A DNA stretch of 64,000 bases, from positions 132,680,001 to 132,744,000 of the forward strand of contig NW_027362769.1 in the NCBI RefSeq assembly GCF_046119375.1. The letters run 5' to 3'. Origin of the DNA: Phyllobates terribilis (taxonomy: Eukaryota). Below the pieces are notes generated by a model that saw only the letters and a list, made by a program, of their open reading frames with translations, had not been told where the DNA came from and did no database searches. Both the position numbers and the translations under genes were made by a program. Below, in pieces: positions 1 through 64,000 of the stretch; positions within the stretch are counted from its first letter, which is position 1, and the number at the start of each line of letters is the position of its first letter.

Positions 1-3000
1 AGTAGGGAACTTTTTTTTTTTTTAACAAACTGCAGACTGGTGTTTCTGAAACGGGAAAACCTCTTATACCTAATGTTATGTAGCACGTTGAGAATGTCCT
101 GGTGGTGTAGTGTGGGTTGATATGGCTCTGGGAAAGGCAGGTATTGTGCGCCCTTAAACCAGTAATAATACCTCCTGGGTGCCCCTTTAAAACAACATCC
201 CCTTAGTGATTCCTTTAAAAAGTCCCCTATAATGGCCCATTAAAAAAGTAATGATGCCCCTTGAGTACCAAAAAATAATCAGATTGACCGAGTCCTCTTC
301 TCCCCTACAAACTGAGCAGGAAGGCACAAGTGACGTCCACCAGCCACTTCTGCCGAGAAGGTGGTCTACAGAATGGGGGGTGGTGAAGCAAAAAGCCTAT
401 GGCTGTACCGCAGGATCTAAACCTAAAGGCGTCATATTGATGCCAGCACAGTTCAAAAGTACTTTTTTAAAAAGAAAATAATAATTTTTAGATCCAGGAT
501 GACCATCCTCCGTGCTCCCATGCTTATGCCACTGTCTGCAACCCTATAAAAAAACAACGTACCGCCAGTTCTACTAGAGGAGGAATACTACTACTATTAC
601 ACATATTATTGACCCTATAGAATATATCTGATCCATCTCTTCTCCCCCAGAGCCCACACCTTATGTGACATCATCCCACTGAGCAGCAGCCTCCTGCAAA
701 CCCAACCTCACAGCCCTGTCTGCTGGAACATAGCGCTTTGTATGGATCCATACAGGACGGTGTCATAGCTTTACCATGCATTCAAGTTCATGAACGCAAA
801 TCGAAGTTTCTGTGCCAGACATGAGACTGCATGACAAATGCAACCTGGCTAAAAAAAAAATAAAAAATTAGAAACCAGAAGAATATTCATGCATCATCTT
901 TCCTGAGTGCACACCTATTTCATGCATTTGTCATTTTAGTGTATGCACTGCCCCTTTCTCTAAAATATTTATCCCCCACCCCCCTGTGTTGTCAGTCATG
1001 CGGCAAACCCTTTGCAGAATATTTGTTGTAAACGAGTGCTAGCTGCATGTTGCAGTTAGAGGTTGGTGCAGCAGGTGGCGCTGGTGTCCACTGTTCCTTG
1101 CAGCCTTCTCTGCTTCTGTAAGCCTTTTCTTGGTATATATTAGCCACTGTAGAGTGATGCTCAGAGCAGGAAGCAGAGAGAGAAAAGAAGAGGCTTGTGG
1201 AGGAGCTTCACGGTCTTTTTCAGGCATAATGGATTAAGGGTAAATGCTTTGTCAGCTTTTGTGGCTAGGGATTTCAGCCTCTTGAGCAGGAGCAGCATTC
1301 CATCTTGATCATTTTGTTGGAGCAGGTCCCTCTTCTGATATGATTTGCAGAGTTTCTCCCACATCAGGTAAGCCTGCAGCTTTTTTTTTTTTTTTTTTTT
1401 TTGAGCATTGCTGTTATGGCTGGTCCCTGCCTGGTTTACTAATAATGTTTGCAGCAGTGGTGCAGTGCATGAGGCTGGAGGGGTTACTGTAACACCTCTG
1501 TGTTTTGCTATGTTTTGCTACAATGTATGAGGACAGTTGTGATGCTATGTGCTGGCACTGCTGCATTTGGTGCCACCTTGATTTAGTGGCCTGTAGTGGT
1601 CATGATGTTGCTGTAAAGACACTTGGTGAATAAATGATGCAGAATAGGTAACATGGGGGGGGGGAGAGGGAGGTTGTAAAAATAAAAAAAATCACATCTT
1701 CCCTTTATCTGAAGTTAGTGTCTCCAATAAAGGTCATATATTGGTTGTGCGCAGACAGAAGGGTAGTGTTCCCTGATACCCCGGGACATTGGTGTAGACA
1801 CAATGCAGAGCCGGCATTATTGTATGGTCTCCTCCTTACATGACTCAGGTTGCTGCTAGAATTTGGGCACTGTCTGCAGGAGGATATGGCTAGAACCCGA
1901 CGATCCGTTAGTATTTTACCCTATATGTCTTCGGCCATGGGACTTACTATTTTTTTTTTTGCAGGGCCATAATTTGTGACAGCCAATTAGTGATTTAGAC
2001 TTGAACGTTGGATGGTAATAATAGAAGACGAAAAATAAATAAATAAATTAGGATTTTTTTTTTTTAATGACCTATTAGAACGTGCTGATTTTCCCTGGAA
2101 GGATAATGGTTCGGGACCGATGGCACATAGACAATTCCCTGATCCTCTCCAGTTTTATGGATGAGAAGGGATAAGGATTTGATCACTTTATGTAATACAG
2201 CTTGATAGAAGATTGAGGCACCGCCAGCACATCAGGATGCAGACCATCACCATGCCTGCTGCTGATGCCTCAAGTGTCATCATGATTTTACTCCATTAGA
2301 TGGCACTATTTGGTTTCATAAGCTCCGGCTATGCTGCATATTGTAACTAATGTGACACCATTGATTTCTTTTGCGCATTTCCCAAAATGTACAGGACTGA
2401 TTTATATCTGCATTTTTTTTTTTTTATATCGACATCAGATCACTGGTGGAATTTGCTTTTGATGGGTAGATACAATCAGATGAACCCTAAATCTGGGCGT
2501 AAAAAAAAAAAATGCAAGTATGGCTCTAATGTATCAGTTTATAAATTCACGGAGAAGGTTTATACGTTGGGTCTGATCACGTCCTCGGCCTTGGGATCGT
2601 TTCCCAAAATTGGATGTATTTTAAGATGAAGTTCTTATCACCTTGCTCATTGATTTGTGTCCCGGGCGGGCCTGGTGCCGGATCATCTCCCAGAGGGGCC
2701 CTTTGTTTTCAAAACATGAAAAGAGCACCATGATATAGATGTGCAGCCATGCGGGATCTGATCATTAGCGTATACAACAATAAGATCATTTATCAGAAGG
2801 GAAAAGAAGATCATCCGGGTTTGTTACGTCTCCGAGGAAGAATCCGTGCTTCCTTTGAGAATCTCCATTTTTTTTTTTATTTAGCCCCCTTTTTCGCTGC
2901 AGTCGTCTACATTACTGAATTCACCTGACTCATCAGAAACGGTCACTTCCTTTGAAATGGTCATTAATTATAGAGTAGTTCCTGTCAGCATCCTTTACCA

Positions 3001-4804
3001 TAACACAAGGTCTCATATAAGGTTCTGTTCGGAGGTTTTATACGGATGGAATAAAAATGGCCATTTGTTACTGACCTTGTGGTCTCGGTATGTCTTTACA
3101 CCCATACCATATGTAATAAAATGTATCCATATCCTCTAGTAAGATATTACATACAATCCGTAACTGTATCACACTGGACAATATTAGACCCATTTATGTC
3201 CAGGGTACAAGTATTGACTTAAAGGGTTACTAAAACCAAAATCCATTCTGGCCCATTGTAAAAATCATAGTAATGAGATTTGCATTTAATAATATAATAA
3301 TGTTATTTGAGATACTGATTTTTCTGTAGAGGAGGTTGAACTATACAAAGTAGTCTCACTGCAGTCAGCCTCTCCCCAGCCTGAAATGACTGCCGCCGTT
3401 ACAAGACACCTGGTAAAGGCATCCTCCAGCTGGTTCCTAGTTCTTCTCTCTTTCCAATTTTACCTTTAAAAAAGAAAAAAAATAATATATATATATACAT
3501 CAGAAATAATGCACAAGCACTCTGCAATATTATTGGCCATTTTCAGCTTGCAAAATATATGGGGATGTGGAGGTGTGGGCACATAGTGAGAAATAGTACC
3601 AACTTCCACCGAGGCAGGGAAGCCGAGGGGTGCAGCCTGCTACCTACTATGGTACATGTTACTTATCTGTTGCCTAAAGTTGCTATAAAATGTAGAATTA
3701 CTAAATTTGCAATTAGGAACTCATTGTATATTGATTTTCATCCAGTATTGTGGATAATTAAAAAATCTCATATTTGATGTAAGGGAACCACAATGGGCCT
3801 CATGTTTGTGCCATTCTAAGGTATCCTAAAATCAAGCCAAATTAGAATGTGTTACTGCGGAATTAATTTCTTTAATGTTTGTAATATTTCATAAATTCTT
3901 AAAAGTTTCATAAATTCTTAAAAGTTTGACCATAATCAGTAGTTTATGGTACAATCTTCTGATCAGATGTTTCTTGTATTTTATTAAATATTCAACTATT
4001 TATGCTTATAAATGTTAAGCGGACAGTCTATGGGCCAGCCCCATGGTTCAGCCACGGTTGTACGGGACCACCATAACACCAGGTTGGCATAGGCTCATAA
4101 TGGGCACCTATTAACCAATTAACTTTGGCGCCAGTCTCCTGTCACCATGGCCTAGTCACAAATAACTTTGCAGGCCTTATTGCTAATGTCCTGTGTATAC
4201 AAGGGCTTAGAAGTGAACCCACACATGTCCTCTAGAGATGGATCAGAATAATTCCCTCTGTTTGGCTCAAAAAAGCCCTGCAAAGCTGCAAGTGAAACTT
4301 AGAATAGTGCGGCCTCTACAACCCAAAATCAATCGTTGACATCTCGCCGAGCCCCATGTAAACAACGACTGATGCTTGCGAGGTAACCTCTCACCAGTAG
4401 GGGGCATATAAGAAGATAGAAAATGAATTAATAAATATCTAGTAGTTGGTTTCTGGTCAGACCCTCCTTTTTAGTACATGATTTAATTTCCAAAGATGAA
4501 AGAGGTTTCAGTGCTTGACAGCTTCGGTAACAATGGGACAAGCTGTCACCAAACAGGGTGAGTCACAGCCAGCCACGTCATGGGATAGAATGGATTCTAG
4601 CGAGTGTCAGCGGAAAAAGCAAAGCCAAACTGAAATTATTTTTTCCCAGACGTTTTGTGACAGGCGCGCAGCTGTAAGGACAAGGACGAACCGAGAGGGC
4701 ATCATTTCCAAGACAACATAGTGGTCAGGGCACGGTTACAGTAAATTGGGAACAACGTAGACAAGTGTCATAGAGGAGGGGAAATACCATAATGATAGAT
4801 AAGC

Positions 4805-7060
4805 TCACACCACACAGCTACACCCTATATACTGCCACAACCTATACACAGCTACACCCTATATATACCCTGTACACAGCTACACCCTATATACTGCCAC
4901 AACCTATACACAGCTACACCCTATATATACCCTGTACACAGCTATACCCTATATACTGCCACAACCTATACACAGCTACACCCTATATATACCCTGTACA
5001 CAGCTATACCCTATATACTGCCACAACCTATACACAGCTACACCCTATATATACCCTGTACACAGCTACACCCTATATACTGCCACAACCTATACACAGC
5101 TACACCCTATATATACCCTGTACACAGCTACACCCTATATACAGCCACAGCCTATACACAGCTACACCCTATATACCGCCACAACCTATACACAGCTACA
5201 CCCTATATATACCCTGTACACAGCTACACCCTATATACAGCCACATCATATACACAGATACACCCTATATACAGCCACAACCTATACACAGCTACACCCT
5301 ATATATACCCTGTACACAGCTACACCCTATATACAGCTACAGTCTATATACAGCTACAGTCTATATACAGCTATAACCTATATACCGCTACACCTTATAT
5401 ACCGCTAAAGCCTGTATACAGCTACACCCAATATACAGCCACAACCTATACACAGCTACACCCTATATACAGTCACAACCTATACACAGCTACACCCTAT
5501 ATATACCCTGTACACAGCTACACCCTATATACAGCCACAACCTATACACAGCTACACCCTATATATACCCTGTACACAGCTACACCCTATATACAGCCAC
5601 AACCTATACACAGCTACACCCTATATATACCCTGTACACAGCTACACCCTATATACTGCCACAACCTATACACAGCTACACCCTATATACAGCCACAACC
5701 TATACACAGCTACACCCTATATACAGCCACAACCTATACACAGCTACACCCTATATACAGCCACAACCTATACACAGCTACACCCTATATACAGCCACAA
5801 CCTATACACAGCTACACCCTATATACAGCCACAACCTATACACAGCTACACCCTATATATACCCTGTACACAGCTACACCCTATATACAGCCACACTCTA
5901 TATACTGCTGCACCCTATATATAGCTACACCCTATATACAGCTATATCCTATATACAACTACAACCTAAATACAGCTACACTCAATATACAGCCACAACC
6001 TATATACAGCTACACCCTATATACAGTTACACCTTATATACAGCTACAGCTTATGCACAGCTACACCCTGTATACAGATACACCCTATATACAACTACAG
6101 CTTATATGCAACTACAACTTATATACAGCTACTACATATATACATCAACACCCTTTATACAGCTACACGCTACATACAGCTACACCATAAATACAGCCAC
6201 ATTCTGCATACAGCTATATCCTGTGTACGGCAACACCCTGTATACAGTTACACTCAATATACAGTCACACTCTGTACAGCCAGAGCCTAAATACTGCTAC
6301 CCTTTATATACAGCTACATGCTAAATAGTCACACTCTATATACAGCTGCAGCCTATATACAGTTACACCCTATATAAAAACATATTTTATATAGATACAG
6401 CTGCACCCAATATACAGCCACACACTGTATACAGCTACAGCCTATATACTGCTACGCCCTATATATAGCTATACCCAATATACAGCTACATCCAATATAC
6501 AGCTACAGCCTATGTACAGCTACACCCTATATGCAACTACAGTATATACAGAGATATATACACTATATACAGCCACAACCTATATACAGATACACCCTAT
6601 ATACAGCTACAGCCTATATACGACTACACATTATATACAGCTACACCCTGTATACAACTATACCATATATACAAATATAGCTTATTTACAACTACAGCTT
6701 ATATACAGCTACAACATATATATATCAACACCCTTTATACAACAATACCCAATATACAGCCACACGCTACATACAGCTACACCCTATATACGCTACACCC
6801 TAAATACAGCCACATTCTGTATACAGCTATATCCTGTATTCAGCTACAGCCTATATACAGCTACACCCAATATACAGACACACTCTATATACATCTACAA
6901 CCTATATACTTCTACACTTTATATACACCTACACCCTATATACAGCTACATGCTAAAAACAGTCACACTCTATATACAGCTGCAGCCTATATACAGTTAC
7001 ACCCTATATGAAGACACATTGTGTATACAGATACACCCTATGTACAGCTACACCCTATAC
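4805..7060. repeat. Minisatellite built on a 17-bp unit (CAGCTACACCCTATATA) with 34-bp and 62-bp higher-order periods
   Basis: Direct tandem repetition. The 62-bp period (34+28) is seen at about 4813-5660, pure 34-bp units at about 5660-5830, and more diverged 17-mers beyond. Boundaries approximate. Confidence 0.95.
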
Positions 7061-7729
7061 GCAATAATGGGGGGTATCTGCAAAGCAGAGAAAAGTGACA
7101 ATCCCTATAGTCCATTATGTAGAAATATATAAAGTGTAAGGAGGCTGCCGGGCAAATAGTTAATGGGAGGTATGCATCACTGAGGTGGTTGTCCTCTGTG
7201 ATGTAAAAACCAGCCGGACTTTTAAATAGAAATGGTTCCTGTGATACCTCATCCCGCTCCCATATGAGTAGTATTGTTACAACAGCTACACCCTATACAC
7301 AGCTACACCCTATATACAGCTACACGCTACATAAAGCTACAGCCTATGTACATCTACAACCTATAAAAATGGTAGAAAAACTTCGGCACTCCAAATATGA
7401 TGTAAATAAAGTTTATTTAATTAAACCCCATGTGGCAAAGCAGATGTTAAATTAACCAACGTTTCGATCCAAAGGGTCTTTTTCAAGATACATCTATACA
7501 GAAAAAAGTAATAAAAATCAGAAAACAAATCAGAAGAAAAACAACATACCGTAAGTAATGAAAAAACATGCCTGGGGAAGAAAAATGTACCACAATCATG
7601 CAATAATATTAAATGGCAGTCACAATGGTACAATATATTTGATAAGATAATATATCCAGAGGAACAGTATCAAAATATGCAATAAACGAAGCTTAAGGAA
7701 GAGTACTCGTAGGGGAAGGGCATCCCATG

Positions 7730-8308
7730 ATAAACCCTAAATACAGCTACACTCTATATACAGCCTATATACAGCTACACCCAATATACAGCTACACGCT
7801 ACATAAAGCTACAACCTACGTATGTACAGCTACACCCTTTGTACAGCTACAGTATATACAGAGCTATACACTATATACAGCCAAAACCTTTACACAGCTA
7901 TACCCTACATACGGCTACATCCTGTATACAGCTACATCCTAAAAAAACAGCAACACTATATTTACAGCCTCAACCTTTATACAGCTACAGGCTATATACA
8001 GCTACACTATATTTACAGCCTCAACCTTTATACAGCTACAGGCTATATACAGCTACACTATATTTACAGCCTCAACCTTTATACAGCTACAGGCTATATA
8101 CAGCTACACTATATTTACAGCCTCAACCTTTATACAGCTACAGGCTATATACAGCTACACTATATTTACAGCCTCAACCTTTATACAGCTACAGGCTATA
8201 TACAGCTACACTATATTTACAGCCTCAACCTATATACAGCTACAGGCTATATACAGCTACACTATATTTACAGCCTCAACCTATATACAGCTACAGGCTA
8301 TATACAGC
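7730..8308. repeat. Same minisatellite, 51-bp (3x17) variant, left of the LTR insertion
   Basis: Unit CTACACTATATTTACAGCCTCAACCTTTATACAGCTACAGGCTATATACAG, about 7 copies from about 7955. A short block of 17-mers also lies at about 7280-7365. Confidence 0.93.
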
Positions 8309-9556
8309 TGACTCGCCCAGGGAGATATGGGGGACTCGGTGCCCGGGCCTTTACCTTCTTGGGATGTCACTGCGGTCGGCTCCCGGGCCCGTACTCTGGG
8401 GTCACTCTTTGAAAGGGGCTTGTCATTCGATGGGATGAATATTAGTTTTGTCTCGTGACGCCACCTGTGGTTCCCGGTAATGGGTACCGGCGCTGCTGCA
8501 GACCTCTGGAGCAGGTGTTAGGGCAGCTGGGTTGGTGCGGCTCTCCACAGGCAGAGCACAGCTCCAGGGCAGTGTAGGTGCAGATGGTGATGCTGGGCGT
8601 TGTAGTGCAGGAGGGATAACGTGGTGGAAATAACTGACAGAAGCAATGGGGTGCAGTCATCCGAGTTTACTCACAGTTATTCAGGTTCTTCAGGTGGCAC
8701 TGTACAGGTGTCAGCCTCTCACGTCGTGCTGCGTTTACCAGGCAGGGGTTCAGCACTCCCTCAAGTATCTCAAGAGCACTTAACGGGACCCCTCTATTTA
8801 TGTTCCTTGCTTAGCCGACTTCCCGCGCTGGGTCTCTCCCTCCTGCCCTGCGCCTCGCCACACAAAGTCCCGAACGGGTACCTTGAGATCCCTCTGGGCA
8901 ACTTGAAGTTCCCGGACCTGACTTGGTGCCCTTTTTGGCGGCTTAGGTGCGAAAGTGGCAACTGCACCCTGAAAGTGCAGAAGCCTCCGGTTTTCCAGCC
9001 GAGACCTGAAGTACCTCTACTAGTCCAGGGACCGATTCCCTTCTTGCGGCCTGATCCCTCTGACGCCTGGCAGAAACGGGTGTACGGGTGCCGTCCTGCA
9101 CTCACCGTACCCACTGGGATCCCTTCTATTTCTGGAGCCTTCCTCCCTGACCCCCCTCTCACTCTTGGGCCTCTCTTACTAGGCCCCACTCGGGAGCAGA
9201 GCTCCTGAAGAGACTCTGCTCCTCTCCTCTTCTCTCTCACTGAATCCACTCACTGAACTCCCACTCTAAGATGGCTTCCCTTAATATACTACTCCTGACA
9301 GTGCTCCCCTGTTCTACGTCCTCCACCCACACCCACTACATGGTTCCCCCTCACTTTTGGTTCCCCCCACTCCAGCCAGGGACGGGGCAGCAGAAGAAGT
9401 ACATAATGCCCTTCCAGCCAGCCTGGAGTAGTATAGTGTTGAGTGCAGATGTTGGGGTCCCGGGCAGTACTCCATCCTTACCTGAGAGAAGGAGATGCCA
9501 CACCTCTGGGTGAGGTGCAGTACCTCTGTGGCGACTGAACCCTCAGGGGCACCACA
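8309..9556 (-). repeat. 3' LTR of the CSD element
   Basis: Direct repeat of 14154-15401; about 43 substitutions counted by eye (about 3.5%). Confidence 0.95.
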
Positions 9557-9570
9557 TTATCCCCCGGTAA
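9557..9570 (-). promoter_or_regulatory. Short polypurine tract abutting the 3' LTR
   Basis: Minus strand TTACCGGGGGATAA immediately before TGTGG; comparable to TTACTAGGGGGGAA at 57438-57451. Confidence 0.65.
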
Positions 9571-10308
9571 AACACAGCACGTCCGCAGGCTGGAACAGAG
9601 TGAAACACGGTATATTACAGACTTGCAATTTTTAGAATGCATTCACATATAAGATTATAAACAAATGCTTTCTTCCCTTTATGGGAGGCACTTTTTCTTA
9701 AACGTTGCTGGTTACTTTTATCAAAAACATTATAAAACTTTCTTCAGATATATAAAACATTTTTCATATAAGACATTCTTCTTAAAGTTACAGTGAATCC
9801 CATAACCAGGTGTCCATCTCACTGGTGAAGGTGCAACATGAGTAGCATGAAGGACCCGTCTGAAAACCCTCAACGTAGGCCCTGGGCGTGGCTACAGGGC
9901 ATAAGTGATCCAGGTGTTGGACCACGTCTTCGGCCACGCCAAACGGGTTTTTGTTCAGTTGTTCAGTGGTCTTTTAATATAAAACCAATAGAGGGCACTT
10001 TAATAAGTGCAACTATTTACGAAGGACAGTTTCTTGGTTATTCACCATCCATAAACTACAGTCTCTATACCCTCACGGGTAACTAAATGCATATATTATT
10101 TTCAGTTCACATAAACAGATTTTTCCCACTGTACCCTGACGGGTAACTATTTTACACAGTGTCCACTCACTCTTACTCAGTAGTGGTGTCCCCGCCTGGG
10201 GTATGCCTGGTTTTTGCCGACTGACCCAGCCGGGTCATCAGCCTCAGGCTGCAGGGGCATGTCCTCCTCCTCCTCGACCAACGCGGGTGGTATGTCCTCC
10301 AAGTGCAT

Positions 10309-10524
10309 CACACGATGCACTTGGAGGACATACCACCCACGTTACCCGTGGTGCCCGGTGTAGGTGACATGGTCACCGGGGTAGAGATTTCGATTGGGAT
10401 GGCCCTGTTCCAGGTGGGGCTCGACATCCCGCCGATTAACAAAAATGTCTCTGTCGAATTGCGGATTACGGATAAAGCCCCATCCGGCTTCCAGATCGAA
10501 CTTCACTATTAGTCCTTCCGCACG
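10309..10524 (-). other. Cold-shock domain (OB-fold nucleic-acid-binding domain) coding segment
   Basis: RAEGLIVKFDLEAGWGFIRNPQFDRDIFVNRRDVEPHLEQGHPNRNLYPGDHVTYTGHHG*RGWYVLQVHRV. RNP1-like AGWGFI (consensus KGFGFI), RNP2-like DIFVN (DVFVH), LxxGxxVxY (L.EG..V.F) and the final beta strand are in canonical order and spacing. No HMM was run. Confidence 0.85.
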
Positions 10525-11733
10525 GGGACTAGGCCGGACGGACTCTGTATGGCGGACGTGAGCTTTGGCAGCCTTGTTCCTGGCCTCCATTTGTTCCCAG
10601 CGCACCCGCCGGGTGCGCTGTTCCTTTGCCAGCTGCAGGAGCTCCTGTCTGCAGAACTCCTCCCTCTGCAGAGCTTGGGCCTGGGTCTCCTGCGGGAACC
10701 ACATCAGGTCCCCCCCCCCCCGGTTGTCCCACCTAAATTCTTCTCCTCCTTGGCGGGCAGCCGGGGGTGCTGGTGCGGGGACTGGAGGAAGTTGTTGCTG
10801 GTCATAATACTTTGCGGACCAGTCAAAAGAGGGCGCTCCATATACCCTCTCGGGTGCCGGGGCTGGCGATTCTGGGAGGGAGCCGAGCAGCAGGTCCGCG
10901 GAGTCGACGCCCGGGGTTGGAGGTTCCGGGCTCAGGAGTTGCTCCAGGGCGTACGCGGCCGGAGGGTTCTATAGGAGGCCCAGGAGCTGGTCAGCGCTAT
11001 CAGCGCCCGGGATAGGGGAACTTCTCCTACCTGCTCCTGTGCTGCACGAGGCCTCCTGGCGTTCTTCCGGCTCCACCGGGGCTGGGTTGCTGCTGGTGGC
11101 ACGCCGTGCTGACTGCCGCCGGGCTGCAATCTTCGCCAGGAGCTCCTCCTTCCATCTTGCGACCACCGCTTGCTGGGCCGTTATAATGAACACGCTCGGG
11201 TTGAGTGGCGTGTGCATGTATATGTAGTGATTCCACTGGACCGTGCCGGAGAGTGAATGCCTGGAGGGGCGTAACTAAGTATCCACCCGATCCGACCAGG
11301 GTCGCACGACGGCATACAACGCCAGTGCACCAAGGAGGAACTGAGCAGAGAGACCAGGTGCTACTCCAGGACAGACCCCGGACACGGCTGTTGACCCACA
11401 CAGGGGAGTACAGGAACAGGCAGGTTAGGCTGGCACACAGACTGCTGGGTATAGGCAGACACGGCTGGTATGCAGACTGGCGGATGCTGGTAAGCACGAC
11501 TGGTATGCAGGCAGAGAGGTACTGGCAGCTACGACAGGTTGGAGCACCGAGTGGATAGGACCCAGTACAGACTGGGACACAGGAACAGACCCGCAGATGC
11601 GGTGGACAAACAGCAGAGTGAGGCCGCCCAGAGTGGCGAGCAAGAGCAGAACAAGACGAGACCGCCTGGAGCGGTGAGCGAGAGAAGAGCAGGACAAGGC
11701 CGCCTGGAGCGGTGAGCGAGAGAGGAGCAGGAC

Positions 11734-11892
11734 GAGACTGCCGAAGCAGCGAGCAAAGGGTCAGAGCAGAGCGAGACTGTCGGAGCAGCGAGCAAAGGGT
11801 CAGAGCAGAGCGAGACTGCCGGAGCAGCGAGCAAAGGGTCAGAGCAGAGCGAGACTGCCGGAGCAGCGAGCAAAGGGTCAGAGCAGAGCGAG
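11734..11892. repeat. 39-bp tandem repeat x4 inside the solo LTR
   Basis: GAGACTGCCGGAGCAGCGAGCAAAGGGTCAGAGCAGAGC repeated four times. Confidence 0.9.
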
Positions 11893-12819
11893 ACCGCAGA
11901 CGCGGTAGACAGGGCTGAGCAGAGCAGAGCCACAGACATGGTAGACAAGGCTGAGCAGAGCGAAACCGCAGACGCGGTAGACAAGTCTGAGCAGAGCAGA
12001 ACCGCAGACGCGGTGGACAAGGCTGAGCAGAGCAAAACCGCAGACGCGGTAGACAAGGCTGAGCAGAGCAGAACCGCAGATGCGGTGGACAAGGCTGAGC
12101 AGAGCAGAACCGCAGACGCGGTGGACAAGGCTGAGCCGAGCAGAACCGCAGACGCGGTAGACAAGGCTGAGCAGAGCAGAACCGCAGACGCGGTGGACAA
12201 GGCTGAGCAGAGCAAAACCGCAGACGCGGTAGACAAGGCTGAGCAGAGCAGAACCGCAGACGCGGTGGACAAGGCTGAGCAGAGCAGAACCGCAGACGCG
12301 GTGGACAAGGCTGAGCAGAGCAAAACCGCAGACACTGTAGACAAGGCTGAGCAGAGCAGAATCGCAGACGCGGTAGACAAGGCTGAGCAGAGCAGAACCG
12401 CAGACGCGGTGGACAAGGCTGAGCAGAGCAAAACCGCAGACGCGGTAGACAAGGCTGAGCAGAGCAGAACCGCAGATGCGGTGGACAAGGCTGAGCAGAG
12501 CAGAACCGCAGACGCGGTGGACAAGGCTGAGCAGAGCAGAACCGCAGACGCGGTAGACAAGGCTGAGCAGAGCAGAACCGCAGACGCGGTGGACAAGGCT
12601 GAGCAGAGCAAAACCGCAGACGCGGTAGACAAGGCTGAGCAGAGCAGAACCGCAGACGCGGTGGACAAGGCTGAGCAGAGCAGAACCACAGACGCGGTGG
12701 ACAAGGCTGAGCAGAGCAAAACCGCAGACGCTGTAGACAAGGCTGAGCAGAGCAGAATCGCAGACGCGGTAGACAAGGCTGAGCAGAGCGAAACCGCAGA
12801 CGTGGTGGACAAGGCTGAG
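11893..12819. repeat. 36-bp tandem repeat, about 25-26 copies, inside the solo LTR
   Basis: ACCGCAGACGCGGTGGACAAGGCTGAGCAGAGCAGA units; no unique spacers. Confidence 0.95.
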
Positions 12820-14126
12820 ATAAATCGCCGAAGAGGTAAACAAAGACAAAGCAAAGGGGACAGGGCTCTGTTCACACGGAACAGAAAGAAAGGCAGAACC
12901 AGATACACACTAGATACTTGCAAAGAAGTAGCGAGAGGACTCCAACTCACAAACGGAAGTACAGCGACAACGAGAAGGAGTTAGGTGCAGGTTCAGACAC
13001 TACAGAAAAAGGGAGCAAACGGACATAAAGGCAAAACAGATAAGAAACTAGGAGACAGTTCTGACAAGAACAGTTACTGCAACAAAATGCAGGAACGAGC
13101 CTAGGTAAAGCCAAGTGCTGGTTCAGACACTGCAGAAAAAGGGAACAAATGGACATAAAGACAAAACAGGTAGGAAGCTAGGAGACAGTTCAGACAGGAA
13201 CTGTACTGCAACAAATACAGGAACGAGTCTGGGTATGCGGCCCCCAGAGGGCGAGACGAACAGGCTAGGAGCTTGTGCAGACAGGCCTGGAAATACAGCC
13301 TCTGGAAGGCAGACGGACAGCTGGCTAGAGGGCACAGACAGGACACAGTTCAGACACGGGAACTGATACCGATAGGCAGGAAACATAGACGGGACCTGGC
13401 ATGTCAGCGACCAGAAGCCAACTGACAGAACACAATGCTCAGGCATGGATTCCAGGGAGGAGCTGGGTTAAATACCAGGTGACAGACAGCAATAGGCTGA
13501 GGACGCACAATGGGTGTGACTGCAGCAGCTACAAGAAGCAGGAAGTGATCGGGCGCCGCCCTTAAGCAGCAGAAACAGAGGCAAGCAGACAGCATGGAGG
13601 GAAGCAGACTGGACTGGAGATCAAGTGCGCGCTCTTGCACAGTGGGAGATGGACCACTATGCAAGGACGCCGCCAGGTATGTTACAGCCGTCTCTACTTG
13701 CTGGCTCAGCTCCTGCACTTCAGCCTGGAGGAATTCGGCATCCTCTGGGGACAGCTTAGATATCGCTCCCTCCAGGGTGAGGGGGGTCGCTAGTTGCTGC
13801 AGGCCAGAGGTGTAGGCTTGGTCCTGGCTTCCGTCCATGCTGGCTGCCGGGTGCAGTCTGTCTAGACTGGTTCCATGGCAGCCTGTTGTCGGTCACTCCT
13901 AGGAGCGGCCCCTCCACTTTGATAGACACATCTACATACATGGTCACTGTTGTTTGGGGCGGGCCTCGCTTTTGGCGCCATTCTGGGACTTGGCCCACGA
14001 TGGGAGGTGATTCCTTGTCGTCTTTGAGTACGCACATAATGGCGCCCGTTCTTCTGGAGCGGGCTCCAAATTCAGTGTAGAAAAACAGTCTCTAGGCGCA
14101 CAATACCCGGTGATAACTGGCACGAA

Positions 14127-14144
14127 ATCCTGTTTGTGACGCCA
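14127..14144 (-). promoter_or_regulatory. Primer-binding site, probably tRNA-Ser(CGA)
   Basis: Minus strand TGGCGTCACAAACAGGAT, 9 nt from the 5' LTR. From memory, a vertebrate tRNA-Ser(CGA) ends ...ATCCTGTTCGTGACG-CCA, giving 17/18 complementarity; the isoacceptor needs a database check. Confidence 0.75.
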
Positions 14145-14153
14145 AGAAGAGTA

Positions 14154-15401
14154 TGACTCGCCCAGGGGGATATGGGGGACTCGGTACCCGGACCTTTACC
14201 TTCTTGGGATGTCACGGCGGTCGGCTCCCGGGCCCGTACTCTGGGGTCACTCTTTAAAAGGGGCTTGTCACTCGATGGGATGAATATTAGTTTTGTCTCG
14301 TGACGCCACCTGTGGTTCCCGGTAATGGGTACCGGCGCTGCTGCAGACCTCTGGAGCAGGTGTTAGGGCAGCTTGGTTGGTGCGGCTCTCCACAGGCAGA
14401 GCACAGCTCCAGGGCAGTGTAGGTGCAGATGGTGATGCTGGGCGTTGTAGTGCAGGAGGGATAACGTGGTGGAAATAACTGACAGACGCAATGGGGTGCA
14501 GTCATCCGAGTTTACTCACAGTTATTTAGGTTCTTCAGATGGCACTGTACAGGTGTCAGCCTCCCACGTCATGCTGCGTTTACCAGGCAGGGGTTCAGCA
14601 CTCCCTCAAGTATCTCAAGAGCACTTAACGGGACCCCTCTCTTTATGTTCCTTGCTTAGCCGACTTCCCGCGCTGGGTCTCTCCCTCCTTCCCTGCGCCT
14701 CGCTACACAAAGTCCCGAACGGGTACCTTGAGATCCCTCTGGGCAACTTGAAGTTCCCGGACCTGACTTGGTGCCCTTTTCGGTGGCTTAGGTGCGAAAG
14801 TGGCAACTGCACCCTGAAAGTGCAGAAGCCTCCGGTTTTCCAGCCGAGACCTGAAGTAACTCGACTAGTCCAGGGACCGGTGCCCTTCTTGCAGCCTGAT
14901 CCCTCTGACGCCTAGCAGATTCGGGCGTACGGGTGCCGTCCTGCACTCACCGTACCCACTGGGATCCCTTCTATTCCTGGAGCCTTCCTCCTTGACTCCC
15001 CTCTCACTCTTGGGCCTCTCTTACTAGGCCCCACTCGGGAGCAGAGCTCCTGAAGAGACTCTGCTCCTCTCCTCTTCTCTCTCACTGAATCCACTCACTG
15101 AGCTCCCACTCTAAGATGGCTTACCTTATTATACTACTCCTGACAGTGCTCCCCTGTTCTACGTGCTCCACCCACACCCACTACATGGTTCCCCCTCACT
15201 TTTGGTTCCCCTCACTCTAGCCAGGGAAGGGGCAGCAGAAGAAGTGCATAATGCCCTTCCAGCCGGCCTGGAGTAGTGTAGTGTTGAGTGCAGGTGTTGG
15301 GGTCCCGGGCAGTACTCCATCCTTACCTGAGAGAAGGGGATACCACACCTCTGGGTGAGGTGCAGTACCTCTGTGGCGACTGAACCCTCAGGGGCGCCAC
15401 A
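14154..15401 (-). repeat. 5' LTR of the CSD element
   Basis: Direct repeat of 8309-9556, adjacent to the PBS. Confidence 0.95.
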
Positions 15402-15750
15402 CAGCTACACTATATTTACTGCCTCAACCTATATACAGCTACAGGCTATATACAGCTACACTATATTTACAGCCTCAACCTATATACAGCTACAGGCAGG
15501 CTATATACAGCTACACTATATTTACAGCCTCAACCTATATACAGCTACAGGCTATATACAGCTACACTATATTTACAGCCTCAACCTTTATACAGCTACA
15601 GGCTATATACAGCTACACTATATTTACAGCCTCAAGCTATATACAGCTACACGCTATATACAGCTACACTATATTTACAGCCTCAACCTATATACAGCTA
15701 CAGGCTATATACAGCTACACTATATTTACAGCCTCAACCTATATACAGCT
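15402..15750. repeat. Continuation of the 51-bp minisatellite to the right of the insertion
   Basis: Same unit as 7955-8308, resuming exactly after the TSD. Confidence 0.93.
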
Positions 15751-18700
15751 GTCCATTATATACAGTTACTCTCTGCAGGACATGTACAAGCTAATATACA
15801 GCTACTTCCATATGATATAACTGTGCTGAATACTCATCTACATCATTACACACCTAGACTCCATTATTCACCCCCGGATATACTGCTACAACTTGTAATA
15901 CAGCAGACACAAGAAGACCACCCCCTTCTATTTTACACCTGTACCCTATTATACACCTACTGATCTACACTATCATTAATAAATATCCGATTTGTCTTGT
16001 TTCCTGCAGAGAAGAAATATACAGTATATACTGAATGTAATTCAGCTCTGGTCTTGTGTAACTACGTATGTCCCCACAATGAGCATCACAGGGGTTTCAT
16101 GTGCGTTCTTGGTTATAGAGGAGCAGCCTTCCAACCCTTCCTCCATCTCCCTCATGTGCAGGCTGTGACATATAGAAAGCCGACTCTATTCCATCCATTT
16201 TGCTTCTTTGCACCGTCCTTAGTGGGAACTTTCTAACCTCTGCCCTTTTCTATATCGTAGAGGGAGTTTTGAGTGATGAGAGGGTTCAACATTGTTTATT
16301 TCAGCAAATCTTCCAGGAATGCGCTGAATCCTTCCAAAATCTCCCAGAAGGTTTCCTCCATGGTGTGGACGTGGAGGTGGCATGGCTCTGAAGAAAAATG
16401 TTCACTAGCTTTGCACGCCCCGTTATGCTTTTTGCCCAAAGGGCTTACCTTAAAGTTGACAGTATGTTTTAGTACCTGTCATACTGGTCACATTGTGTTA
16501 GATGTTATCCCAGATGTCAGTAAGTGATGGAAAAGTTGTTATATAATCGTGATCAAAAGTGGATGTGCCCACAGGGAGTCCAGTTGACCGGTTTAACACT
16601 TGAGTTTTTGTTTCAAGATCTGTTCGTGGATGTCAATCATTAAAACTGTGACAAACTCCATCTTCTAGAAAAGTAGCCCATTGTTTGGTACATTATTGGG
16701 GATGGATTTGTTGGCTTGATAGCTAGGTTGATGTTTTGTCTTTGGTATCCAGGCTTTTTATCATTGTGCCGTATGGATGGCAAAAAATGTAAGCAAAACC
16801 TTGGCATTAAAATATTGTCTATGGCAGTGACGGACACAGGCAGAAGAAGGCCATTGTGCAAGAACAATACATGGTCCTGTTGTGGTCGAAAAGGTCATCA
16901 AAATGCACAATTCCAGCTGCTTTGGAGGTGGTAGTGGCCTCCTTACCTCTTGGGCTCCTGTGTGGCTTCACAGGTTGCACCAATGATATGTCCGCCCCTG
17001 GTCTATGGCATACAAAGGGGCCCTGCAATAAAACATCATGGTGGGCTGTTGTACTAATTTTTGACGCCTAAATGAATGGTATAATGTTTGTTTCAATGAC
17101 CCTTGTGTCAGTTCCTCACCCCCTGGTTTAGAGTTCTTTTGGGTATTCTGTTAACTACCTAGAAGCAATGGAGATACATAATCCTTGGTTGGGCCCCTTG
17201 TGTACAGAGGACCCATAGCCACGGTCTATGAACTTTATATTATAGATCTTCGTAGGATGTCCATTGATGGCTGGAGTGTTATTTAAGGGAGATTTCAGGG
17301 ATTATGAAACTAATGGCTAATAATTAGGGTATCAATATTTGATCTGTGGGGTCCTGAATGCGGTACCAGGCTCAGCCACTAGCAAATGTATGGTGCTATG
17401 TCAATCAGATGTCAATCTGATATTGATTCAAAATATAGGCCATTATTTTTAAATTCCCCCCAAAAAAAGTCCTTAAAAAGGATCTGACACTTTCCATAAA
17501 TATGTAAAAATAAATAAATTAAATAAATATTTAAATAACATTTTTGTTCATGCGCCTCTCAGTTCCCTAGCAATCGACCCCTCTTCCTTGTATGTAAATC
17601 TGTTCTTGTTATCCAAGAGGGAGTGGTCTTCAATTCTTTGTGGGCGTCTTGGCTAACAAGACTACATTTACATATAGGGAAGAGGGGGCCATATCTTAGG
17701 ATAGGAGCTTTACTCTGTTCCTGAGAACGTTACTGGAACAAACAAAAAAAGACCATATTGTAGTGAACATTGGAATATATACCAGATAAACAATTACATA
17801 TTATGTGCAAATGACAAGTTCTCTTTAAAAGTGGGCAGTTTTACTTTTATATTATTCCTGCTGCTCCACTAAGTATATAGTTGTTTTATTTATTTGTTTC
17901 CATTGCATACATTTTATTTATTTGCTACTTTTTATCGTCTTTACCAATGGGACGTGCCTGATAGTGTATAAATGCAGAGCAGCCTAAAGACACGCCCCAG
18001 TGGATCCTTTGATCAACGCCCCCTTGTTAAAGACCATAAAAATTAACATTAAATAAAAAGGCCCATATCTCTAGAGCCGTGTGGAAGACGTAAAAGAGAA
18101 AAAAAAAGACGGAATGTTCAGGGGATCAGTGAGAATAAAATAATACCAAAAACTTCCCATTTTTATGTTACGGTATAAGTTTTGATTATTTTGCAGCTCA
18201 TTACATTTTTTCATTAATTTTTTGTATTATTGATAGTGTAATGCACGGGATTTGATAAATACGGAATGGCCCTTGAATATCCTGTGGAACCAGTAATGAT
18301 TTAATAATGGATGGAGTTTACCAGAAATGCTATTCGGATTGAGAGCACAGTTTCCCCATGGACACCACAAACTTCAATAGTTAAATACAGGAAATGTCTG
18401 TAATTGCAGATAATGAATACTTTCACTCCAGTGTCTCTGTTTATGATCAACAGCAATTTTATCTATTAGGCTGAATAGCTTTTACACTTTGTAACATTAC
18501 ATGAGTAAATGCAATTAATTCTTTTTAGGGTTATAATGTAGCTACGTAACCTTGGACTTTTTGTGGGCTTTTAGCTGAAAAGCTTTTGTTGTAGCATGTT
18601 CTGAATTATCTTCTGTGATCATTTTCACTGGGGAGGGCAGTGGAGAAATATTTGAATAGCTACATAATTGGATTGCATCCTCGTGCCATAGGATGGGGCC

Positions 18701-19909
18701 TATATGGGCATATTATGTGTCTATATAATGATCCAGTAGATCTATATTTTATGTAACACCATATGGTGTATCTATGAAGCACTGCGTTCTCCCCTGAAGA
18801 CATTGCTTCTCGGGAAGTCATCTTTGTAACAGCTACAAGAAGGTGATACATAAACTCAGTAGTATGGACCCCTAGAATTCTATGGGTACCACATTAAAGA
18901 CCATATTACAATCCCATTTACGCCTGTGTGTATGACCTCCTAAACTGACTTGAATTCACTATGATGTAGTTTTAATTATTAAAATCTGACAGATTGCATA
19001 AAGGGTTACGGCAGTCGGCACTAAGCTCCGGTTAGGTGGGTCATTGTGACTTTGCATAATGATGGAGTCCTTCTATCTTGCAGAACGGATAAGACCAAGG
19101 GATAGGCAGAGATTTCATCACCTCTATGTAACAGTCAGGCAAGAAGATGGATTGGTGATAGACATGTCATCTCTTCTGGTTTTCCAGGGAGTCACCATGT
19201 TTTCAGCCTCTCTCCCATGGTCACCCTGTGAGATAAAACTATCACCCTATTTCCATGTAAAGGCAGTAATAATAATTAAAAAAATAAAACTAATAATAAT
19301 AACGGAAAAGTTCAGAACAGGACGTCACAGTGCACGGAGGAGACTTCATAGCTACAGATCTTTGTAGTTTCCTTGCTGGGAGAGAAGGTAGAGAGATACA
19401 GACCCCGCTCTATAGAAGGAGGAGAGCTAGAGAAAGACAGACCTTGCAGTTACTATGGAGGACAGGTAGAGAGACACAGACCTTACAGTAAACATTAAGC
19501 GCAGGCACAGAATGAAAGATCCAACACTACCCATTGTATTGTCACATTTCCATCTGAACCTACTCCTGCGATGTCTACTTCTGTCACCAGGCAGCACCGT
19601 ATTCATCTGGTGATGGAGGTAACATAATGACCAGAAGCACAGTCTCAGTTCATCAAGAGATACTAGCGTGGCTGAGACCGGTAGTACCTACCAGGCTAAC
19701 AATATTGTTGTGTGTGCTGTCCTGTAGGAGTTATCAACTCCCTGTTGGGGCCAATGGAACAGTACCACACCCTATTTAAACCACCAGCATATTGCTGGGA
19801 GTTGCCAGTTTTAGTTTTTACTTGCTCTGGTTTACTCCAGTTTTTCAGCCTGTTTGACCACCTTTGTGCTCCCTTGCAGTATAAATGGACAAATCATGGA
19901 TCATCTTCA

Positions 19910-20250
19910 GGCTATGTGCCCACGTTGCAGAAATGAAGCATAAAATTTCTGCTTCATTTCTGCATGTCCTTTCCCGGAAAAACGCTTGCGGAATTTGGCA
20001 AGCGTTTTTCGCACGTTTTAGAAGCGTTTGGGACATGCGGAATTGCCTTGCGTTTTTTATTGCATTGACAAGGCAATTCCGCATGCGTAAACGCAAAATT
20101 AATGGACATGCTGCGGATTTTTGAGCGCATCAAAAACGCTGCGGAAAAATCCGCAGCATGGGCATTGAAATTGCGGATTCTCATTGGGGACCATGGGGGA
20201 CTGATTACCAAGCGTTTCACAAGCGTTTACGCTGCGGAAATTCCGCACTT
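19910..20250. mobile_element. Truncated Harbinger-type MITE in the 5' LTR of the degraded Gypsy
   Basis: Starts GGCTATGTGCCCACG, like the element at 35551; the right TIR was not found. Confidence 0.6.
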
Positions 20251-21972
20251 ACCCTCAAGCTGCAAAATGCAAAACTGGCCTCAGATGGTCCAGAATCTTG
20301 CAAAGCAGATTCAGCGTCATGAAGCAGCTCAGACCCAAACCACTGCAGTACCTCCCTTGATGATTTCTGCACCATATGTGAACCTACTTAACCAATTTTC
20401 AGGTGACCGTAAAAATGTATTTTCCTTTAGGGCAAGTTATTGCCTGCACTTCAGGCACCTTCCACATGCATCTGGTTCAGGGAGCTAGTGCTTGTGTTTA
20501 ATCACTTCTCTGCTGTAGGTCGACCTCCAAGGCTTGAACCTTCTCCTTACCCGTTGATGCTCCAGAATTCTCCACAGCTGACTCTTTCTTTGAGGTGTTG
20601 GGCCATAGACTTACAATGGAATGGCCAGGCCTTTCACCATAGGTTTCGTACTGGACTTTCTAACCAAATCAAGGACATATTAGTACAGTTCACTCCTCCA
20701 GTTTCCCTTGACGTAGCCATGTCTCTGGCAATCTATCCTAATAGGTGGCTGTGTAAATACAGACAAGAAAGCATCACTGACTCTGCACCTCCACCAAAGA
20801 CTTGAATACCAACTACATGCACTGAGGAGACCGAGTGGATTGGGATAACTAATTCCCTTCAATAACATGGGGTCAGGCAACATAAGTTGGATCTGTATAG
20901 CTACTATGGAAAGTCTGGACATTAGATGTGTGCCTACTCAAGGCAGCCGCTGCCAGAAAAGCACATGTGCCTATGTGGGTCTAGGGATGTCCACCTGGAC
21001 ACACACATATTTCCCGCTGAATCTGCAAAATTCTTGCTTCCTGTTTATCTTATCTGGAAAAATCTGTGTGACTTGAGGCTTTTATTGATTGCGGTTCAGA
21101 TTTGTTGTTTGTTGATGCCAAAGTGGCAAAAGATGTTGGTTTTTCTTTGCTAAAATTATGTTTTACTATGAAAGTCAGTGCTATTGATGATATACCGAGG
21201 GTAAATCACTGAGGAGGTGCTTTGCTTTTTGATACCTTACATTTTCCATCCATTTCATTTTTTGTTCTTGAGAACCTGTCTGCAACTGTGGTTTTGGACC
21301 TGCCTAGGTTGTGTAAGCATAACCCATGTCATTAACTGTAACCAATGTGATATTCTATGCTGGGGCCCTGAGTGTCAGGACAAATGTACATCTTTATCTG
21401 TGAACTTGTCTAAAATCTTACTTGGTAGTTTACCTAAAATACTTAGAAATTTTGCTGATGATTTTTCTGTGTCTGAATGTGAAAAATTACTCCCATGCAG
21501 AGGTTCTGACTGTCCTATCGGTCTGGAACGAAACTCCAAATATATAGTCTTTTGGGTCCAGAACATCAGGCCATGAAAGATTAAATAGCCGACCGACTGC
21601 AAAAAGGGTTCTTCAGACCCTCCATGTCACATGTAGGTGCCGGTTTCTTTTTTGTTGAGGATAAAAATGATGGCCTCAGACCATTTACTGACTATCGAGA
21701 ACTTAACAAAATTAAGGCAAATAACGAGTATTCACTGCCACTCATCCCTGATCTCTATAACCAGCTATTGGGAGCCTGTTGGTTCACCAAACTTGATCTC
21801 AGGGGTGCATAAAACGTGATCCATGTAAGAGAAGGAGATGAGTGGAGGAAAACCTTTAATACACCTGAGGGTCACTATGAGTATCTTGTGATGCGCTTTG
21901 AGCTAAGTAACCCACTAGCTGTTTTTCAAAATTTTGTTATTGACATATTCAGAGATAAAAATGGTCAATATA

Positions 21973-23599
21973 CCGTACAGACCAAAAGTTTGGACACACC
22001 TCATTTAAAGATTTTTCTGTATTTTCATGACTATGAAAATTGTACATTCACACTGAAGGCATCAAAACTATGAATTAACACATGTGGAATTATATACTTA
22101 ACAAAAAAGTGCGAAACAACTGAAAATATGTCTTATATTCTAGGTTCTTCAAAGTAGCCACCTTTTGCTTTGATGACTGCTTTGCGCACTCTTGGCATTC
22201 TTTCGATGAGCTTCAAGAGGTAGTCACCGGAAATGGTCTTCCAACAATCTTGAAGGAGTTCCCAGAGATGCTTAGCACTTGTTGGCCTTTTTGCCTTCAC
22301 TCTGCGGTCCAGCTCACCCCAAACCATCTCGATTGGGTTCAGGTCTGGTGACTGTGGAGGCCAGGTCATCTGGCGTAGCACCCCATCACTCTCCTACTTG
22401 GTCAAATAGCCCTTACACAGCCTGGAGGTATGTTTGGGGTCATTGTGCTGTTGAAAAATAAATGATGGTCCAACTAAACGCAAACCGGATGGAATAGCAT
22501 GCCGCTGCAAGATGCTGTGGTAGCCATGCTGGTTCAGTATGCCTTCAATTTTGAATAAATCCCCAACAGTGTCACCAGCAAAGCACCCCCACACCATCAC
22601 ACCTCCTCCTCCATGCTTCACGGTGGGAACCATGCATGTAGAGTCCATCCGTTCACCTTTTCTGCGTCGCACAAAGACACGGTGGTTGGAACCAAAGATC
22701 TCAAATTTGGACTCATCAGACCAAAGCACAGATTTCCACTGGTCTAATGTCCATTCCTTGTGTTATTTAGCCCAAACAAGTCTCTTCTGCTTGTTGCCTG
22801 TCCTTAGCAGTGGTTTCCTAGCAGCTATTTTACCATGAAGGCCTGCTGCACAAAGTCTCCTCTTAACAGTTGTTGTAGAGATGTGTCTGCTGCTAGAACT
22901 CTGTGTGTCATTGACCTGGTCTCTATTCTGAGCTGCTGTTAACCTGCGATTTCTGAGGCTGGTGACTCGGATAAACTTATCCTCAGAAGCAGAGATGACT
23001 CTTGGTCTTCCTTTCCTGGGGCGGTCCTCATGTGAGCCAGTTTCTTTGTAGTGCTTGATGGTTTTTGCAACTGCACTTGGGGACACTTTCAAAGTTTTCC
23101 CAATTTTTCACACTGACTGACTTTCATTTCTTAAAGTAATGATAGCCACTCTTTTTTCTTTACTTAGCTGCTTTTTTCTTGCCATAATACAAATTCTAAC
23201 AGTCTATTCAGTAAGACTATCAGCTGTGTATCCACCAGACTTCTGCACAACACAACTGATGGTCCCAACCCCATTTATAAGGCAAGAAATCCCACTTATT
23301 AAACCTGACAGGGCACACCTGTGAAGTGAAAACCATTTCCGGTGACTTCCTCTTGAAGCTCATCAAGAGAATGTCAAGAGTGTGCAAAGCAGTCATCAAA
23401 GCAAAAGGTGGGTACTTTGAAGAACCTAGAATATAAGACATATTTTCAGTTGTTTCACACTTTTTTGTTAAGTATATAATTCCACATGTATTAATTCATA
23501 ATTTTGATGCCTTCAGTGTAAATGTACAATTTTCATAGTTATGAAAATACAGAAAAATCTTTAAATGAGAAGGTGTGTCCAAACTTTTGGTCTGTACTG
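21973..23599 (-). mobile_element. Tc1/mariner transposon with long (about 265 bp) TIRs
   Basis: TA TSD (21971-72, 23600-01); termini C(C/A)GTACAGACCAAAAGTTTGGACACACCT; inserted in the Gypsy RT just before the YxDD region. Confidence 0.93.
22133..23185 (-). pseudogene. Tc1 transposase (DD34E family), inactivated
   Basis: One frame from ATG at 23185: HTH and GRPR motif, WSDESK, FQQHNDPKH (second catalytic D changed to H), SPDLNPIE; three in-frame stops. Confidence 0.92.
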
Positions 23600-24768
23600 T
23601 ATGTCTGTCTCTCTTAATGAGATCTTGGTCCATTCACCTAATTATGAGTCACATATCTGACATGTACAGTATGTACTATATTTCAAAAACAGAGAGACAA
23701 TTCTGATTTGCTAATGTTGAAAAATATGTTTTTCTGCTTCAAGAAAGTAAATTACCTTGGGTTTATCTTGTCGGCTAAATGATTCTGAGTGGACCTCTCA
23801 AAGGTCCAAGTTATCAAGGATTAGACGCAACCCAAATCTCAGAAGGCCTTGTATTCTTTTCTATGGTTTGCAAACTACTATAGTAAATATATTAACTTCT
23901 TCTTATCAGACCTTGTATTGGTGCAGCCTCACTTACAGTGTCCATTTATAGTGGAGGTTGATACCTCAGAGGTTGGAGTTGAAGCAATGCTATCACAAGG
24001 TATCCTAACACTCACTCAACTCCATCCGTTCATCTACTTTTCATGAAAAATTTCATCTGCCGAGAGCAATTACAATATAGGTAATCATGAAATATCATCA
24101 ATCAAGTGGGCCTTCGAGGAATCGCATACTTTCCTAGAAGGTGGCAAACATAAAGCCACTGTTATCATGAACCGCGAAAATCGGACTTACTTGAATCAGA
24201 CAAAGTACTCAACTTTAGCCAAGCTAAGTAGGCTTTTTTCTTTTCTAGATTTAATTTTTTGGTGACATTCAGACCTGGTACTAAAAAAAACATAAGCCGA
24301 CATGCTGTCCTCAAGTCTCTGTCCATCTCAGTCTTGGGACGCTGAACAAATTCCTATTCTTGCTGAAGGTATAGTTGTGTTGTCTGTTTCAATAGATCTG
24401 ACTGAATGCTCCCAGGACAATACTCCCACCCAAAATGTGTTTGTTCCTCCTTAGTTACATTTATGAGGCCTACAGGGATCCCATGAATTGGTACTTGTAT
24501 GTCACCGTAGAATTAAAATTACTCTTCGGCTGAGAGCCAAGTATTTTTGGTGTAAAATTATAGTTCGGAACTGTAGAGAATATGTGTTTTGCATGTGTAA
24601 TCTGTGCTCTGGGTAAAACATGTTGAGTCCTTTCTGTCAGGCTACTTGAGTCCTTCCCTATTTTAGAAGTCCCTGGGCCCATATCTCCTTGAACTTTATT
24701 TGGGTCGTGGTTAACAAATTTGGTATACAGTGTCACTTTGTCCAAGTTACCTAATTCCCAAACCTTAA

Positions 24769-25002
24769 AGGGAACCTGTCACCAGAAAAAACACTATTAA
24801 TCTGCAGATATGGGGTTACTGAACCAGGCTGTGACTGAACCAGCGCCGGCGCCGCCCCCATGACTGATGCCGAATGCTGCCGGGGAAATAAAGTTAATTT
24901 TCTCCCGAAGTGCGGCGCTGGGTAGTGTAATAACACTATTAACCTGCAGATTAATCCCATATATGCAGGTTAATAGCATTTTTTCCTCGTGATAGGTTCC
25001 CT
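24769..25002. mobile_element. TTAA-flanked MITE (Kolobok/T2-like)
   Basis: TTAA|AGGGAACCTGTCAC...GTGATAGGTTCCCT|TTAA, with further internal inverted repeats. Confidence 0.85.
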
Positions 25003-25457
25003 TTAAGCAAGTTCCTCCAACATATTGTACTTTAGCATAGTATGTTTGAAAAATAATTTTCAACCTGTGTTCTCAGTTCATTTCCAAATTCTGGAAGAGA
25101 TTCTGTAATAACATCAATATTGAGTCTTTTTCTTCTACCTACCACCCAAAGGCCCATGGTCAGACAAAACATATTAGTCAGATGCTCGAGTAATATCTTC
25201 GGTGTTATGTTTCTGATCATTAGTCTAACTGGATGGAACATCTTCTGTTGGTTGAACTTGCTGCTATTAATCAATATCAAGAATCCACCTAAACGTCTCC
25301 AGTGTTCTGTAATACTGAGCGTCATCAAATCTGTGGATAAGTTAAAGTTTATCTGGTCTGAAGTTATAGAGAAATTTTGGAGAGCACATAGTCAGACGTT
25401 ATCTTCTAATCAGATGCATTCTAGGTGTGGGTTGTCCACTGAAAAAATAAAACCTAA

Positions 25458-25841
25458 AGAAGTACTCCTATGAAATTTTTTATTCCCTGAACCTGTCTAA
25501 TTTTGTGTATGTAATGTAGTGTAAGTGCGTTAATATACTTACTGATTGTTGTCTTCACCAGCTTCCAGCCCTGCTCCAGTCCTCTTCTCTCATGACTCGC
25601 CAGATTACACTGGGGTTTATTTGTGAGCTCGAAGTCACTTTTACAATTTAAGCATATTGAGCGTCACACATAAACCCCAGTGTGGTCCGGCGAGTCGGAT
25701 TTGCAGTCAAGTCAGTTAGAAGAAGACTAGAGTGGTGCTGGAAACTGGGGAAGACAACGATCTGTAAGTATATTAATGCCTTTACATTACATACACATTT
25801 AGACAGGTTTAGGGAATAAAACATTTTGTGTGAGCGCCTCT
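25458..25841. mobile_element. Palindromic MITE (TTAA-type) in the degraded Gypsy integrase
   Basis: Long imperfect inverted arms (TATTCCCTGAACCTGTCTAA / TTAGACAGGTTTAGGGAATA; TAATATACTTAC / GTAAGTATATTA). Integrase-like sequence resumes after it. Confidence 0.75.
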
Positions 25842-28147
25842 TTAAGGTTCCTTCTGCCAATAATTTGAGGTCATTAAACCTGTAGCTTTCCATTTAAAAT
25901 TTCTCCTTTCCTTTAAGTTATCCATTGTATTTCACAAGTTCCTGCTCAAGATATATTGTCCGCCTGTTCATTCTGTTAAAGATCCTCCTCTTCCAGTAAT
26001 GATCAAAGACAGCTTGGAGTGTGAACTACAAAAAAATTCTAGCTAGATTCTTGTGTGGTGAGCGGGTCATTACGATATCTGGTGCATTGGAGAGGTTATG
26101 GTCCAGAGGAGAGATCATGGGTTTCGGCAAGTAACATCAGTTCCGACAACCTAATCAGGTAATTCGATTTGCTGTTCCCTCATAAATCTGGCCCTGAGGC
26201 TCAGAAGGCCCCTCTTAAAATGTGGGGTGGTATAATGTCACATCTCTACCTGGGTCTCTACCTGAGTCTCCTGAGATTTCTGCTTCTGTGATGGAGGAGA
26301 CGTCATTACCAAAAGGTCTGGGCAGTGCAGGCTCAGTCCAGCCAGAGATACTATTTGACAGCTAGGAGTTGCCTGTTATAGTTTATACTTGCTCTAGTTC
26401 ACTCCTGTTATTCAGATTTTGTTCAGCCTGTTTGATACCCATTTCGGACCTTGGCCCGTGTTTAGATTATCCTTCTGCTTGTCGATTCAGTTCCTGTCAT
26501 TGACCTAATGGTATTGAATCAGCTTTCTGACCACCTTCTGCCAATTTTCTTCATCAATCAGTAGGCACTGTGAGGACTCAACACAGGTGTCCCTGTGAAA
26601 GTCCAGATCCTTGTACAAGGGTTAACGACTGAAGGCTATGGCACCCCTGTTGACTGCTAGATGGAGAGGCTAGTGAAAAGCCTGTTCATGGAGACCCTTT
26701 TAAGAGCTGCAATTCTTCTACTGACAGTGCTCTCCGAAACATATGGAGTGCATTGCAAACTCTGCACTATACATAGAGGTCAGATAGAGAGAGAAAGACC
26801 TCACACTAAACATGGAGGATAGGTAGAGAATGACTGACTCTACACTACACATGGAGGACAGGTAGAGAGTTACGGACCCCGCACAACATAGAGTTGTCCA
26901 ATTCTCAGGATCAGTGGTGGTCCCGAGGTTCTGATCTCCAGTGATCATTAGGTTCAATAGGTTCATGAGGACCTGACCACATGTCAAAAGTGTCCATTTT
27001 TTGCTCTTATATTATTTCCGCTGCTCCCTTAAGTATTCAATTTTTTTCAAAGTCCACCTTACAGATGGTAGCCCTTTTACTTAGTGCTTATTTTATGATC
27101 TTAAAAAAGGGGTGTTGCTCATTTAAAAAAATATATAAGGAAATACTCTGGGTTTCAGAGGGAATAAAATAAGCGCAAAAACTGGACAATTTTTACCTGG
27201 TGATAGGTCCTCTGTATGAACATTTCAATCTTGGTAAACCCCTTTAAAGGGATATTTCAGTGCTGTAAAATAATGACCTATTGCTAGAATATATCAGTTG
27301 TCCCAGATGCAGAGATGAAGGAGCCATTTAGTGCTGTGTCCCCTTCACTATTTTTTTCTGCACAAAGACGCCCTGGCCACCAGCTATGCAGGAAAATGCA
27401 GCACAGTCCCCTTCATTTCTAGAGGTCAGACCCCACCAGTTGTAAAGTGATATCCTATATAAGTGCTGTCACTTTACAAGACAGGAAGACCCCTTTAGGG
27501 CTAAGGACTAGGACCAGGATTAAGATATACAGGAGAGGCAAAGAGAAGGCACATTCTGTTTTAATGGCAGGATGGATTATACAGAACTCTGGCGGATGTC
27601 ACTATTATATCACTGTTAAAGAAAAAATACTTGTTGGCTCACCCAAGGCTAAATGTAACTCCCAGATCCAAAATGGAGATGAGGGATGCACGGAAGGAAA
27701 TCCTAGCTGGTTCCTGGGTGGAGTAGCACTGAAGAAGCAATACTTTAATGCAGCAATCCCAAAGAAAATTAAAAATATTTTTTATTCCAAAATATTAAAA
27801 ATATGCTGAAAAAAGAAAACCAAAAAAATATAGATTAAAATCACATGGCTAGAGATGACGCATTACGAACCGGAAGGGGTCTTAGTCATAATGATCAAGA
27901 ACCTTGTGGTTTGAAAAGCATCATCTCTATCTATTTGATTTTAATATATTTTTTCTTACTGTTCTTTTTTTCATCGTGTTTTTAATATTTTGGAATAAAT
28001 AATATTTTTAATTTTCTTGGGGATTGCTGCATTAAACTATTGCTTCTTCAGATTTTCTCACTGTATCACTGGGCAGCGTGTACAAGGTTATTATGCTTGA
28101 TAATAAAAATCATAGTCTTTACTAAGGGGGCGTTGATCACAGAGCAA

Positions 28148-29084
28148 TGTCACGTATCAGAGGTGACAGACAGTTGCCCTGCAGTTGGTTGCAGGAGATC
28201 TCTACGTTTGACATTACAGACATCTTAGATGAGAGGCTGTCTCTAGGACCTAGCGGCTACCTCCCTCTAGTAATTAGCTCCCTGGCCTGGGTGTATATAT
28301 ACCTGATGTGTCTGAGAGGGAGCTGCCGGCTATATTTATTTCTACTTGTGAAGGCTTAGCAAGAGCAGTATTTCGTCCTCTCTGGAGCTTGAGGCCGAGT
28401 TCACATTTGTCTGAAGTCGTCTAAAGCTAAGCATTCTCCCCCTTCAGCATCAGAGGTGAACGCTCCCAGATTGGTTCACTCATTCCACACCTCTTTTCCT
28501 GAGAAACCTGGTCCTGAGTGTCTGGAGGCCACTCGTAGAGGGGGGGTACTGTCACGGGTGTATCAGAGGTGACAGACAGTCACCCTGCAATTGGTTGCAG
28601 GAGATCTCTACGTTTGGCATTACAGACATATACTTAGATGAGAGGCTATCTTTAGGACCTAGCGGCTACTACCCTCTGGTAATTAGCTCCCTGGCCTGGG
28701 TGTATATATACCTGGTGTTTCTGAGAGAGAGGTGCCGGCTATATTCATTTCTACTTGTGAAGGCTTAGCAAGAGCAGTACTTCATCCTCTCTGGAGTTTG
28801 AGGCTGAGTTTGCATTTGTCTGGAGTCTTCTAAAACTAAGCAATTTCCCCCTGTTTGTCTGCCCTATAGAGCTTAGTGGCGATCGACTAGTGCTCATCTC
28901 CTGCCATCCCTAGCCTTAGCTTTAAGCCAGGGAAAGACACGCGTGCGGTGATTGCTGTAGAGGCAATATAGGGACAGTAGTTGAGACGGGGTGACACTAG
29001 ACCAGACTAGGAGGTCTCCATTTCCCCCTTTCCCTAGTGTCTGGGCTTCCTTTCCCTCTTCCTTTTCCCACACCTGGCGTGACA
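28148..29084 (+). mobile_element. Internally deleted chromovirus: partial 5' LTR, chromodomain tail, PPT and a full 535-bp 3' LTR
   Basis: 28148-28440 repeats the start of the LTR at 28550-29084. 28441-28549 encodes SASEVNAPRLVHSFHTSFPEKPGPECLEATRRGG and includes the PPT AGAGGGGGGG. Flanks AGCAA/AGTAA are a 4/5 TSD match. Confidence 0.8.
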
Positions 29085-29276
29085 AGTAATGATGAAGAGC
29101 AGAATATAGATACTACCTCAAGGAATCATGTGAGCAATGCTCCTTTAGAAAAGAATATAAAAATTAGCATATTTTGACACACTAAATAAAAAGGCCCATA
29201 TCTCTGGAGCTGTATAGCAGATTTAAAAAAAGAGTGAAAACTCTATACTTTTATCCTGGTCATGTGTTTTCTGTAA

Positions 29277-29950
29277 AGGGATATTCCCATCTCCAAGATC
29301 CTATCCCAATATGTAGTAGGTGTAATAATAATAATATCAGCAAATACCTCCAATTAGAAATGTAGTATAGTTCTTCTGATTCTCTTTGTCTCTATGTCGC
29401 TTATCCCATGGGCAGGGCATTGCAGCAGCTTACTGACAGTTAGTTATTTAGCTGTTAGTGATCGTAATAATAATAATATTTTTATTTATATAGCGCCACC
29501 ATATTACGCAGTGCTTTACAATTCAGACAATTTACAGATATTATCAGCACTGTCCCCATTGGGGCTCACAATCTACATTCCCTATCAGGATATCTTTGGA
29601 GTGTGGGAGGAAACTGGAGAATCTGGGGGAAACTGTGCAAACATGGGGAGAACATACAAACTCCTTGCAGATGTCCTTGGTGGGATTTGAACCCAGGACC
29701 CCAGTGCTGCAAAGTAACAGTGCTGCTAATCACTGAGCTACCATGCTGCCCATTGTAACCATGGATATCTAAGCTACTGCATTGGCCTGCACATGAGGTA
29801 ATTGAAATAGTGAATCAGAAGAACTAAACTATATTTCTAATTGGATGTATTTGCTAATATTATTATTGTTATTACACCTACCACATATTTGGATAGGATC
29901 TTGAAGATGGGAAGATGGGACACTGTATGGGATCTTGAAGATGGGACACT
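29277..29950. mobile_element. MITE with roughly 120-bp TIRs (TTAA-type) hosting a SINE
   Basis: CCCATCTCCAAGATCCTATCCCAATATGT...GTTCTTCTGATTC is mirrored by GAATCAGAAGAAC...GGATAGGATCTTGAAGATGGG. Confidence 0.75.
29465..29751 (-). mobile_element. tRNA-derived SINE
   Basis: Minus-strand head GGGCAGCATGGTAGCTCAGTGATT (A box) and GGTTCAAATCC (B box); 3' tail ...GGCGCTATATAAATAAAAATATTATTATT. Confidence 0.85.
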
Positions 29951-30409
29951 TTAAGGCTGTGTCTAAAGAAAGGCTCTCTTATAACTGACATAGCCATCAG
30001 GGCCCAGAGCCCTATGGTCAGTAAGAACACTCTGGCTAGTGAGGGATCCTTGTGTTTAATACTGTAGCCTTGCAGTGCTGGGGTCAGACAAACGATCGTG
30101 TGGCCGACAGCCATCTCTCCCAGCTCCCCAATTTCTCTATGAGAGAGCTTCTGCCAGACTCCTCTCTTGGGTGAAAGAAAAAGAACCGGCAATTGAAATT
30201 CAGCAGACTGGATCCTTTTACTCCCCGACATCATCTGTCAGATGTGAGTCGGTAGGTCCCCATAAACATTGGTGGCTGGTTTGGACGACTATTGTTTAAT
30301 GTGTATGGGGTCTTGGATTTTGATGACTTATCCTTTAGATAGGTCTTCAGTATCAGATAGGCGTGTATGTGCGACACATGGCACCCACACTGATCAGCTC
30401 AAGTGAATG

Positions 30410-31273
30410 GAGGCTACCCGAGAACATTATATGGCACTGGGGTGCTCTGTGTGACATGCAGAAGTAGTGCTGTTGCTTCAAAAGCATCCAGCAAATAACA
30501 CAAGCACAGGAGACAGGAAGTGTTGTGCTTCAGAAGCATCCAGCAACTAGAGGGGTTAACACAGTCACAGGAGACAGGGAGTGTTTTAGCAGAGCCCCAG
30601 GGGGATTGTGGGGAACTTGTTTTTGTAGTCTGGCTGAAGCCGGAGAGAAAGGTGGTGTGTTTTCTGGATCTGACAGAAGGCAACTGAGCAGGATTCAGAT
30701 CAGGAGAGAAACTAAACACAGGTCAGATAAGCTCCCTGAACTAACAGTGATTAGTATTATCGAACAGGAAGATAAGGACTGGAAGGAATTGTGTCACAGG
30801 GATCATCTCCCTCATCAAACCCTCCCCCCCTCCATCTCCATGCAGGATAAAGAATGTTGTGTACTATTGTGTCATTGTGAAGGAAAAGCCTGTGGTTGTG
30901 TATGCATAGAAGTGTGCTGCTAAGAGATCTAATCTATGCTGAATTATGCTACTGAAGAGACTGTAATACTGTGCCTTGAGAAGAAACTACTATAAAGTTA
31001 TTGGAGCCAGTTGCTCAAGAAACTCCGACTGTACTGTAATGAAGATTGTTGCTCTAATATCCCTGAATTGCACTGGCCGTGCTTCAGATTAAATTCCACT
31101 GTTAAACTGTTGAAAAAGACTCTTGTCAGATGTGTCTGGTCAGCAATTGAATCTATCGTGTGCCTGAGAGAAGCTGCAGCCTATGGTCGCCCTATGTAAC
31201 GGTTCTCCCAGGATTCCAAAGAATTCATGAAACCCGTCTCGCCCTATCTGAACCTAGCGGCGTGCGTGTAACA
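30410..31273. mobile_element. Possible solo-LTR-like fragment
   Basis: Ends ...GCGTGCGTGTAACA and has LTR-like composition. No partner copy or TSD was identified; left boundary uncertain. Confidence 0.3.
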
Positions 31274-32109
31274 TCTGGCTCCAAGCACTGTCTACTTCTG
31301 GGTAAAACGAGAGCTGCGTATAGTTGAGTGGTTGGTGTGCTGGTGTAGGTTCCCACTGTTATAGTGCTGATAACCAGTCCTGAGGTTAGGGTCACACGTC
31401 CGTTTTTCTCTCCTCCCAGAAAATTGGTCCGATTATGTTGATCAGAGTGTGATCTGATTTTCTCAGATGTGCAGAATAAAAAAAAATTCTCCATCTTTTT
31501 TCATTCTTTTAGTCTGTGAAAATCGGACCGCATTCGAATATCATCAGAGTGAGGTCCAATTTTTCCCCCAGACCCGTAGACATGAATGGCAAAGTGCGAT
31601 CCGATAATCAGATGCAACTCGAGCAGGGTCAGACTGGGGCACTGGGACACTGGAGAATTCTCCAGTGGGCCCGGGTCCTCAGCGGGTCCCCGAGCAGGAG
31701 GTACGGGGACCCCTGGTTATCTTGGCCACCGGTGCTCTGCACTGCAAGGGCCCGGAGGGTCAGGAGGGCCCTTGCAGTGCAGCTGATGAGGGCAATCTGG
31801 CCTGCTTCTCAGACCCCCAGGCTACGGGGGGGCCCATGGCCAGATTGCCCTCATCCTGTGAGGCGGGCAGGGAACGATCCCTCCAGCTCCACTGCCGACA
31901 GTAGGTAAATGGCAGCGGAGTGGAGGGATCCGTCCTCTGCTTCCTGCCCGGTGCTTCCTCCCTGACACAGGCTCACGCTGATTGATGATGTCATCATGCA
32001 GCTTGAGCCTGTGTCAGGGAGAAAGATGCCGGGCAGGAAGCAGAGGACAATGCTGCGGGGGAGCAGGAAGAGAGGTACGTGTTTTTTTTTTTTTTAACTA
32101 ATATACTGG

Positions 32110-33200
32110 ACTGGAGATGGGGGGAAATGGGGACAGCAATGGTGGAGGTGTGGGGAGATGAGGGAGAGCAATGGTGATAGTGGGGGGAGATGAGAGAGAG
32201 CAATGGTGATGGAGGAGGTGGGGGGAGTTGAGGGAGAGCAATGGTGATGGAGGAGGTGGGGGAGATAAGGGAGAGCAATGGTGGGGGAGACGAGTGAGAG
32301 CAATGGTGATAGAGGAGGTGGGGAGAGAAGAGGGAGAGCAATGGTGATGGAGGAGGTGGCGGGAGAAGAGGGAGAGCAATGGAGAAAGAGGAGGTAGGGG
32401 GAGATAAGGGAGAGCAATGATGATGGAGAAGGTGGGGGGAGATGAGGAAGGGTGATGGAGGAGGTGGGGGGAGGTGAGGGAGAGCAATGGTGATGGAGGA
32501 GGTAGGGGAGATGAGGGAGAGCAATGGTGATGGGGGTGATGAGGGAGAGCAATGATGATCGAGGAGGTGTGGGGGATGAGGGAGTACAATGGTGATGGAG
32601 GAGGAGGGGGGGAGATATGGAATGGCAATGGGGGAGGTGGGGGAGATATGACATGGCAATGGTGATGGGGGAGGTGGGGGGAGATATGCATGGCATGGTG
32701 ATGGACGAGGTGGGGGAAGATATGTATGGCATGGTGATGGAGGAGGTGGGGGGAGATATGCATGGCAAGGTGATGGAGGAGGTAGGGGGAGATATGCATG
32801 GCATGGTGATGGAGGAGGAGGGGGGAGATATGACATGGTACTGGTGATGGAGGAGGTGGGGGAGATATGGCAATGAAGATGGAGCAGGTGGGGGAGATAT
32901 GGCAATGATGATGGAGCAGGTAGGGGGAGATATGGCAATGATGATGGAGGAGTTGTGGGGAGATATGGCAAAGATGATGGAGAAGGTGGTGGGGGGAGAT
33001 ATGGCAATGATGGAGGAGGTGGTGGGGGGAGATATGGCAATGATGATGGAGGAGGTGGGGGAGATGACAATGTTGGAGAAGGTGGGGGAGAGCAATGATG
33101 GAGAAGGTGGGGGAGAGCAATGATTTGGATGGGAGGGAGCAATAATGGAGGAGTTGGGGGGAGAGTAATGATGGGAATGGGGAGAGCAATGATGGAGGTG
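32110..33200. repeat. Purine-rich degenerate tandem repeat (GGAGGAGGTGGGGGGAGAT / GAGAGCAATGGTGAT units)
   Basis: About 1.1 kb that is G/A-rich and nearly C-free on the plus strand, period about 30-45 bp. Confidence 0.9.
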
Positions 33201-33244
33201 GGGGAGATAAATGATGGGGAATTATTTGGATGCTATATGCTGCT

Positions 33245-33540
33245 AATATCTGGTCTGGTCACGGTGTGGTGGTATTTCTCCCTTGTATGTGGTATTATTC
33301 GGTCACTATGTGGTGGTAATATGTGGTCTGGTCATGGTGTGGTATTTCTCCCTTGTATGTGGTATTATTCAGTCACTATGTGGTGGTAATATGTGGTCTG
33401 GTCATGGTGTGGTGGTATTTCTACCTTGTATGTGGTATTATTCGGTCACTATGTGGTGGTAATATGTAGTCCATTCATGGTGTGGCAGTATTTATCCCTT
33501 GTATGTGGTACTATTGGTGTTGGTATAGTGGATTGTGTTG
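33245..33540. repeat. TGTGGT-rich tandem repeat, period about 70-80 bp
   Basis: GGTATTTCTCCCTTGTATGTGGTATTATTCGGTCACTATGTGGTGGTAATATGTGGTCTGGTCATGGTGT recurs about 3-4 times. Confidence 0.8.
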
Positions 33541-34632
33541 TGTATGGTGGTCATTTGTTCTCTCTGATATTAATTAGGAGAAGATTCTTTATTTCCATTA
33601 GTGATTAAATACTTGGAACAAGATGCACTTACAGGGGTTCTCTGGGGAAAACAAATAATCACCTCTCCACAAGATAAGTGATAAATTATTGATTAGCGGG
33701 GGTCTGACTGCTGAGACCCGCACCGATTGGTAGAATGTGGAGCTTTTATCCCCATTAGACTGGAGCTCACATGCAACTTAACCACTGATCCATTCATTCC
33801 CTCAGTGGCTGCTCTTGTTTTTTTTCTGGAAGCCCCAAAGAGAATGAATGGAGCTGTGGTCAGACGTCCCACCTGTCACTGCATTTTAAAATGGGGATAA
33901 GTGTCCTGTCAGGGATAAAACTTCCCCATTCTTCCGATAGGTGCGGTTTCCAATGTTGGGACCCAAACAATCAATAAGTGATCACCGATCCTGTGGATCC
34001 CATGGATCGGTGATAACTTGTTTTAACCAAAGAACCCCTTTAATGCAAACTACCGTAATTGTACATCCCAGTTATGGTGTGTGCACAGTATATGTGCAGG
34101 AGCCGCCTGTGATTTACAGTCGACGCTTCACTATAACGGGGATATCAGTTATTTGCATATTGCTGTAGGGTGGGCCTCAAGGATCAATTCCTCTTGTGGG
34201 CCCCAGACACCCCAGTCTGACACTGAATTCAAGCATGCTTCAATTTTTTCCTCGGACAGACTTAGTCCAAGGAAAAAATTGGACATGTGCACGGCACCAT
34301 AGAATAACATGGGGACGAATGCTATCTGACAAAACAGTCGTGTGCACGTGCCCTAAAGATAGGTCATCAAAATCTAAGTCCTGGACAACCCCTCTATAGG
34401 TACGGGTAATAGTGCCATGTGTCAGAGAGCCCTCATAGTAGTATCAGAAAGGAACCATATATTCGAAAGCTGACCGTACACATACCATAGGTGATGGACA
34501 AAAGCTGATCAGCTACCTCTCCCCCAATACACATGAACACTTGGATATGCCAAGCGCTCATATGCATTCAAAGGGGAGAGCGGAGAAAGCCACTGCCGTA
34601 CGGCTCTATAGGAAGAACAAAGGGGTTGGGAG

Positions 34633-34869
34633 TAGTGATGAGCGAACGTGCTCGGATAAGATGTTATCCAAGCACGCTCGTGTCCTAACCGAGTGTGATC
34701 GGCATGCTCGAATGCTATGTTTGCGTCGCCGAGGCTCACAGCACATGCAGGGATTGCCTGTTTGGAGCCGCGGCGACGCAAACATATTTTAGGAGCACAC
34801 TGAAGACACTCTGTTAGGACTCGAGCGTGCTCAGATAACTCCTTATCCGAGCACATTCGCTCAACACTA
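34633..34869. mobile_element. hAT-type MITE (237 bp)
   Basis: 8-bp TSD GTTGGGAG (34625-34632, 34870-34877); 28-bp TIR TAGTGATGAGCGAACGTGCTCGGATAAG with 2 mismatches. Confidence 0.9.
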
Positions 34870-35550
34870 GTTGGGAGTTAAAATTGAAACTATCGTCCCC
34901 TACAGATGATATCGGGAGAGAGTCAGGAGGCTACATACAGAATAGACTGTTGGCCAATATAAGCGGGTTCGGCTCTCGTTATGCCCATGCTCGAGGGCTG
35001 ACAATTGCTGCAGCAGAAGGGAGGCTGGGGCTGGATTCCGCAGTCTTCAGCAATGCAGCAGTTATGGATAAATCATGAAGTAGCTAGATGTAAGGGGTTT
35101 GTGCGTGCTTCCTGTTGGCATGGTTATGATGATTCCTAATACAATGCAGATATAATATAACTATTAACTAATTTATTACCGTGCAAATCTAGGCTAAACA
35201 TGATACATTTTTGGCCATATTAGCATCCTGTTGGATGCATATTTCTCAATAGTTCTTCAGCTCGTCTTTCTCTAGGACATGTTGAGTGTTCTTCGTAGAC
35301 AGGGACGTAACTATAAATAACAAAAGACTGACTGTCACTTCCAAACAGAAAACTGGTGTGTACAGGTGCATACTACAAATAAAGTTGCACTCTGTAACGC
35401 TATAGCATGTAAACATGAAATATATGAAGTATGAATTGCATTACTGCTCTAGAAAATAGGAAAAAACGAAGATACTTAGCTCATAATTTGACGAAGTGTT
35501 CTTCATAGACAGGGGAGTAACTGTAGTGAATGCAGAGAGAAGAACATTTA

Positions 35551-36407
35551 GGCTATGTGCCCACGATGCAGAAATGCTCCGGATTTTTCCTGCATCTCCC
35601 TGGCAGAAAAAACATGCGGATTGTACATGCGGATTGTACATGCAGATTGTACATGCGGATTGTACATGCGTTTTCCTGCCAGGGACATGCGGATGTGAAG
35701 CGTTCTTCACATGCATTTCCGCATGCGGGTTGACAAGCGCTTTCCAAGCGATTTTAGCATCTCTTGGAAAGTGCTTGTCAACTTGGTCACACTATATAAA
35801 TCCATGCAAACGACATGGATTTATATACTGTGACCTTAAAGAATGGTAAAAAAAATAAAAAAATAAATCTATACTTACCTTCTGATGGCCCCCGGAGTCT
35901 TGCTACACTGCACTGAAGGACCTGCCGCCACATGACTATGACATCAGCGCAGGTCCTTCAGTCCACCGCGATCTGCTGGCAAGGGATGACGAGCGCAGCG
36001 GGGGCCGTCAGAAGGTAAGGATAACATTTATTTTTTATTTTATTCTTTTTTTCACAGGTTCTATGGTACCCGGGTCCGGAGGAGAGTCTCCTCTCCTCCA
36101 CACCCGGGTACCATCCGCACATTGAAACGCGTGGAATGCGCATCTACATATTCAGTGATGCGGAATCCATGTGTTTCAATGCAAGTCAATGGCGGCGAAA
36201 AAAACGCAGCACTACATATTATTTTGTGGAAGTGCTGCGTTTTTTTCCGCAATGATAATCCGCAGCGGAAATTTTCGCAGCATGTGCACAGCATGCGGAT
36301 TATCATTGGGGACCATGGTAGGCCTTCTACCATGCGTTTTTTAAGCGTTTCTACAGTGTTTTTGCCGCTGCGGAAACACTTGAAAAACGCATCGTGGGCA
36401 CACAGCC
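35551..36407. mobile_element. PIF/Harbinger-type non-autonomous element
   Basis: 3-bp TSD TTA; 19-bp TIR GGCT(A/G)TGTGCCCACGATGC. Confidence 0.85.
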
Positions 36408-37426
36408 TTACAGCATCAACGATCCGATTAATATTTTTGCTTGCCTTTAATAGAATATCCACATATTACACCCAGGGGAAGACACAAAGTACAGTGCTTG
36501 CTGCCTTTTGGATCCATGAGCCTTAGTTTGCTATGACAAGGATCATAAAGAATCTGAAACGCGTCAGTGACTGTACTTTGTGTACTTTGTACATTCGGCT
36601 ACATGTAATATGCGAGTATTCTAATAAAGCCAAGCAAGAGTTTTAATCCGATCATTGGTGCTGGAAACCTCTTCTTCATTATGCTTGATTACATTGCCTT
36701 GTGGTCCATGTACCAGTTGGGCTGGTGAGTGAGTTGGACTTTGTGCAATATTGTGGTTGCAGGGGTGGTTCTGGAGCCTTTGGGGACCAAAAAAATATCT
36801 TTAGTCCATATGAGAAGACCAAAACATATAAAGACCCGTAATAGTTGGGGGCCCTGATGGAGATTTTCCATTGGGACAAAGCAGTTTGAAGTCTTACCAC
36901 AAGTGTCATGGCTGTCCTATACTTCCACTTCTATATAGTATAGGCAAGTGAGAGATTTGTTCTTTTTGGAGAGGATAAGACAGGCCATGCAAACTCCTCA
37001 GGTGCTCATACAATTTCTTAAATCGAAAAGAAGAATTATTTCTAACAAGAGACTGCTTGTTAAACTCAGGTTAATGAACACCCCTGCACGATTTGGGGTG
37101 GGCACGTAAACAAAAACCGAACATTTCCACATCAGGGGATCCCATGTATTGGTGAGAAAACAATATTAAAGGGGTTATACTTGATTACTTTTCTTTCCAG
37201 ATTACTTTTTTTCCCAGAAGCAGTAACACATCTGTCCATGGGCTGTGTGATATTGACACTCATCACTATTTAAGTGAATACTGCAATATCCACCACTGCC
37301 CATTGTCAGGATTGGGGCTGTTACTGGAAAAAATAAAACCTTTTAAAGCAGATCTGTCATCAGATTTCACAATGCAAACTGCATACGTTATTAAATAGAT
37401 GTCTCAGACCTGATAAGGCTAATGTA

Positions 37427-39019
37427 CAGTAGTGTTCAGAATAATTGCAGTGTGTTCAAAAACATGAGTTAAGCACAAAACCTTTCTACTAGTTTTTATT
37501 TCCATGCATTGGGAACATTGCACACTGTTTTCTAATTCTAAACAAGAAGAGAAATGTATAGAATTATTTTTAACTATTTTACAGAAAATAACAAAAAATG
37601 AACACTGGGCTGTTCTAAAAAAATAGCAGTGTCTGCATTTGTCTTTACATCCTCACAATATGTTCTCATTTTTTGAGGATTTAGCATTCCTGTTAATCAC
37701 TAACCTAATATTTCGTTGTATACCCACAGTTTTTTAGAGCTGCTTCACATCTATGTTGCATAGAGTCAACCAACCTCTGGCACCTGTCAACTGTTATTCC
37801 AGCCCAGGATGCTTTGACTACATCCCACAATTTTTTGCCATTTGTTGGCTTTGGCTCAGAAACTGCATTTTTGATGTCACCCCACAAGTGTTTTATCAGA
37901 TTAAGGTCCAGAGATTGGGCTGGCCACTCCATAATCTTGTTGGACTGGAACCAATCTTTTGCTCATTTACTGGTGTGTTTAGGGTTGTTGTCTTGTTGAA
38001 ACACCCATTTCAATGGCATATCCTCTTCAGCGTAAGGCAACATGACCTCTTCAAGTATTTTAATATATGCAAAGTGGTCCATGATCCCTGATATGCGGTA
38101 AATAGGTCCGGCACCATAGTAAGAGAAACATGCCCGTATCATGATGCTTGCACCATCAGGCTTCACTGTCTTCAGAGTGTACTGTGGCTTGAATGTAGAG
38201 TTTGGGGTTGTCTGACGAACTGTCTGCGGCCCTTAGGCCCAAAAAGAAAAATTTTACTTTCATCAGTCCACAAAATGTTTCTCCATTTCTCTTTAGGCCA
38301 GTTGATGTGTTCTTTTGCAAATTGTATCCGCTTCAGTACATCTTTTCTTAACAGTGGGACTATGCGGGGACTTGCTAAGAGCTTAGCTTCACACAGGCGT
38401 CTTCTAACTGTCACAGTACTCACAGGTAACTTGAGACTGTCTGTGATCATCCTGGAGCTGATCATTGGCTGAGCCTTTGCCATTCTGGCTATTCTTCAAT
38501 CCATTTGAATGTTAGTCTTCCGGTTTCTTCCACGTCTCTCGGGTTTTGCTTTCCGTTTTAAAGCAATGGGGATTATTTTAGCTGAACAGCCGATCATTGT
38601 CTGCACTTCTTTATAAGTTTTACCCTCTCCAATTAACTCTTTAATCAAAGTATGCTGTTCTTCTGAACAAAGTCTAGATCGATCGATATTTCTCAGGCTT
38701 TCAAGGAGAAATGCATGTACAACATGTGCTGGCTTCACCCTTAAATAAAGGCCACCTGATTCACACCTGTTTCTTCACAGAATGATTGACCTCCTTAATT
38801 GAACTCCACAGTGCTATTAGTTTGAACACACCCCGTACAATGAATTATTCAAATACACAGACTCAAAAACATGTAGATCATGAATGCAGAGTATGTTGGT
38901 TTTCTTAGAATCTACTGCACCAACTGGTAAATTGTTTGACATGTGGTAATATAATTTATACCAAAAAAGTGATTAATCTGGGTAGTCATACTGGACTGCT
39001 ATTATTTTGAACACTATTG
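37427..39019 (-). mobile_element. Second Tc1/mariner transposon
   Basis: TA TSD; TIR CA(G/A)TAGTGTTCA(G/A)AATAAT. Confidence 0.9.
37705..38687 (-). pseudogene. Tc1 transposase, frameshifted
   Basis: Fragments contain an HTH, WTDESK, FQQDNNPKH and WPAQSLDLNLIK (catalytic E lost) in different frames. Confidence 0.9.
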
Positions 39020-39303
39020 TACTTACTTTGATAATCAATGTCAGAATGGCTGTATGATCCTATTTTAGATTTTTCCCCACGTAATATTAAAATGAGTATG
39101 CTTTTTAATTTAATATCAAAATTCTACAGCCATTCTGACTTGGATTTTCATTGCAAGTATATCAGTCTCATCAGGTCAAATATCTATTTAATAAGTTATG
39201 CAGTTGGTATTGGGAAATCTGGTGACAGATCTGTTTTAATGCATTTTTTTTCTAATACAAGTGTTCATATTTGTTAGCTATCTTGTTTTTTTACTCAGTC
39301 ATA

Positions 39304-39499
39304 GGCCACATTCACACGTTCAGTATTCGGTCAGTATTTTACATCAGTATTTGTAAGCCAAAACCAGGAGTGGGTGATAAATACAGAAGTGGTGACGTGT
39401 TTCTATTATACATTTCCTCTGATTGTTCCACTCCTGATTTTGGCTTATAAATACTGATGTAAAATTTACTGACCAAATACTGAATGTGTGAACGTGGTC
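39304..39499. mobile_element. Palindromic Harbinger-type MITE
   Basis: About 75-bp inverted arms: GGCCACATTCACACGTTCAGTATT...GCCAAAACCAGGAGTGG vs CCACTCCTGATTTTGGC...AATACTGAATGTGTGAACGTGGTC. Confidence 0.85.
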
Positions 39500-40206
39500 T
39501 TATATTGTATTTAAATACCTGGTTAGAGGAAAGTCTCTGTTAGGTGTTAGGTGTGTTGCTGATGTATATCCAGCCTTCAGTTGTTTGCTTGCACAGTTGT
39601 ATGCATATGCCATTGACTTCCATTGTGTATATAATATATCATGGGGCCGAATATATACTAAAAGGTCACTCTTTTACTTTAAATTTGGCCATAACGAAAA
39701 AACATAATGGAGAAAAGAAGGAGTCACCTCGGAGCGTTGTATTAGATATATGACTTTAACAGACCATTTTAAAATTATGCTTATAACATCTCTTAGACTG
39801 GATGAGGCTTGTGTGTTTTGGAAATTAGAAGTATGCAACCATTCTGAATTAGATTTTCAGAGTAAGTACACCAGCCTCATCAGGTGTAAGACATGAATTT
39901 AATGTATAGAGTTTAGATTGTGAAATTGGTGACAGATCTGCATTGGGTATTATACTTGAATTGTATGAATACAAGCAATAGGAATACAAGCTGATTGGCC
40001 GGCGGCTTGTATAGTTATTGCGGTGCTGGGAGCCAATGGCTCTCTGCCCCACAATACATTTCACTTGAATGTGTTTAGCTGTAAACAGTGCTGGCGTTGG
40101 TGGACCCCCTGACTCTGCGCACCCTCTACGACCATGATGTTTACGCCCCCTGCTGGTTGCTTTATTGGAGCCATTTATGTTTTACTCTGCAACAATGCAA
40201 CATTTC

Positions 40207-41160
40207 TGTAGCGTCGGCGTCCCTGCCCCCTGCTAGGCAGGGACGCCGTTCCCCTCACCTCTCCGCTCCGTGCCCGGCGGCTTCCCCCCGCTCTGCTGGC
40301 AGCGCGCGCTGCTTCCCGGCCCCTGTGCTTAGGGCGCGCGCGCTCCCCCTCTCTTAAAGGGGCCGCGCGCGCCGTCCTAAGGAGTCCCCGGCCAATGGCT
40401 GGAGGACCTCTCCATATATAAGGCACCTCCTCCAAAATGGAGGTGCCCGAGCAATGTTGTTGTGAAGCCTTCACTCTGCTTCAGCCCTCATGTCCCGTTA
40501 CCAGTTACCTGCCAGTCACCTGCCAGATTCCTGCTTGTTACCTGCCAGTCACCTGCCTGATTCCTGCCTGTTACCTGCCAGTCATCTGCCAGATTCCTGC
40601 TTGATACCTGCCTGATATCCGCTTACCAGCTTGCAAGCCTGCGGTCCGACGGTCTGCTCTCCGACGCCTGTCTGTCTATGGACCAGCCTGCCCGCTCACC
40701 TGGGAGCGCTCACCTGTTACTTGCCTGCTAGCCTACCTGGAGGCTCTGCCGTCACTTGCCGTGACCACCTGCCTGTCCAGAGACTCTTGCCCGCTCACCT
40801 GGGAGCGCTCACCTGCTACCTGCCTGCTAGCCTACCTGGAGGCTCTGCCGTCACTTGCCGTGACCACCTGCCTGTCCAGAGACTCTTGCCCGCTCACCTG
40901 GGAGCGCTCACCTGCTACCTGCCTGCTAGCCTACCTGGAGGCTCTGCCGTCACTTGCCGTGACCACCTGCCTGTCCAGAGACTCTCGCCCGCTCACCTAG
41001 GAGCGCTCACCAGCCACCAGCCCGCTGCCCTTCTACCCAGAGACTGTCCCTGTCACTTGCCGTGACTGCCTGCCCGTCTTCCCTGGGAGCCACCCGCTTC
41101 CTCACAAGGACTGCCCCCTTGTATAGTTGCACAGAGGTTCCACCTCCCAGACCCGTTACA
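40207..41160 (+). repeat. 5' LTR with TATA box (40415-40421) and internal 87-bp tandem repeats
   Basis: Direct repeat of 45365-46324; about 3.5 copies of an 87-bp unit at about 40690-41020. Confidence 0.95.
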
Positions 41161-41162
41161 GT

Positions 41163-41172
41163 TTGCTCGGGC
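41163..41172 (+). promoter_or_regulatory. Self-priming-type PBS (TTGCTCGGGC)
   Basis: Not a TGG-starting tRNA PBS. It is the exact reverse complement of GCCCGAGCAA at 40445-40454, 30 nt after the TATA start. Confidence 0.8.
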
Positions 41173-41173
41173 C

Positions 41174-42115
41174 ATGGAACCCGGTGGCCCCCAGATCTCC
41201 GATCTGCACCAGGAAGTCTTACGTCAGAAAACTCAGCAGGAGGTGGTACTGCCCTATCTACGGTCCGTTAACTCTCGTCTAGGCGCATTGTGTGACTCGT
41301 CTATGTCTACCTCTGGTCCAGCTGTGCCCATTCCTGCGGTACCGCAATCCAGTCCCTTCATGGTACCCGACTATGGACCTCGGCTTCTGGCACCTCCACG
41401 CTTTGCCGGCGAACCTACTTTAGCTCGGGGTTTCATAAACCAGTGCACCCTGCACTTTGAGCTATTGGCATACCAGTTCATCTCTGACCGGGCCAAGGTG
41501 GCCTTCATCATGTCCCATCTCACTGGGGAGGCACTGGCATGGCTAAATCCCCTGTGGGAGAGAGGGGATCCCCTGGTGTCCGACCTGCCATCTTTCCTCG
41601 CTGCTTTCCGGAAAGTCTTCGATGAACCTGGACGGAAAACCTCTTCTGCCTCCTCTCTGCTACGTCTCCGCCAAGGGAGTCTCACCGTGGGCCAATATGC
41701 CATACGGTTCCGCACCCTCGCTTCTGAGCTTGCCTGGGAAAATGAGGCTCTGGTGTCCGTCTTCTGGGAGGGTCTTTCCGGTCGGATTAAGGACGAGTTA
41801 GCTGGTCGGGACATTCCTACCACTCTGGATGACCTGGTGTCACTAGTTACCCGAATTGGCATCCGGTTCCAAGAACGTGCCAAAGAGACTACCTGGGAGA
41901 AAGACTTTTCTTGCTCTGCTCCTACGTCCCTGAGACCTGCCTCTCAACCAGTCACTCCGCGGGCGCTCTCGCCTGAACCTATGCAGATCGACCAGACCAA
42001 GATGGTCAGATCTCGCCAAGAATCTCGCCGAGCCGAGGGAAGCTGTTTCTATTGTGGCAGTAAGGAGCACTTCATCCGTTCCTGCCCGGAAAAGCCGGGA
42101 AATGCCAGTGTCTAG
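41174..42115 (+). CDS. gag: Gag (Ty3-type capsid plus CCHC zinc knuckle), 313 aa, intact
   Basis: PPRFAGEP...FINQCTLHF...[16 protein letters not shown]; [19 protein letters not shown]; [14 protein letters not shown]. Confidence 0.95.
42097..42103 (+). promoter_or_regulatory. Probable -1 ribosomal frameshift site GGGAAAT
   Basis: pol is in the -1 frame relative to gag and is open from 42064. The heptamer resembles the G GGA AAC slippery site of PEG10/sushi elements. Confidence 0.65.
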
Positions 42116-45100
42116 GACCGCTCGGAGAGGTCGTCCTAGACAAAAGTAAGCCCTCTCCGTCTCTGACTTTACCGGTCTCTATTGCTTGGGGAGAAAACCG
42201 TCACTTTGAACTCGCCCACCTGGATTCTGGAGCTGCTGGAAACCTCATCTCCCAGTCTCTGGTAGAGAGATACCGTATTCCCACCAAGTCCCTGGCTGAA
42301 CCATTAGCAGTCGCCTCCGTGGATGGAAGACTTCTCTCGGAGACCATCCTGCTCGTCACTGAACCCATAACCCTGCAGGTGGGAATGCTGCACTCTGAGG
42401 AAATCTCATTCCATGTGCTGTCCGGATTTTCTCACTCCCTGTTGCTAGGTCTACCTTGGCTCCAGACACACGAACCCGTATTGAACTGGCGATCCGGTGA
42501 AGTACTCCGATGGGGTCCAGACTGCCATAGGACCTGCCTGGTTCCGGTCCGCCCAGCTCGCCCTCCGCCAACTCCAGCTAATTTACCAGGTCTCCCAGCT
42601 CCTTACTGGCCCTATGCGGACGTCTTCGGTAAGAAGGAAGCAGAGACGTTGCCACCCCATAGGCCATATGACTGCCCGATCGACCTGGTACCTGGCTCCA
42701 CTCCTCCCCGTGGGCGTATCTACCCGTTGTCTGCAGCCGAGACCCGGGCCATGTCTGAGTACATTGAAGAGAATCTGGCTAGGGGATTTATCCGAAAATC
42801 TACCTCCCCGGCTGGAGCCGGATTCTTCTTTGTCAAAAAGAAAGACGGCTCGCTACGTCCCTGTATTGACTACAGAGGACTCAATCTCATCACAGTTAAA
42901 AATAAATACCCCCTTCCGCTCATCTCTGAGTTATTTGATCGTCTTAAAGGCGCCAGGATCTTCTCCAAGCTGGATCTACGCGGAGCATATAACCTGGTCC
43001 GTATCCGTCAGGGAGATGAGTAGAAAACAGCATTTAATACCTGGGACGGACACTATGAGTACCGGGTGATGCCCTTCGGTCTCTGCAATGCTCCCGCCGT
43101 CTTCCAAGAACTGGTCAACGACATCTTCCGTGACCTTCTTTACTCCTGCGTGGTGGTATACCTGGACGACATCTTGGTCTTCTCTCCGGATCTTCCCACA
43201 CACCGGAGGGATGTTCGTCAGGTCCTGCTTAGGCTCAGGCAGAACCACCTCTATGCTAAATACGAGAAGTGCCTTTTTGAGCAGACCTCTCTTCCTTTCC
43301 TGGGCTATGTTATCTCCCAGACAGGCTTGCGAATGGATCCCGAGAAGCTCTCTGCTGTCCTAAAGTGGCCCCGTCCGGAGGGCTTGAAGGTGATACAACA
43401 ATTCCTGGGCTTCGCTAATTACTATCGTCTCTTCATTCCTCACTTCTAGTCACGGACTGCGCCCATATCTGCGCTCACCCGTAAGGGAGCAAATCCCAAG
43501 GTATGGTCATCCGAAGCTGAGGAGGCCTTCCTTTCCCTGAAACAAGCCTTCTCCTCTGCCCCTGTGCTGCACCGTCCGGACTGCAACAAACAGTTCTACC
43601 TGGAGGTTGATGCCTCCTCCTCTGGAGCCGGAGCGGTGCTCACCCAAAAGTCTTCCTCCGGGAGAATGGTAACCTGCGGCTTTTTCTCTAAAATCTTCTC
43701 CTCCTCTGAGCGCAATTACTCCATTGGAGACCGAGAACTGCTTGCCGTTAAATTGGCGCTGGAGGAATGGCGTTACCTGCTTGAAGGGGCTCTATACCCG
43801 GTGATCATCTACACGGATCACAAGAACCTGGCATATCTCCAAAATGCCCAGAGACTTAATCCACGTCAGGCCCGGTGGTCTTTGTTTTTTGCCCGCTTCG
43901 ATTTCATCCTTCATTTCCGCCCGGCGGACAAAAATGTCAAAGCTGATGCCTTGTCCCGATACTTCCTGTCCTCCGACCAAGAGGAGGAGCCTATGCACAT
44001 TATCGACCCCTCCAAGGTGATGAATGTGGCCCCCTTGGATTTGACTCGTCTTCCACCCGGCAAGACGTTCGTGGCGCCTCCAGACCGTGAGAGGGTTCTT
44101 CGCTGGGGTCATTCTTCTAAACTAGCCGGCCATGCCAGCCAAAAGAAGACCTTCCTACTCATTTCCCGGCATTACTGGTGGCCTACCCTGCGTAAGGATG
44201 TGGTAGACTTCGTCTCTGCCTGTTCATCTTGTGGCCGCAACAAAGTTCCCAGACACTTACCAGCTGGTCATCTCCTGCCGCTTCCCATACCTGTTGCCCC
44301 GTGGCAACACATCGCTATGGACTTCATTACCGATCTTCCTGTCTCTGCCTGGTGTACTGTCATTTGGGTGGTCGCGGAGCGCTTCTCTAAAATGGCCCAC
44401 TTCATTCCCCTGCCTGGTCTTCCGTCTGCACCTGAGCTGGCTAAGGACTTTATTCGCCATATCTTCCGTCTCCATGGCCTACCCCTCCACATCGTGTCGG
44501 ATCGAGGGGTTCAGTTTACCTCACGCTTCTGGAGAGCCACATGTAAACTGCTGGACGTCACCCTGGACTTCTCCTCCGCTTACCACCCTCAGTCCAATGG
44601 TCAAGTGGAGCGGATCAATCAGATCCTTACCAGCTATCTCCGGCACTTTGTTAATGCCCACCATTCTGATTGGGTGGACCTCCTTCCTTGGGCCGAGTTC
44701 TCTTATAATAACCACGAGAGCGAATCCTCTTCCAAGTCCCCATTCTTTATTGTCTATGGCCAGCACCCCCGGATTCCGTTTCCTGTCTCCGCTTCTGTGG
44801 ACAACCCTGCCGCGCAGTCTCTTGTCAGCGAGTTTTCTACTATTTGGGAGAGTACTAGGTCTGCACTTCTTCAGTCCTCCGAGCGGATGAAGCGATATGC
44901 TGATAAGAGACGTCTGGATCCGCCTCAATTCCGTCCGGGAGACAAGGTTTGGCTCTCTTCCAAACATGTACGGCTCAAGATACCCTCCTACAAGTTAGGT
45001 CCTCGCTTCATCGGTCCTTTCGAAATCCTCAGGCAAATTAATCCAGTGGCCTACAAATTAAAACTCCCGGCCACCTTACGGATTCCCAACTCCTTCCACG

Positions 45101-45369
45101 TATCTCTCCTCAAACCCGTTGTCTTTAACTCTTTTTCCAACAATCCAGGTACTCCTCCTGCTCCGGTTTCCGCTGAAGACGTCTTTGAGGTAGAGAGTAT
45201 TCTGGCCACTAAGAGGGTAAGAGGAAAGACCTTTTTTTTGGTAGATTGGAAGGGGTTTGGTCCTGAGGAGAGAACATGGGAGCCCCGGGAGAACATCCAT
45301 GCCCCTCTCATCCTTGCTAAATTTCTCTCTGGCCTAAAAAAGGGGGGGCCTAAAGGGGGGGTACTGTAG
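42097..45369 (+). pseudogene. pol: Pol (aspartic protease, RT, RNase H, integrase, chromodomain) with two nonsense codons
   Basis: LDSGAAGN; [13 protein letters not shown]; EVDASSSGAGAVL, DRELLA; HxxxH..CxxC, MDFITDLP, SDRG, GQVERIN, GDKV, FEVESIL..WKGFGPEERTWEP. All in one frame, with TAG at 43021-23 and 43447-49. Confidence 0.96.
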
Positions 45370-46324
45370 CGTCGGCGACCCTGCCCCCTGATAGGCAGGG
45401 ACGCCGTTCCCCTCACCTCTCCGCTCCGTGCCCGGCGGCTTCCTCCCGCTCTGCTGGCAGCGCGCGCTGCTTCCCGGCCTCTGTGCTTAGGGCGTGCGCG
45501 CGCTCCCCCTCTCTTAAAGGGGCCGCGCACGCGGTCCAAAGGAGTCCCCGGCCAATGGCCGGAGGACCTCTCCATATATAAGGCACCTCCTCCAAAATGG
45601 AGGTGCCCGAGCAATGTTGTTGCAAAGCCTTCACTCTGCTTCAGCCCTCAGGTCCTGTTACCAGTTACCTGCCAGTCACCTGCCAGATTCCTGCTTGTTA
45701 CCTGCAAGTCACCTGCCTGATTCCTGCCTGTTACCTGCCAGTCATCTGCCAGATTCCTGCTTGATACCTGCCTGATATCCGCTTACCAGCTTGCAAGCCT
45801 GCGGTCCGACGGTCTGCTCTCCGACGCCTGTCAGTCTGTCTATGGACCAGCCTGCCCGCTCAGCTGGGAGCGCTCACCTGTTACTTGCCTGCTAGCCTAC
45901 CTGGAGGCTCTGCCGTCACTTGCCGTGACCACCTGTCTGTCCAGAGACTCTTGCCCGCTCACCTGGGAGCGCTCACCTGCTACCTGCCTGCTAGCCTACC
46001 TGGAGGCTCTGCCGTCACTTGCCGTGACCACCTGCCTGTCCAGAGACTCTTGCCAGCTCACCTGGGAGCGCTCACCTGCTACCTGCCTGCTAGCCTACCT
46101 GGAGGCTCTGCCGTCACTTGCCGTGACCACCTGCCTGTCCAGAGACTCTCGCCCGCTCACCTAGGAGCGCTCACCAGCCACCAGCCCGCTGCCCTTCTAC
46201 CCAGAGACTGTCCCTGTCACTTGCCGTGACTGCCTGCCCGTCTTCCCTGGGAGCCACCCGCTTCCTCACAAGGACTGCCCCCTTGTATAGTTGCACAGAG
46301 GTTCCACCTCCCAGACCCGTTCCA
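45365..46324 (+). repeat. 3' LTR of the chromovirus
   Basis: Direct repeat of the 5' LTR, followed by TSD ATTTC. Confidence 0.95.
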
Positions 46325-46352
46325 ATTTCACAGGAAACTATGTGTCTCAGAC

Positions 46353-46911
46353 TGTCACACCAGGTGTGGAAAAGACTTGGTGCAACACAAAGGGAAAAGG
46401 GAAAGGGAGCCCAGACTCTAGGGAAAGGGGGAAGGGGAGACCTCCTAGTCTGGTCTAGTGTCACCCTGTCTCAACTACCATCCCTATATTGGCTCTTCAC
46501 GCGTGCCCCGCCCTGACTTTCCCTGGCATATGGCTAAGGCTAGCGACGGGAGGAGATGAGCACTAGTCGATCTCCACTAAACTTTATAGACAACAAGGGT
46601 GGACAAACAGGGGGGACTTCCTTAGCTTTAGACGACTCCAGACAAATGTGCACACGGCCTCAAGCTCCAGAGAGGACGAAGTACTGCTCTTGCTAAAGCC
46701 TCACACGTAGTAATGAATATCGACGGCACCTCCCTCTCAGACACACCAGGTATATATACACCCAGACCAGGGAGCTAATTAGTCAGAGGGAGGTAGCCGC
46801 TGGGTCCTAGAGACAGCTGGCCTCTAAGAAGATGTCTGTAATGCCAAACGTAGAGATCTCCTGCAACCAACTGCAGGGCGACTGTCTGTCACCTCTGACA
46901 CACCCTTGACA
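46353..46911 (-). mobile_element. Solo LTR, same family as 28550-29084, opposite orientation
   Basis: Reverse complement aligns with 28550-29084 end to end; TG...CA; flanks CAGAC/CAGGT give only a partial TSD match. Confidence 0.85.
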
Positions 46912-47489
46912 CAGGTCCCTCATCTTCAGACAGGGTTTCATTTTTTACAGTAACCTTTTGGCCGACAGCTGCTTCCAGGGTCATTTTTCATTCTTGCGAG
47001 CAGCAGAGCTCGATCACGCTGGCCTTTCTTGCCAAATTCCAATGCAAAGTGGCAAAAGTTACATTCATTAAAATGGTTTAGAAATCTAAACTCTCGGCCT
47101 ATATTTTATAACAAGACGTGTAAAAGGGAAAAAAGCCGACTCCTGCTGTTCTGCTGTCAAGGGAGTGAACAGAGGGCGTCATGCGCCACGGTTCTGAATC
47201 TGCAGATCCTTCTTTGAACTTGTTAAGTGATATGTTATATTTCATTTGCTCTTTTGTGCTGCTTGTTGGAAGATTACAGCCGCCGTTGAGAACTGCGAGA
47301 GAGTATTAGATTCTTTGCAGTATTCACAGAATTGTAAAGATCACCATGGTTTTTTGGGGTGGGGGTTTTGAAGTAGAGTCTGTTTAAAGAGATTTTCAGT
47401 GATTTTGATATTGCCGTGCTATGCTTAGTGTAGGTCATCAATATCAGATCGAGAGGGGTGCGGCACCACGAATACCCACCAATAAGCTT

Positions 47490-48007
47490 TATTCTGCCAC
47501 CGATGTATGTGGGGTGAGATGTGTCTGAGGGATGTGACACGGATGTCTGTATAAGCAATGGCATATAGCGTCAACTCACTGACCTGCGCTTCTGTTCCTC
47601 ATGAACTTCACGTGGTAATCCGGAATGATGATGCAGTGATGAATTCAACAGATTTATTTACAGTTCTTGATGAGGTGAGATGAGGGAAAGTGAAGGATGA
47701 GGAAAGAGGAGGAATTGTAGGTATTAGAAGCGCCAGGTAAAGTGGTAACAAGAGAATCCTTTCTCCAGTCCTGCAGCATGTGTAGTCAAGATGGATGTGA
47801 TGAAGAAGAAGGAAGTGAGGAGCAGGAGATAGGAGGAGTTACAGACCGAAAGGTGTTGTGGGTAAAACACAGGAATAATACATGTTATAACTTATTATAA
47901 CAATGGCCAGTAGATGGCAGCAAAGTACAACAATACAATAATCATGTAACATTAGGTAATGCCCAAAATGGCTGAAAGTCTTTTCAAACAAAGAGCTGGA
48001 CAGCACA
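47490..48007 (-). repeat. BEL 3' LTR
   Basis: Direct repeat of 62818-63335. Confidence 0.95.
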
Positions 48008-48293
48008 CTCCCCGTCTGAAATCCCTGGATTTCACTATATTAACAGTCTTGAGGTGTAGGTGTTTTCCTGAAGTACTGAGGGATACCTCAACCTGAAAGA
48101 CAAACAATGCATGCAATGCAACAATAACATATAACAAAAGAGGTAGACGAATGTCTATAACAGTTCCTGAAGCAATCCAAAGGATGCCCATCTTCGAATT
48201 GGAGAAGCCGCACTAGGCCAAACTGTCTCCAACCCAATTGTAATCCAGTGGTTACAGTTCCTGGAAAGTTCCTTGTGGTTGAATGGATAGTCC

Positions 48294-48845
48294 TTAATTC
48301 TCAACCGACATAAGTAAGATGACCTCTGATATAGGCCTAATGAAAGATTTGTGGTCACCTTGCTTCGTGACTGTTACGTCCACCTTGCGCACCTTGCCAT
48401 CTTCACTTGGAAAGGTTTTCGATATAAGTCCCATAGGCCATTCGTTTCTTTCCACTTTCTGGTCTCTCATGAGAACAAGATCTCTTACTTGTAAGCTAGG
48501 TTTAACTTGTTGCCATTTTCTCCGTCGTTGAAGAAGGTTAAGGTAATCCCTCTTCCATCTACTTCAGAAACAGTTAGCCAGATGTTGCACGTGTTTCCAA
48601 CATCTCTGATATTTGTTACCGGACACAGAGTCTTCAGGTGGGTTAGGAACGGTTCCAAGTTTCTGAGTGAGGAGAGTTGCTGGTGTAAGAATAGCAGGAG
48701 ATTCTGAATCCGTAGATATGGGAACAAGTGGTCTTGAGTTTACAATAGCCGATACTTCTGCTAAGAAAGTGGTTAAGGTCTCATGAGTGAGTCTCGAGAG
48801 GTTTGAGTCCATCAACATAGACTCCAGTATCCGACGAGTGATGCC
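48294..48845 (-). pseudogene. pol: BEL pol, integrase C-terminal part
   Basis: ITRRILESML...LTTFLAEVSAIVNSRPL...LTPATLL; ends ...RPISEVILLMSVEN*. Confidence 0.9.
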
Positions 48846-49927
48846 TGTTATGCACACGCCCGGGCTAAGCGGCGTGTGCGTGTGATTGGTAGTGATTCCA
48901 CTGGACCGTGCCGGAGAGTGAATGCCTGGAGGGGTGTGACTAAGTATTCACCCGATCCGACCAGGGTCGCACGACGGCATACGACGCCAGTGCACCAAGG
49001 AGGAACCGAGCAGAGGGACCAGGTGCTACTCCAGGACAGACCCCGGACACGGCTGTTGACCCACACAGGGAAATACAGGAACAGGCTGGTAGGCTGGCAC
49101 ACAGACTGGAGGGTATAGGCAGGCACGACTGGTATGCAGGCAGGCGGGTATGCAGGCAGGGGGGTAAAGGCAAGCACAGCTAGAGTGCAGACAGGGAGGC
49201 ACTAGCAGGTAGGAACACAGGCGGGATAGGACCCAGTACACACCGGGACTCAGGAACAATACAGGCAGAGGGTTACAGGCAAGCACAGCTAGAGTGCAGA
49301 CAAGGCTGAGCAGGGAGGACAGGGCTCTGTTCACACGGAACAGACAGGAAGGGAAAGACAGAGCCAGATACTCACACAGTACTTGCAGAGACAACAAGCA
49401 GGAGTTAGGTACGAGTTCAGACTCTGCAGAAAAAGGAAGGGAACGGACATAGAGGCAAAACAGGTAAAGGACAGGAGAGAGTTCAGACTGGAACTGAGTG
49501 TACGGAGGAGACCGACACTGCAGAGGGATACAGGAGCGGGTCTGGGAATACGGCCCCCAGAGAGGCGGAACGAACAGGCAAGGAGCGTGTTCAGACAGGA
49601 CAGACCAGACACAGGAGCGGGTCTAGGAAATCGGCCACTAGAAGGCGAAAGGAACAGGCTAGGAGCGTGTTCAGACAGGACAGACAAGAGAACACAGAAA
49701 GGAGTCAGTTCAGACACGGGAGCTGATACCGCAAAGCAGGAGACATACAGGACTCAGTTCAGACACGGGAGCTGATACCGCAAAGCAGGAGACATACAGG
49801 ACTCAGTTCAGACACGGGAACTGATACAAAAAGCAGGAGACAAGAGACGGGACCTGGCACCTTCAGAGTGCAAGCACACACTGAAGGAAACACTATGCTC
49901 AGGCAGGGATAGAAGGGAGCTGCTGAG

Positions 49928-52003
49928 CTATATACCAAGTGACAGACAGCAATAGGCTGAGGACGCACAAGGGGTGTGACCCACAGCAGGTACAAAAGGC
50001 AGGAAGTGATCGGGCGCCGCCCTTAAGCAGCAGAAACAGACACAAACAGACAGCATGGAGGGAAGCCAGAGAGACATTCTGGACAGGAGATCAAGTGCGC
50101 CCTCTTGCACAGTGGGAGATGGACCACCATGCAAGGACGCCGCCAGGTATGTTACAGTACCTCCCCCCTTACGCCCCCTCTTCTTCAGGCCTGCCAGAAT
50201 CTTCCGCAGGGAATTCGAGGGCCAGTCGTTCACTGGGTTGGAGGGGGACAGAGACTTAAGGGTAATCTCTGCTTCGAGGTACATCTTGTCAAGCTCACAG
50301 GAAGAAATAGACGGGTTATCACGTACATAATGAGGAAAAGTCACTGTCTCTTTGTTATCTGGTGGTATCCCGGAGGATTCAGGAAACAACTGGAGGTCCT
50401 CCGCCGGGTCAGAAGAGTGCAGAGGCTCAGAGAAAACAACTGCTTCAGAGTACACTAGGTCGGACTCACTGGAGGAAGCAGGCGAGGTATCGGGTACCGA
50501 GTATAGGAAAGTCTCTGTCCATTCACCACCAGGTGGCACCCCGAAGGGTTCTGGAGACAGCTGGCGGTCCTCCGCCTGGTCAGAGGGGTGTAGAGACTCA
50601 CGGGTAACCTCTGCTTCAGAGTACACTAGGTCGGACTCACTGGAGGAAGCAGGCGAGGTATCGGGTACCGAGTATAGGAAAGTCTCTGTCCATTCACCAC
50701 CAGGTGGCACCCCGAAGGGTTCTGGAGACAGCTGGCGGTCCTCCGCCTGGTCAGAGGGGTGTAGAGACTCACGGGTAACCTCTGCTTCAGAGTACACTAG
50801 GTCGGACTCACTGGACGAAGCAAGCGAGGTATCAGATCCAGGATATAGGAAAGTCTCTGTCCATTCACCACCAGGTGGCACCCCGAAGGATTCTGAACAC
50901 AACTGGAGGTCCTCCGCCTGGTCGGAGGGGTGTAGAGACTCAGGAGTAACCTCTGCTTCGGAGTACACTAAGTTGGACTCACTGGACGAAGCGAGCGAGG
51001 TATCAGGTACAGAGTATAGGAGAGTATCTGTCCTTTCGCTACCAGGTAGCACCCCGAAGGGTTCAGGAGACAACTGGAGATCCTCCGCCTGGTCGGAGGG
51101 GTGTAGAGACTCGGAGGTAACTACCACTTTGGGGTACCCATTGTCAGGCTCACAGGACGAAGCGGACAAAGTATTGAGTACCGGGTGTAGAGAAGTCTCT
51201 CTCCATTTGTCATCGAGTGGTATCCCGGAGGGTTCAGGAGGCAACAGGGGATCCTCCGCCAGGTAGTAGAGGTGCACAGACTCTGAGGTAACCACAGCTT
51301 TGGAGCATCCTTGGACATGCACACCGGTTAAAGAGAAAGAAGCATCTGATGCCGGGTGCAGGAAGTTCTCCTGTGTGGAGTCTGGATGGGCAGAAGTCTC
51401 TTCGGCCAGGAGAACTGGTGCACTACCCACGCACATTACCCATTGGGGTTTCTCCGGGATACAGGGAGATGAAGCTTCAGTAGGGACTCCAAGGCTGGGG
51501 TCAGGAGGTCTCAGGGAGGACAGACCCTGGCGTGACGGCTTGCCTCTAAGTCTAGCACGTCTGGACTGCCTCTTGAGGTTGAGAGAAGTATTCCGGAAAG
51601 CGTAGTCACCCTGTGAGGATTCTGGGTGGGCAGTAGTCTCATTGGGCTGGAGGACTATTGCGCTACCCACACACATTACCCGTCGGGGCTGCTCCGGGAT
51701 ATTGGGAAGTGAAGCTTCAGCAGGGGCTTCAGAGTTAGGGTCCTCGAAGACCATACAAAAGGCCACCAGGAAGGCCTGCAGGTCAAGGATGACAGGATCC
51801 CATGCTTCCCATAGGGGGGTGACCCATTTCAAGGCATCACCCGCTAGGTAGTCAATCATAAAGGCCACTTTAGCCCAATCGGAAGGAAAATAGAGAGGGT
51901 AGGCCTTAAAGTGTAGCATGCATTGCTCCACAAATGCACGACACTGTCTTGGATCCCCATAGTAACGTGGCGGATCCGCAGGAACGAGGGCTGATAGATC
52001 CAT
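49928..52003 (-). CDS. 691-aa protein: Ty3 gag N-terminal capsid domain (RTL1/LDOC1-like) followed by acidic Ser/Glu/Pro-rich 57-aa repeats; reads 229 nt into the 3' LTR
   Basis: The first 90 aa or so (PPRYYGDPRQCRAFVEQCMLHF...KVAFMIDYLAGDALKWVTPLWE..DP...LQAFLVAFCMVFEDP) align by eye with gag at 41174. The ORF is uninterrupted over 2076 nt. Confidence 0.8.
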   Translation of the reverse strand: MDLSALVPADPPRYYGDPRQCRAFVEQCMLHFKAYPLYFPSDWAKVAFMIDYLAGDALKWVTPLWEAWDPVILDLQAFLVAFCMVFEDPNSEAPAEASLPNIPEQPRRVMCVGSAIVLQPNETTAHPESSQGDYAFRNTSLNLKRQSRRARLRGKPSRQGLSSLRPPDPSLGVPTEASSPCIPEKPQWVMCVGSAPVLLAEETSAHPDSTQENFLHPASDASFSLTGVHVQGCSKAVVTSESVHLYYLAEDPLLPPEPSGIPLDDKWRETSLHPVLNTLSASSCEPDNGYPKVVVTSESLHPSDQAEDLQLSPEPFGVLPGSERTDTLLYSVPDTSLASSSESNLVYSEAEVTPESLHPSDQAEDLQLCSESFGVPPGGEWTETFLYPGSDTSLASSSESDLVYSEAEVTRESLHPSDQAEDRQLSPEPFGVPPGGEWTETFLYSVPDTSPASSSESDLVYSEAEVTRESLHPSDQAEDRQLSPEPFGVPPGGEWTETFLYSVPDTSPASSSESDLVYSEAVVFSEPLHSSDPAEDLQLFPESSGIPPDNKETVTFPHYVRDNPSISSCELDKMYLEAEITLKSLSPSNPVNDWPSNSLRKILAGLKKRGRKGGGTVTYLAASLHGGPSPTVQEGALDLLSRMSLWLPSMLSVCVCFCCLRAAPDHFLPFVPAVGHTPCASSAYCCLSLGI
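50230..51310 (-). repeat. 171-bp (57-aa) coding tandem repeat, 6 full copies plus 1 partial
   Basis: Period measured from CGGACTCAC at 50461 and 50632; the two central copies are identical and outer copies diverge. Bounds approximate. Confidence 0.92.
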
Positions 52004-52135
52004 CTGGACGGGTGCGTAATTCGCCTGGAACTCAGCTAAAGGGGGAAAAAAAAATTATTTATTTTATTTTAATGCATGTATTCGCTGGAAAAACTTCTCA
52101 AAGAGCGAAAGCCGTGGGGCTCAACGGGAACCATG

Positions 52136-52145
52136 GCCTGAGCAT
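52136..52145 (-). promoter_or_regulatory. Self-priming-type PBS (ATGCTCAGGC)
   Basis: Complementary to minus-strand GCCTGAGCAT at 53206-53197, 30 nt after the start of TATATA (53236-53231). Confidence 0.8.
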
Positions 52146-53458
52146 GCTGTTATGCACACGCCCGGGCTAAGCGGCGTGTGCGTGTGATTGGTAGTGATTC
52201 CACTGGACCATGCCGGAGAGTGAATGCCTGGAGGGGCGTGACTAAGTATTCACCCGATCCGACCAGGGTCGCACGACGGCATACGACGCCAGTGCACCAA
52301 GGAGGAACCGAGCAGAGGGACCAGGTGCTACTCCAGGACAGACCCCGGACACGGCTGTTGACCCACACAGGGAAATACAGGAACAGGCTGGTAGGCTGGC
52401 ACACAGACTGGAGGGTATAGGCAGGCACGACTGGTATGCAGGCAGGCGGGTATGCAGGCAGGGGGGTAAAGGCAAGCACAGCTAGAGTGCAGACAGGGAG
52501 GCACTAGCAGGTAGGAACACAGGCGGGATAGGACCCAGTACACACCGGGACTCAGGAACAATACAGGCAGAGGGTTACAGGCAAGCACAGCTAGAGTGCA
52601 GACAAGGCTGAGCAGGGAGGACAGGGCTCTGTTCACACGGAACAGACAGGAAGGGAAAGACAGAGCCAGATACTCACACAGTACTTGCAGAGACAACAAG
52701 CAGGAGTTAGGTACGAGTTCAGACTCTGCAGAAAAAGGAAGGGAACGGACATAGAGGCAAAACAGGTAAAGGACAGGAGAGAGTTCAGACTGGAACTGAG
52801 TGTACGGAGGAGACCGACACTGCAGAGGGATACAGGAGCGGGTCTGGGAATACGGCCCCCAGAGAGGCGGAACGAACAGGCAAGGAGCGTGTTCAGACAG
52901 GACAGACCAGACACAGGAGCGGGTCTAGGAAATCGGCCACTAGAAGGCGAAAGGAACAGGCTAGGAGCGTGTTCAGACAGGACAGACAAGAGAACACAGA
53001 AAGGAGTCAGTTCAGACACGGGAGCTGATACCGCAAAGCAGGAGACATACAGGACTCAGTTCAGACACGGGAGCTGATACCGCAAAGCAGGAGACATACA
53101 GGACTCAGTTCAGACACGGGAACTGATACAAAAAGCAGGAGACAAGAGACGGGACCTGGCACCTTCAGAGTGCAAGCACACACTGAAGGAAACACTATGC
53201 TCAGGCAGGGATAGAAGGGAGCTGCTGAGCTATATACCAAGTGACAGACAGCAATAGGCTGAGGACGCACAAGGGGTGTGACCCACAGCAGGTACAAAAG
53301 GCAGGAAGTGATCGGGCGCCGCCCTTAAGCAGCAGAAACAGACACAAACAGACAGCATGGAGGGAAGCCAGAGAGACATTCTGGACAGGAGATCAAGTGC
53401 GCCCTCTTGCACAGTGGGAGATGGACCACCATGCAAGGACGCCGCCAGGTATGTTACA

Positions 53459-55093
53459 ATGCCTATCATTCTTTCCCATGATCCGCCCATATGGGAAGCG
53501 TGAGGAGGGTTGAAGACCCATGAACAGCCATTGTTTGCCAAGAAATCCTGGGCTGCAGTTGCATCTAATTGTAGTTCTCGACAGGCACCTACAAAGTTTG
53601 TTCCACAATCAGACCTTATTTGCTTGACTGGTCCTCATATGGCGAGGAATCGTCTTAAGGCATTGATAAAACTGGAGAAATCCATTGATTCTATTACTTT
53701 TATGTGTATTGTTCGTACACTCATGCATGTGAACAACACTGCCCAACGTTTACTTTGGGCATGTCCGCCTCTGGTCCTACGTGCAGTGACTTCCCAAGGG
53801 CCAAAAACGTCCAAACCAATATAGGTAAACGGTGGTTCTGTGCTTGTCCTGTCAGCAGGCAAATCAGACATCTGTTGCTGTTGCAGTTTTCCTCTTGCCT
53901 TGCGACACTGAACACAAAGATGAATTAAATGGGAAACTTGTCTCTTTGCTCCCACAATCGAGAGGCCTGCAACTCTTAAGGCACCTTCAGTGAAGTGTCT
54001 GCCTTGATGTTTGACCTTTTCATGGTAATGTCGTATTAGCAGAGTGGTGATGTGGTGATGGCCAGGAATGATTAGAGGATTCTTTTCTGCCTCCTCCAAC
54101 TTGGCTTTGTTTAAACGACCACCGACTCTCAGTAAACCCTTCTTGTCAATTACGGGATTTAAGTCGACAATAGGGCTGTTTTTAAGGACATCTTGCTTTT
54201 TAAGTATACATTCCATTTCCTTGTGAAAAACATTCTGCTGCACATTATGTATCACAAACAGTTCACTCAGAGCAATGTCTTCTGCAGAGAGAGGCTTATG
54301 ACAGATGTGCCAACCGCGACACTCAGCGTTACTGTCCTTATTGCAGTAGCATTGTGCGATGTGGACTAACCTTGCAATAGCACGAACAAGCCTTATCCAT
54401 CTGGAGAAGCAATCAAATAGCCGACAGTCCAAGCCATCCTTTTCCTTGGAATTGGTGATGAGGGTACTGATGTCAGGATGGATCTCTGGGTCAACGTCTG
54501 GATCCTGAAGACTGAAGCTGTCTTCAACGGCAGTCTCTTCACATTGGCCGCAAAGGAACTCCGGTCCTGTTAACTAAGAAGAGTTTGCAAAGGCACCAAC
54601 AGACACTGGCCTAGTAGCAAGGTCAGCAGGGTTAAGATGGGATGGAACATACTGCCATTGCTCAGGTTTAGAGGATTTCCTGATCCTTTCAACGCGGTTA
54701 CTGACATAGACATAGAAGCGTTTTGTCTGGTTGTATATGTAGCCCAGAACATCCTTGCAGTCTGTGTAGAATCTTGTGTCATCCACATGAATAGCTAGTT
54801 CACTCTGTATGAAGTCTGCAATCTCGATGGCTAGTACAGCCCCACAGAGCTCAAGTCTGGGTATGGTATGCTCAGGTTTAGGAGCCAATTTAACCTTTCC
54901 AAATAGAAATCCAACATGGGCTTCATTGTTAGAGTCTATAACCTTCAAATAGGCAACAGCTGCAATGGCTTCAGTAGAGGCGTCAGAGAATGTATGGATC
55001 TCTTTCCCTTGACTCGTAGCAAGAGATGCTGGAGTGTAACAACGTGGTATGTGGATTTTATCTAAGGCACAAAGAGATTCCCTCCATGACTTC
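53459..55093 (-). pseudogene. pol: BEL pol, RNase H (Pao peptidase A17 region), zinc finger and integrase core
   Basis: HTFSDASTEAIAAVAY..KVKLAP....IPRLELCGA; HYHEKVKHQG..CVQC; IGLDVFGP; HMGGSWERMIG. Confidence 0.92.
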
Positions 55094-56229
55094 TGTGGCA
55101 CCCTGCTGCGCACTGTTGCCACAGATCCCAGAGGAGTGCATGGATGGAATTCTCCCCAGTGACCTCACTACATGCAGACATCTCCACCCAAGTCCACTAG
55201 ATGGAGCCCTGTCAGGTATATAAATACTGGGGGGTGGAGTTCAGGAAGTCAGTCAGTGGGAAGCAGACAGTGTGACACCATGCTGCAGCTCCAGACAAGC
55301 TGAAGTCTGTGTGGCTGAAGGCCAGGCTAGGCCCAAGCTGCGGGCTAGTCTGGCCAGTGAGAACCTGGAGCGGGCTAGAAGGCAAGTGAGAGTTCCTGTC
55401 AGGCACAGACAGGGACAGAACTCAGAGAGTCTGCTCAGGGAGTCTGCATGAGAGAGTCTGCAGACTGAGGAGAAGAAGGAGAAACGCATAGAGGGCAGAG
55501 GAGCATAACAGGCTCACCCCGAACCATATACCGGATACCGGGTCCGCGCCTACAGGGATCTTTATGACCAGTAGGAACAACCGGAATCCCTGGAGAACTA
55601 CAAGTTCCAGGTTAACCAACCGCTGACCACAGCAACAGGGTTAGGTACCACTAAGGCTCCAGCGACCAGGAATAGTGGGAACCAGGAGAAAACCCTACCG
55701 CCAGGTCAGTAGGTACAAGAAGGAAGCAGTAAGCAAGCCAGGCAGGCCCGAAGCTTAGAGAGTAAAAGACACAGATCAGGAGGCCTTACACCCGCTCACT
55801 GGGGAGAGTCCAGAAATGTACCCTTCGCCCTGAGTGCCTTGGACTGTACCTGCATCACCACCAGTAAAGGTATTGAAGTTTACCCTTGTGTGTGTGCCTG
55901 TACTTCCTCTGGGACCGTCCTGCCGTCTCCCTCCTGCTTCCACCATCTTTCTACACCTCTACACTGCCCTGAGGCCTGCTCCCCCTGTGGGGAGCCGTCC
56001 CATCATAGCTGCCCCTAACATCAGCCTCAGTGGACTGTCGCAGTGCTGGTAACCTCTTACCAGAATCCACAGGTGGCGTCACAAATTATTCTAAAACCCC
56101 TATAAATATAATTATTCCCCATTTCACTGACCGCCCTGGGTCACGGACCGGGCCAGCCACCGTGATATCCCCCGGCAACCAGAGGCCCGGCTGCCGAGTA
56201 CTCCCACGGCCCAAGGGGCGCGTCAGCTT

Positions 56230-56247
56230 TGGCGTCACAAACAGGAT
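56230..56247 (+). promoter_or_regulatory. PBS TGGCGTCACAAACAGGAT (probably tRNA-Ser(CGA))
   Basis: 4 nt after the 5' LTR; identical to the PBS of the element at 8309-15401. Confidence 0.78.
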
Positions 56248-56608
56248 TTCGTGCCCGCTGCAACGACGGAGTATTGTGCCCGTTGCCACCGCCTACTGTG
56301 CGCCTTTAATAAGAACTGTGTGTTTAACTATGGCGAAGATCGCCGCCATTACTGTGTTGCCGCACGGGAAGAAGGGCGTAACCGCGGGAAACTGAGGCAT
56401 ACTTGCTGAAGCGCGCTAAGCCCAGGACACGCCCCTTGCCGCAACGACGAACCAGGAAGCGCAAGGTCCTGGAAGGAGTCCAGTGAGCGCCCTGACGTCA
56501 GACGCAAGCGACGCAAGGTCCTGAAAGAAGACCGTCGCCTGCGGAGTTGCGGCCTACCGGAAGAAAAGTAAAGAAGGTAGGCCACGGTTCACTAGAGGGG
56601 GCGCAACG

Positions 56609-56869
56609 ATGTCCGAAGCCCAGCAGAACGCCGCGGCCCTCGACAACGCCCCCGCAGGAGTCTCTTCGTCCGGTGCTGCTCAGGCAGGAGCAGTCGCCGC
56701 ACCAGCAGGAGCTGTGGCACGGATGGTGCCCATGGCTCTACAGCATGCCGTAAATGTTCAGAGGGTGAGGGAACTGTTGGAACAGGACACCCTGACTGAA
56801 CGGGAGGATGACCAGGACGGGTCACCCACCTCCCATAACCAGGCTCAGCCCAGGACGGGGCGCCCTTGA
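56609..56869 (+). CDS. Short Ala-rich ORF (86 aa) at the position where gag would begin; possibly a truncated gag remnant
   Basis: The only sense ORF with a real ATG near the expected gag position; no recognisable domain. Confidence 0.3.
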   Translation: MSEAQQNAAALDNAPAGVSSSGAAQAGAVAAPAGAVARMVPMALQHAVNVQRVRELLEQDTLTEREDDQDGSPTSHNQAQPRTGRP

Positions 56870-58589
56870 GCTACTAGTTCCCCGGTAGCTCTCATGTAAC
56901 CTGAACTTGGAGTCCGTGAACTATGAGCGGTCCCACCATTGAACGTAGTTTGCACCTCCTGAGGTGCCCCCTGGTGGTTTTCACAAGACCACCACCACAA
57001 AAACCTTCTTGGCGTGGCCAAACCAGTGGTCCTACAACAGTCCTGCAGCCCGCCCAGGACCTTCGTTGGGGGTTTGGAGCAGGTCACCCACAAGCCAGCT
57101 TACTCGGATGAGAGGGACACACCCGAGGAGGGATCTAATCAAAACTGGTCATTGCAGAACGTAAAGTTGTGTTGCTGCTAATGTGCGTGTGCAGCCCACA
57201 AACTGTTTCCTTGTACATAATTGCACTCCCTGGAGTGCCTCTAAAGCTACCTATGCAGTGAAATGGACACCCTGTTAGGGGACTCACTGACATGTGCTCC
57301 AAAACTTTAACTGTTGTATATATGTGTATTATTTATTATGTTTTTGCAACGTTCAAGAGATGTGCCTCCCATAAAGGGAAGAAATGTTATTGTTTAACCT
57401 GTTTTTGAAAAATGCTTCAGTCCAGGAGTACTGAGTTTTACTAGGGGGGAATGTGGCGCCCTGCTGCGCAGTGGTACCACAGATCCCAGAGGGGTGCATG
57501 GATGGAATTCTCCCCAGTGGCCTCACTACATGCAGACATCTCCACCCAAGTCCACTAGATGGAGCCCTGTCAGGTATATAAATACTGGGGGGTGGAGTTC
57601 AGGAAGTCAGTCAGTGGGAAGCAGACAGTGTGACACCATGCTGCAGCTCCAGACAAGCTGAAGTCTGTGTGGCTGAAGGCCAGGCTAGGCCCAAGCTGCG
57701 GGCTAGTCTGGCCAGTGAGAGCCTGGAATGGGCTAGAAGGGAAGTGAGAGTTCCTGTCAGGCACAGACAGGGATAGAACTCAGAGAGTCTGCTCAGGGAG
57801 TCTGCATGAGAGAGTCTGCAGACTGAGGAGAAGAAGGAGAAACGCATAGGGGGCAGAGGAGCATAACAGGCTCACCCTGAACCATATACCGGACACCGGG
57901 TCCGCGCCTACAGGGATCTTTATGACCAGTATGAACAACCGGAATCCCTGGAGAACTACAAGTTCCTGGTTAACCAACCGCTGACCACAGCAACAGGGTT
58001 AGGTACCACTAAGGCTCCAGCGACCAGGAATAGTGGGAACCAGGAGAAAACACTACCGCCAGGTCAGTAGGTACAAGAAGGAAGCAGTAAGCAAGCCAGG
58101 CCTAGCTCCAGGCAGGTCCGAAGCTTAGAGAGTAAAAGACACAGATCAGGAGGCCTTACACCCGCTCACTGGGGAGAGTCCAGAAATGTACCCTTCGCCC
58201 TGAGTGCCTTGGACTGTACCTGCATCACCACCAGTAAAGGTATTGAAGTTTACCCTTGTGTGTGTGCCTGTACTTCCTCTGGGACTGTCCTGCCGTCTCC
58301 CTCCTGCTTCCACCATCTTTCTACACCTCTACACTGCCCTGAGGCCTGCTCCACCTGTGGGGAGCCGTCCCATCATAGCTGCCCCTAACATCAGCCTCAG
58401 TGGACTGTCGCAGCGCTGGTAACCTCTTATCAGAATCCACAGGTCACGAATTATTCTAAAACCCCTATAAATATAATTATTCCCCATTTCACTGACCGCC
58501 CTGGGTCACGGACCAGGCCAGCCACCGTGATATCCCCCGGCAACCAGAGGCCCGGCTGCCGAGTACTCCCACTGCCCAGGGGCGCGTCA

Positions 58590-61500
58590 CTTCCACTTTA
58601 GTTGTTTGTCAGCAGGGAGTGGTACGTCCCAGTCCTTAATAGACTCTGAGAGTTGCTTTAACAGAAGCTTGCCTTGTATAGTCAGGGGTGCAGCAAACCC
58701 GAGTGGATCGTATAGACTGTTCACCACTGACAGAACCCCACGCTTAGTAAATGTTTTTTCTGTACCAGTAACCTGAAAGCTGAAGGAGTCCTTTAACAAG
58801 TTCCATCTCAAGCCCAGACTTCTCTGTACTGGTGGGTTGTCTGAACCTAGATTCAAGTCTCTGAATTCTGAAGCATGATCATTAGAGTGAAAAGCCTTCA
58901 TGGCAACAGCACTGTTGGAGGCAATTTTATGCAATCTTAAGTGAGCTTTAGAAAGCATACCTTGTGTCCATTTGAGCAGATCTATGGCTTCTTCCGCTGT
59001 GGGCAGGGATTTGAGACCGTCGTCCACATAGAAGTCCTTTTCAACGAACTGTTGGGCGTCCTTCCCGAATTCTGCTTCACCATCAGAGGCGGTCCTACGT
59101 AGGCCGTATGTGCAACTGCAGGAGAAGGGCTGTTTCCAAACACGTGCACCTTCATGCGGTATTCAACCACTTCCTTGCTGGTGTCGTTGTCTCGGTGCCA
59201 TAGAAAACAGAGATAGCTTCTATGGTCTTGTCCCACGATGAAACAATGGAACATTTGTTCAATGTCAGCAGTAATGGCGACTGGCTCTTTTCTGAATCTC
59301 ATGAGCGCTCCCACCAGGTTATTAGTCATGTTGGGACCAGTGAGGAGAACATCGTTCAGAGATACACCATCATGTTTGGCGCTTGAATCGAACACCACTC
59401 TGATTTGTTTAGGCTTTCTTGGATGGTATACTCCAAAGGAAGGTAGATACCAGCATTCTTCATTGGCTTGCAAGGGTGGAGCTGGCTCTGCGTGGTCATT
59501 GCGAAATATCTTCTCCATAAAGGCTACAAAATGGTCCTTCATTTCAGGCTTATTTCTCAATGTTCTCTGCAGTGAGGTGAACATAAGGCCTGTTCTCGGT
59601 TGTTAGGAAGCATGGCCCTTGTACCCTTGAAGGGTAAGGGAGCGACCCAATGGTCAGATTCGTTCTTGAAGAATCCACTGTCCATTATTTTATTAAATTC
59701 CTTGTCTTCTATGGATAAGGCGACCTTGTTGTCATCTTGTATTGTGCGAAACACTGTTCTCCCTAAGTCGTCACCATAGGGAGTGGGAATGATGTCAGGC
59801 TCTTGGATGAAGTCAGAGAACCTTTTTTTCACTTTGTAGTAATGAGAGCATGGTTTGAAGTGAGTTGTGCGACCATTTTGAAGTACATACGTTTTAAAGG
59901 AGTTGACTTCGGATGCCTTGTGACTCTTATCCAGACATACATTGCCCCCGATTACCCAGCCTAGATCAAGTCTTTGGGCGTATGGAGCATCATCTGGGCC
60001 ATTGCATTGTTGGCGCACCTTGTGGACCCTTAGAATGTCTCTCCCCAGTACGATTAGATTATCAGCATTCGTGTCCCGAGGAGGAATTTTGTTAGTTAGG
60101 TGCCTCAAGTGGGGATGATGAAGCTTGGCTTCCGGAGTGGGAATTTCTTCCTTGTTATCAGGTATCTGGTCACATTTAATTAAAGTTGGCAAGGGTATGT
60201 GCACGTTCCTCTTGATTGAAGAGATAATGTACCCAGAAGCTCTCCTACCAGACGTCTCAATATGACCAGAACAGGTGTTGAGAGTGTACGGAGCCATTTG
60301 TCCTTTTATATTGAAGATCTCAAAGAGTTTTGACTTTGCTAGAGACCTGTTACTTTGCTCATCTTTTATGGCATACATTTTGGAGGCTTTGTCGGGTTGT
60401 CCTTCTGGATAGACCTTGACCAGACATACTTTAGCGCAGCATGTAGGAGCAGTCCCTTCTCCACATACTTCCATACATGAGGAGGAAACAGCAGTTGCAG
60501 CTGGGTCAGGAACTTGTGGCTCCCCGCCATGCTTTTGAGCAGGATTGGGTGCTGCAGAAGGGTTGTGAATTGTGTGGAGCTGGTGTGGGATGCATAGATG
60601 TAACGTGTTTGTCACTACTGCATTCGGTGCACTTAATGACAGCCTTACAGTCCTTAGCAAGGTGGTCTGAGGAGGCGCAACACTTGTAACACCCTAGCTC
60701 TTTGAGAATATCTCTGCATTCCTGCAAAGTTTTTGCCCTGAATCCACGGCATTCCTTAAGTGGGTGAGGTCTTTTGTGAATAGAGCACATACAGTTACTG
60801 TCCATAGCTTTAGGAGCAACAGCGTTTGTTTTGGTAAAAGAGGGTGCAGTAAGTGGAACATCAGTCTTTCTCACGGATACTGTGCTCCTTAACTCTCTAC
60901 GTTTGGTGATATTGTTATCATACCTTGTAGATGATGATAATGATAAAGCTGGTGGAGTAGGTTCAGTGAAGTCAAAGCTGGGATCATTCTTCTTCCGAAC
61001 TTGATCACTGACGAACCTGGAAAAATAGGAAAAGGGAGGAAAAGACACATTATGCTGTCCTTTATACTGTGAGCTGTGGTCTGCCCATTTATCCTGCATG
61101 CCTTTTGGCAACTTGAGAACTACTGGAGTCACGCCATGAGCAGTATCAACGTAGCTCAGTCCTGAAAGACGTGGGTCTAATTTTGCCAATTCTATTTCCT
61201 TTAGCTGGTCACTCAAGTCTTGCAGTTTTCGATTGTCCTTGTTAGTTATTTTTGGGAAGGCTTGCAGTTTCTTAAATAAGGCAGACTCTATGGCTTCTGA
61301 GCTGCCGTAGGTTTGCTCCAGTCTCTCCCATGCTGCAATAAGACCTGCATCTGAATAGTCCACATGAACTGCCCTTATTGTCTTGATGCGCTCCGCTGAT
61401 TCAGGACCTAACCAGTTGACAAGCAAATCTAGTTGTTCCTTGCCAGTGAGATTAAGGTCTTGGATTACTGCTTGAAAGGTCGATTTCCAGGCTCTATAAT

Positions 61501-62731
61501 TTTCGGCACAATCATCAAACTTTGAGAGACTGATGTTTATTAACTAGCTGCGAATCATATATCTGGCGAATTCAGACATGTCCGACCTCCCGGTCATAGT
61601 TGCAGGATTAACTTGTGGTATCCCTGGGGAATGTAAGTTCTCTGGCTTATAAGACTGAGATGGATCAGGACGGAATGATGTGGCATGAGGGTTAAGTTGT
61701 GGTTTAGTCTCTATAGGGTCTGCTGGCTGCGGCCTAAATTGTGGGCTAGTGCTGGAAGTTACCTTGTCGGCAGTAGGTGGCGACATTTCTTGGCTTACGG
61801 GTGCATCCGTTGAATGGATTGGAGGTGGCGCTGGTACAGATGGTAAATGTTTTAGCACATAGTCTGTAGTGCGATCAGCTGGGTCCTCCATTTCTCCTGG
61901 AATAAAGCAGTCCATATCAGCATCTTGACCTAGTGCTTGTTCAAGGACCTTCAGTTTAGTGAGGGCTGCTGCTTCTTCCCTTTCTGCTTGGAGTATTTTT
62001 AATTGAGTTTCCATCTCAGCTTCCTGCTTTTTTAATTGGGCTCCCATCTCAGCTTCCTGCTTTTTTAATTGGGCTCCCATCTCAGCTTCCTGCTTTTTTA
62101 ATTGGGCTTCTACTTCAGCCTCCTTCCTAGCAAAGGAGCTTCTTACTCTAGCTTCCTCTGCAGATGCACGGATTTCCAGTATCTTGTCAGACAATGTTGA
62201 CTTCCTGGACTGAGATGATCTGGAAGACCGAGATGTGTTTTTGGTCGAGGTTGTACGATGTGACCTAACCGCTTGGAGGTGTGCGATGCGGAGTTCTGCC
62301 TTTACCTGGGCATCTCGCACTAATACGGTCTTTTCTTGGAGAAGAGTCTCCCTTTCAGCCAGCTCTGCTGGGGCATCATCCATATCACAGTTACTCAGGA
62401 ATGCAATGTACTTAACAGACAGTCTCTGGTAGTGATCATAGGCGGCAGATAAACTCTTCAATTTGGCAGTTAAATCTGCTGCGTCATTGTTAGCACATGG
62501 AAGAACTGCTAAATAATGATCAACTCAGCCCCATAAATGATCTATGTTATCATGGAGCTCATCTCTGGTTGTCTCCAGGTTCTCTCTGACCTTTTGTGTT
62601 GGCTTGGTTACACGTTTGGGTCGTACATCCTACTCTGCAGTAAGTGTGGACTCTGCTCCTGGAGCATCTGTGGTGTCAGGAACATGATGTGCTTCTCCCA
62701 CAGAGGGATCCACTGTGCCCTTTGTAGACAT
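58590..62731 (-). pseudogene. BEL gag, protease and RT, with stops and frameshifts
   Basis: ATG at about 62731; coiled-coil N-terminus with tandem repeats; CSIHKRPHPLKEC, CYKCCASSDHLAKDC and CTECSSDKH knuckles; AIKDEQSNRS protease motif; RVVFDSS, TADIEQMF, HVFGNSPSP, YVDDGL; SLYDPLG. Confidence 0.92.
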
Positions 62732-62817
62732 ACTTTAGCTAAGATGATGGACGATCATAGACTTGCTAGCAGACATGCATATGCACGCAGATACTGAAGA
62801 CTTAGGTCTCTTGTTAC

Positions 62818-63335
62818 TATTCTGCCACCGATGTACGTGGGGCAAGATGTGTCTGAGGGATGTGACACGGATGTCTGTATAAGCAGTGGCGGATAGCGTC
62901 AACTCACTGACCTGCGCTCCTGTTCCTCATGAACTGCACATGGTAATCCGGAATGATGATGCAGTGATGAATTCAACAGATTTATTTACAGTTCTTGATG
63001 AGGTGAGATGAGGGAAAGTGAAGGATGAGGAAAGGGGAGGAATTGTAGATATTAGAAGCGCCAGGTAAAGTGGTAACAAGAGAATCCTTTCTCCAGTCCT
63101 GCAGCATGTGTAGTCAAGATGGATGTGATGAAGAAGAAGGAAGTGAGGAGCAGGAGATAGGAGGAGTTACAGACCGAAAGGTGTTGTGGGTAAAACACAG
63201 GAATAATACATGTTATAACATATTATAACAATGGCCAGTAGATGGCAGCAAAGTACAACAATACAATAATCATGTAACATTAGGTAATGCCCAAAATGGC
63301 TGAAAGTCTTTTCAAACAAAGAGCTGGACAGCACA
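62818..63335 (-). repeat. BEL 5' LTR
   Basis: Direct repeat of 47490-48007, followed by TSD AGCTT. Confidence 0.95.
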
Positions 63336-64000
63336 AGCTTCTTTGAGCTCCCAGATGTGCACACAGTAAACAGAGCCAAAAAAGCACAGCTCCATGACTG
63401 CAGTATTGTAGAGGCTTCCCTCCGACTGTCCCCTTACTACCACCCAACCATTTCACATCACCAACACCCTCCCACGGTCCCGAGCCAGTAAACACTCATA
63501 CTACCTTTCTTTGGATTAATTGGCCAAATTGGCCTTTTATTATACAAACACTACAACAACAATGACTTGTCAGTAAAGAGGTTGTAGGATCTCTGAAACC
63601 TGGTGGAAACGAATGAATAATAATGAACCATCTAGCATTACTCCCAGCCGCAACCACAGGCTTGAGGGCATCTTTGTTGCTGGAAAACCTTTTCCATAAC
63701 GCCGACTCCAAGGGATTCTACCCTGAAGAATCCCAAAATCCGCCAGGTAATTAACCAAAATCCAAACATAAAGGGGAGGTTATCATCTTATACAACCCCC
63801 CACACAATTTTGCCACCAACTCCAAGAACCCCCTCACCACCCCTCGCCGAAATGACCCAATGACACGTCCCTGCACCTATTTCCAAAACTGAACTTTACT
63901 TGAACCCCCAAATGAAAGGGCGGTACCTTTACTCTTGGTGCCTTGTGCCAATTAATAGCCCTTACTTCTCTCAGATAATATATAGGCCTGCTCTAGTGTC

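Follow-up and report, generated by a model that had tools for sequence, protein, structure and literature searches.

Why should an LTR retroelement that encodes neither gag nor pol carry a cold-shock domain (CSD)? The question is raised by an element read on the minus strand of a 64,000-nucleotide stretch of the genome of the frog Phyllobates terribilis (hereafter the window, in whose numbering positions are given). An earlier note on this DNA had seen in the CSD protein the sole cargo of the element, and had proposed that it might act as a nucleocapsid-like chaperone while RT and integrase are borrowed in trans. That interpretation is partly supported, and we may take the anatomy of the locus as a starting point to understand which part of it stands.

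A dead copy of a non-autonomous element

The element of the window is a dead, broken copy of a non-autonomous Ty3/Gypsy family (Table 1). Its cis anatomy is that of an LTR retrotransposon, as had been recognized from the outset: a pair of TG...CA LTRs of 1248 bp each, with 43 mismatches (96.55% identity, K2P 0.035), a 4-bp target-site duplication (TSD), CAGC, which sits within a 51-bp satellite, a primer binding site (PBS) that matches a tRNA-Ser(CGA) gene of the same genome at its 3' end, and a PPT, GGGGGATAA. No gag, PR, RT, RH or IN is present in this copy, and Pfam searches of pieces of the window matched the CSD only.

The 2.5-kb insert that splits the frame was rightly read as a solo LTR, since GCCGT borders it, the two ends share 83-85% identity with the two LTR ends of the element at 48845-53464, and arrays of 36, 38, 39 and 130 bp add to its length. 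Removing it restores one frame, as had been claimed; this frame does not end in the CSD, as had also been claimed, and runs on for about 44 residues to a stop at 10177-79. A deletion of about 59 bp at 13872/3, which had been missed, splits the upstream ATG from the ORF when compared with sister copies. Two in-frame stops are found where a single one had been counted, and the fold-back duplication at 10280-10343 is private to this copy.

Table 1. Features of the window copy, in the order of its transcription from the minus strand
Feature	Positions	Strand	Remarks
5' LTR	14154-15401	-	1248 bp; 3' ~270 nt 70-76% identical to complete Gypsy LTRs
PBS for tRNA-Ser(CGA)	14127-14144	-	9 nt past 5' LTR; one mismatch
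Upstream ATG (14037) and leader	13839-14037	-	joined to ORF frame in sisters; selection signal weak
ORF piece 1	13692-13838	-	from second ATG into conserved N-terminal helical region
Nested solo LTR, unrelated Gypsy family	11182-13686	.	TSD GCCGT 11177-81 / 13687-91; internal tandem arrays
ORF piece 2	10711-11181	-	end of N-terminal helix and Pro-rich linker; in-frame stop 10969-71
Conserved DLMGF motif and ~45-residue charged helix	10522-10710	-	
Y-box-type cold-shock domain	10309-10521	-	in-frame stop 10342-44
Acidic tail and frame end	10177-10308	-	overlaps private inverted duplication 10280-10343
3' UTR, PPT at its end	9557-10176	-	in sisters, partly 68-74% identical to 3' UTR of complete elements
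3' LTR	8309-9556	-	1248 bp; TSD CAGC 8305-8308 and 15402-15405

A domain of the Y-box type

The presence of a CSD is borne out. Pfam PF00313 matched the window copy, with X placed at the stop, at E=2.7e-5 (24.4 bits, below the 27-bit cut-off), and matched 20/20 sister segments (best E 2.4e-11); copies of families B and C reached 38-40 bits, above the cut-off, and one family A copy 22.6, below it. Four strands are called in an AF2 model of the domain (pLDDT 74), for which the top Foldseek matches, CspA, CRHSP-24 and YBX2, have a probability of 1.0 but E values of 1.3e-3 or weaker.

Judging from profiles and conserved sites, the domain is likely to be derived from a host Y-box RNA-binding protein. 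It scored 57 bits against the Y-box profile, gap-free over 71 columns, at most 40 against bacterial Csp, and 19.6 against Lin28, the protein with which it had first been compared; as, in addition, no CCHC motif was flagged in the CSD frames, a Lin28-type protein was discarded. Its loop length also fits the Y-box type, and it is some 30-35% identical to YB-1. With residues numbered after PMC7498358, the sites retained in common with YBX1/YBX2 are F74 (F in 15/16 rows), F85 (aromatic in 16/16) and K118 (basic in 13/16), whereas the W65 site is Trp in 0/16 rows, the H87 site is His in 2/16 and the E121 site has gained an aromatic residue in 16/16. Two members of the canonical base-stacking set (W65, F74, F85, H87) are thus kept and two lost. 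The frog domain further differs in its neighbours, helices and a Pro-rich linker, and the tail that follows it is acidic, not basic, in families A-C. CSDs bind both ssRNA and ssDNA, that of YB-1 binding ssDNA at 45 nM (PMC7498358); with W65 and H87 lost, canonical Y-box binding would be altered in the frog protein, and could be weak. A tree of 27 CSD rows, without an intact host YBX row, shows long branches and singles out no donor.

A large family, young in part

The copies found in the genome agree with the view of a multicopy non-autonomous LTR family bearing the CSD on its only ORF. The window family is part of a radiation of non-autonomous Ty3/Gypsy elements 3.6-5 kb long, and extrapolation gives roughly 30,000 copies in the 10.6-Gb frog genome. 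Sister copies are built as two LTRs around 2.1 to 2.6 kb, with no pol between them, and fall into many subfamilies, each with its own LTR, whose LTR pairs, flanked by 4-bp TSDs, are up to 100% identical. Some families are young, with LTRs 99-100% identical and an unbroken ORF; in family B it is unbroken over 480 codons in 26/29 copies. The N-terminal parts diverge fast between families. Named homologues come from poison frogs only. A search with the full-length family A protein gave no match at E<=0.001 among 8000 candidates, and the leads from the ESM Atlas were all under 0.9.

The first 30 Ser(IGA) PBS sites comprised 15 family B elements, one weaker B/C-like element and 14 gag-bearing elements; CSD-bearing elements are therefore most of the non-autonomous elements in this census, where no ORF-less derivative was seen. 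The window itself holds a CSD-less non-autonomous relative at 55094-58589, with 96% LTR identity. In four runs whose type is uncertain, contigs, which cannot show transcription, span the family B element with no splice-like joint. The top PF00313 matches, at C1:734.4 Mb, come from a retrocopy of host CSDE1 and were set aside.

Selection along element lineages

Purifying selection acts on the ORF at the level of lineages, and it is strongest on the CSD. When family A copies were chosen by their 3' UTR alone (24/29 covered the ORF), the variants of the CSD shared within lineages were 41 synonymous to 9 non-synonymous, where 35.4 of the latter are expected (omega ~0.09), which answers the check for purifying selection proposed in the earlier note. 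Shared variants gave 0.34 in the helix and 0.61 in the N-terminus, and private variants were near neutral (0.83-0.91). In family E the shared variants of the CSD were 46:21 (omega 0.19; 24/26 copies). Over helix and CSD together, the signal is confined to the sense frame (0.18) and to the antisense frame that has its third positions in common with it (0.33); the remaining four frames gave 1.5-4.0. Between subfamilies (B1/B2/B3, A1/A2), dS is 0.9-1.5 and dN 0.07-0.14. With many subfamilies having their own LTRs, dS near 1 and young LTR pairs, selection runs along element lineages. None of the observations which the earlier note had named as damaging to its reading was made, among those tested.

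Probable helpers

It is likely that RT and IN are borrowed in trans, as had been conjectured, from complete Gypsy elements without a CSD. Sequence likeness makes PNMA/Retrotrans_gag-type Ty3/Gypsy elements with a tRNA-Ser PBS the likely helpers and LTR donors: these complete elements of the same genome have in common with the CSD elements the PBS, a 4-10 nt spacer, the 4-bp TSD, a G-rich PPT and a related 3' part of the LTR (70-80% similar). They differ in encoding gag-PR-RT-RH-IN and in lacking the CSD, found in 0/20 gag/pol-bearing Ser-PBS stretches; on this count, descent by deletion from a CSD-bearing autonomous element was rejected, although a rare one may exist. Mobilization in trans is suggested because young TSD-flanked copies exist together with equally young helpers. 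Nine of ten PNMA-gag stretches were rejected as helpers, being centred on Gypsy elements without a Ser PBS. The helper Gag has a CCHC knuckle of its own. Homology between its coil and the N-terminal helix of the CSD protein was rejected (hhalign probability 0.5%); a predicted complex of that helix with helper Gag scored 0.01, and the matches of the helix in Pfam and PDB were weak and mixed. A hairpin before the PPT was also dismissed, its stability being no greater than that of shuffles in 6/6 sequences.

What the protein may do

Starting from the anatomy, the family size, the selection at lineage level and the gag-pol elements devoid of a CSD, all of them established directly, and from the predicted OB-type fold, we may propose that the CSD of the selected ORF binds the RNA of its own element in cis, and so wins copying by related complete Gypsy elements, a proposal whose chances of being right and wrong seem to us evenly balanced. 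The full-length RNA would be mRNA and genome at once, and the newly made protein would bind the RNA that encoded it, as L1 ORF1p does. In the germ line this binding might protect or store the element RNA, in the manner of Y-box mRNPs, and favour its entry into helper Gag particles, where helper RT and integrase would complete the copying. With such a cis step, the ORF would stay selected within each element lineage; it must be said that selection on a protein acting in trans can also last where each cell has few active copies. The convergent capture of CSDs by bird ERVs (PMC12287698) counts for binding in cis, and host YB-1 is reported to support the metabolism of HIV RNA and the output of virions (PMC6040738). 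Against it stand the loss of W65 and H87, the CSD-less relative in the window, the CSD tree without a donor and the knuckle of the helper Gag, owing to which RNA uptake needs, in principle, no additional protein.

An unlikely alternative, though the best placed of the others, is that the protein counteracts the host, locally and in trans. It would compete with the Y-box proteins of the host or act as their decoy, or else soak up the small RNAs (tRNA fragments, piRNAs) by which these elements are blocked. The remodelled binding face would fit a changed specificity, the fast divergence of the N-terminal parts points the same way, and Gypsy RNA is described as abundant in the ova of poison frogs (PMC6278860). 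If the benefit were shared, copies without the ORF should be favoured, yet those with the CSD dominate the non-autonomous part of the PBS census, and complete elements do without the domain (0/20).

Somewhat less probable still is the function first proposed: inside the particle, the protein would assist tRNA annealing and strand transfer as a chaperone, much as a nucleocapsid does. The affinity of CSDs for both ssRNA and ssDNA, the intact cis signals of reverse transcription, and the influence of YB-1 on early steps of HIV replication (as reported in PMC6040738) agree with it; against it, helper Gag already provides a CCHC nucleocapsid, the N-terminal helix lacks homology to helper Gag, the post-CSD tail is not basic, and half of the canonical base-stacking residues are gone. 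We find it improbable that the protein boosts transcription by binding single-stranded or Y-box DNA of its own LTR, as the ssDNA affinity of the YB-1 CSD could suggest: ATTGG/CCAAT is absent from the 5' LTR of the window copy, and a transcription factor would serve all copies in trans. Selection at the level of the host on a few domesticated source genes, dispersed copies being passive by-products, is very improbable in view of the many subfamilies with their own LTRs, of dS near 1 and of near-identical LTR pairs with TSDs, even if three divergent CSD ORFs without a matching LTR pair around them, the two unbroken ones retaining the His, cluster at G000:C4:791.48-791.52 Mb.

Returning to binding in cis, we can tentatively, and with less assurance than for the binding itself, understand these elements as satellite-like LTR parasites which, deprived of gag/pol, use one Y-box-derived protein in cis to seize particles made by complete Gypsy elements. 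Their LTRs would be of at least two unrelated types, their copy number would rival that of the helpers, and they would make up 1-2% of a giant frog genome.

Related captures and significance

The earlier note knew of no described LTR family with a CSD; two reports precede it. Capture of the PF00313 domain by LTR elements has been published for 46 bird ERVs, of ERV-A/B and ERV-G, in a study that makes the case for an adaptive value of such repeated captures (PMC12287698). Those retroviral copies were found via their RT and the position of the CSD varies, as there described, whereas the frog elements are Ty3/Gypsy, without gag/pol, number tens of thousands, and have had the selection on their CSD measured. 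In the Nile rat, too, a Y-box CSD has been amplified next to LTR sequences, as Ybx3-like copies flanked by MERVK26-int and RMER13B (147 BLAT hits, dispersed; PMC9641963); these are close to canonical Ybx3, and the authors interpret them as retrogenes with segmental duplication, whereas the frog elements retain the CSD alone, within a new protein. LARD-type elements likewise hold foreign DNA between two LTRs and are moved in trans, but their cargo is described as passive DNA (PMC6431247), in contrast to the one strongly selected ORF of the frog. CSD capture being already published, the novelty of the frog elements is that the domain is the sole cargo, in Gypsy elements, on a massive scale and under strong selection.

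Non-autonomous LTR elements are usually regarded as non-coding passengers. Here is a family, equal to its helper in number, which codes for a captured RNA-binding domain of host type and keeps it under an omega of ~0.1. It also gives a name to a sizeable share, devoid of RT, of poison-frog genomes, many of whose repeats are described as unclassified (PMC12208295), and accounts for the spurious gene models and fusions with a CSD that poison-frog annotations contain. Together with the captures in birds and in the Nile rat, it points to Y-box function as a recurrent limiting step for LTR retroelements, which can now be put to the test on a domain that the element itself has tuned.

A retroelement with a single gene

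The earlier note, a reading of the window from sequence alone, had described an LTR retroelement with 1248-bp LTRs, a tRNA primer binding site (PBS) and a cold-shock domain (CSD) in an ORF split by a solo LTR. All of these features are borne out, and the element, read on the minus strand, belongs to a family that is real and bigger than that reading could see. The PBS, 9 nt past the 5′ LTR, has one mismatch to a tRNA-Ser(CGA) gene that a pattern search found once in the genome. The insert is a solo LTR, since it has a 5-bp target site duplication (TSD) and both its ends match the LTR of another family. The restored ORF contains two stops instead of the one first counted, and was further damaged by a ~59-bp upstream deletion and a fold-back duplication. 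Its CSD scores 24.4 bits against the PF00313 profile, which 20/20 segments from sister copies also match; the sister copies have the same arrangement of LTR, ~2.1 kb and LTR without the insert.

Features of the window and of related genome loci (G000, P. terribilis assembly)
Feature	Position	Strand	Observation
CSD element (family A)	8309-15401	-	LTRs 8309-9556 and 14154-15401; 43 mismatches, TG...CA ends, CAGC flanks
Stops in ORF	10969-71; 10342-44	-	
Nested solo LTR	11182-13686		ends 83-85% alike to those of another family's LTR
Second PBS-like motif, TGGCGTCACGA	8452-8462; 14297-14307	-	within LTR, ~150 nt before its 3′ end
Gypsy element	40206-46328	+	frames for gag (with Ty3 capsid and CCHC) and for pol; 97.5% identity between LTRs, which have a 99-bp array
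LTR element	48845-53464		LTRs 99.7% identical; gag-like DUF4939 frame; LTR family related to nested solo LTR
Element fragments	53638-62524	-	interrupted by 55094 element; presumably BEL/Pao-type, by motifs
Related non-autonomous element	55094-58589	+	PBS as in CSD element; 4-bp TSD; LTRs 96% identical; internal part like helper leader and 3′ UTR; no CSD
CSD matches ~3.63 kb apart	G000:C3:355463560-355471124; C4:51300692-51308241		spacing fits tandem LTR-internal-LTR arrays
L205, L206, L207	G000:C4:791.48-791.52 Mb		divergent CSD ORFs, one each, spaced 17-19 kb; RNP2 His kept in two
L097, L098	G000:C1:734.44 Mb		processed CSDE1 retrocopy; other retroelements split it
L057, L058	C2:702.8 Mb		spliced CSDE1 exons

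The earlier note knew of no described CSD-carrying LTR family. CSD capture by LTR elements is already published: convergent capture is reported for 46 bird ERVs (PMC12287698) and, in the Nile rat, there are Ybx3-like copies flanked by ERVs (PMC9641963). PMC6431247 treats the capture of ORFs and elements of LARD type, none of them with a CSD. What we did not find in print is a non-autonomous Gypsy radiation with a CSD gene as its sole, strongly selected cargo: the published literature searched gave no description of this family, and a term look-up met no mention of cold shock in passages of three poison-frog genome papers (PMC11152451, PMC6278860, PMC12208295).

Among the 1.84 billion representatives searched, the single-domain homologues are uncharacterised proteins from Phyllobates, from two species of Ranitomeya and from Anomaloglossus; two more searches returned just further poison-frog proteins and one weak metagenome match. 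This is weak evidence for restriction to poison frogs, since repeat ORFs are often masked and the homologues are known as proteins alone. Three annotated poison-frog gene models (P0152, P0153, P0154) fuse the element ORF to other domains; they are probably annotation artefacts or exonised copies.

Selection on the protein

Purifying selection, proposed in the earlier note as a check, is evident in family A, that of the window element. Copies were picked by their 3′ UTR alone, 24 of 29 being kept (five covered less than half of the ORF), and CpG-type changes were excluded from the variant counts. In the CSD, the variants that at least two copies share are 41 synonymous and 9 non-synonymous (omega ~0.09, p 2e-14); omega is 0.34 for the helix before it and 0.61 for the N-terminus. 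Private variants lie at 0.83-0.91, and the signal is frame-specific. Between subfamilies, dN is 0.07-0.14 for a dS of 0.9-1.5. With shared variants constrained, private ones near neutral and dN far below dS, the protein was therefore required while the element lineages replicated, and decayed after insertion. A further in-frame ATG upstream extends the ORF by 86 codons, which are homologous between families A and B but show weak selection (p 0.04-0.06).

Families and abundance

The CSD is not confined to the window copy: several families, A to E, bear it in this 10.57-Gb genome. In family A, LTR pairs are mostly 91-97% identical and none of the 24 UTR-picked copies has an unbroken ORF; in family B the figures are 99.4-100% and 26 of 29, and the PBS is of another tRNA-Ser type, which we take to be Ser(IGA). 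Family C is intermediate, and the ORF of family D is shortened to barely more than the CSD (at L060, L073, L075 and L203, a CSD of ~100 residues and a tail stand behind a new ATG). The LTR of family E is unrelated, and its CSD shares just ~40% identity with the others; omega in that domain is 0.19, among copies selected by distant CSD similarity. At L291, a gag N-terminal fragment is mixed with CSD sequence. Two family B subfamilies (L082, L083) appear near-identical in their 5′ part and have a dS of ~0.9 in the helix-CSD part, a pattern that suggests recombination between co-packaged RNAs. L205, L206 and L207, around which no matching LTR pair was seen, are possibly old or domesticated copies.

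Genome searches returned 37,060 preliminary candidates for the C-terminal part of the ORF and 33,380 for PF00313, neither figure being a copy number. The family B-type PBS occurs exactly 69,769 times; its first 30 sites on C1 comprise 15 family B elements (by DNA similarity), one weakly B/C-like and 14 with gag. Extrapolated from these 30 sites, and if their 4-Mb sample is typical, there would be ~35,000 such CSD elements (roughly 22,000-48,000), or 1-2% of the genome. The window's PBS has 8,117 sites, the first 30 being 21 with gag, two with pol, five with a CSD and two unassigned.

Origin of the domain

In the protein of families A to C, a conserved N-terminal helical region and a Pro-rich linker are followed by a DLMGF motif and a helix of 45 residues; next come the CSD and an acidic tail. 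A CSD profile of 16 rows, drawn from all families, matches YB-1/YBX2 gap-free at 56-58 bits, bacterial Csps at no more than 40, the CSDE1 domains of the same genome at 5-15, and Lin28 at 19.6, so that the likeness to Lin28 drawn earlier falls away. A Y-box origin is thus likely, not proven, because a single young copy scores a bacterial Csp (28 bits) slightly above YB-1 (26 bits) and the donor is not separable in a CSD tree. The best Foldseek matches are CspA, CRHSP-24 and YBX2, none reaching E<=0.001. Relative to the YB-1 contact residues in PMC7498358, the sites of F74, F85 and K118 are retained and W65 and H87 lost; an aromatic replaces E121 in 16/16 rows. A decayed YBX-like pseudogene lies at L071.

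Probable helpers and possible function

Complete Gypsy elements of 7.8-8.5 kb encode PR, RT, RH, IN and a Retrotrans_gag/PNMA-like gag, which in most copies bears a CCHC motif. They have the PBS, spacer, 4-bp TSD and parts of the 3′ UTR of the window element, and are 70-76% identical to it over the 3′ 270 nt of the LTR. A second group, equally young (LTRs 98.6-99.9%), has its LTR end, spacer and PBS in common with family B. A CSD was found in none of 20 helper-type stretches (1, 8 and 11 from three samples). Because PBS, spacer and LTR ends are common and the helpers are without CSD, these complete elements may well mobilise the CSD elements in trans.

Everything beyond a selected protein with a CSD we infer. 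The protein may bind its own element RNA, which would be protected and fed to helper particles, a reading that we hold at about even chances. That it acts locally as a decoy against the host is unlikely, and that it is a chaperone inside the particle somewhat more so; activation of the LTR by the protein seems improbable, and selection on the ORF from the host more improbable still. For an element with borrowed enzymes, a benefit in cis is the simplest explanation of why selection acts along each lineage.

Follow-up and report, generated by a model that had tools for sequence, protein, structure and literature searches.

How an LTR element without RT or integrase can be so young, and what keeps its one long open reading frame (ORF) open, are the questions raised by positions 48846..53458 of the window, the whole stretch of 64,000 nucleotides analyzed here from contig NW_027362769.1 of Phyllobates terribilis. 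The element spans 4,613 bp on the minus strand, as do all element features given below, and positions are those of the window.

Architecture and mobility of the element

All hallmarks of an LTR element are present: paired LTRs with TG..CA ends, a primer-binding site (PBS), a polypurine tract (PPT), and a target-site duplication (TSD). The 5′ LTR (52148..53458) and the 3′ LTR (48846..50156) are each 1,311 bp in length, and exact alignment agreed with the original prediction in giving 2 mismatches over 1,311 bp. As the other LTR pairs of the 64-kb window are 96.2–97.7% alike, this is also, as proposed, the youngest LTR insertion in the window. The 5-bp TSD, ATGCC, occupies 48841..48845 on the left and 53459..53463 on the right. 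The 5′ LTR contains a TATA box (53231..53236) and a self-primer (nucleotides 1–10 of the predicted transcript; 53197..53206), which is the exact complement of a PBS of the self-priming type (52136..52145) that begins 2 nt past the LTR. The chance of such a 10-mer complement within the LTR is 0.001, and the spacing from TATA box to self-primer is the same as in the window's gag-pol element. The leader (52004..52135) consists of a decayed gag N-terminus, whose first ATG is out of frame, and a variable A/T tract, and the PPT is located at 50160..50185. A Pfam profile search gave no RT, integrase, or Retrotrans_gag match in the element. The description as pol-less thus stands for RT and integrase, but a short remnant of the integrase chromodomain end (50159..50254) persists toward the C-terminal end of the ORF.

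The window element is a young member of a pol-less family of approximately 10,000 copies; its leader sequence has 10,786 exact matches in the genome, compared with 0 for the control. Thirty loci were sampled, and all 24 with both ends found have a 5-bp target duplication and 0–5 LTR mismatches. LTR lengths in these 24 loci are private to the locus (1,063–1,422 bp) and mostly equal between both LTRs. With the transcript start predicted, the exact 10-nt match between self-primer and PBS was found in 26 of 30 young loci. Numerous dispersed recent insertions lacking RT and integrase are what defines a non-autonomous LTR retrotransposon, and they support the suggested recent mobilization in trans.

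Composition and origin of the ORF

The single ORF, a collapsed gag-pol derivative, extends over 49928..52003 and has the predicted length of 691 aa, but the internal region accounts for only 615 of its codons. The remaining 76 are incidental read-through into the 3′ LTR, whose first 229 nt fall inside the ORF in the window copy's subfamily only. The ORF opens with an internal Met; in the window copy the ancestral start is out of frame. A membrane anchor was considered for the hydrophobic, Cys-rich C-terminal tail and ruled out, as the tail is LTR sequence with a nonsynonymous-to-synonymous (N/S) ratio of 1.84; five of five shared indels in the tail shift the frame.

The predicted model of aa 1–90 (51734..52003; pLDDT mostly >90) is a capsid N-terminal lobe (N-lobe) fold without the C-terminal lobe (C-lobe), matching the dArc1 capsid N-lobe with Z 9.6 (rmsd 2.5, 76 aligned) and PNMA2 with Z 8.0. 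The sole Pfam match is DUF4939 at aa 11–86, with E 7.8e-6 and a score of 26.2 bits that falls short of the curated cut-off of 29, in keeping with the predicted capsid N-lobe lacking a C-lobe and zinc knuckle. A search of solved structures with the single sequence gave no capsid match, and Foldseek returned nothing at E <0.001, although its top-ranked rows were capsids. The two copies of a 41-aa motif noted previously are present, starting at aa 102 (51611..51700) and aa 182 (51371..51460), but the motif is a decayed piece of the C-lobe. Copy 1 is assigned to the start of the capsid C-lobe because an older subfamily aligns collinearly with gag, and the duplication is seen in younger subfamilies. 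An Arg/Lys-rich patch between the two copies (aa 143–158; 51530..51577) may, from its residues, contact RNA. Further downstream, 50255..51280 encodes six acidic, Ser/Pro-rich units of 57 aa (171 bp), and no more than six where six or more had been proposed; TRF gives 5.5 copies and other counts six. Unit number varies among copies, in frame, and the repeats extend into the linker that precedes the chromodomain and stop there.

Judged by sequence, the family is derived from a Tf1/sushi-type gag-pol element collapsed into a single frame. In older subfamilies the C-lobe, zinc knuckle, protease, and chromodomain decay stepwise, and the protease remnant has zero stops despite several in-frame deletions and identity down to 29%. 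An in-frame gag-pol deletion leading to one ORF is found here, as in mouse IAP 1delta1. Internal length remained roughly constant (median 1,940 vs 1,989 bp) even though the family shed approximately 260 codons of the knuckle-protease remnant and acquired repeats. Against a Pfam Chromo-positive pol, the chromodomain remnant of an older subfamily aligns at 43% over 72 aa, and that of the oldest reaches up to 47%. Direct alignment of the window repeat units with the gag-pol C-terminus was not significant (142–296 of 300 shuffles were equally good); the link from repeats to gag-pol goes via the oldest lineage (0–1 of 300 shuffles) and spans only the last third of the unit. The window's gag-pol element and one copy of the oldest lineage each have a matching self-primer/PBS variant pair, and seven gag-pol-type loci selected by the pattern have one mismatch each. 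One gag-pol family with a near-identical PBS has open frames of >1,090 codons in approximately 30 of 150 scored matches, and gag-pol elements combining the same or a near-identical PBS with long open pol frames are candidate helpers. Tf1/sushi chromoviruses are described with the same self-priming PBS, 5-bp TSD, and DUF4939-type capsid, and with the chromodomain of which a remnant is found here (PMC6317226), whereas the present family is without protease, RT, RNase H, and integrase core.

Neither the whole ORF nor aa 1–230 retrieved any homologue in word-indexed searches, and a HMMER search with representatives (aa 1–368) returned 1,155 matches. The best 150 of these are N-lobe matches at 32–53%, none of which extends past aa 144; the exception is P0071, an unrelated low-complexity repeat protein. 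In a capsid N-lobe tree the family falls among frog gag proteins, with P0006, an ordinary full gag, as its sister.

Selection on the ORF

Selection on the protein had been proposed from the divergence of the repeats without stops. Codon maximum likelihood (ML) bears this out for the N-lobe, with an omega of 0.5 (0.4–0.6, p 1.4e-4), but not for the C-lobe remnant (1.0), motif 2 with the linker (1.2), or the repeat units (1.0), with the reservation that the subfamilies look mosaic, so omega may be biased. In the N-lobe of gag-pol relatives, constraint is much stronger (omega 0.15). When lineage-shared changes were compared with private changes, the sense frame gave an N/S ratio of 0.49 (p 1e-5) and 1 shared versus 35 private stops (p 6e-4), and the shifted frames, the mirror frame excepted, gave ratios of 0.83–1.35. 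The neutral parts of the ORF (C-lobe remnant, motif 2, linker, and repeats) are still purged of stops (p 7e-4 to 1e-2), and 89 shared changes include 0 stops in the sense frame, compared with 29 across the five remaining frames (p 0.008). By codon position, shared changes are distributed 16/13/38 in the N-lobe (p 2e-4) and 27/33/29 directly downstream. Since omega is approximately 0.5 in the N-lobe and 1 elsewhere with stops purged, the N-lobe sequence and the open frame appear to matter and the repeat sequence does not. In the dead protease region of older subfamilies shared N/S is also low (0.42–0.43, p 0.002; without CpG 0.54, p 0.09; ML omega 1.0), so part of the signal may be general and not specific to the N-lobe. 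Transitions have a higher share among shared changes (0.65–0.75) than among comparison changes (0.39–0.50), which alone lowers N/S.

Conservation of the open frame in sister copies and subfamilies was confirmed: of the 49 young-type copies for which both ends were located, 40 have an ORF open to the PPT. The N-lobe is kept in 58/58 position-ordered copies parsed (60 fetched), and a single N-lobe-deleted derivative occurs at 2 places only. One +1 indel is common to 3 copies, and 1–2 stops are shared among copies.

Candidate roles and known counterparts

Building on the structure, copy number, transposition signatures, origin series, selection pattern, and predicted fold established here, we favor, at about even chances, a reading in which a half-capsid acts in cis and, held on a neutral tether, brings the RNA that encodes it into helper particles. 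The translated N-lobe would dock on the helper Gag capsid through N-lobe to N-lobe binding while the protein is still ribosome-tethered to its own RNA, which would thereby be packaged preferentially. The neutral, stop-free tail would act as tether or spacer, reverse transcription would begin by self-priming, and helper RT and integrase would copy and integrate the RNA. Mouse IAP 1delta1, the precedent for action in cis, is a betaretrovirus-like ERV that keeps most of Gag and has decayed little apart from a single recent deletion, whereas the present family is a Ty3/gypsy chromovirus derivative that lost C-lobe, knuckle, and protease stepwise over many subfamilies. As in the present family, an in-frame deletion is reported to have created a single gag-pol fusion ORF in IAP 1delta1, which depends on Gag and Pol supplied in trans, produces more new insertions than its helper, and acts in cis through the fusion (PMC7411935, PMC6466679). 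RTL8, an N-lobe-only protein, is reported to bind the PEG10 N-lobe and to enter PEG10 particles (PMC11684626), which makes the originally suggested co-assembly plausible, with particle entry proposed by analogy. RTL8 lowers particle yield and is not a help, which speaks against the helper-docking analogy. More tentatively, the family may be a mobile retrotransposon parasite in which a minimal adaptor for packaging has arisen, made of a solitary N-lobe and a translated tether without sequence requirements, that hitches the parasite's RNA to helper capsids in the course of translation. Such a parasite would mirror RTL8/LDOC1 in selfish, transposing form, and one genome would hold all the intermediates between full gag-pol and half-capsid.

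The predicted 5′ leader of 1,203 nt contains 8 upstream ATGs, so translation from unspliced RNA is not obvious. A YAG acceptor-like site that arose in younger subfamilies precedes the start codon in 50/50 copies (TAG at 52036–52038 in the window, a putative splice site); splicing there would remove the PBS from the mRNA and break strict cis action. Contigs from runs of uncertain type, which do not give strand or level, cover the element, and those of one run labeled with a second organism cover 30/30 bins of it. In contigs with the tract adjoining the acceptor-like site masked, no splice joint appears there; one 2,481-nt contig ends at the site.

The main rival to a cis-acting half-capsid is that translation itself matters and not the protein, an open frame from leader to 3′ LTR shielding the RNA from nonsense-mediated decay or routing it to assembly sites, with N-lobe constraint reflecting folding or toxicity only. 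This somewhat unlikely reading suits an ORF that is mostly neutral yet without stops, a frame that always attains the PPT while the part downstream varies freely, and content that was replaced at preserved length, but it sits poorly with constraint concentrated in one folded domain, as the codon-position counts indicate, and with an N-lobe retained in every parsed copy while other domains were deleted. It is improbable that the product, perhaps from spliced RNA, is a competitor or decoy in trans that tunes helper capsid assembly in favor of the whole family. RTL8 is a precedent (PMC11684626), and a donor-like GTGAGT in the LTR accompanies the YAG acceptor, but this 6-mer occurs also in older subfamilies without the acceptor. 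Moreover, in a family of approximately 10,000 copies, broken members would profit from the product as well and stops would be expected to accumulate among shared changes, which is not seen, and a pure decoy, as suggested originally, would harm an element that relies on the helper it inhibits. The analogy drawn with Ty1 p22/p18 fails, as PDB titles identify these as the capsid C-terminal half and the C-lobe here is decayed with omega near 1. A neutral relic, open merely through the youth of its copies, is largely refuted and highly improbable: the window copy's subfamily is approximately 99.8% uniform and omega is near 1 across most of the ORF, but subfamilies only 84–87% alike have the open frame in common, oldest-lineage copies are only approximately 80% alike, and both the stop-free protease remnant and the frame-specific tests argue against it. 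Least probable of all is a host benefit (gag-pol restriction or a developmental role) amounting to early RTL-like domestication, since, although half-capsid genes exist in mammals (PMC10516033) and young zebrafish Bik Gag proteins are reported to have host roles (PMC12067270), selection acts on transposing lineages, private mutations are neutral with stops among them, only the unrelated P0071 among the best 150 of 1,155 matches is similar beyond aa 144, omega is far above the 0.1 of RTL8 and 0.17 of LDOC1 (PMC10516033), and, in place of the fixed, immobile single locus with cross-species orthologues that the proposed domestication precursor calls for, and of which none was found, there are thousands of dispersed young copies.

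Among other counterparts, plant TR-GAG elements are described as active, with LTRs, PBS, PPT, a 5-bp TSD, one gag-derived ORF, and no pol, as here, but also as <4 kb, encoding a GAG precursor, and from plants (PMC4350172). The present element is 4.6 kb, has pol-derived remnants within its ORF, and keeps only the N-lobe intact with no zinc knuckle in a profile search, and so lacks the capsid plus nucleocapsid of a GAG precursor. Xenopus 1a11/xretpos and zebrafish BHIKHARI-2 are likewise LTR elements of vertebrates in which pol is absent and one Gag-like ORF is present (PMC4585706, PMC12067270); compared by description only, Bik Gag differs in being retroviral with a full capsid domain, and 1a11/xretpos in having tens of ORF copies and being thought immobile. 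RTL8 and LDOC1 similarly keep a sushi-type capsid N-lobe alone, followed by diverged disordered sequence, but are host genes that have become fixed and evolve under strong purifying selection, with truncation placed soon after gene birth (PMC10516033), whereas the present family is mobile and multi-copy.

No mobile N-lobe-only family, nor DUF4939 tied to a retrotransposon, was found in the open-access papers searched. A half-capsid truncation in an actively spreading element under element-level selection means that half-capsids can precede domestication. As an experiment of nature, the family shows what a non-autonomous element requires of its own ORF, namely one folded lobe and an open frame, and it offers a second lineage, unrelated to IAP, in which the cis-translation effect reported for IAP 1delta1 can be tested. 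The genome measures 10.6 Gb, of which these approximately 10,000 copies with internal regions, and solo LTRs in addition, make up a visible share.

Architecture, insertion site and dispersal

The pol-less LTR element is real and lies on the reverse strand, with a 5' LTR (52148-53458) and a 3' LTR (48846-50156) delimited by LTR alignment and an internal region of 1,991 bp between them (50157-52147). Exact alignment upheld the 2 mismatches in 1,311 LTR positions of the original prediction, whereas the remaining LTR pairs within the 64-kb window are only 96.2-97.7% identical; the element is flanked by a duplication of ATGCC. Its 691-aa ORF, whose final 76 codons lie in the 3' LTR, was likewise confirmed to be without RT or IN: of the two gag families proposed for searching, DUF4939 and Retrotrans_gag, the former matched aa 11-86, slightly under the curated cut-off, and the Pfam search of the ORF returned nothing else. 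Acidic repeats are present as predicted, but number exactly six 171-bp units rather than six or more. The insertion target was the pol of a BEL/Pao element (47490-63335; 518-bp repeats, 97.7% identity), with Peptidase_A17 and DUF1759 matches close by. This BEL/Pao element contains a second LTR insertion at 55094-58589 (LTRs 96.2% identical, ~1.2 kb between them).

Searching the 10.6-Gb genome gave 925 candidates, and 40 of 40 scored matches were ~100% identical. For the N-terminal 219 aa, all 150 scored matches were at least 98% identical, and open-frame lengths differed in 57-codon steps. Both LTR ends were parsed in 24 of 30 loci examined, each with a 5-bp duplication, an open frame and 0-5 LTR mismatches; two pairs among the 24 have the same duplication, and each pair may represent one insertion. 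LTR length variants (1,063-1,422 bp) are mostly common to both LTRs of one copy, the expected product of reverse transcription. A 19-nt leader pattern, biased towards young copies by exact matching, occurs 10,786 times (control pattern, 0). Sixty copies were sampled in positional order along the first 43 Mb of a single contig; the N-terminal capsid lobe (N-lobe) was found in all 58 that were parsed. Sister copies largely conserve the ORF, as proposed: of 49 young-type copies in which both ends could be found, 40 have a frame that stays open as far as the polypurine tract and 9 are broken, no tract being located in seven further copies. Head-to-tail family copies ~3.4-3.5 kb apart, seemingly with common LTRs, were seen at G000:C4:673188663-673196303 and G000:C11:504479605-504487873.

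Descent from gag-pol and predicted fold

Further subfamilies, labelled by us, were traced from primer-binding-site (PBS) patterns and from a solo LTR of related sequence within the window, with the gag-pol element at 40206-46328 as ancestry reference. Older subfamilies carry one frame collinear with gag (31% over 252 columns, E 5e-29), followed by matches to protease and the RT start (29% over 208, E 1e-21; active-site region gone) and to the chromodomain end (43% over 72, E 3e-8). A decayed zinc knuckle is visible in the gag alignment, in which the 41-aa motif falls where the capsid C-lobe begins. The N-lobe is the only intact fold, as predicted, but the C-terminal domain is not wholly absent, its start persisting in decayed form. 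The oldest lineage (copies ~80% alike) retains a near-full chromodomain remnant after one or two proto-repeat units, to which the window's units align (0-1 of 300 shuffles as good). The last third of the unit matches the linker preceding the chromodomain; alignment to gag-pol and the oldest lineage detected no source for the other two thirds. In younger subfamilies the knuckle-protease block is gone, the motif is present in duplicate and repeats have been added, and internal length stayed near 1.95 kb across subfamilies. The first ATG is open in frame in 14 of 23 copies of one older group and in 0 of 21 and 1 of 29 copies of younger subfamilies. A single branch with support 99/97 separates all 17 pol-less N-lobes from the rest of the tree (rooted by midpoint only), and the closest named proteins in sequence are from frogs. 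The sister-subfamily solo LTR at 11186-13687 shows 83-85% similarity at its ends and is enlarged by a 36-bp array (x26); internal tandem arrays give the family's LTRs a wide range of lengths.

The predicted structure is confident for aa 1-90 and not for the remaining ORF. As anticipated for a gag N-terminal capsid domain, this model resembles capsid lobes; the top match is to dArc1 residues 41-121 (Z 9.6, rmsd 2.5, 76 aligned), and the PNMA2 and Ty3 N-lobes are also among the matches listed. C-lobes score similarly because both capsid lobes have one fold; aa 1-90 are assigned to the N-lobe by sequence collinearity with gag.

Gag ORFs without pol are already known, and reports on plant TR-GAG (PMC4350172), Xenopus (PMC4585706) and zebrafish (PMC12067270) elements describe this same arrangement. 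Mammalian half-capsids, in contrast, are known as fixed genes (PMC10516033), whereas the present family is mobile. No mobile N-lobe-only family was found described in the freely readable articles searched.

Selection and a candidate cis mechanism

Selection was assessed by contrasting changes common to several copies, which mark transposing lineages, with private ones, which arose post-insertion. Pooled over four regions and up to 92 copies, shared changes comprised 94 synonymous, 140 non-synonymous and 1 stop, and private changes 162, 495 and 35, giving a shared/private N/S ratio of 0.49 (p 1e-5; stops p 6e-4), with the caveats that shared changes are transition-rich, subfamilies are mosaic and three copies have a common +1 indel. 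Other frames gave 0.83-1.35, except the mirror frame (0.55). The ratio was 0.47-0.49 for the N-lobe (0.34 without CpG) and 0.42-0.54 for the older protease remnant; by the same contrast, neither the 41-aa motifs nor the repeats (0.81, p 0.4; 327 units, partly saturated) gave a signal. Codon likelihoods, computed on 14-17 distinct real copies and, for the repeats, on 43 units, put omega at 0.5 for the N-lobe and ~1 elsewhere, including the window's own six units, compared with 0.15 for gag-pol N-lobes and 1.0 for the protease remnant. The predicted selection on the repeat sequence was therefore not borne out, although an earlier pairwise estimate between two subfamilies gave the repeats an omega of 0.53-0.71, and mild constraint may act there. 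Stop depletion extends to neutral regions (p 7e-4 or 1e-2, by threshold). Among 56 positional young-type copies (38 new), shared changes by codon position were 16/13/38 in the N-lobe (N/S ratio 0.50, alone p 0.09) and 27/33/29 downstream, with 0 stops in 89.

In so large a family, a freely diffusing product would let broken siblings ride along; that stops are purged therefore suggests that the benefit is in cis. The simplest model using both the constrained N-lobe and the neutral open tail would be cis docking on the capsid of a helper, a gag-pol element supplying the missing enzymes. The N-lobe would fold early in translation and join the helper capsid through contacts between N-lobes, in the way described for RTL8 and PEG10 (PMC11684626), the protein being still linked to its own RNA while ~500 more codons are read. 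A fusion ORF reported to act in cis is known from IAP 1delta1 (PMC7411935, PMC6466679), the precedent for this model. That translation merely shields the element RNA seems to us rather unlikely; it would account for the neutral open tail as well as cis docking does, but less well for the constrained N-lobe. Alternatively, the product may come from spliced RNA and act in trans, a version that the length of the leader, its 8 upstream ATGs and a newly arisen acceptor-like site would allow. A donor-like GTGAGT lies in the LTR at 52677, and a pyrimidine tract with YAG precedes the start codon (52036-52038); this candidate splice would take out the PBS and five upstream ATGs.

Priming, candidate helpers and other repeats

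The PBS is perfectly complementary to a 10-nt stretch located 24 nt past the LTR TATA box in 26 of the 30 young loci. Other, still complementary sequence pairs occur in the gag-pol element at 40206-46328 and in one copy of the oldest lineage, and seven pattern-selected gag-pol-type loci have one mismatch in the pair. The Tf1/sushi group is described as self-priming (PMC6317226). Of the 150 relatives of the window's gag-pol element that were scored, ~30 have frames open for more than 1,090 codons; therefore, candidate helpers exist. The window's own copy is a sushi-type chromovirus with LTRs 97.5% identical, an interrupted pol and a PBS near-identical to the family's. An unrelated abundant repeat carries the same 14-nt LTR-PBS junction word (loci L101, L102, L105, L106, L108, L112, L117, L118, L123, L128), which inflates one 14-nt pattern count.

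Elsewhere in the window, an LTR element at 8309-15401 (LTRs 96.6% alike), sited in a 17-bp minisatellite, showed no pol and contains, at 10345-10968, an ORF resembling a cold-shock domain (Pfam CSD, E 0.0017, under cut-off). A pair of 242-nt inverted repeats at 22000-23569, 95% complementary and spaced by 1,086 nt, looks like a non-autonomous DNA transposon.
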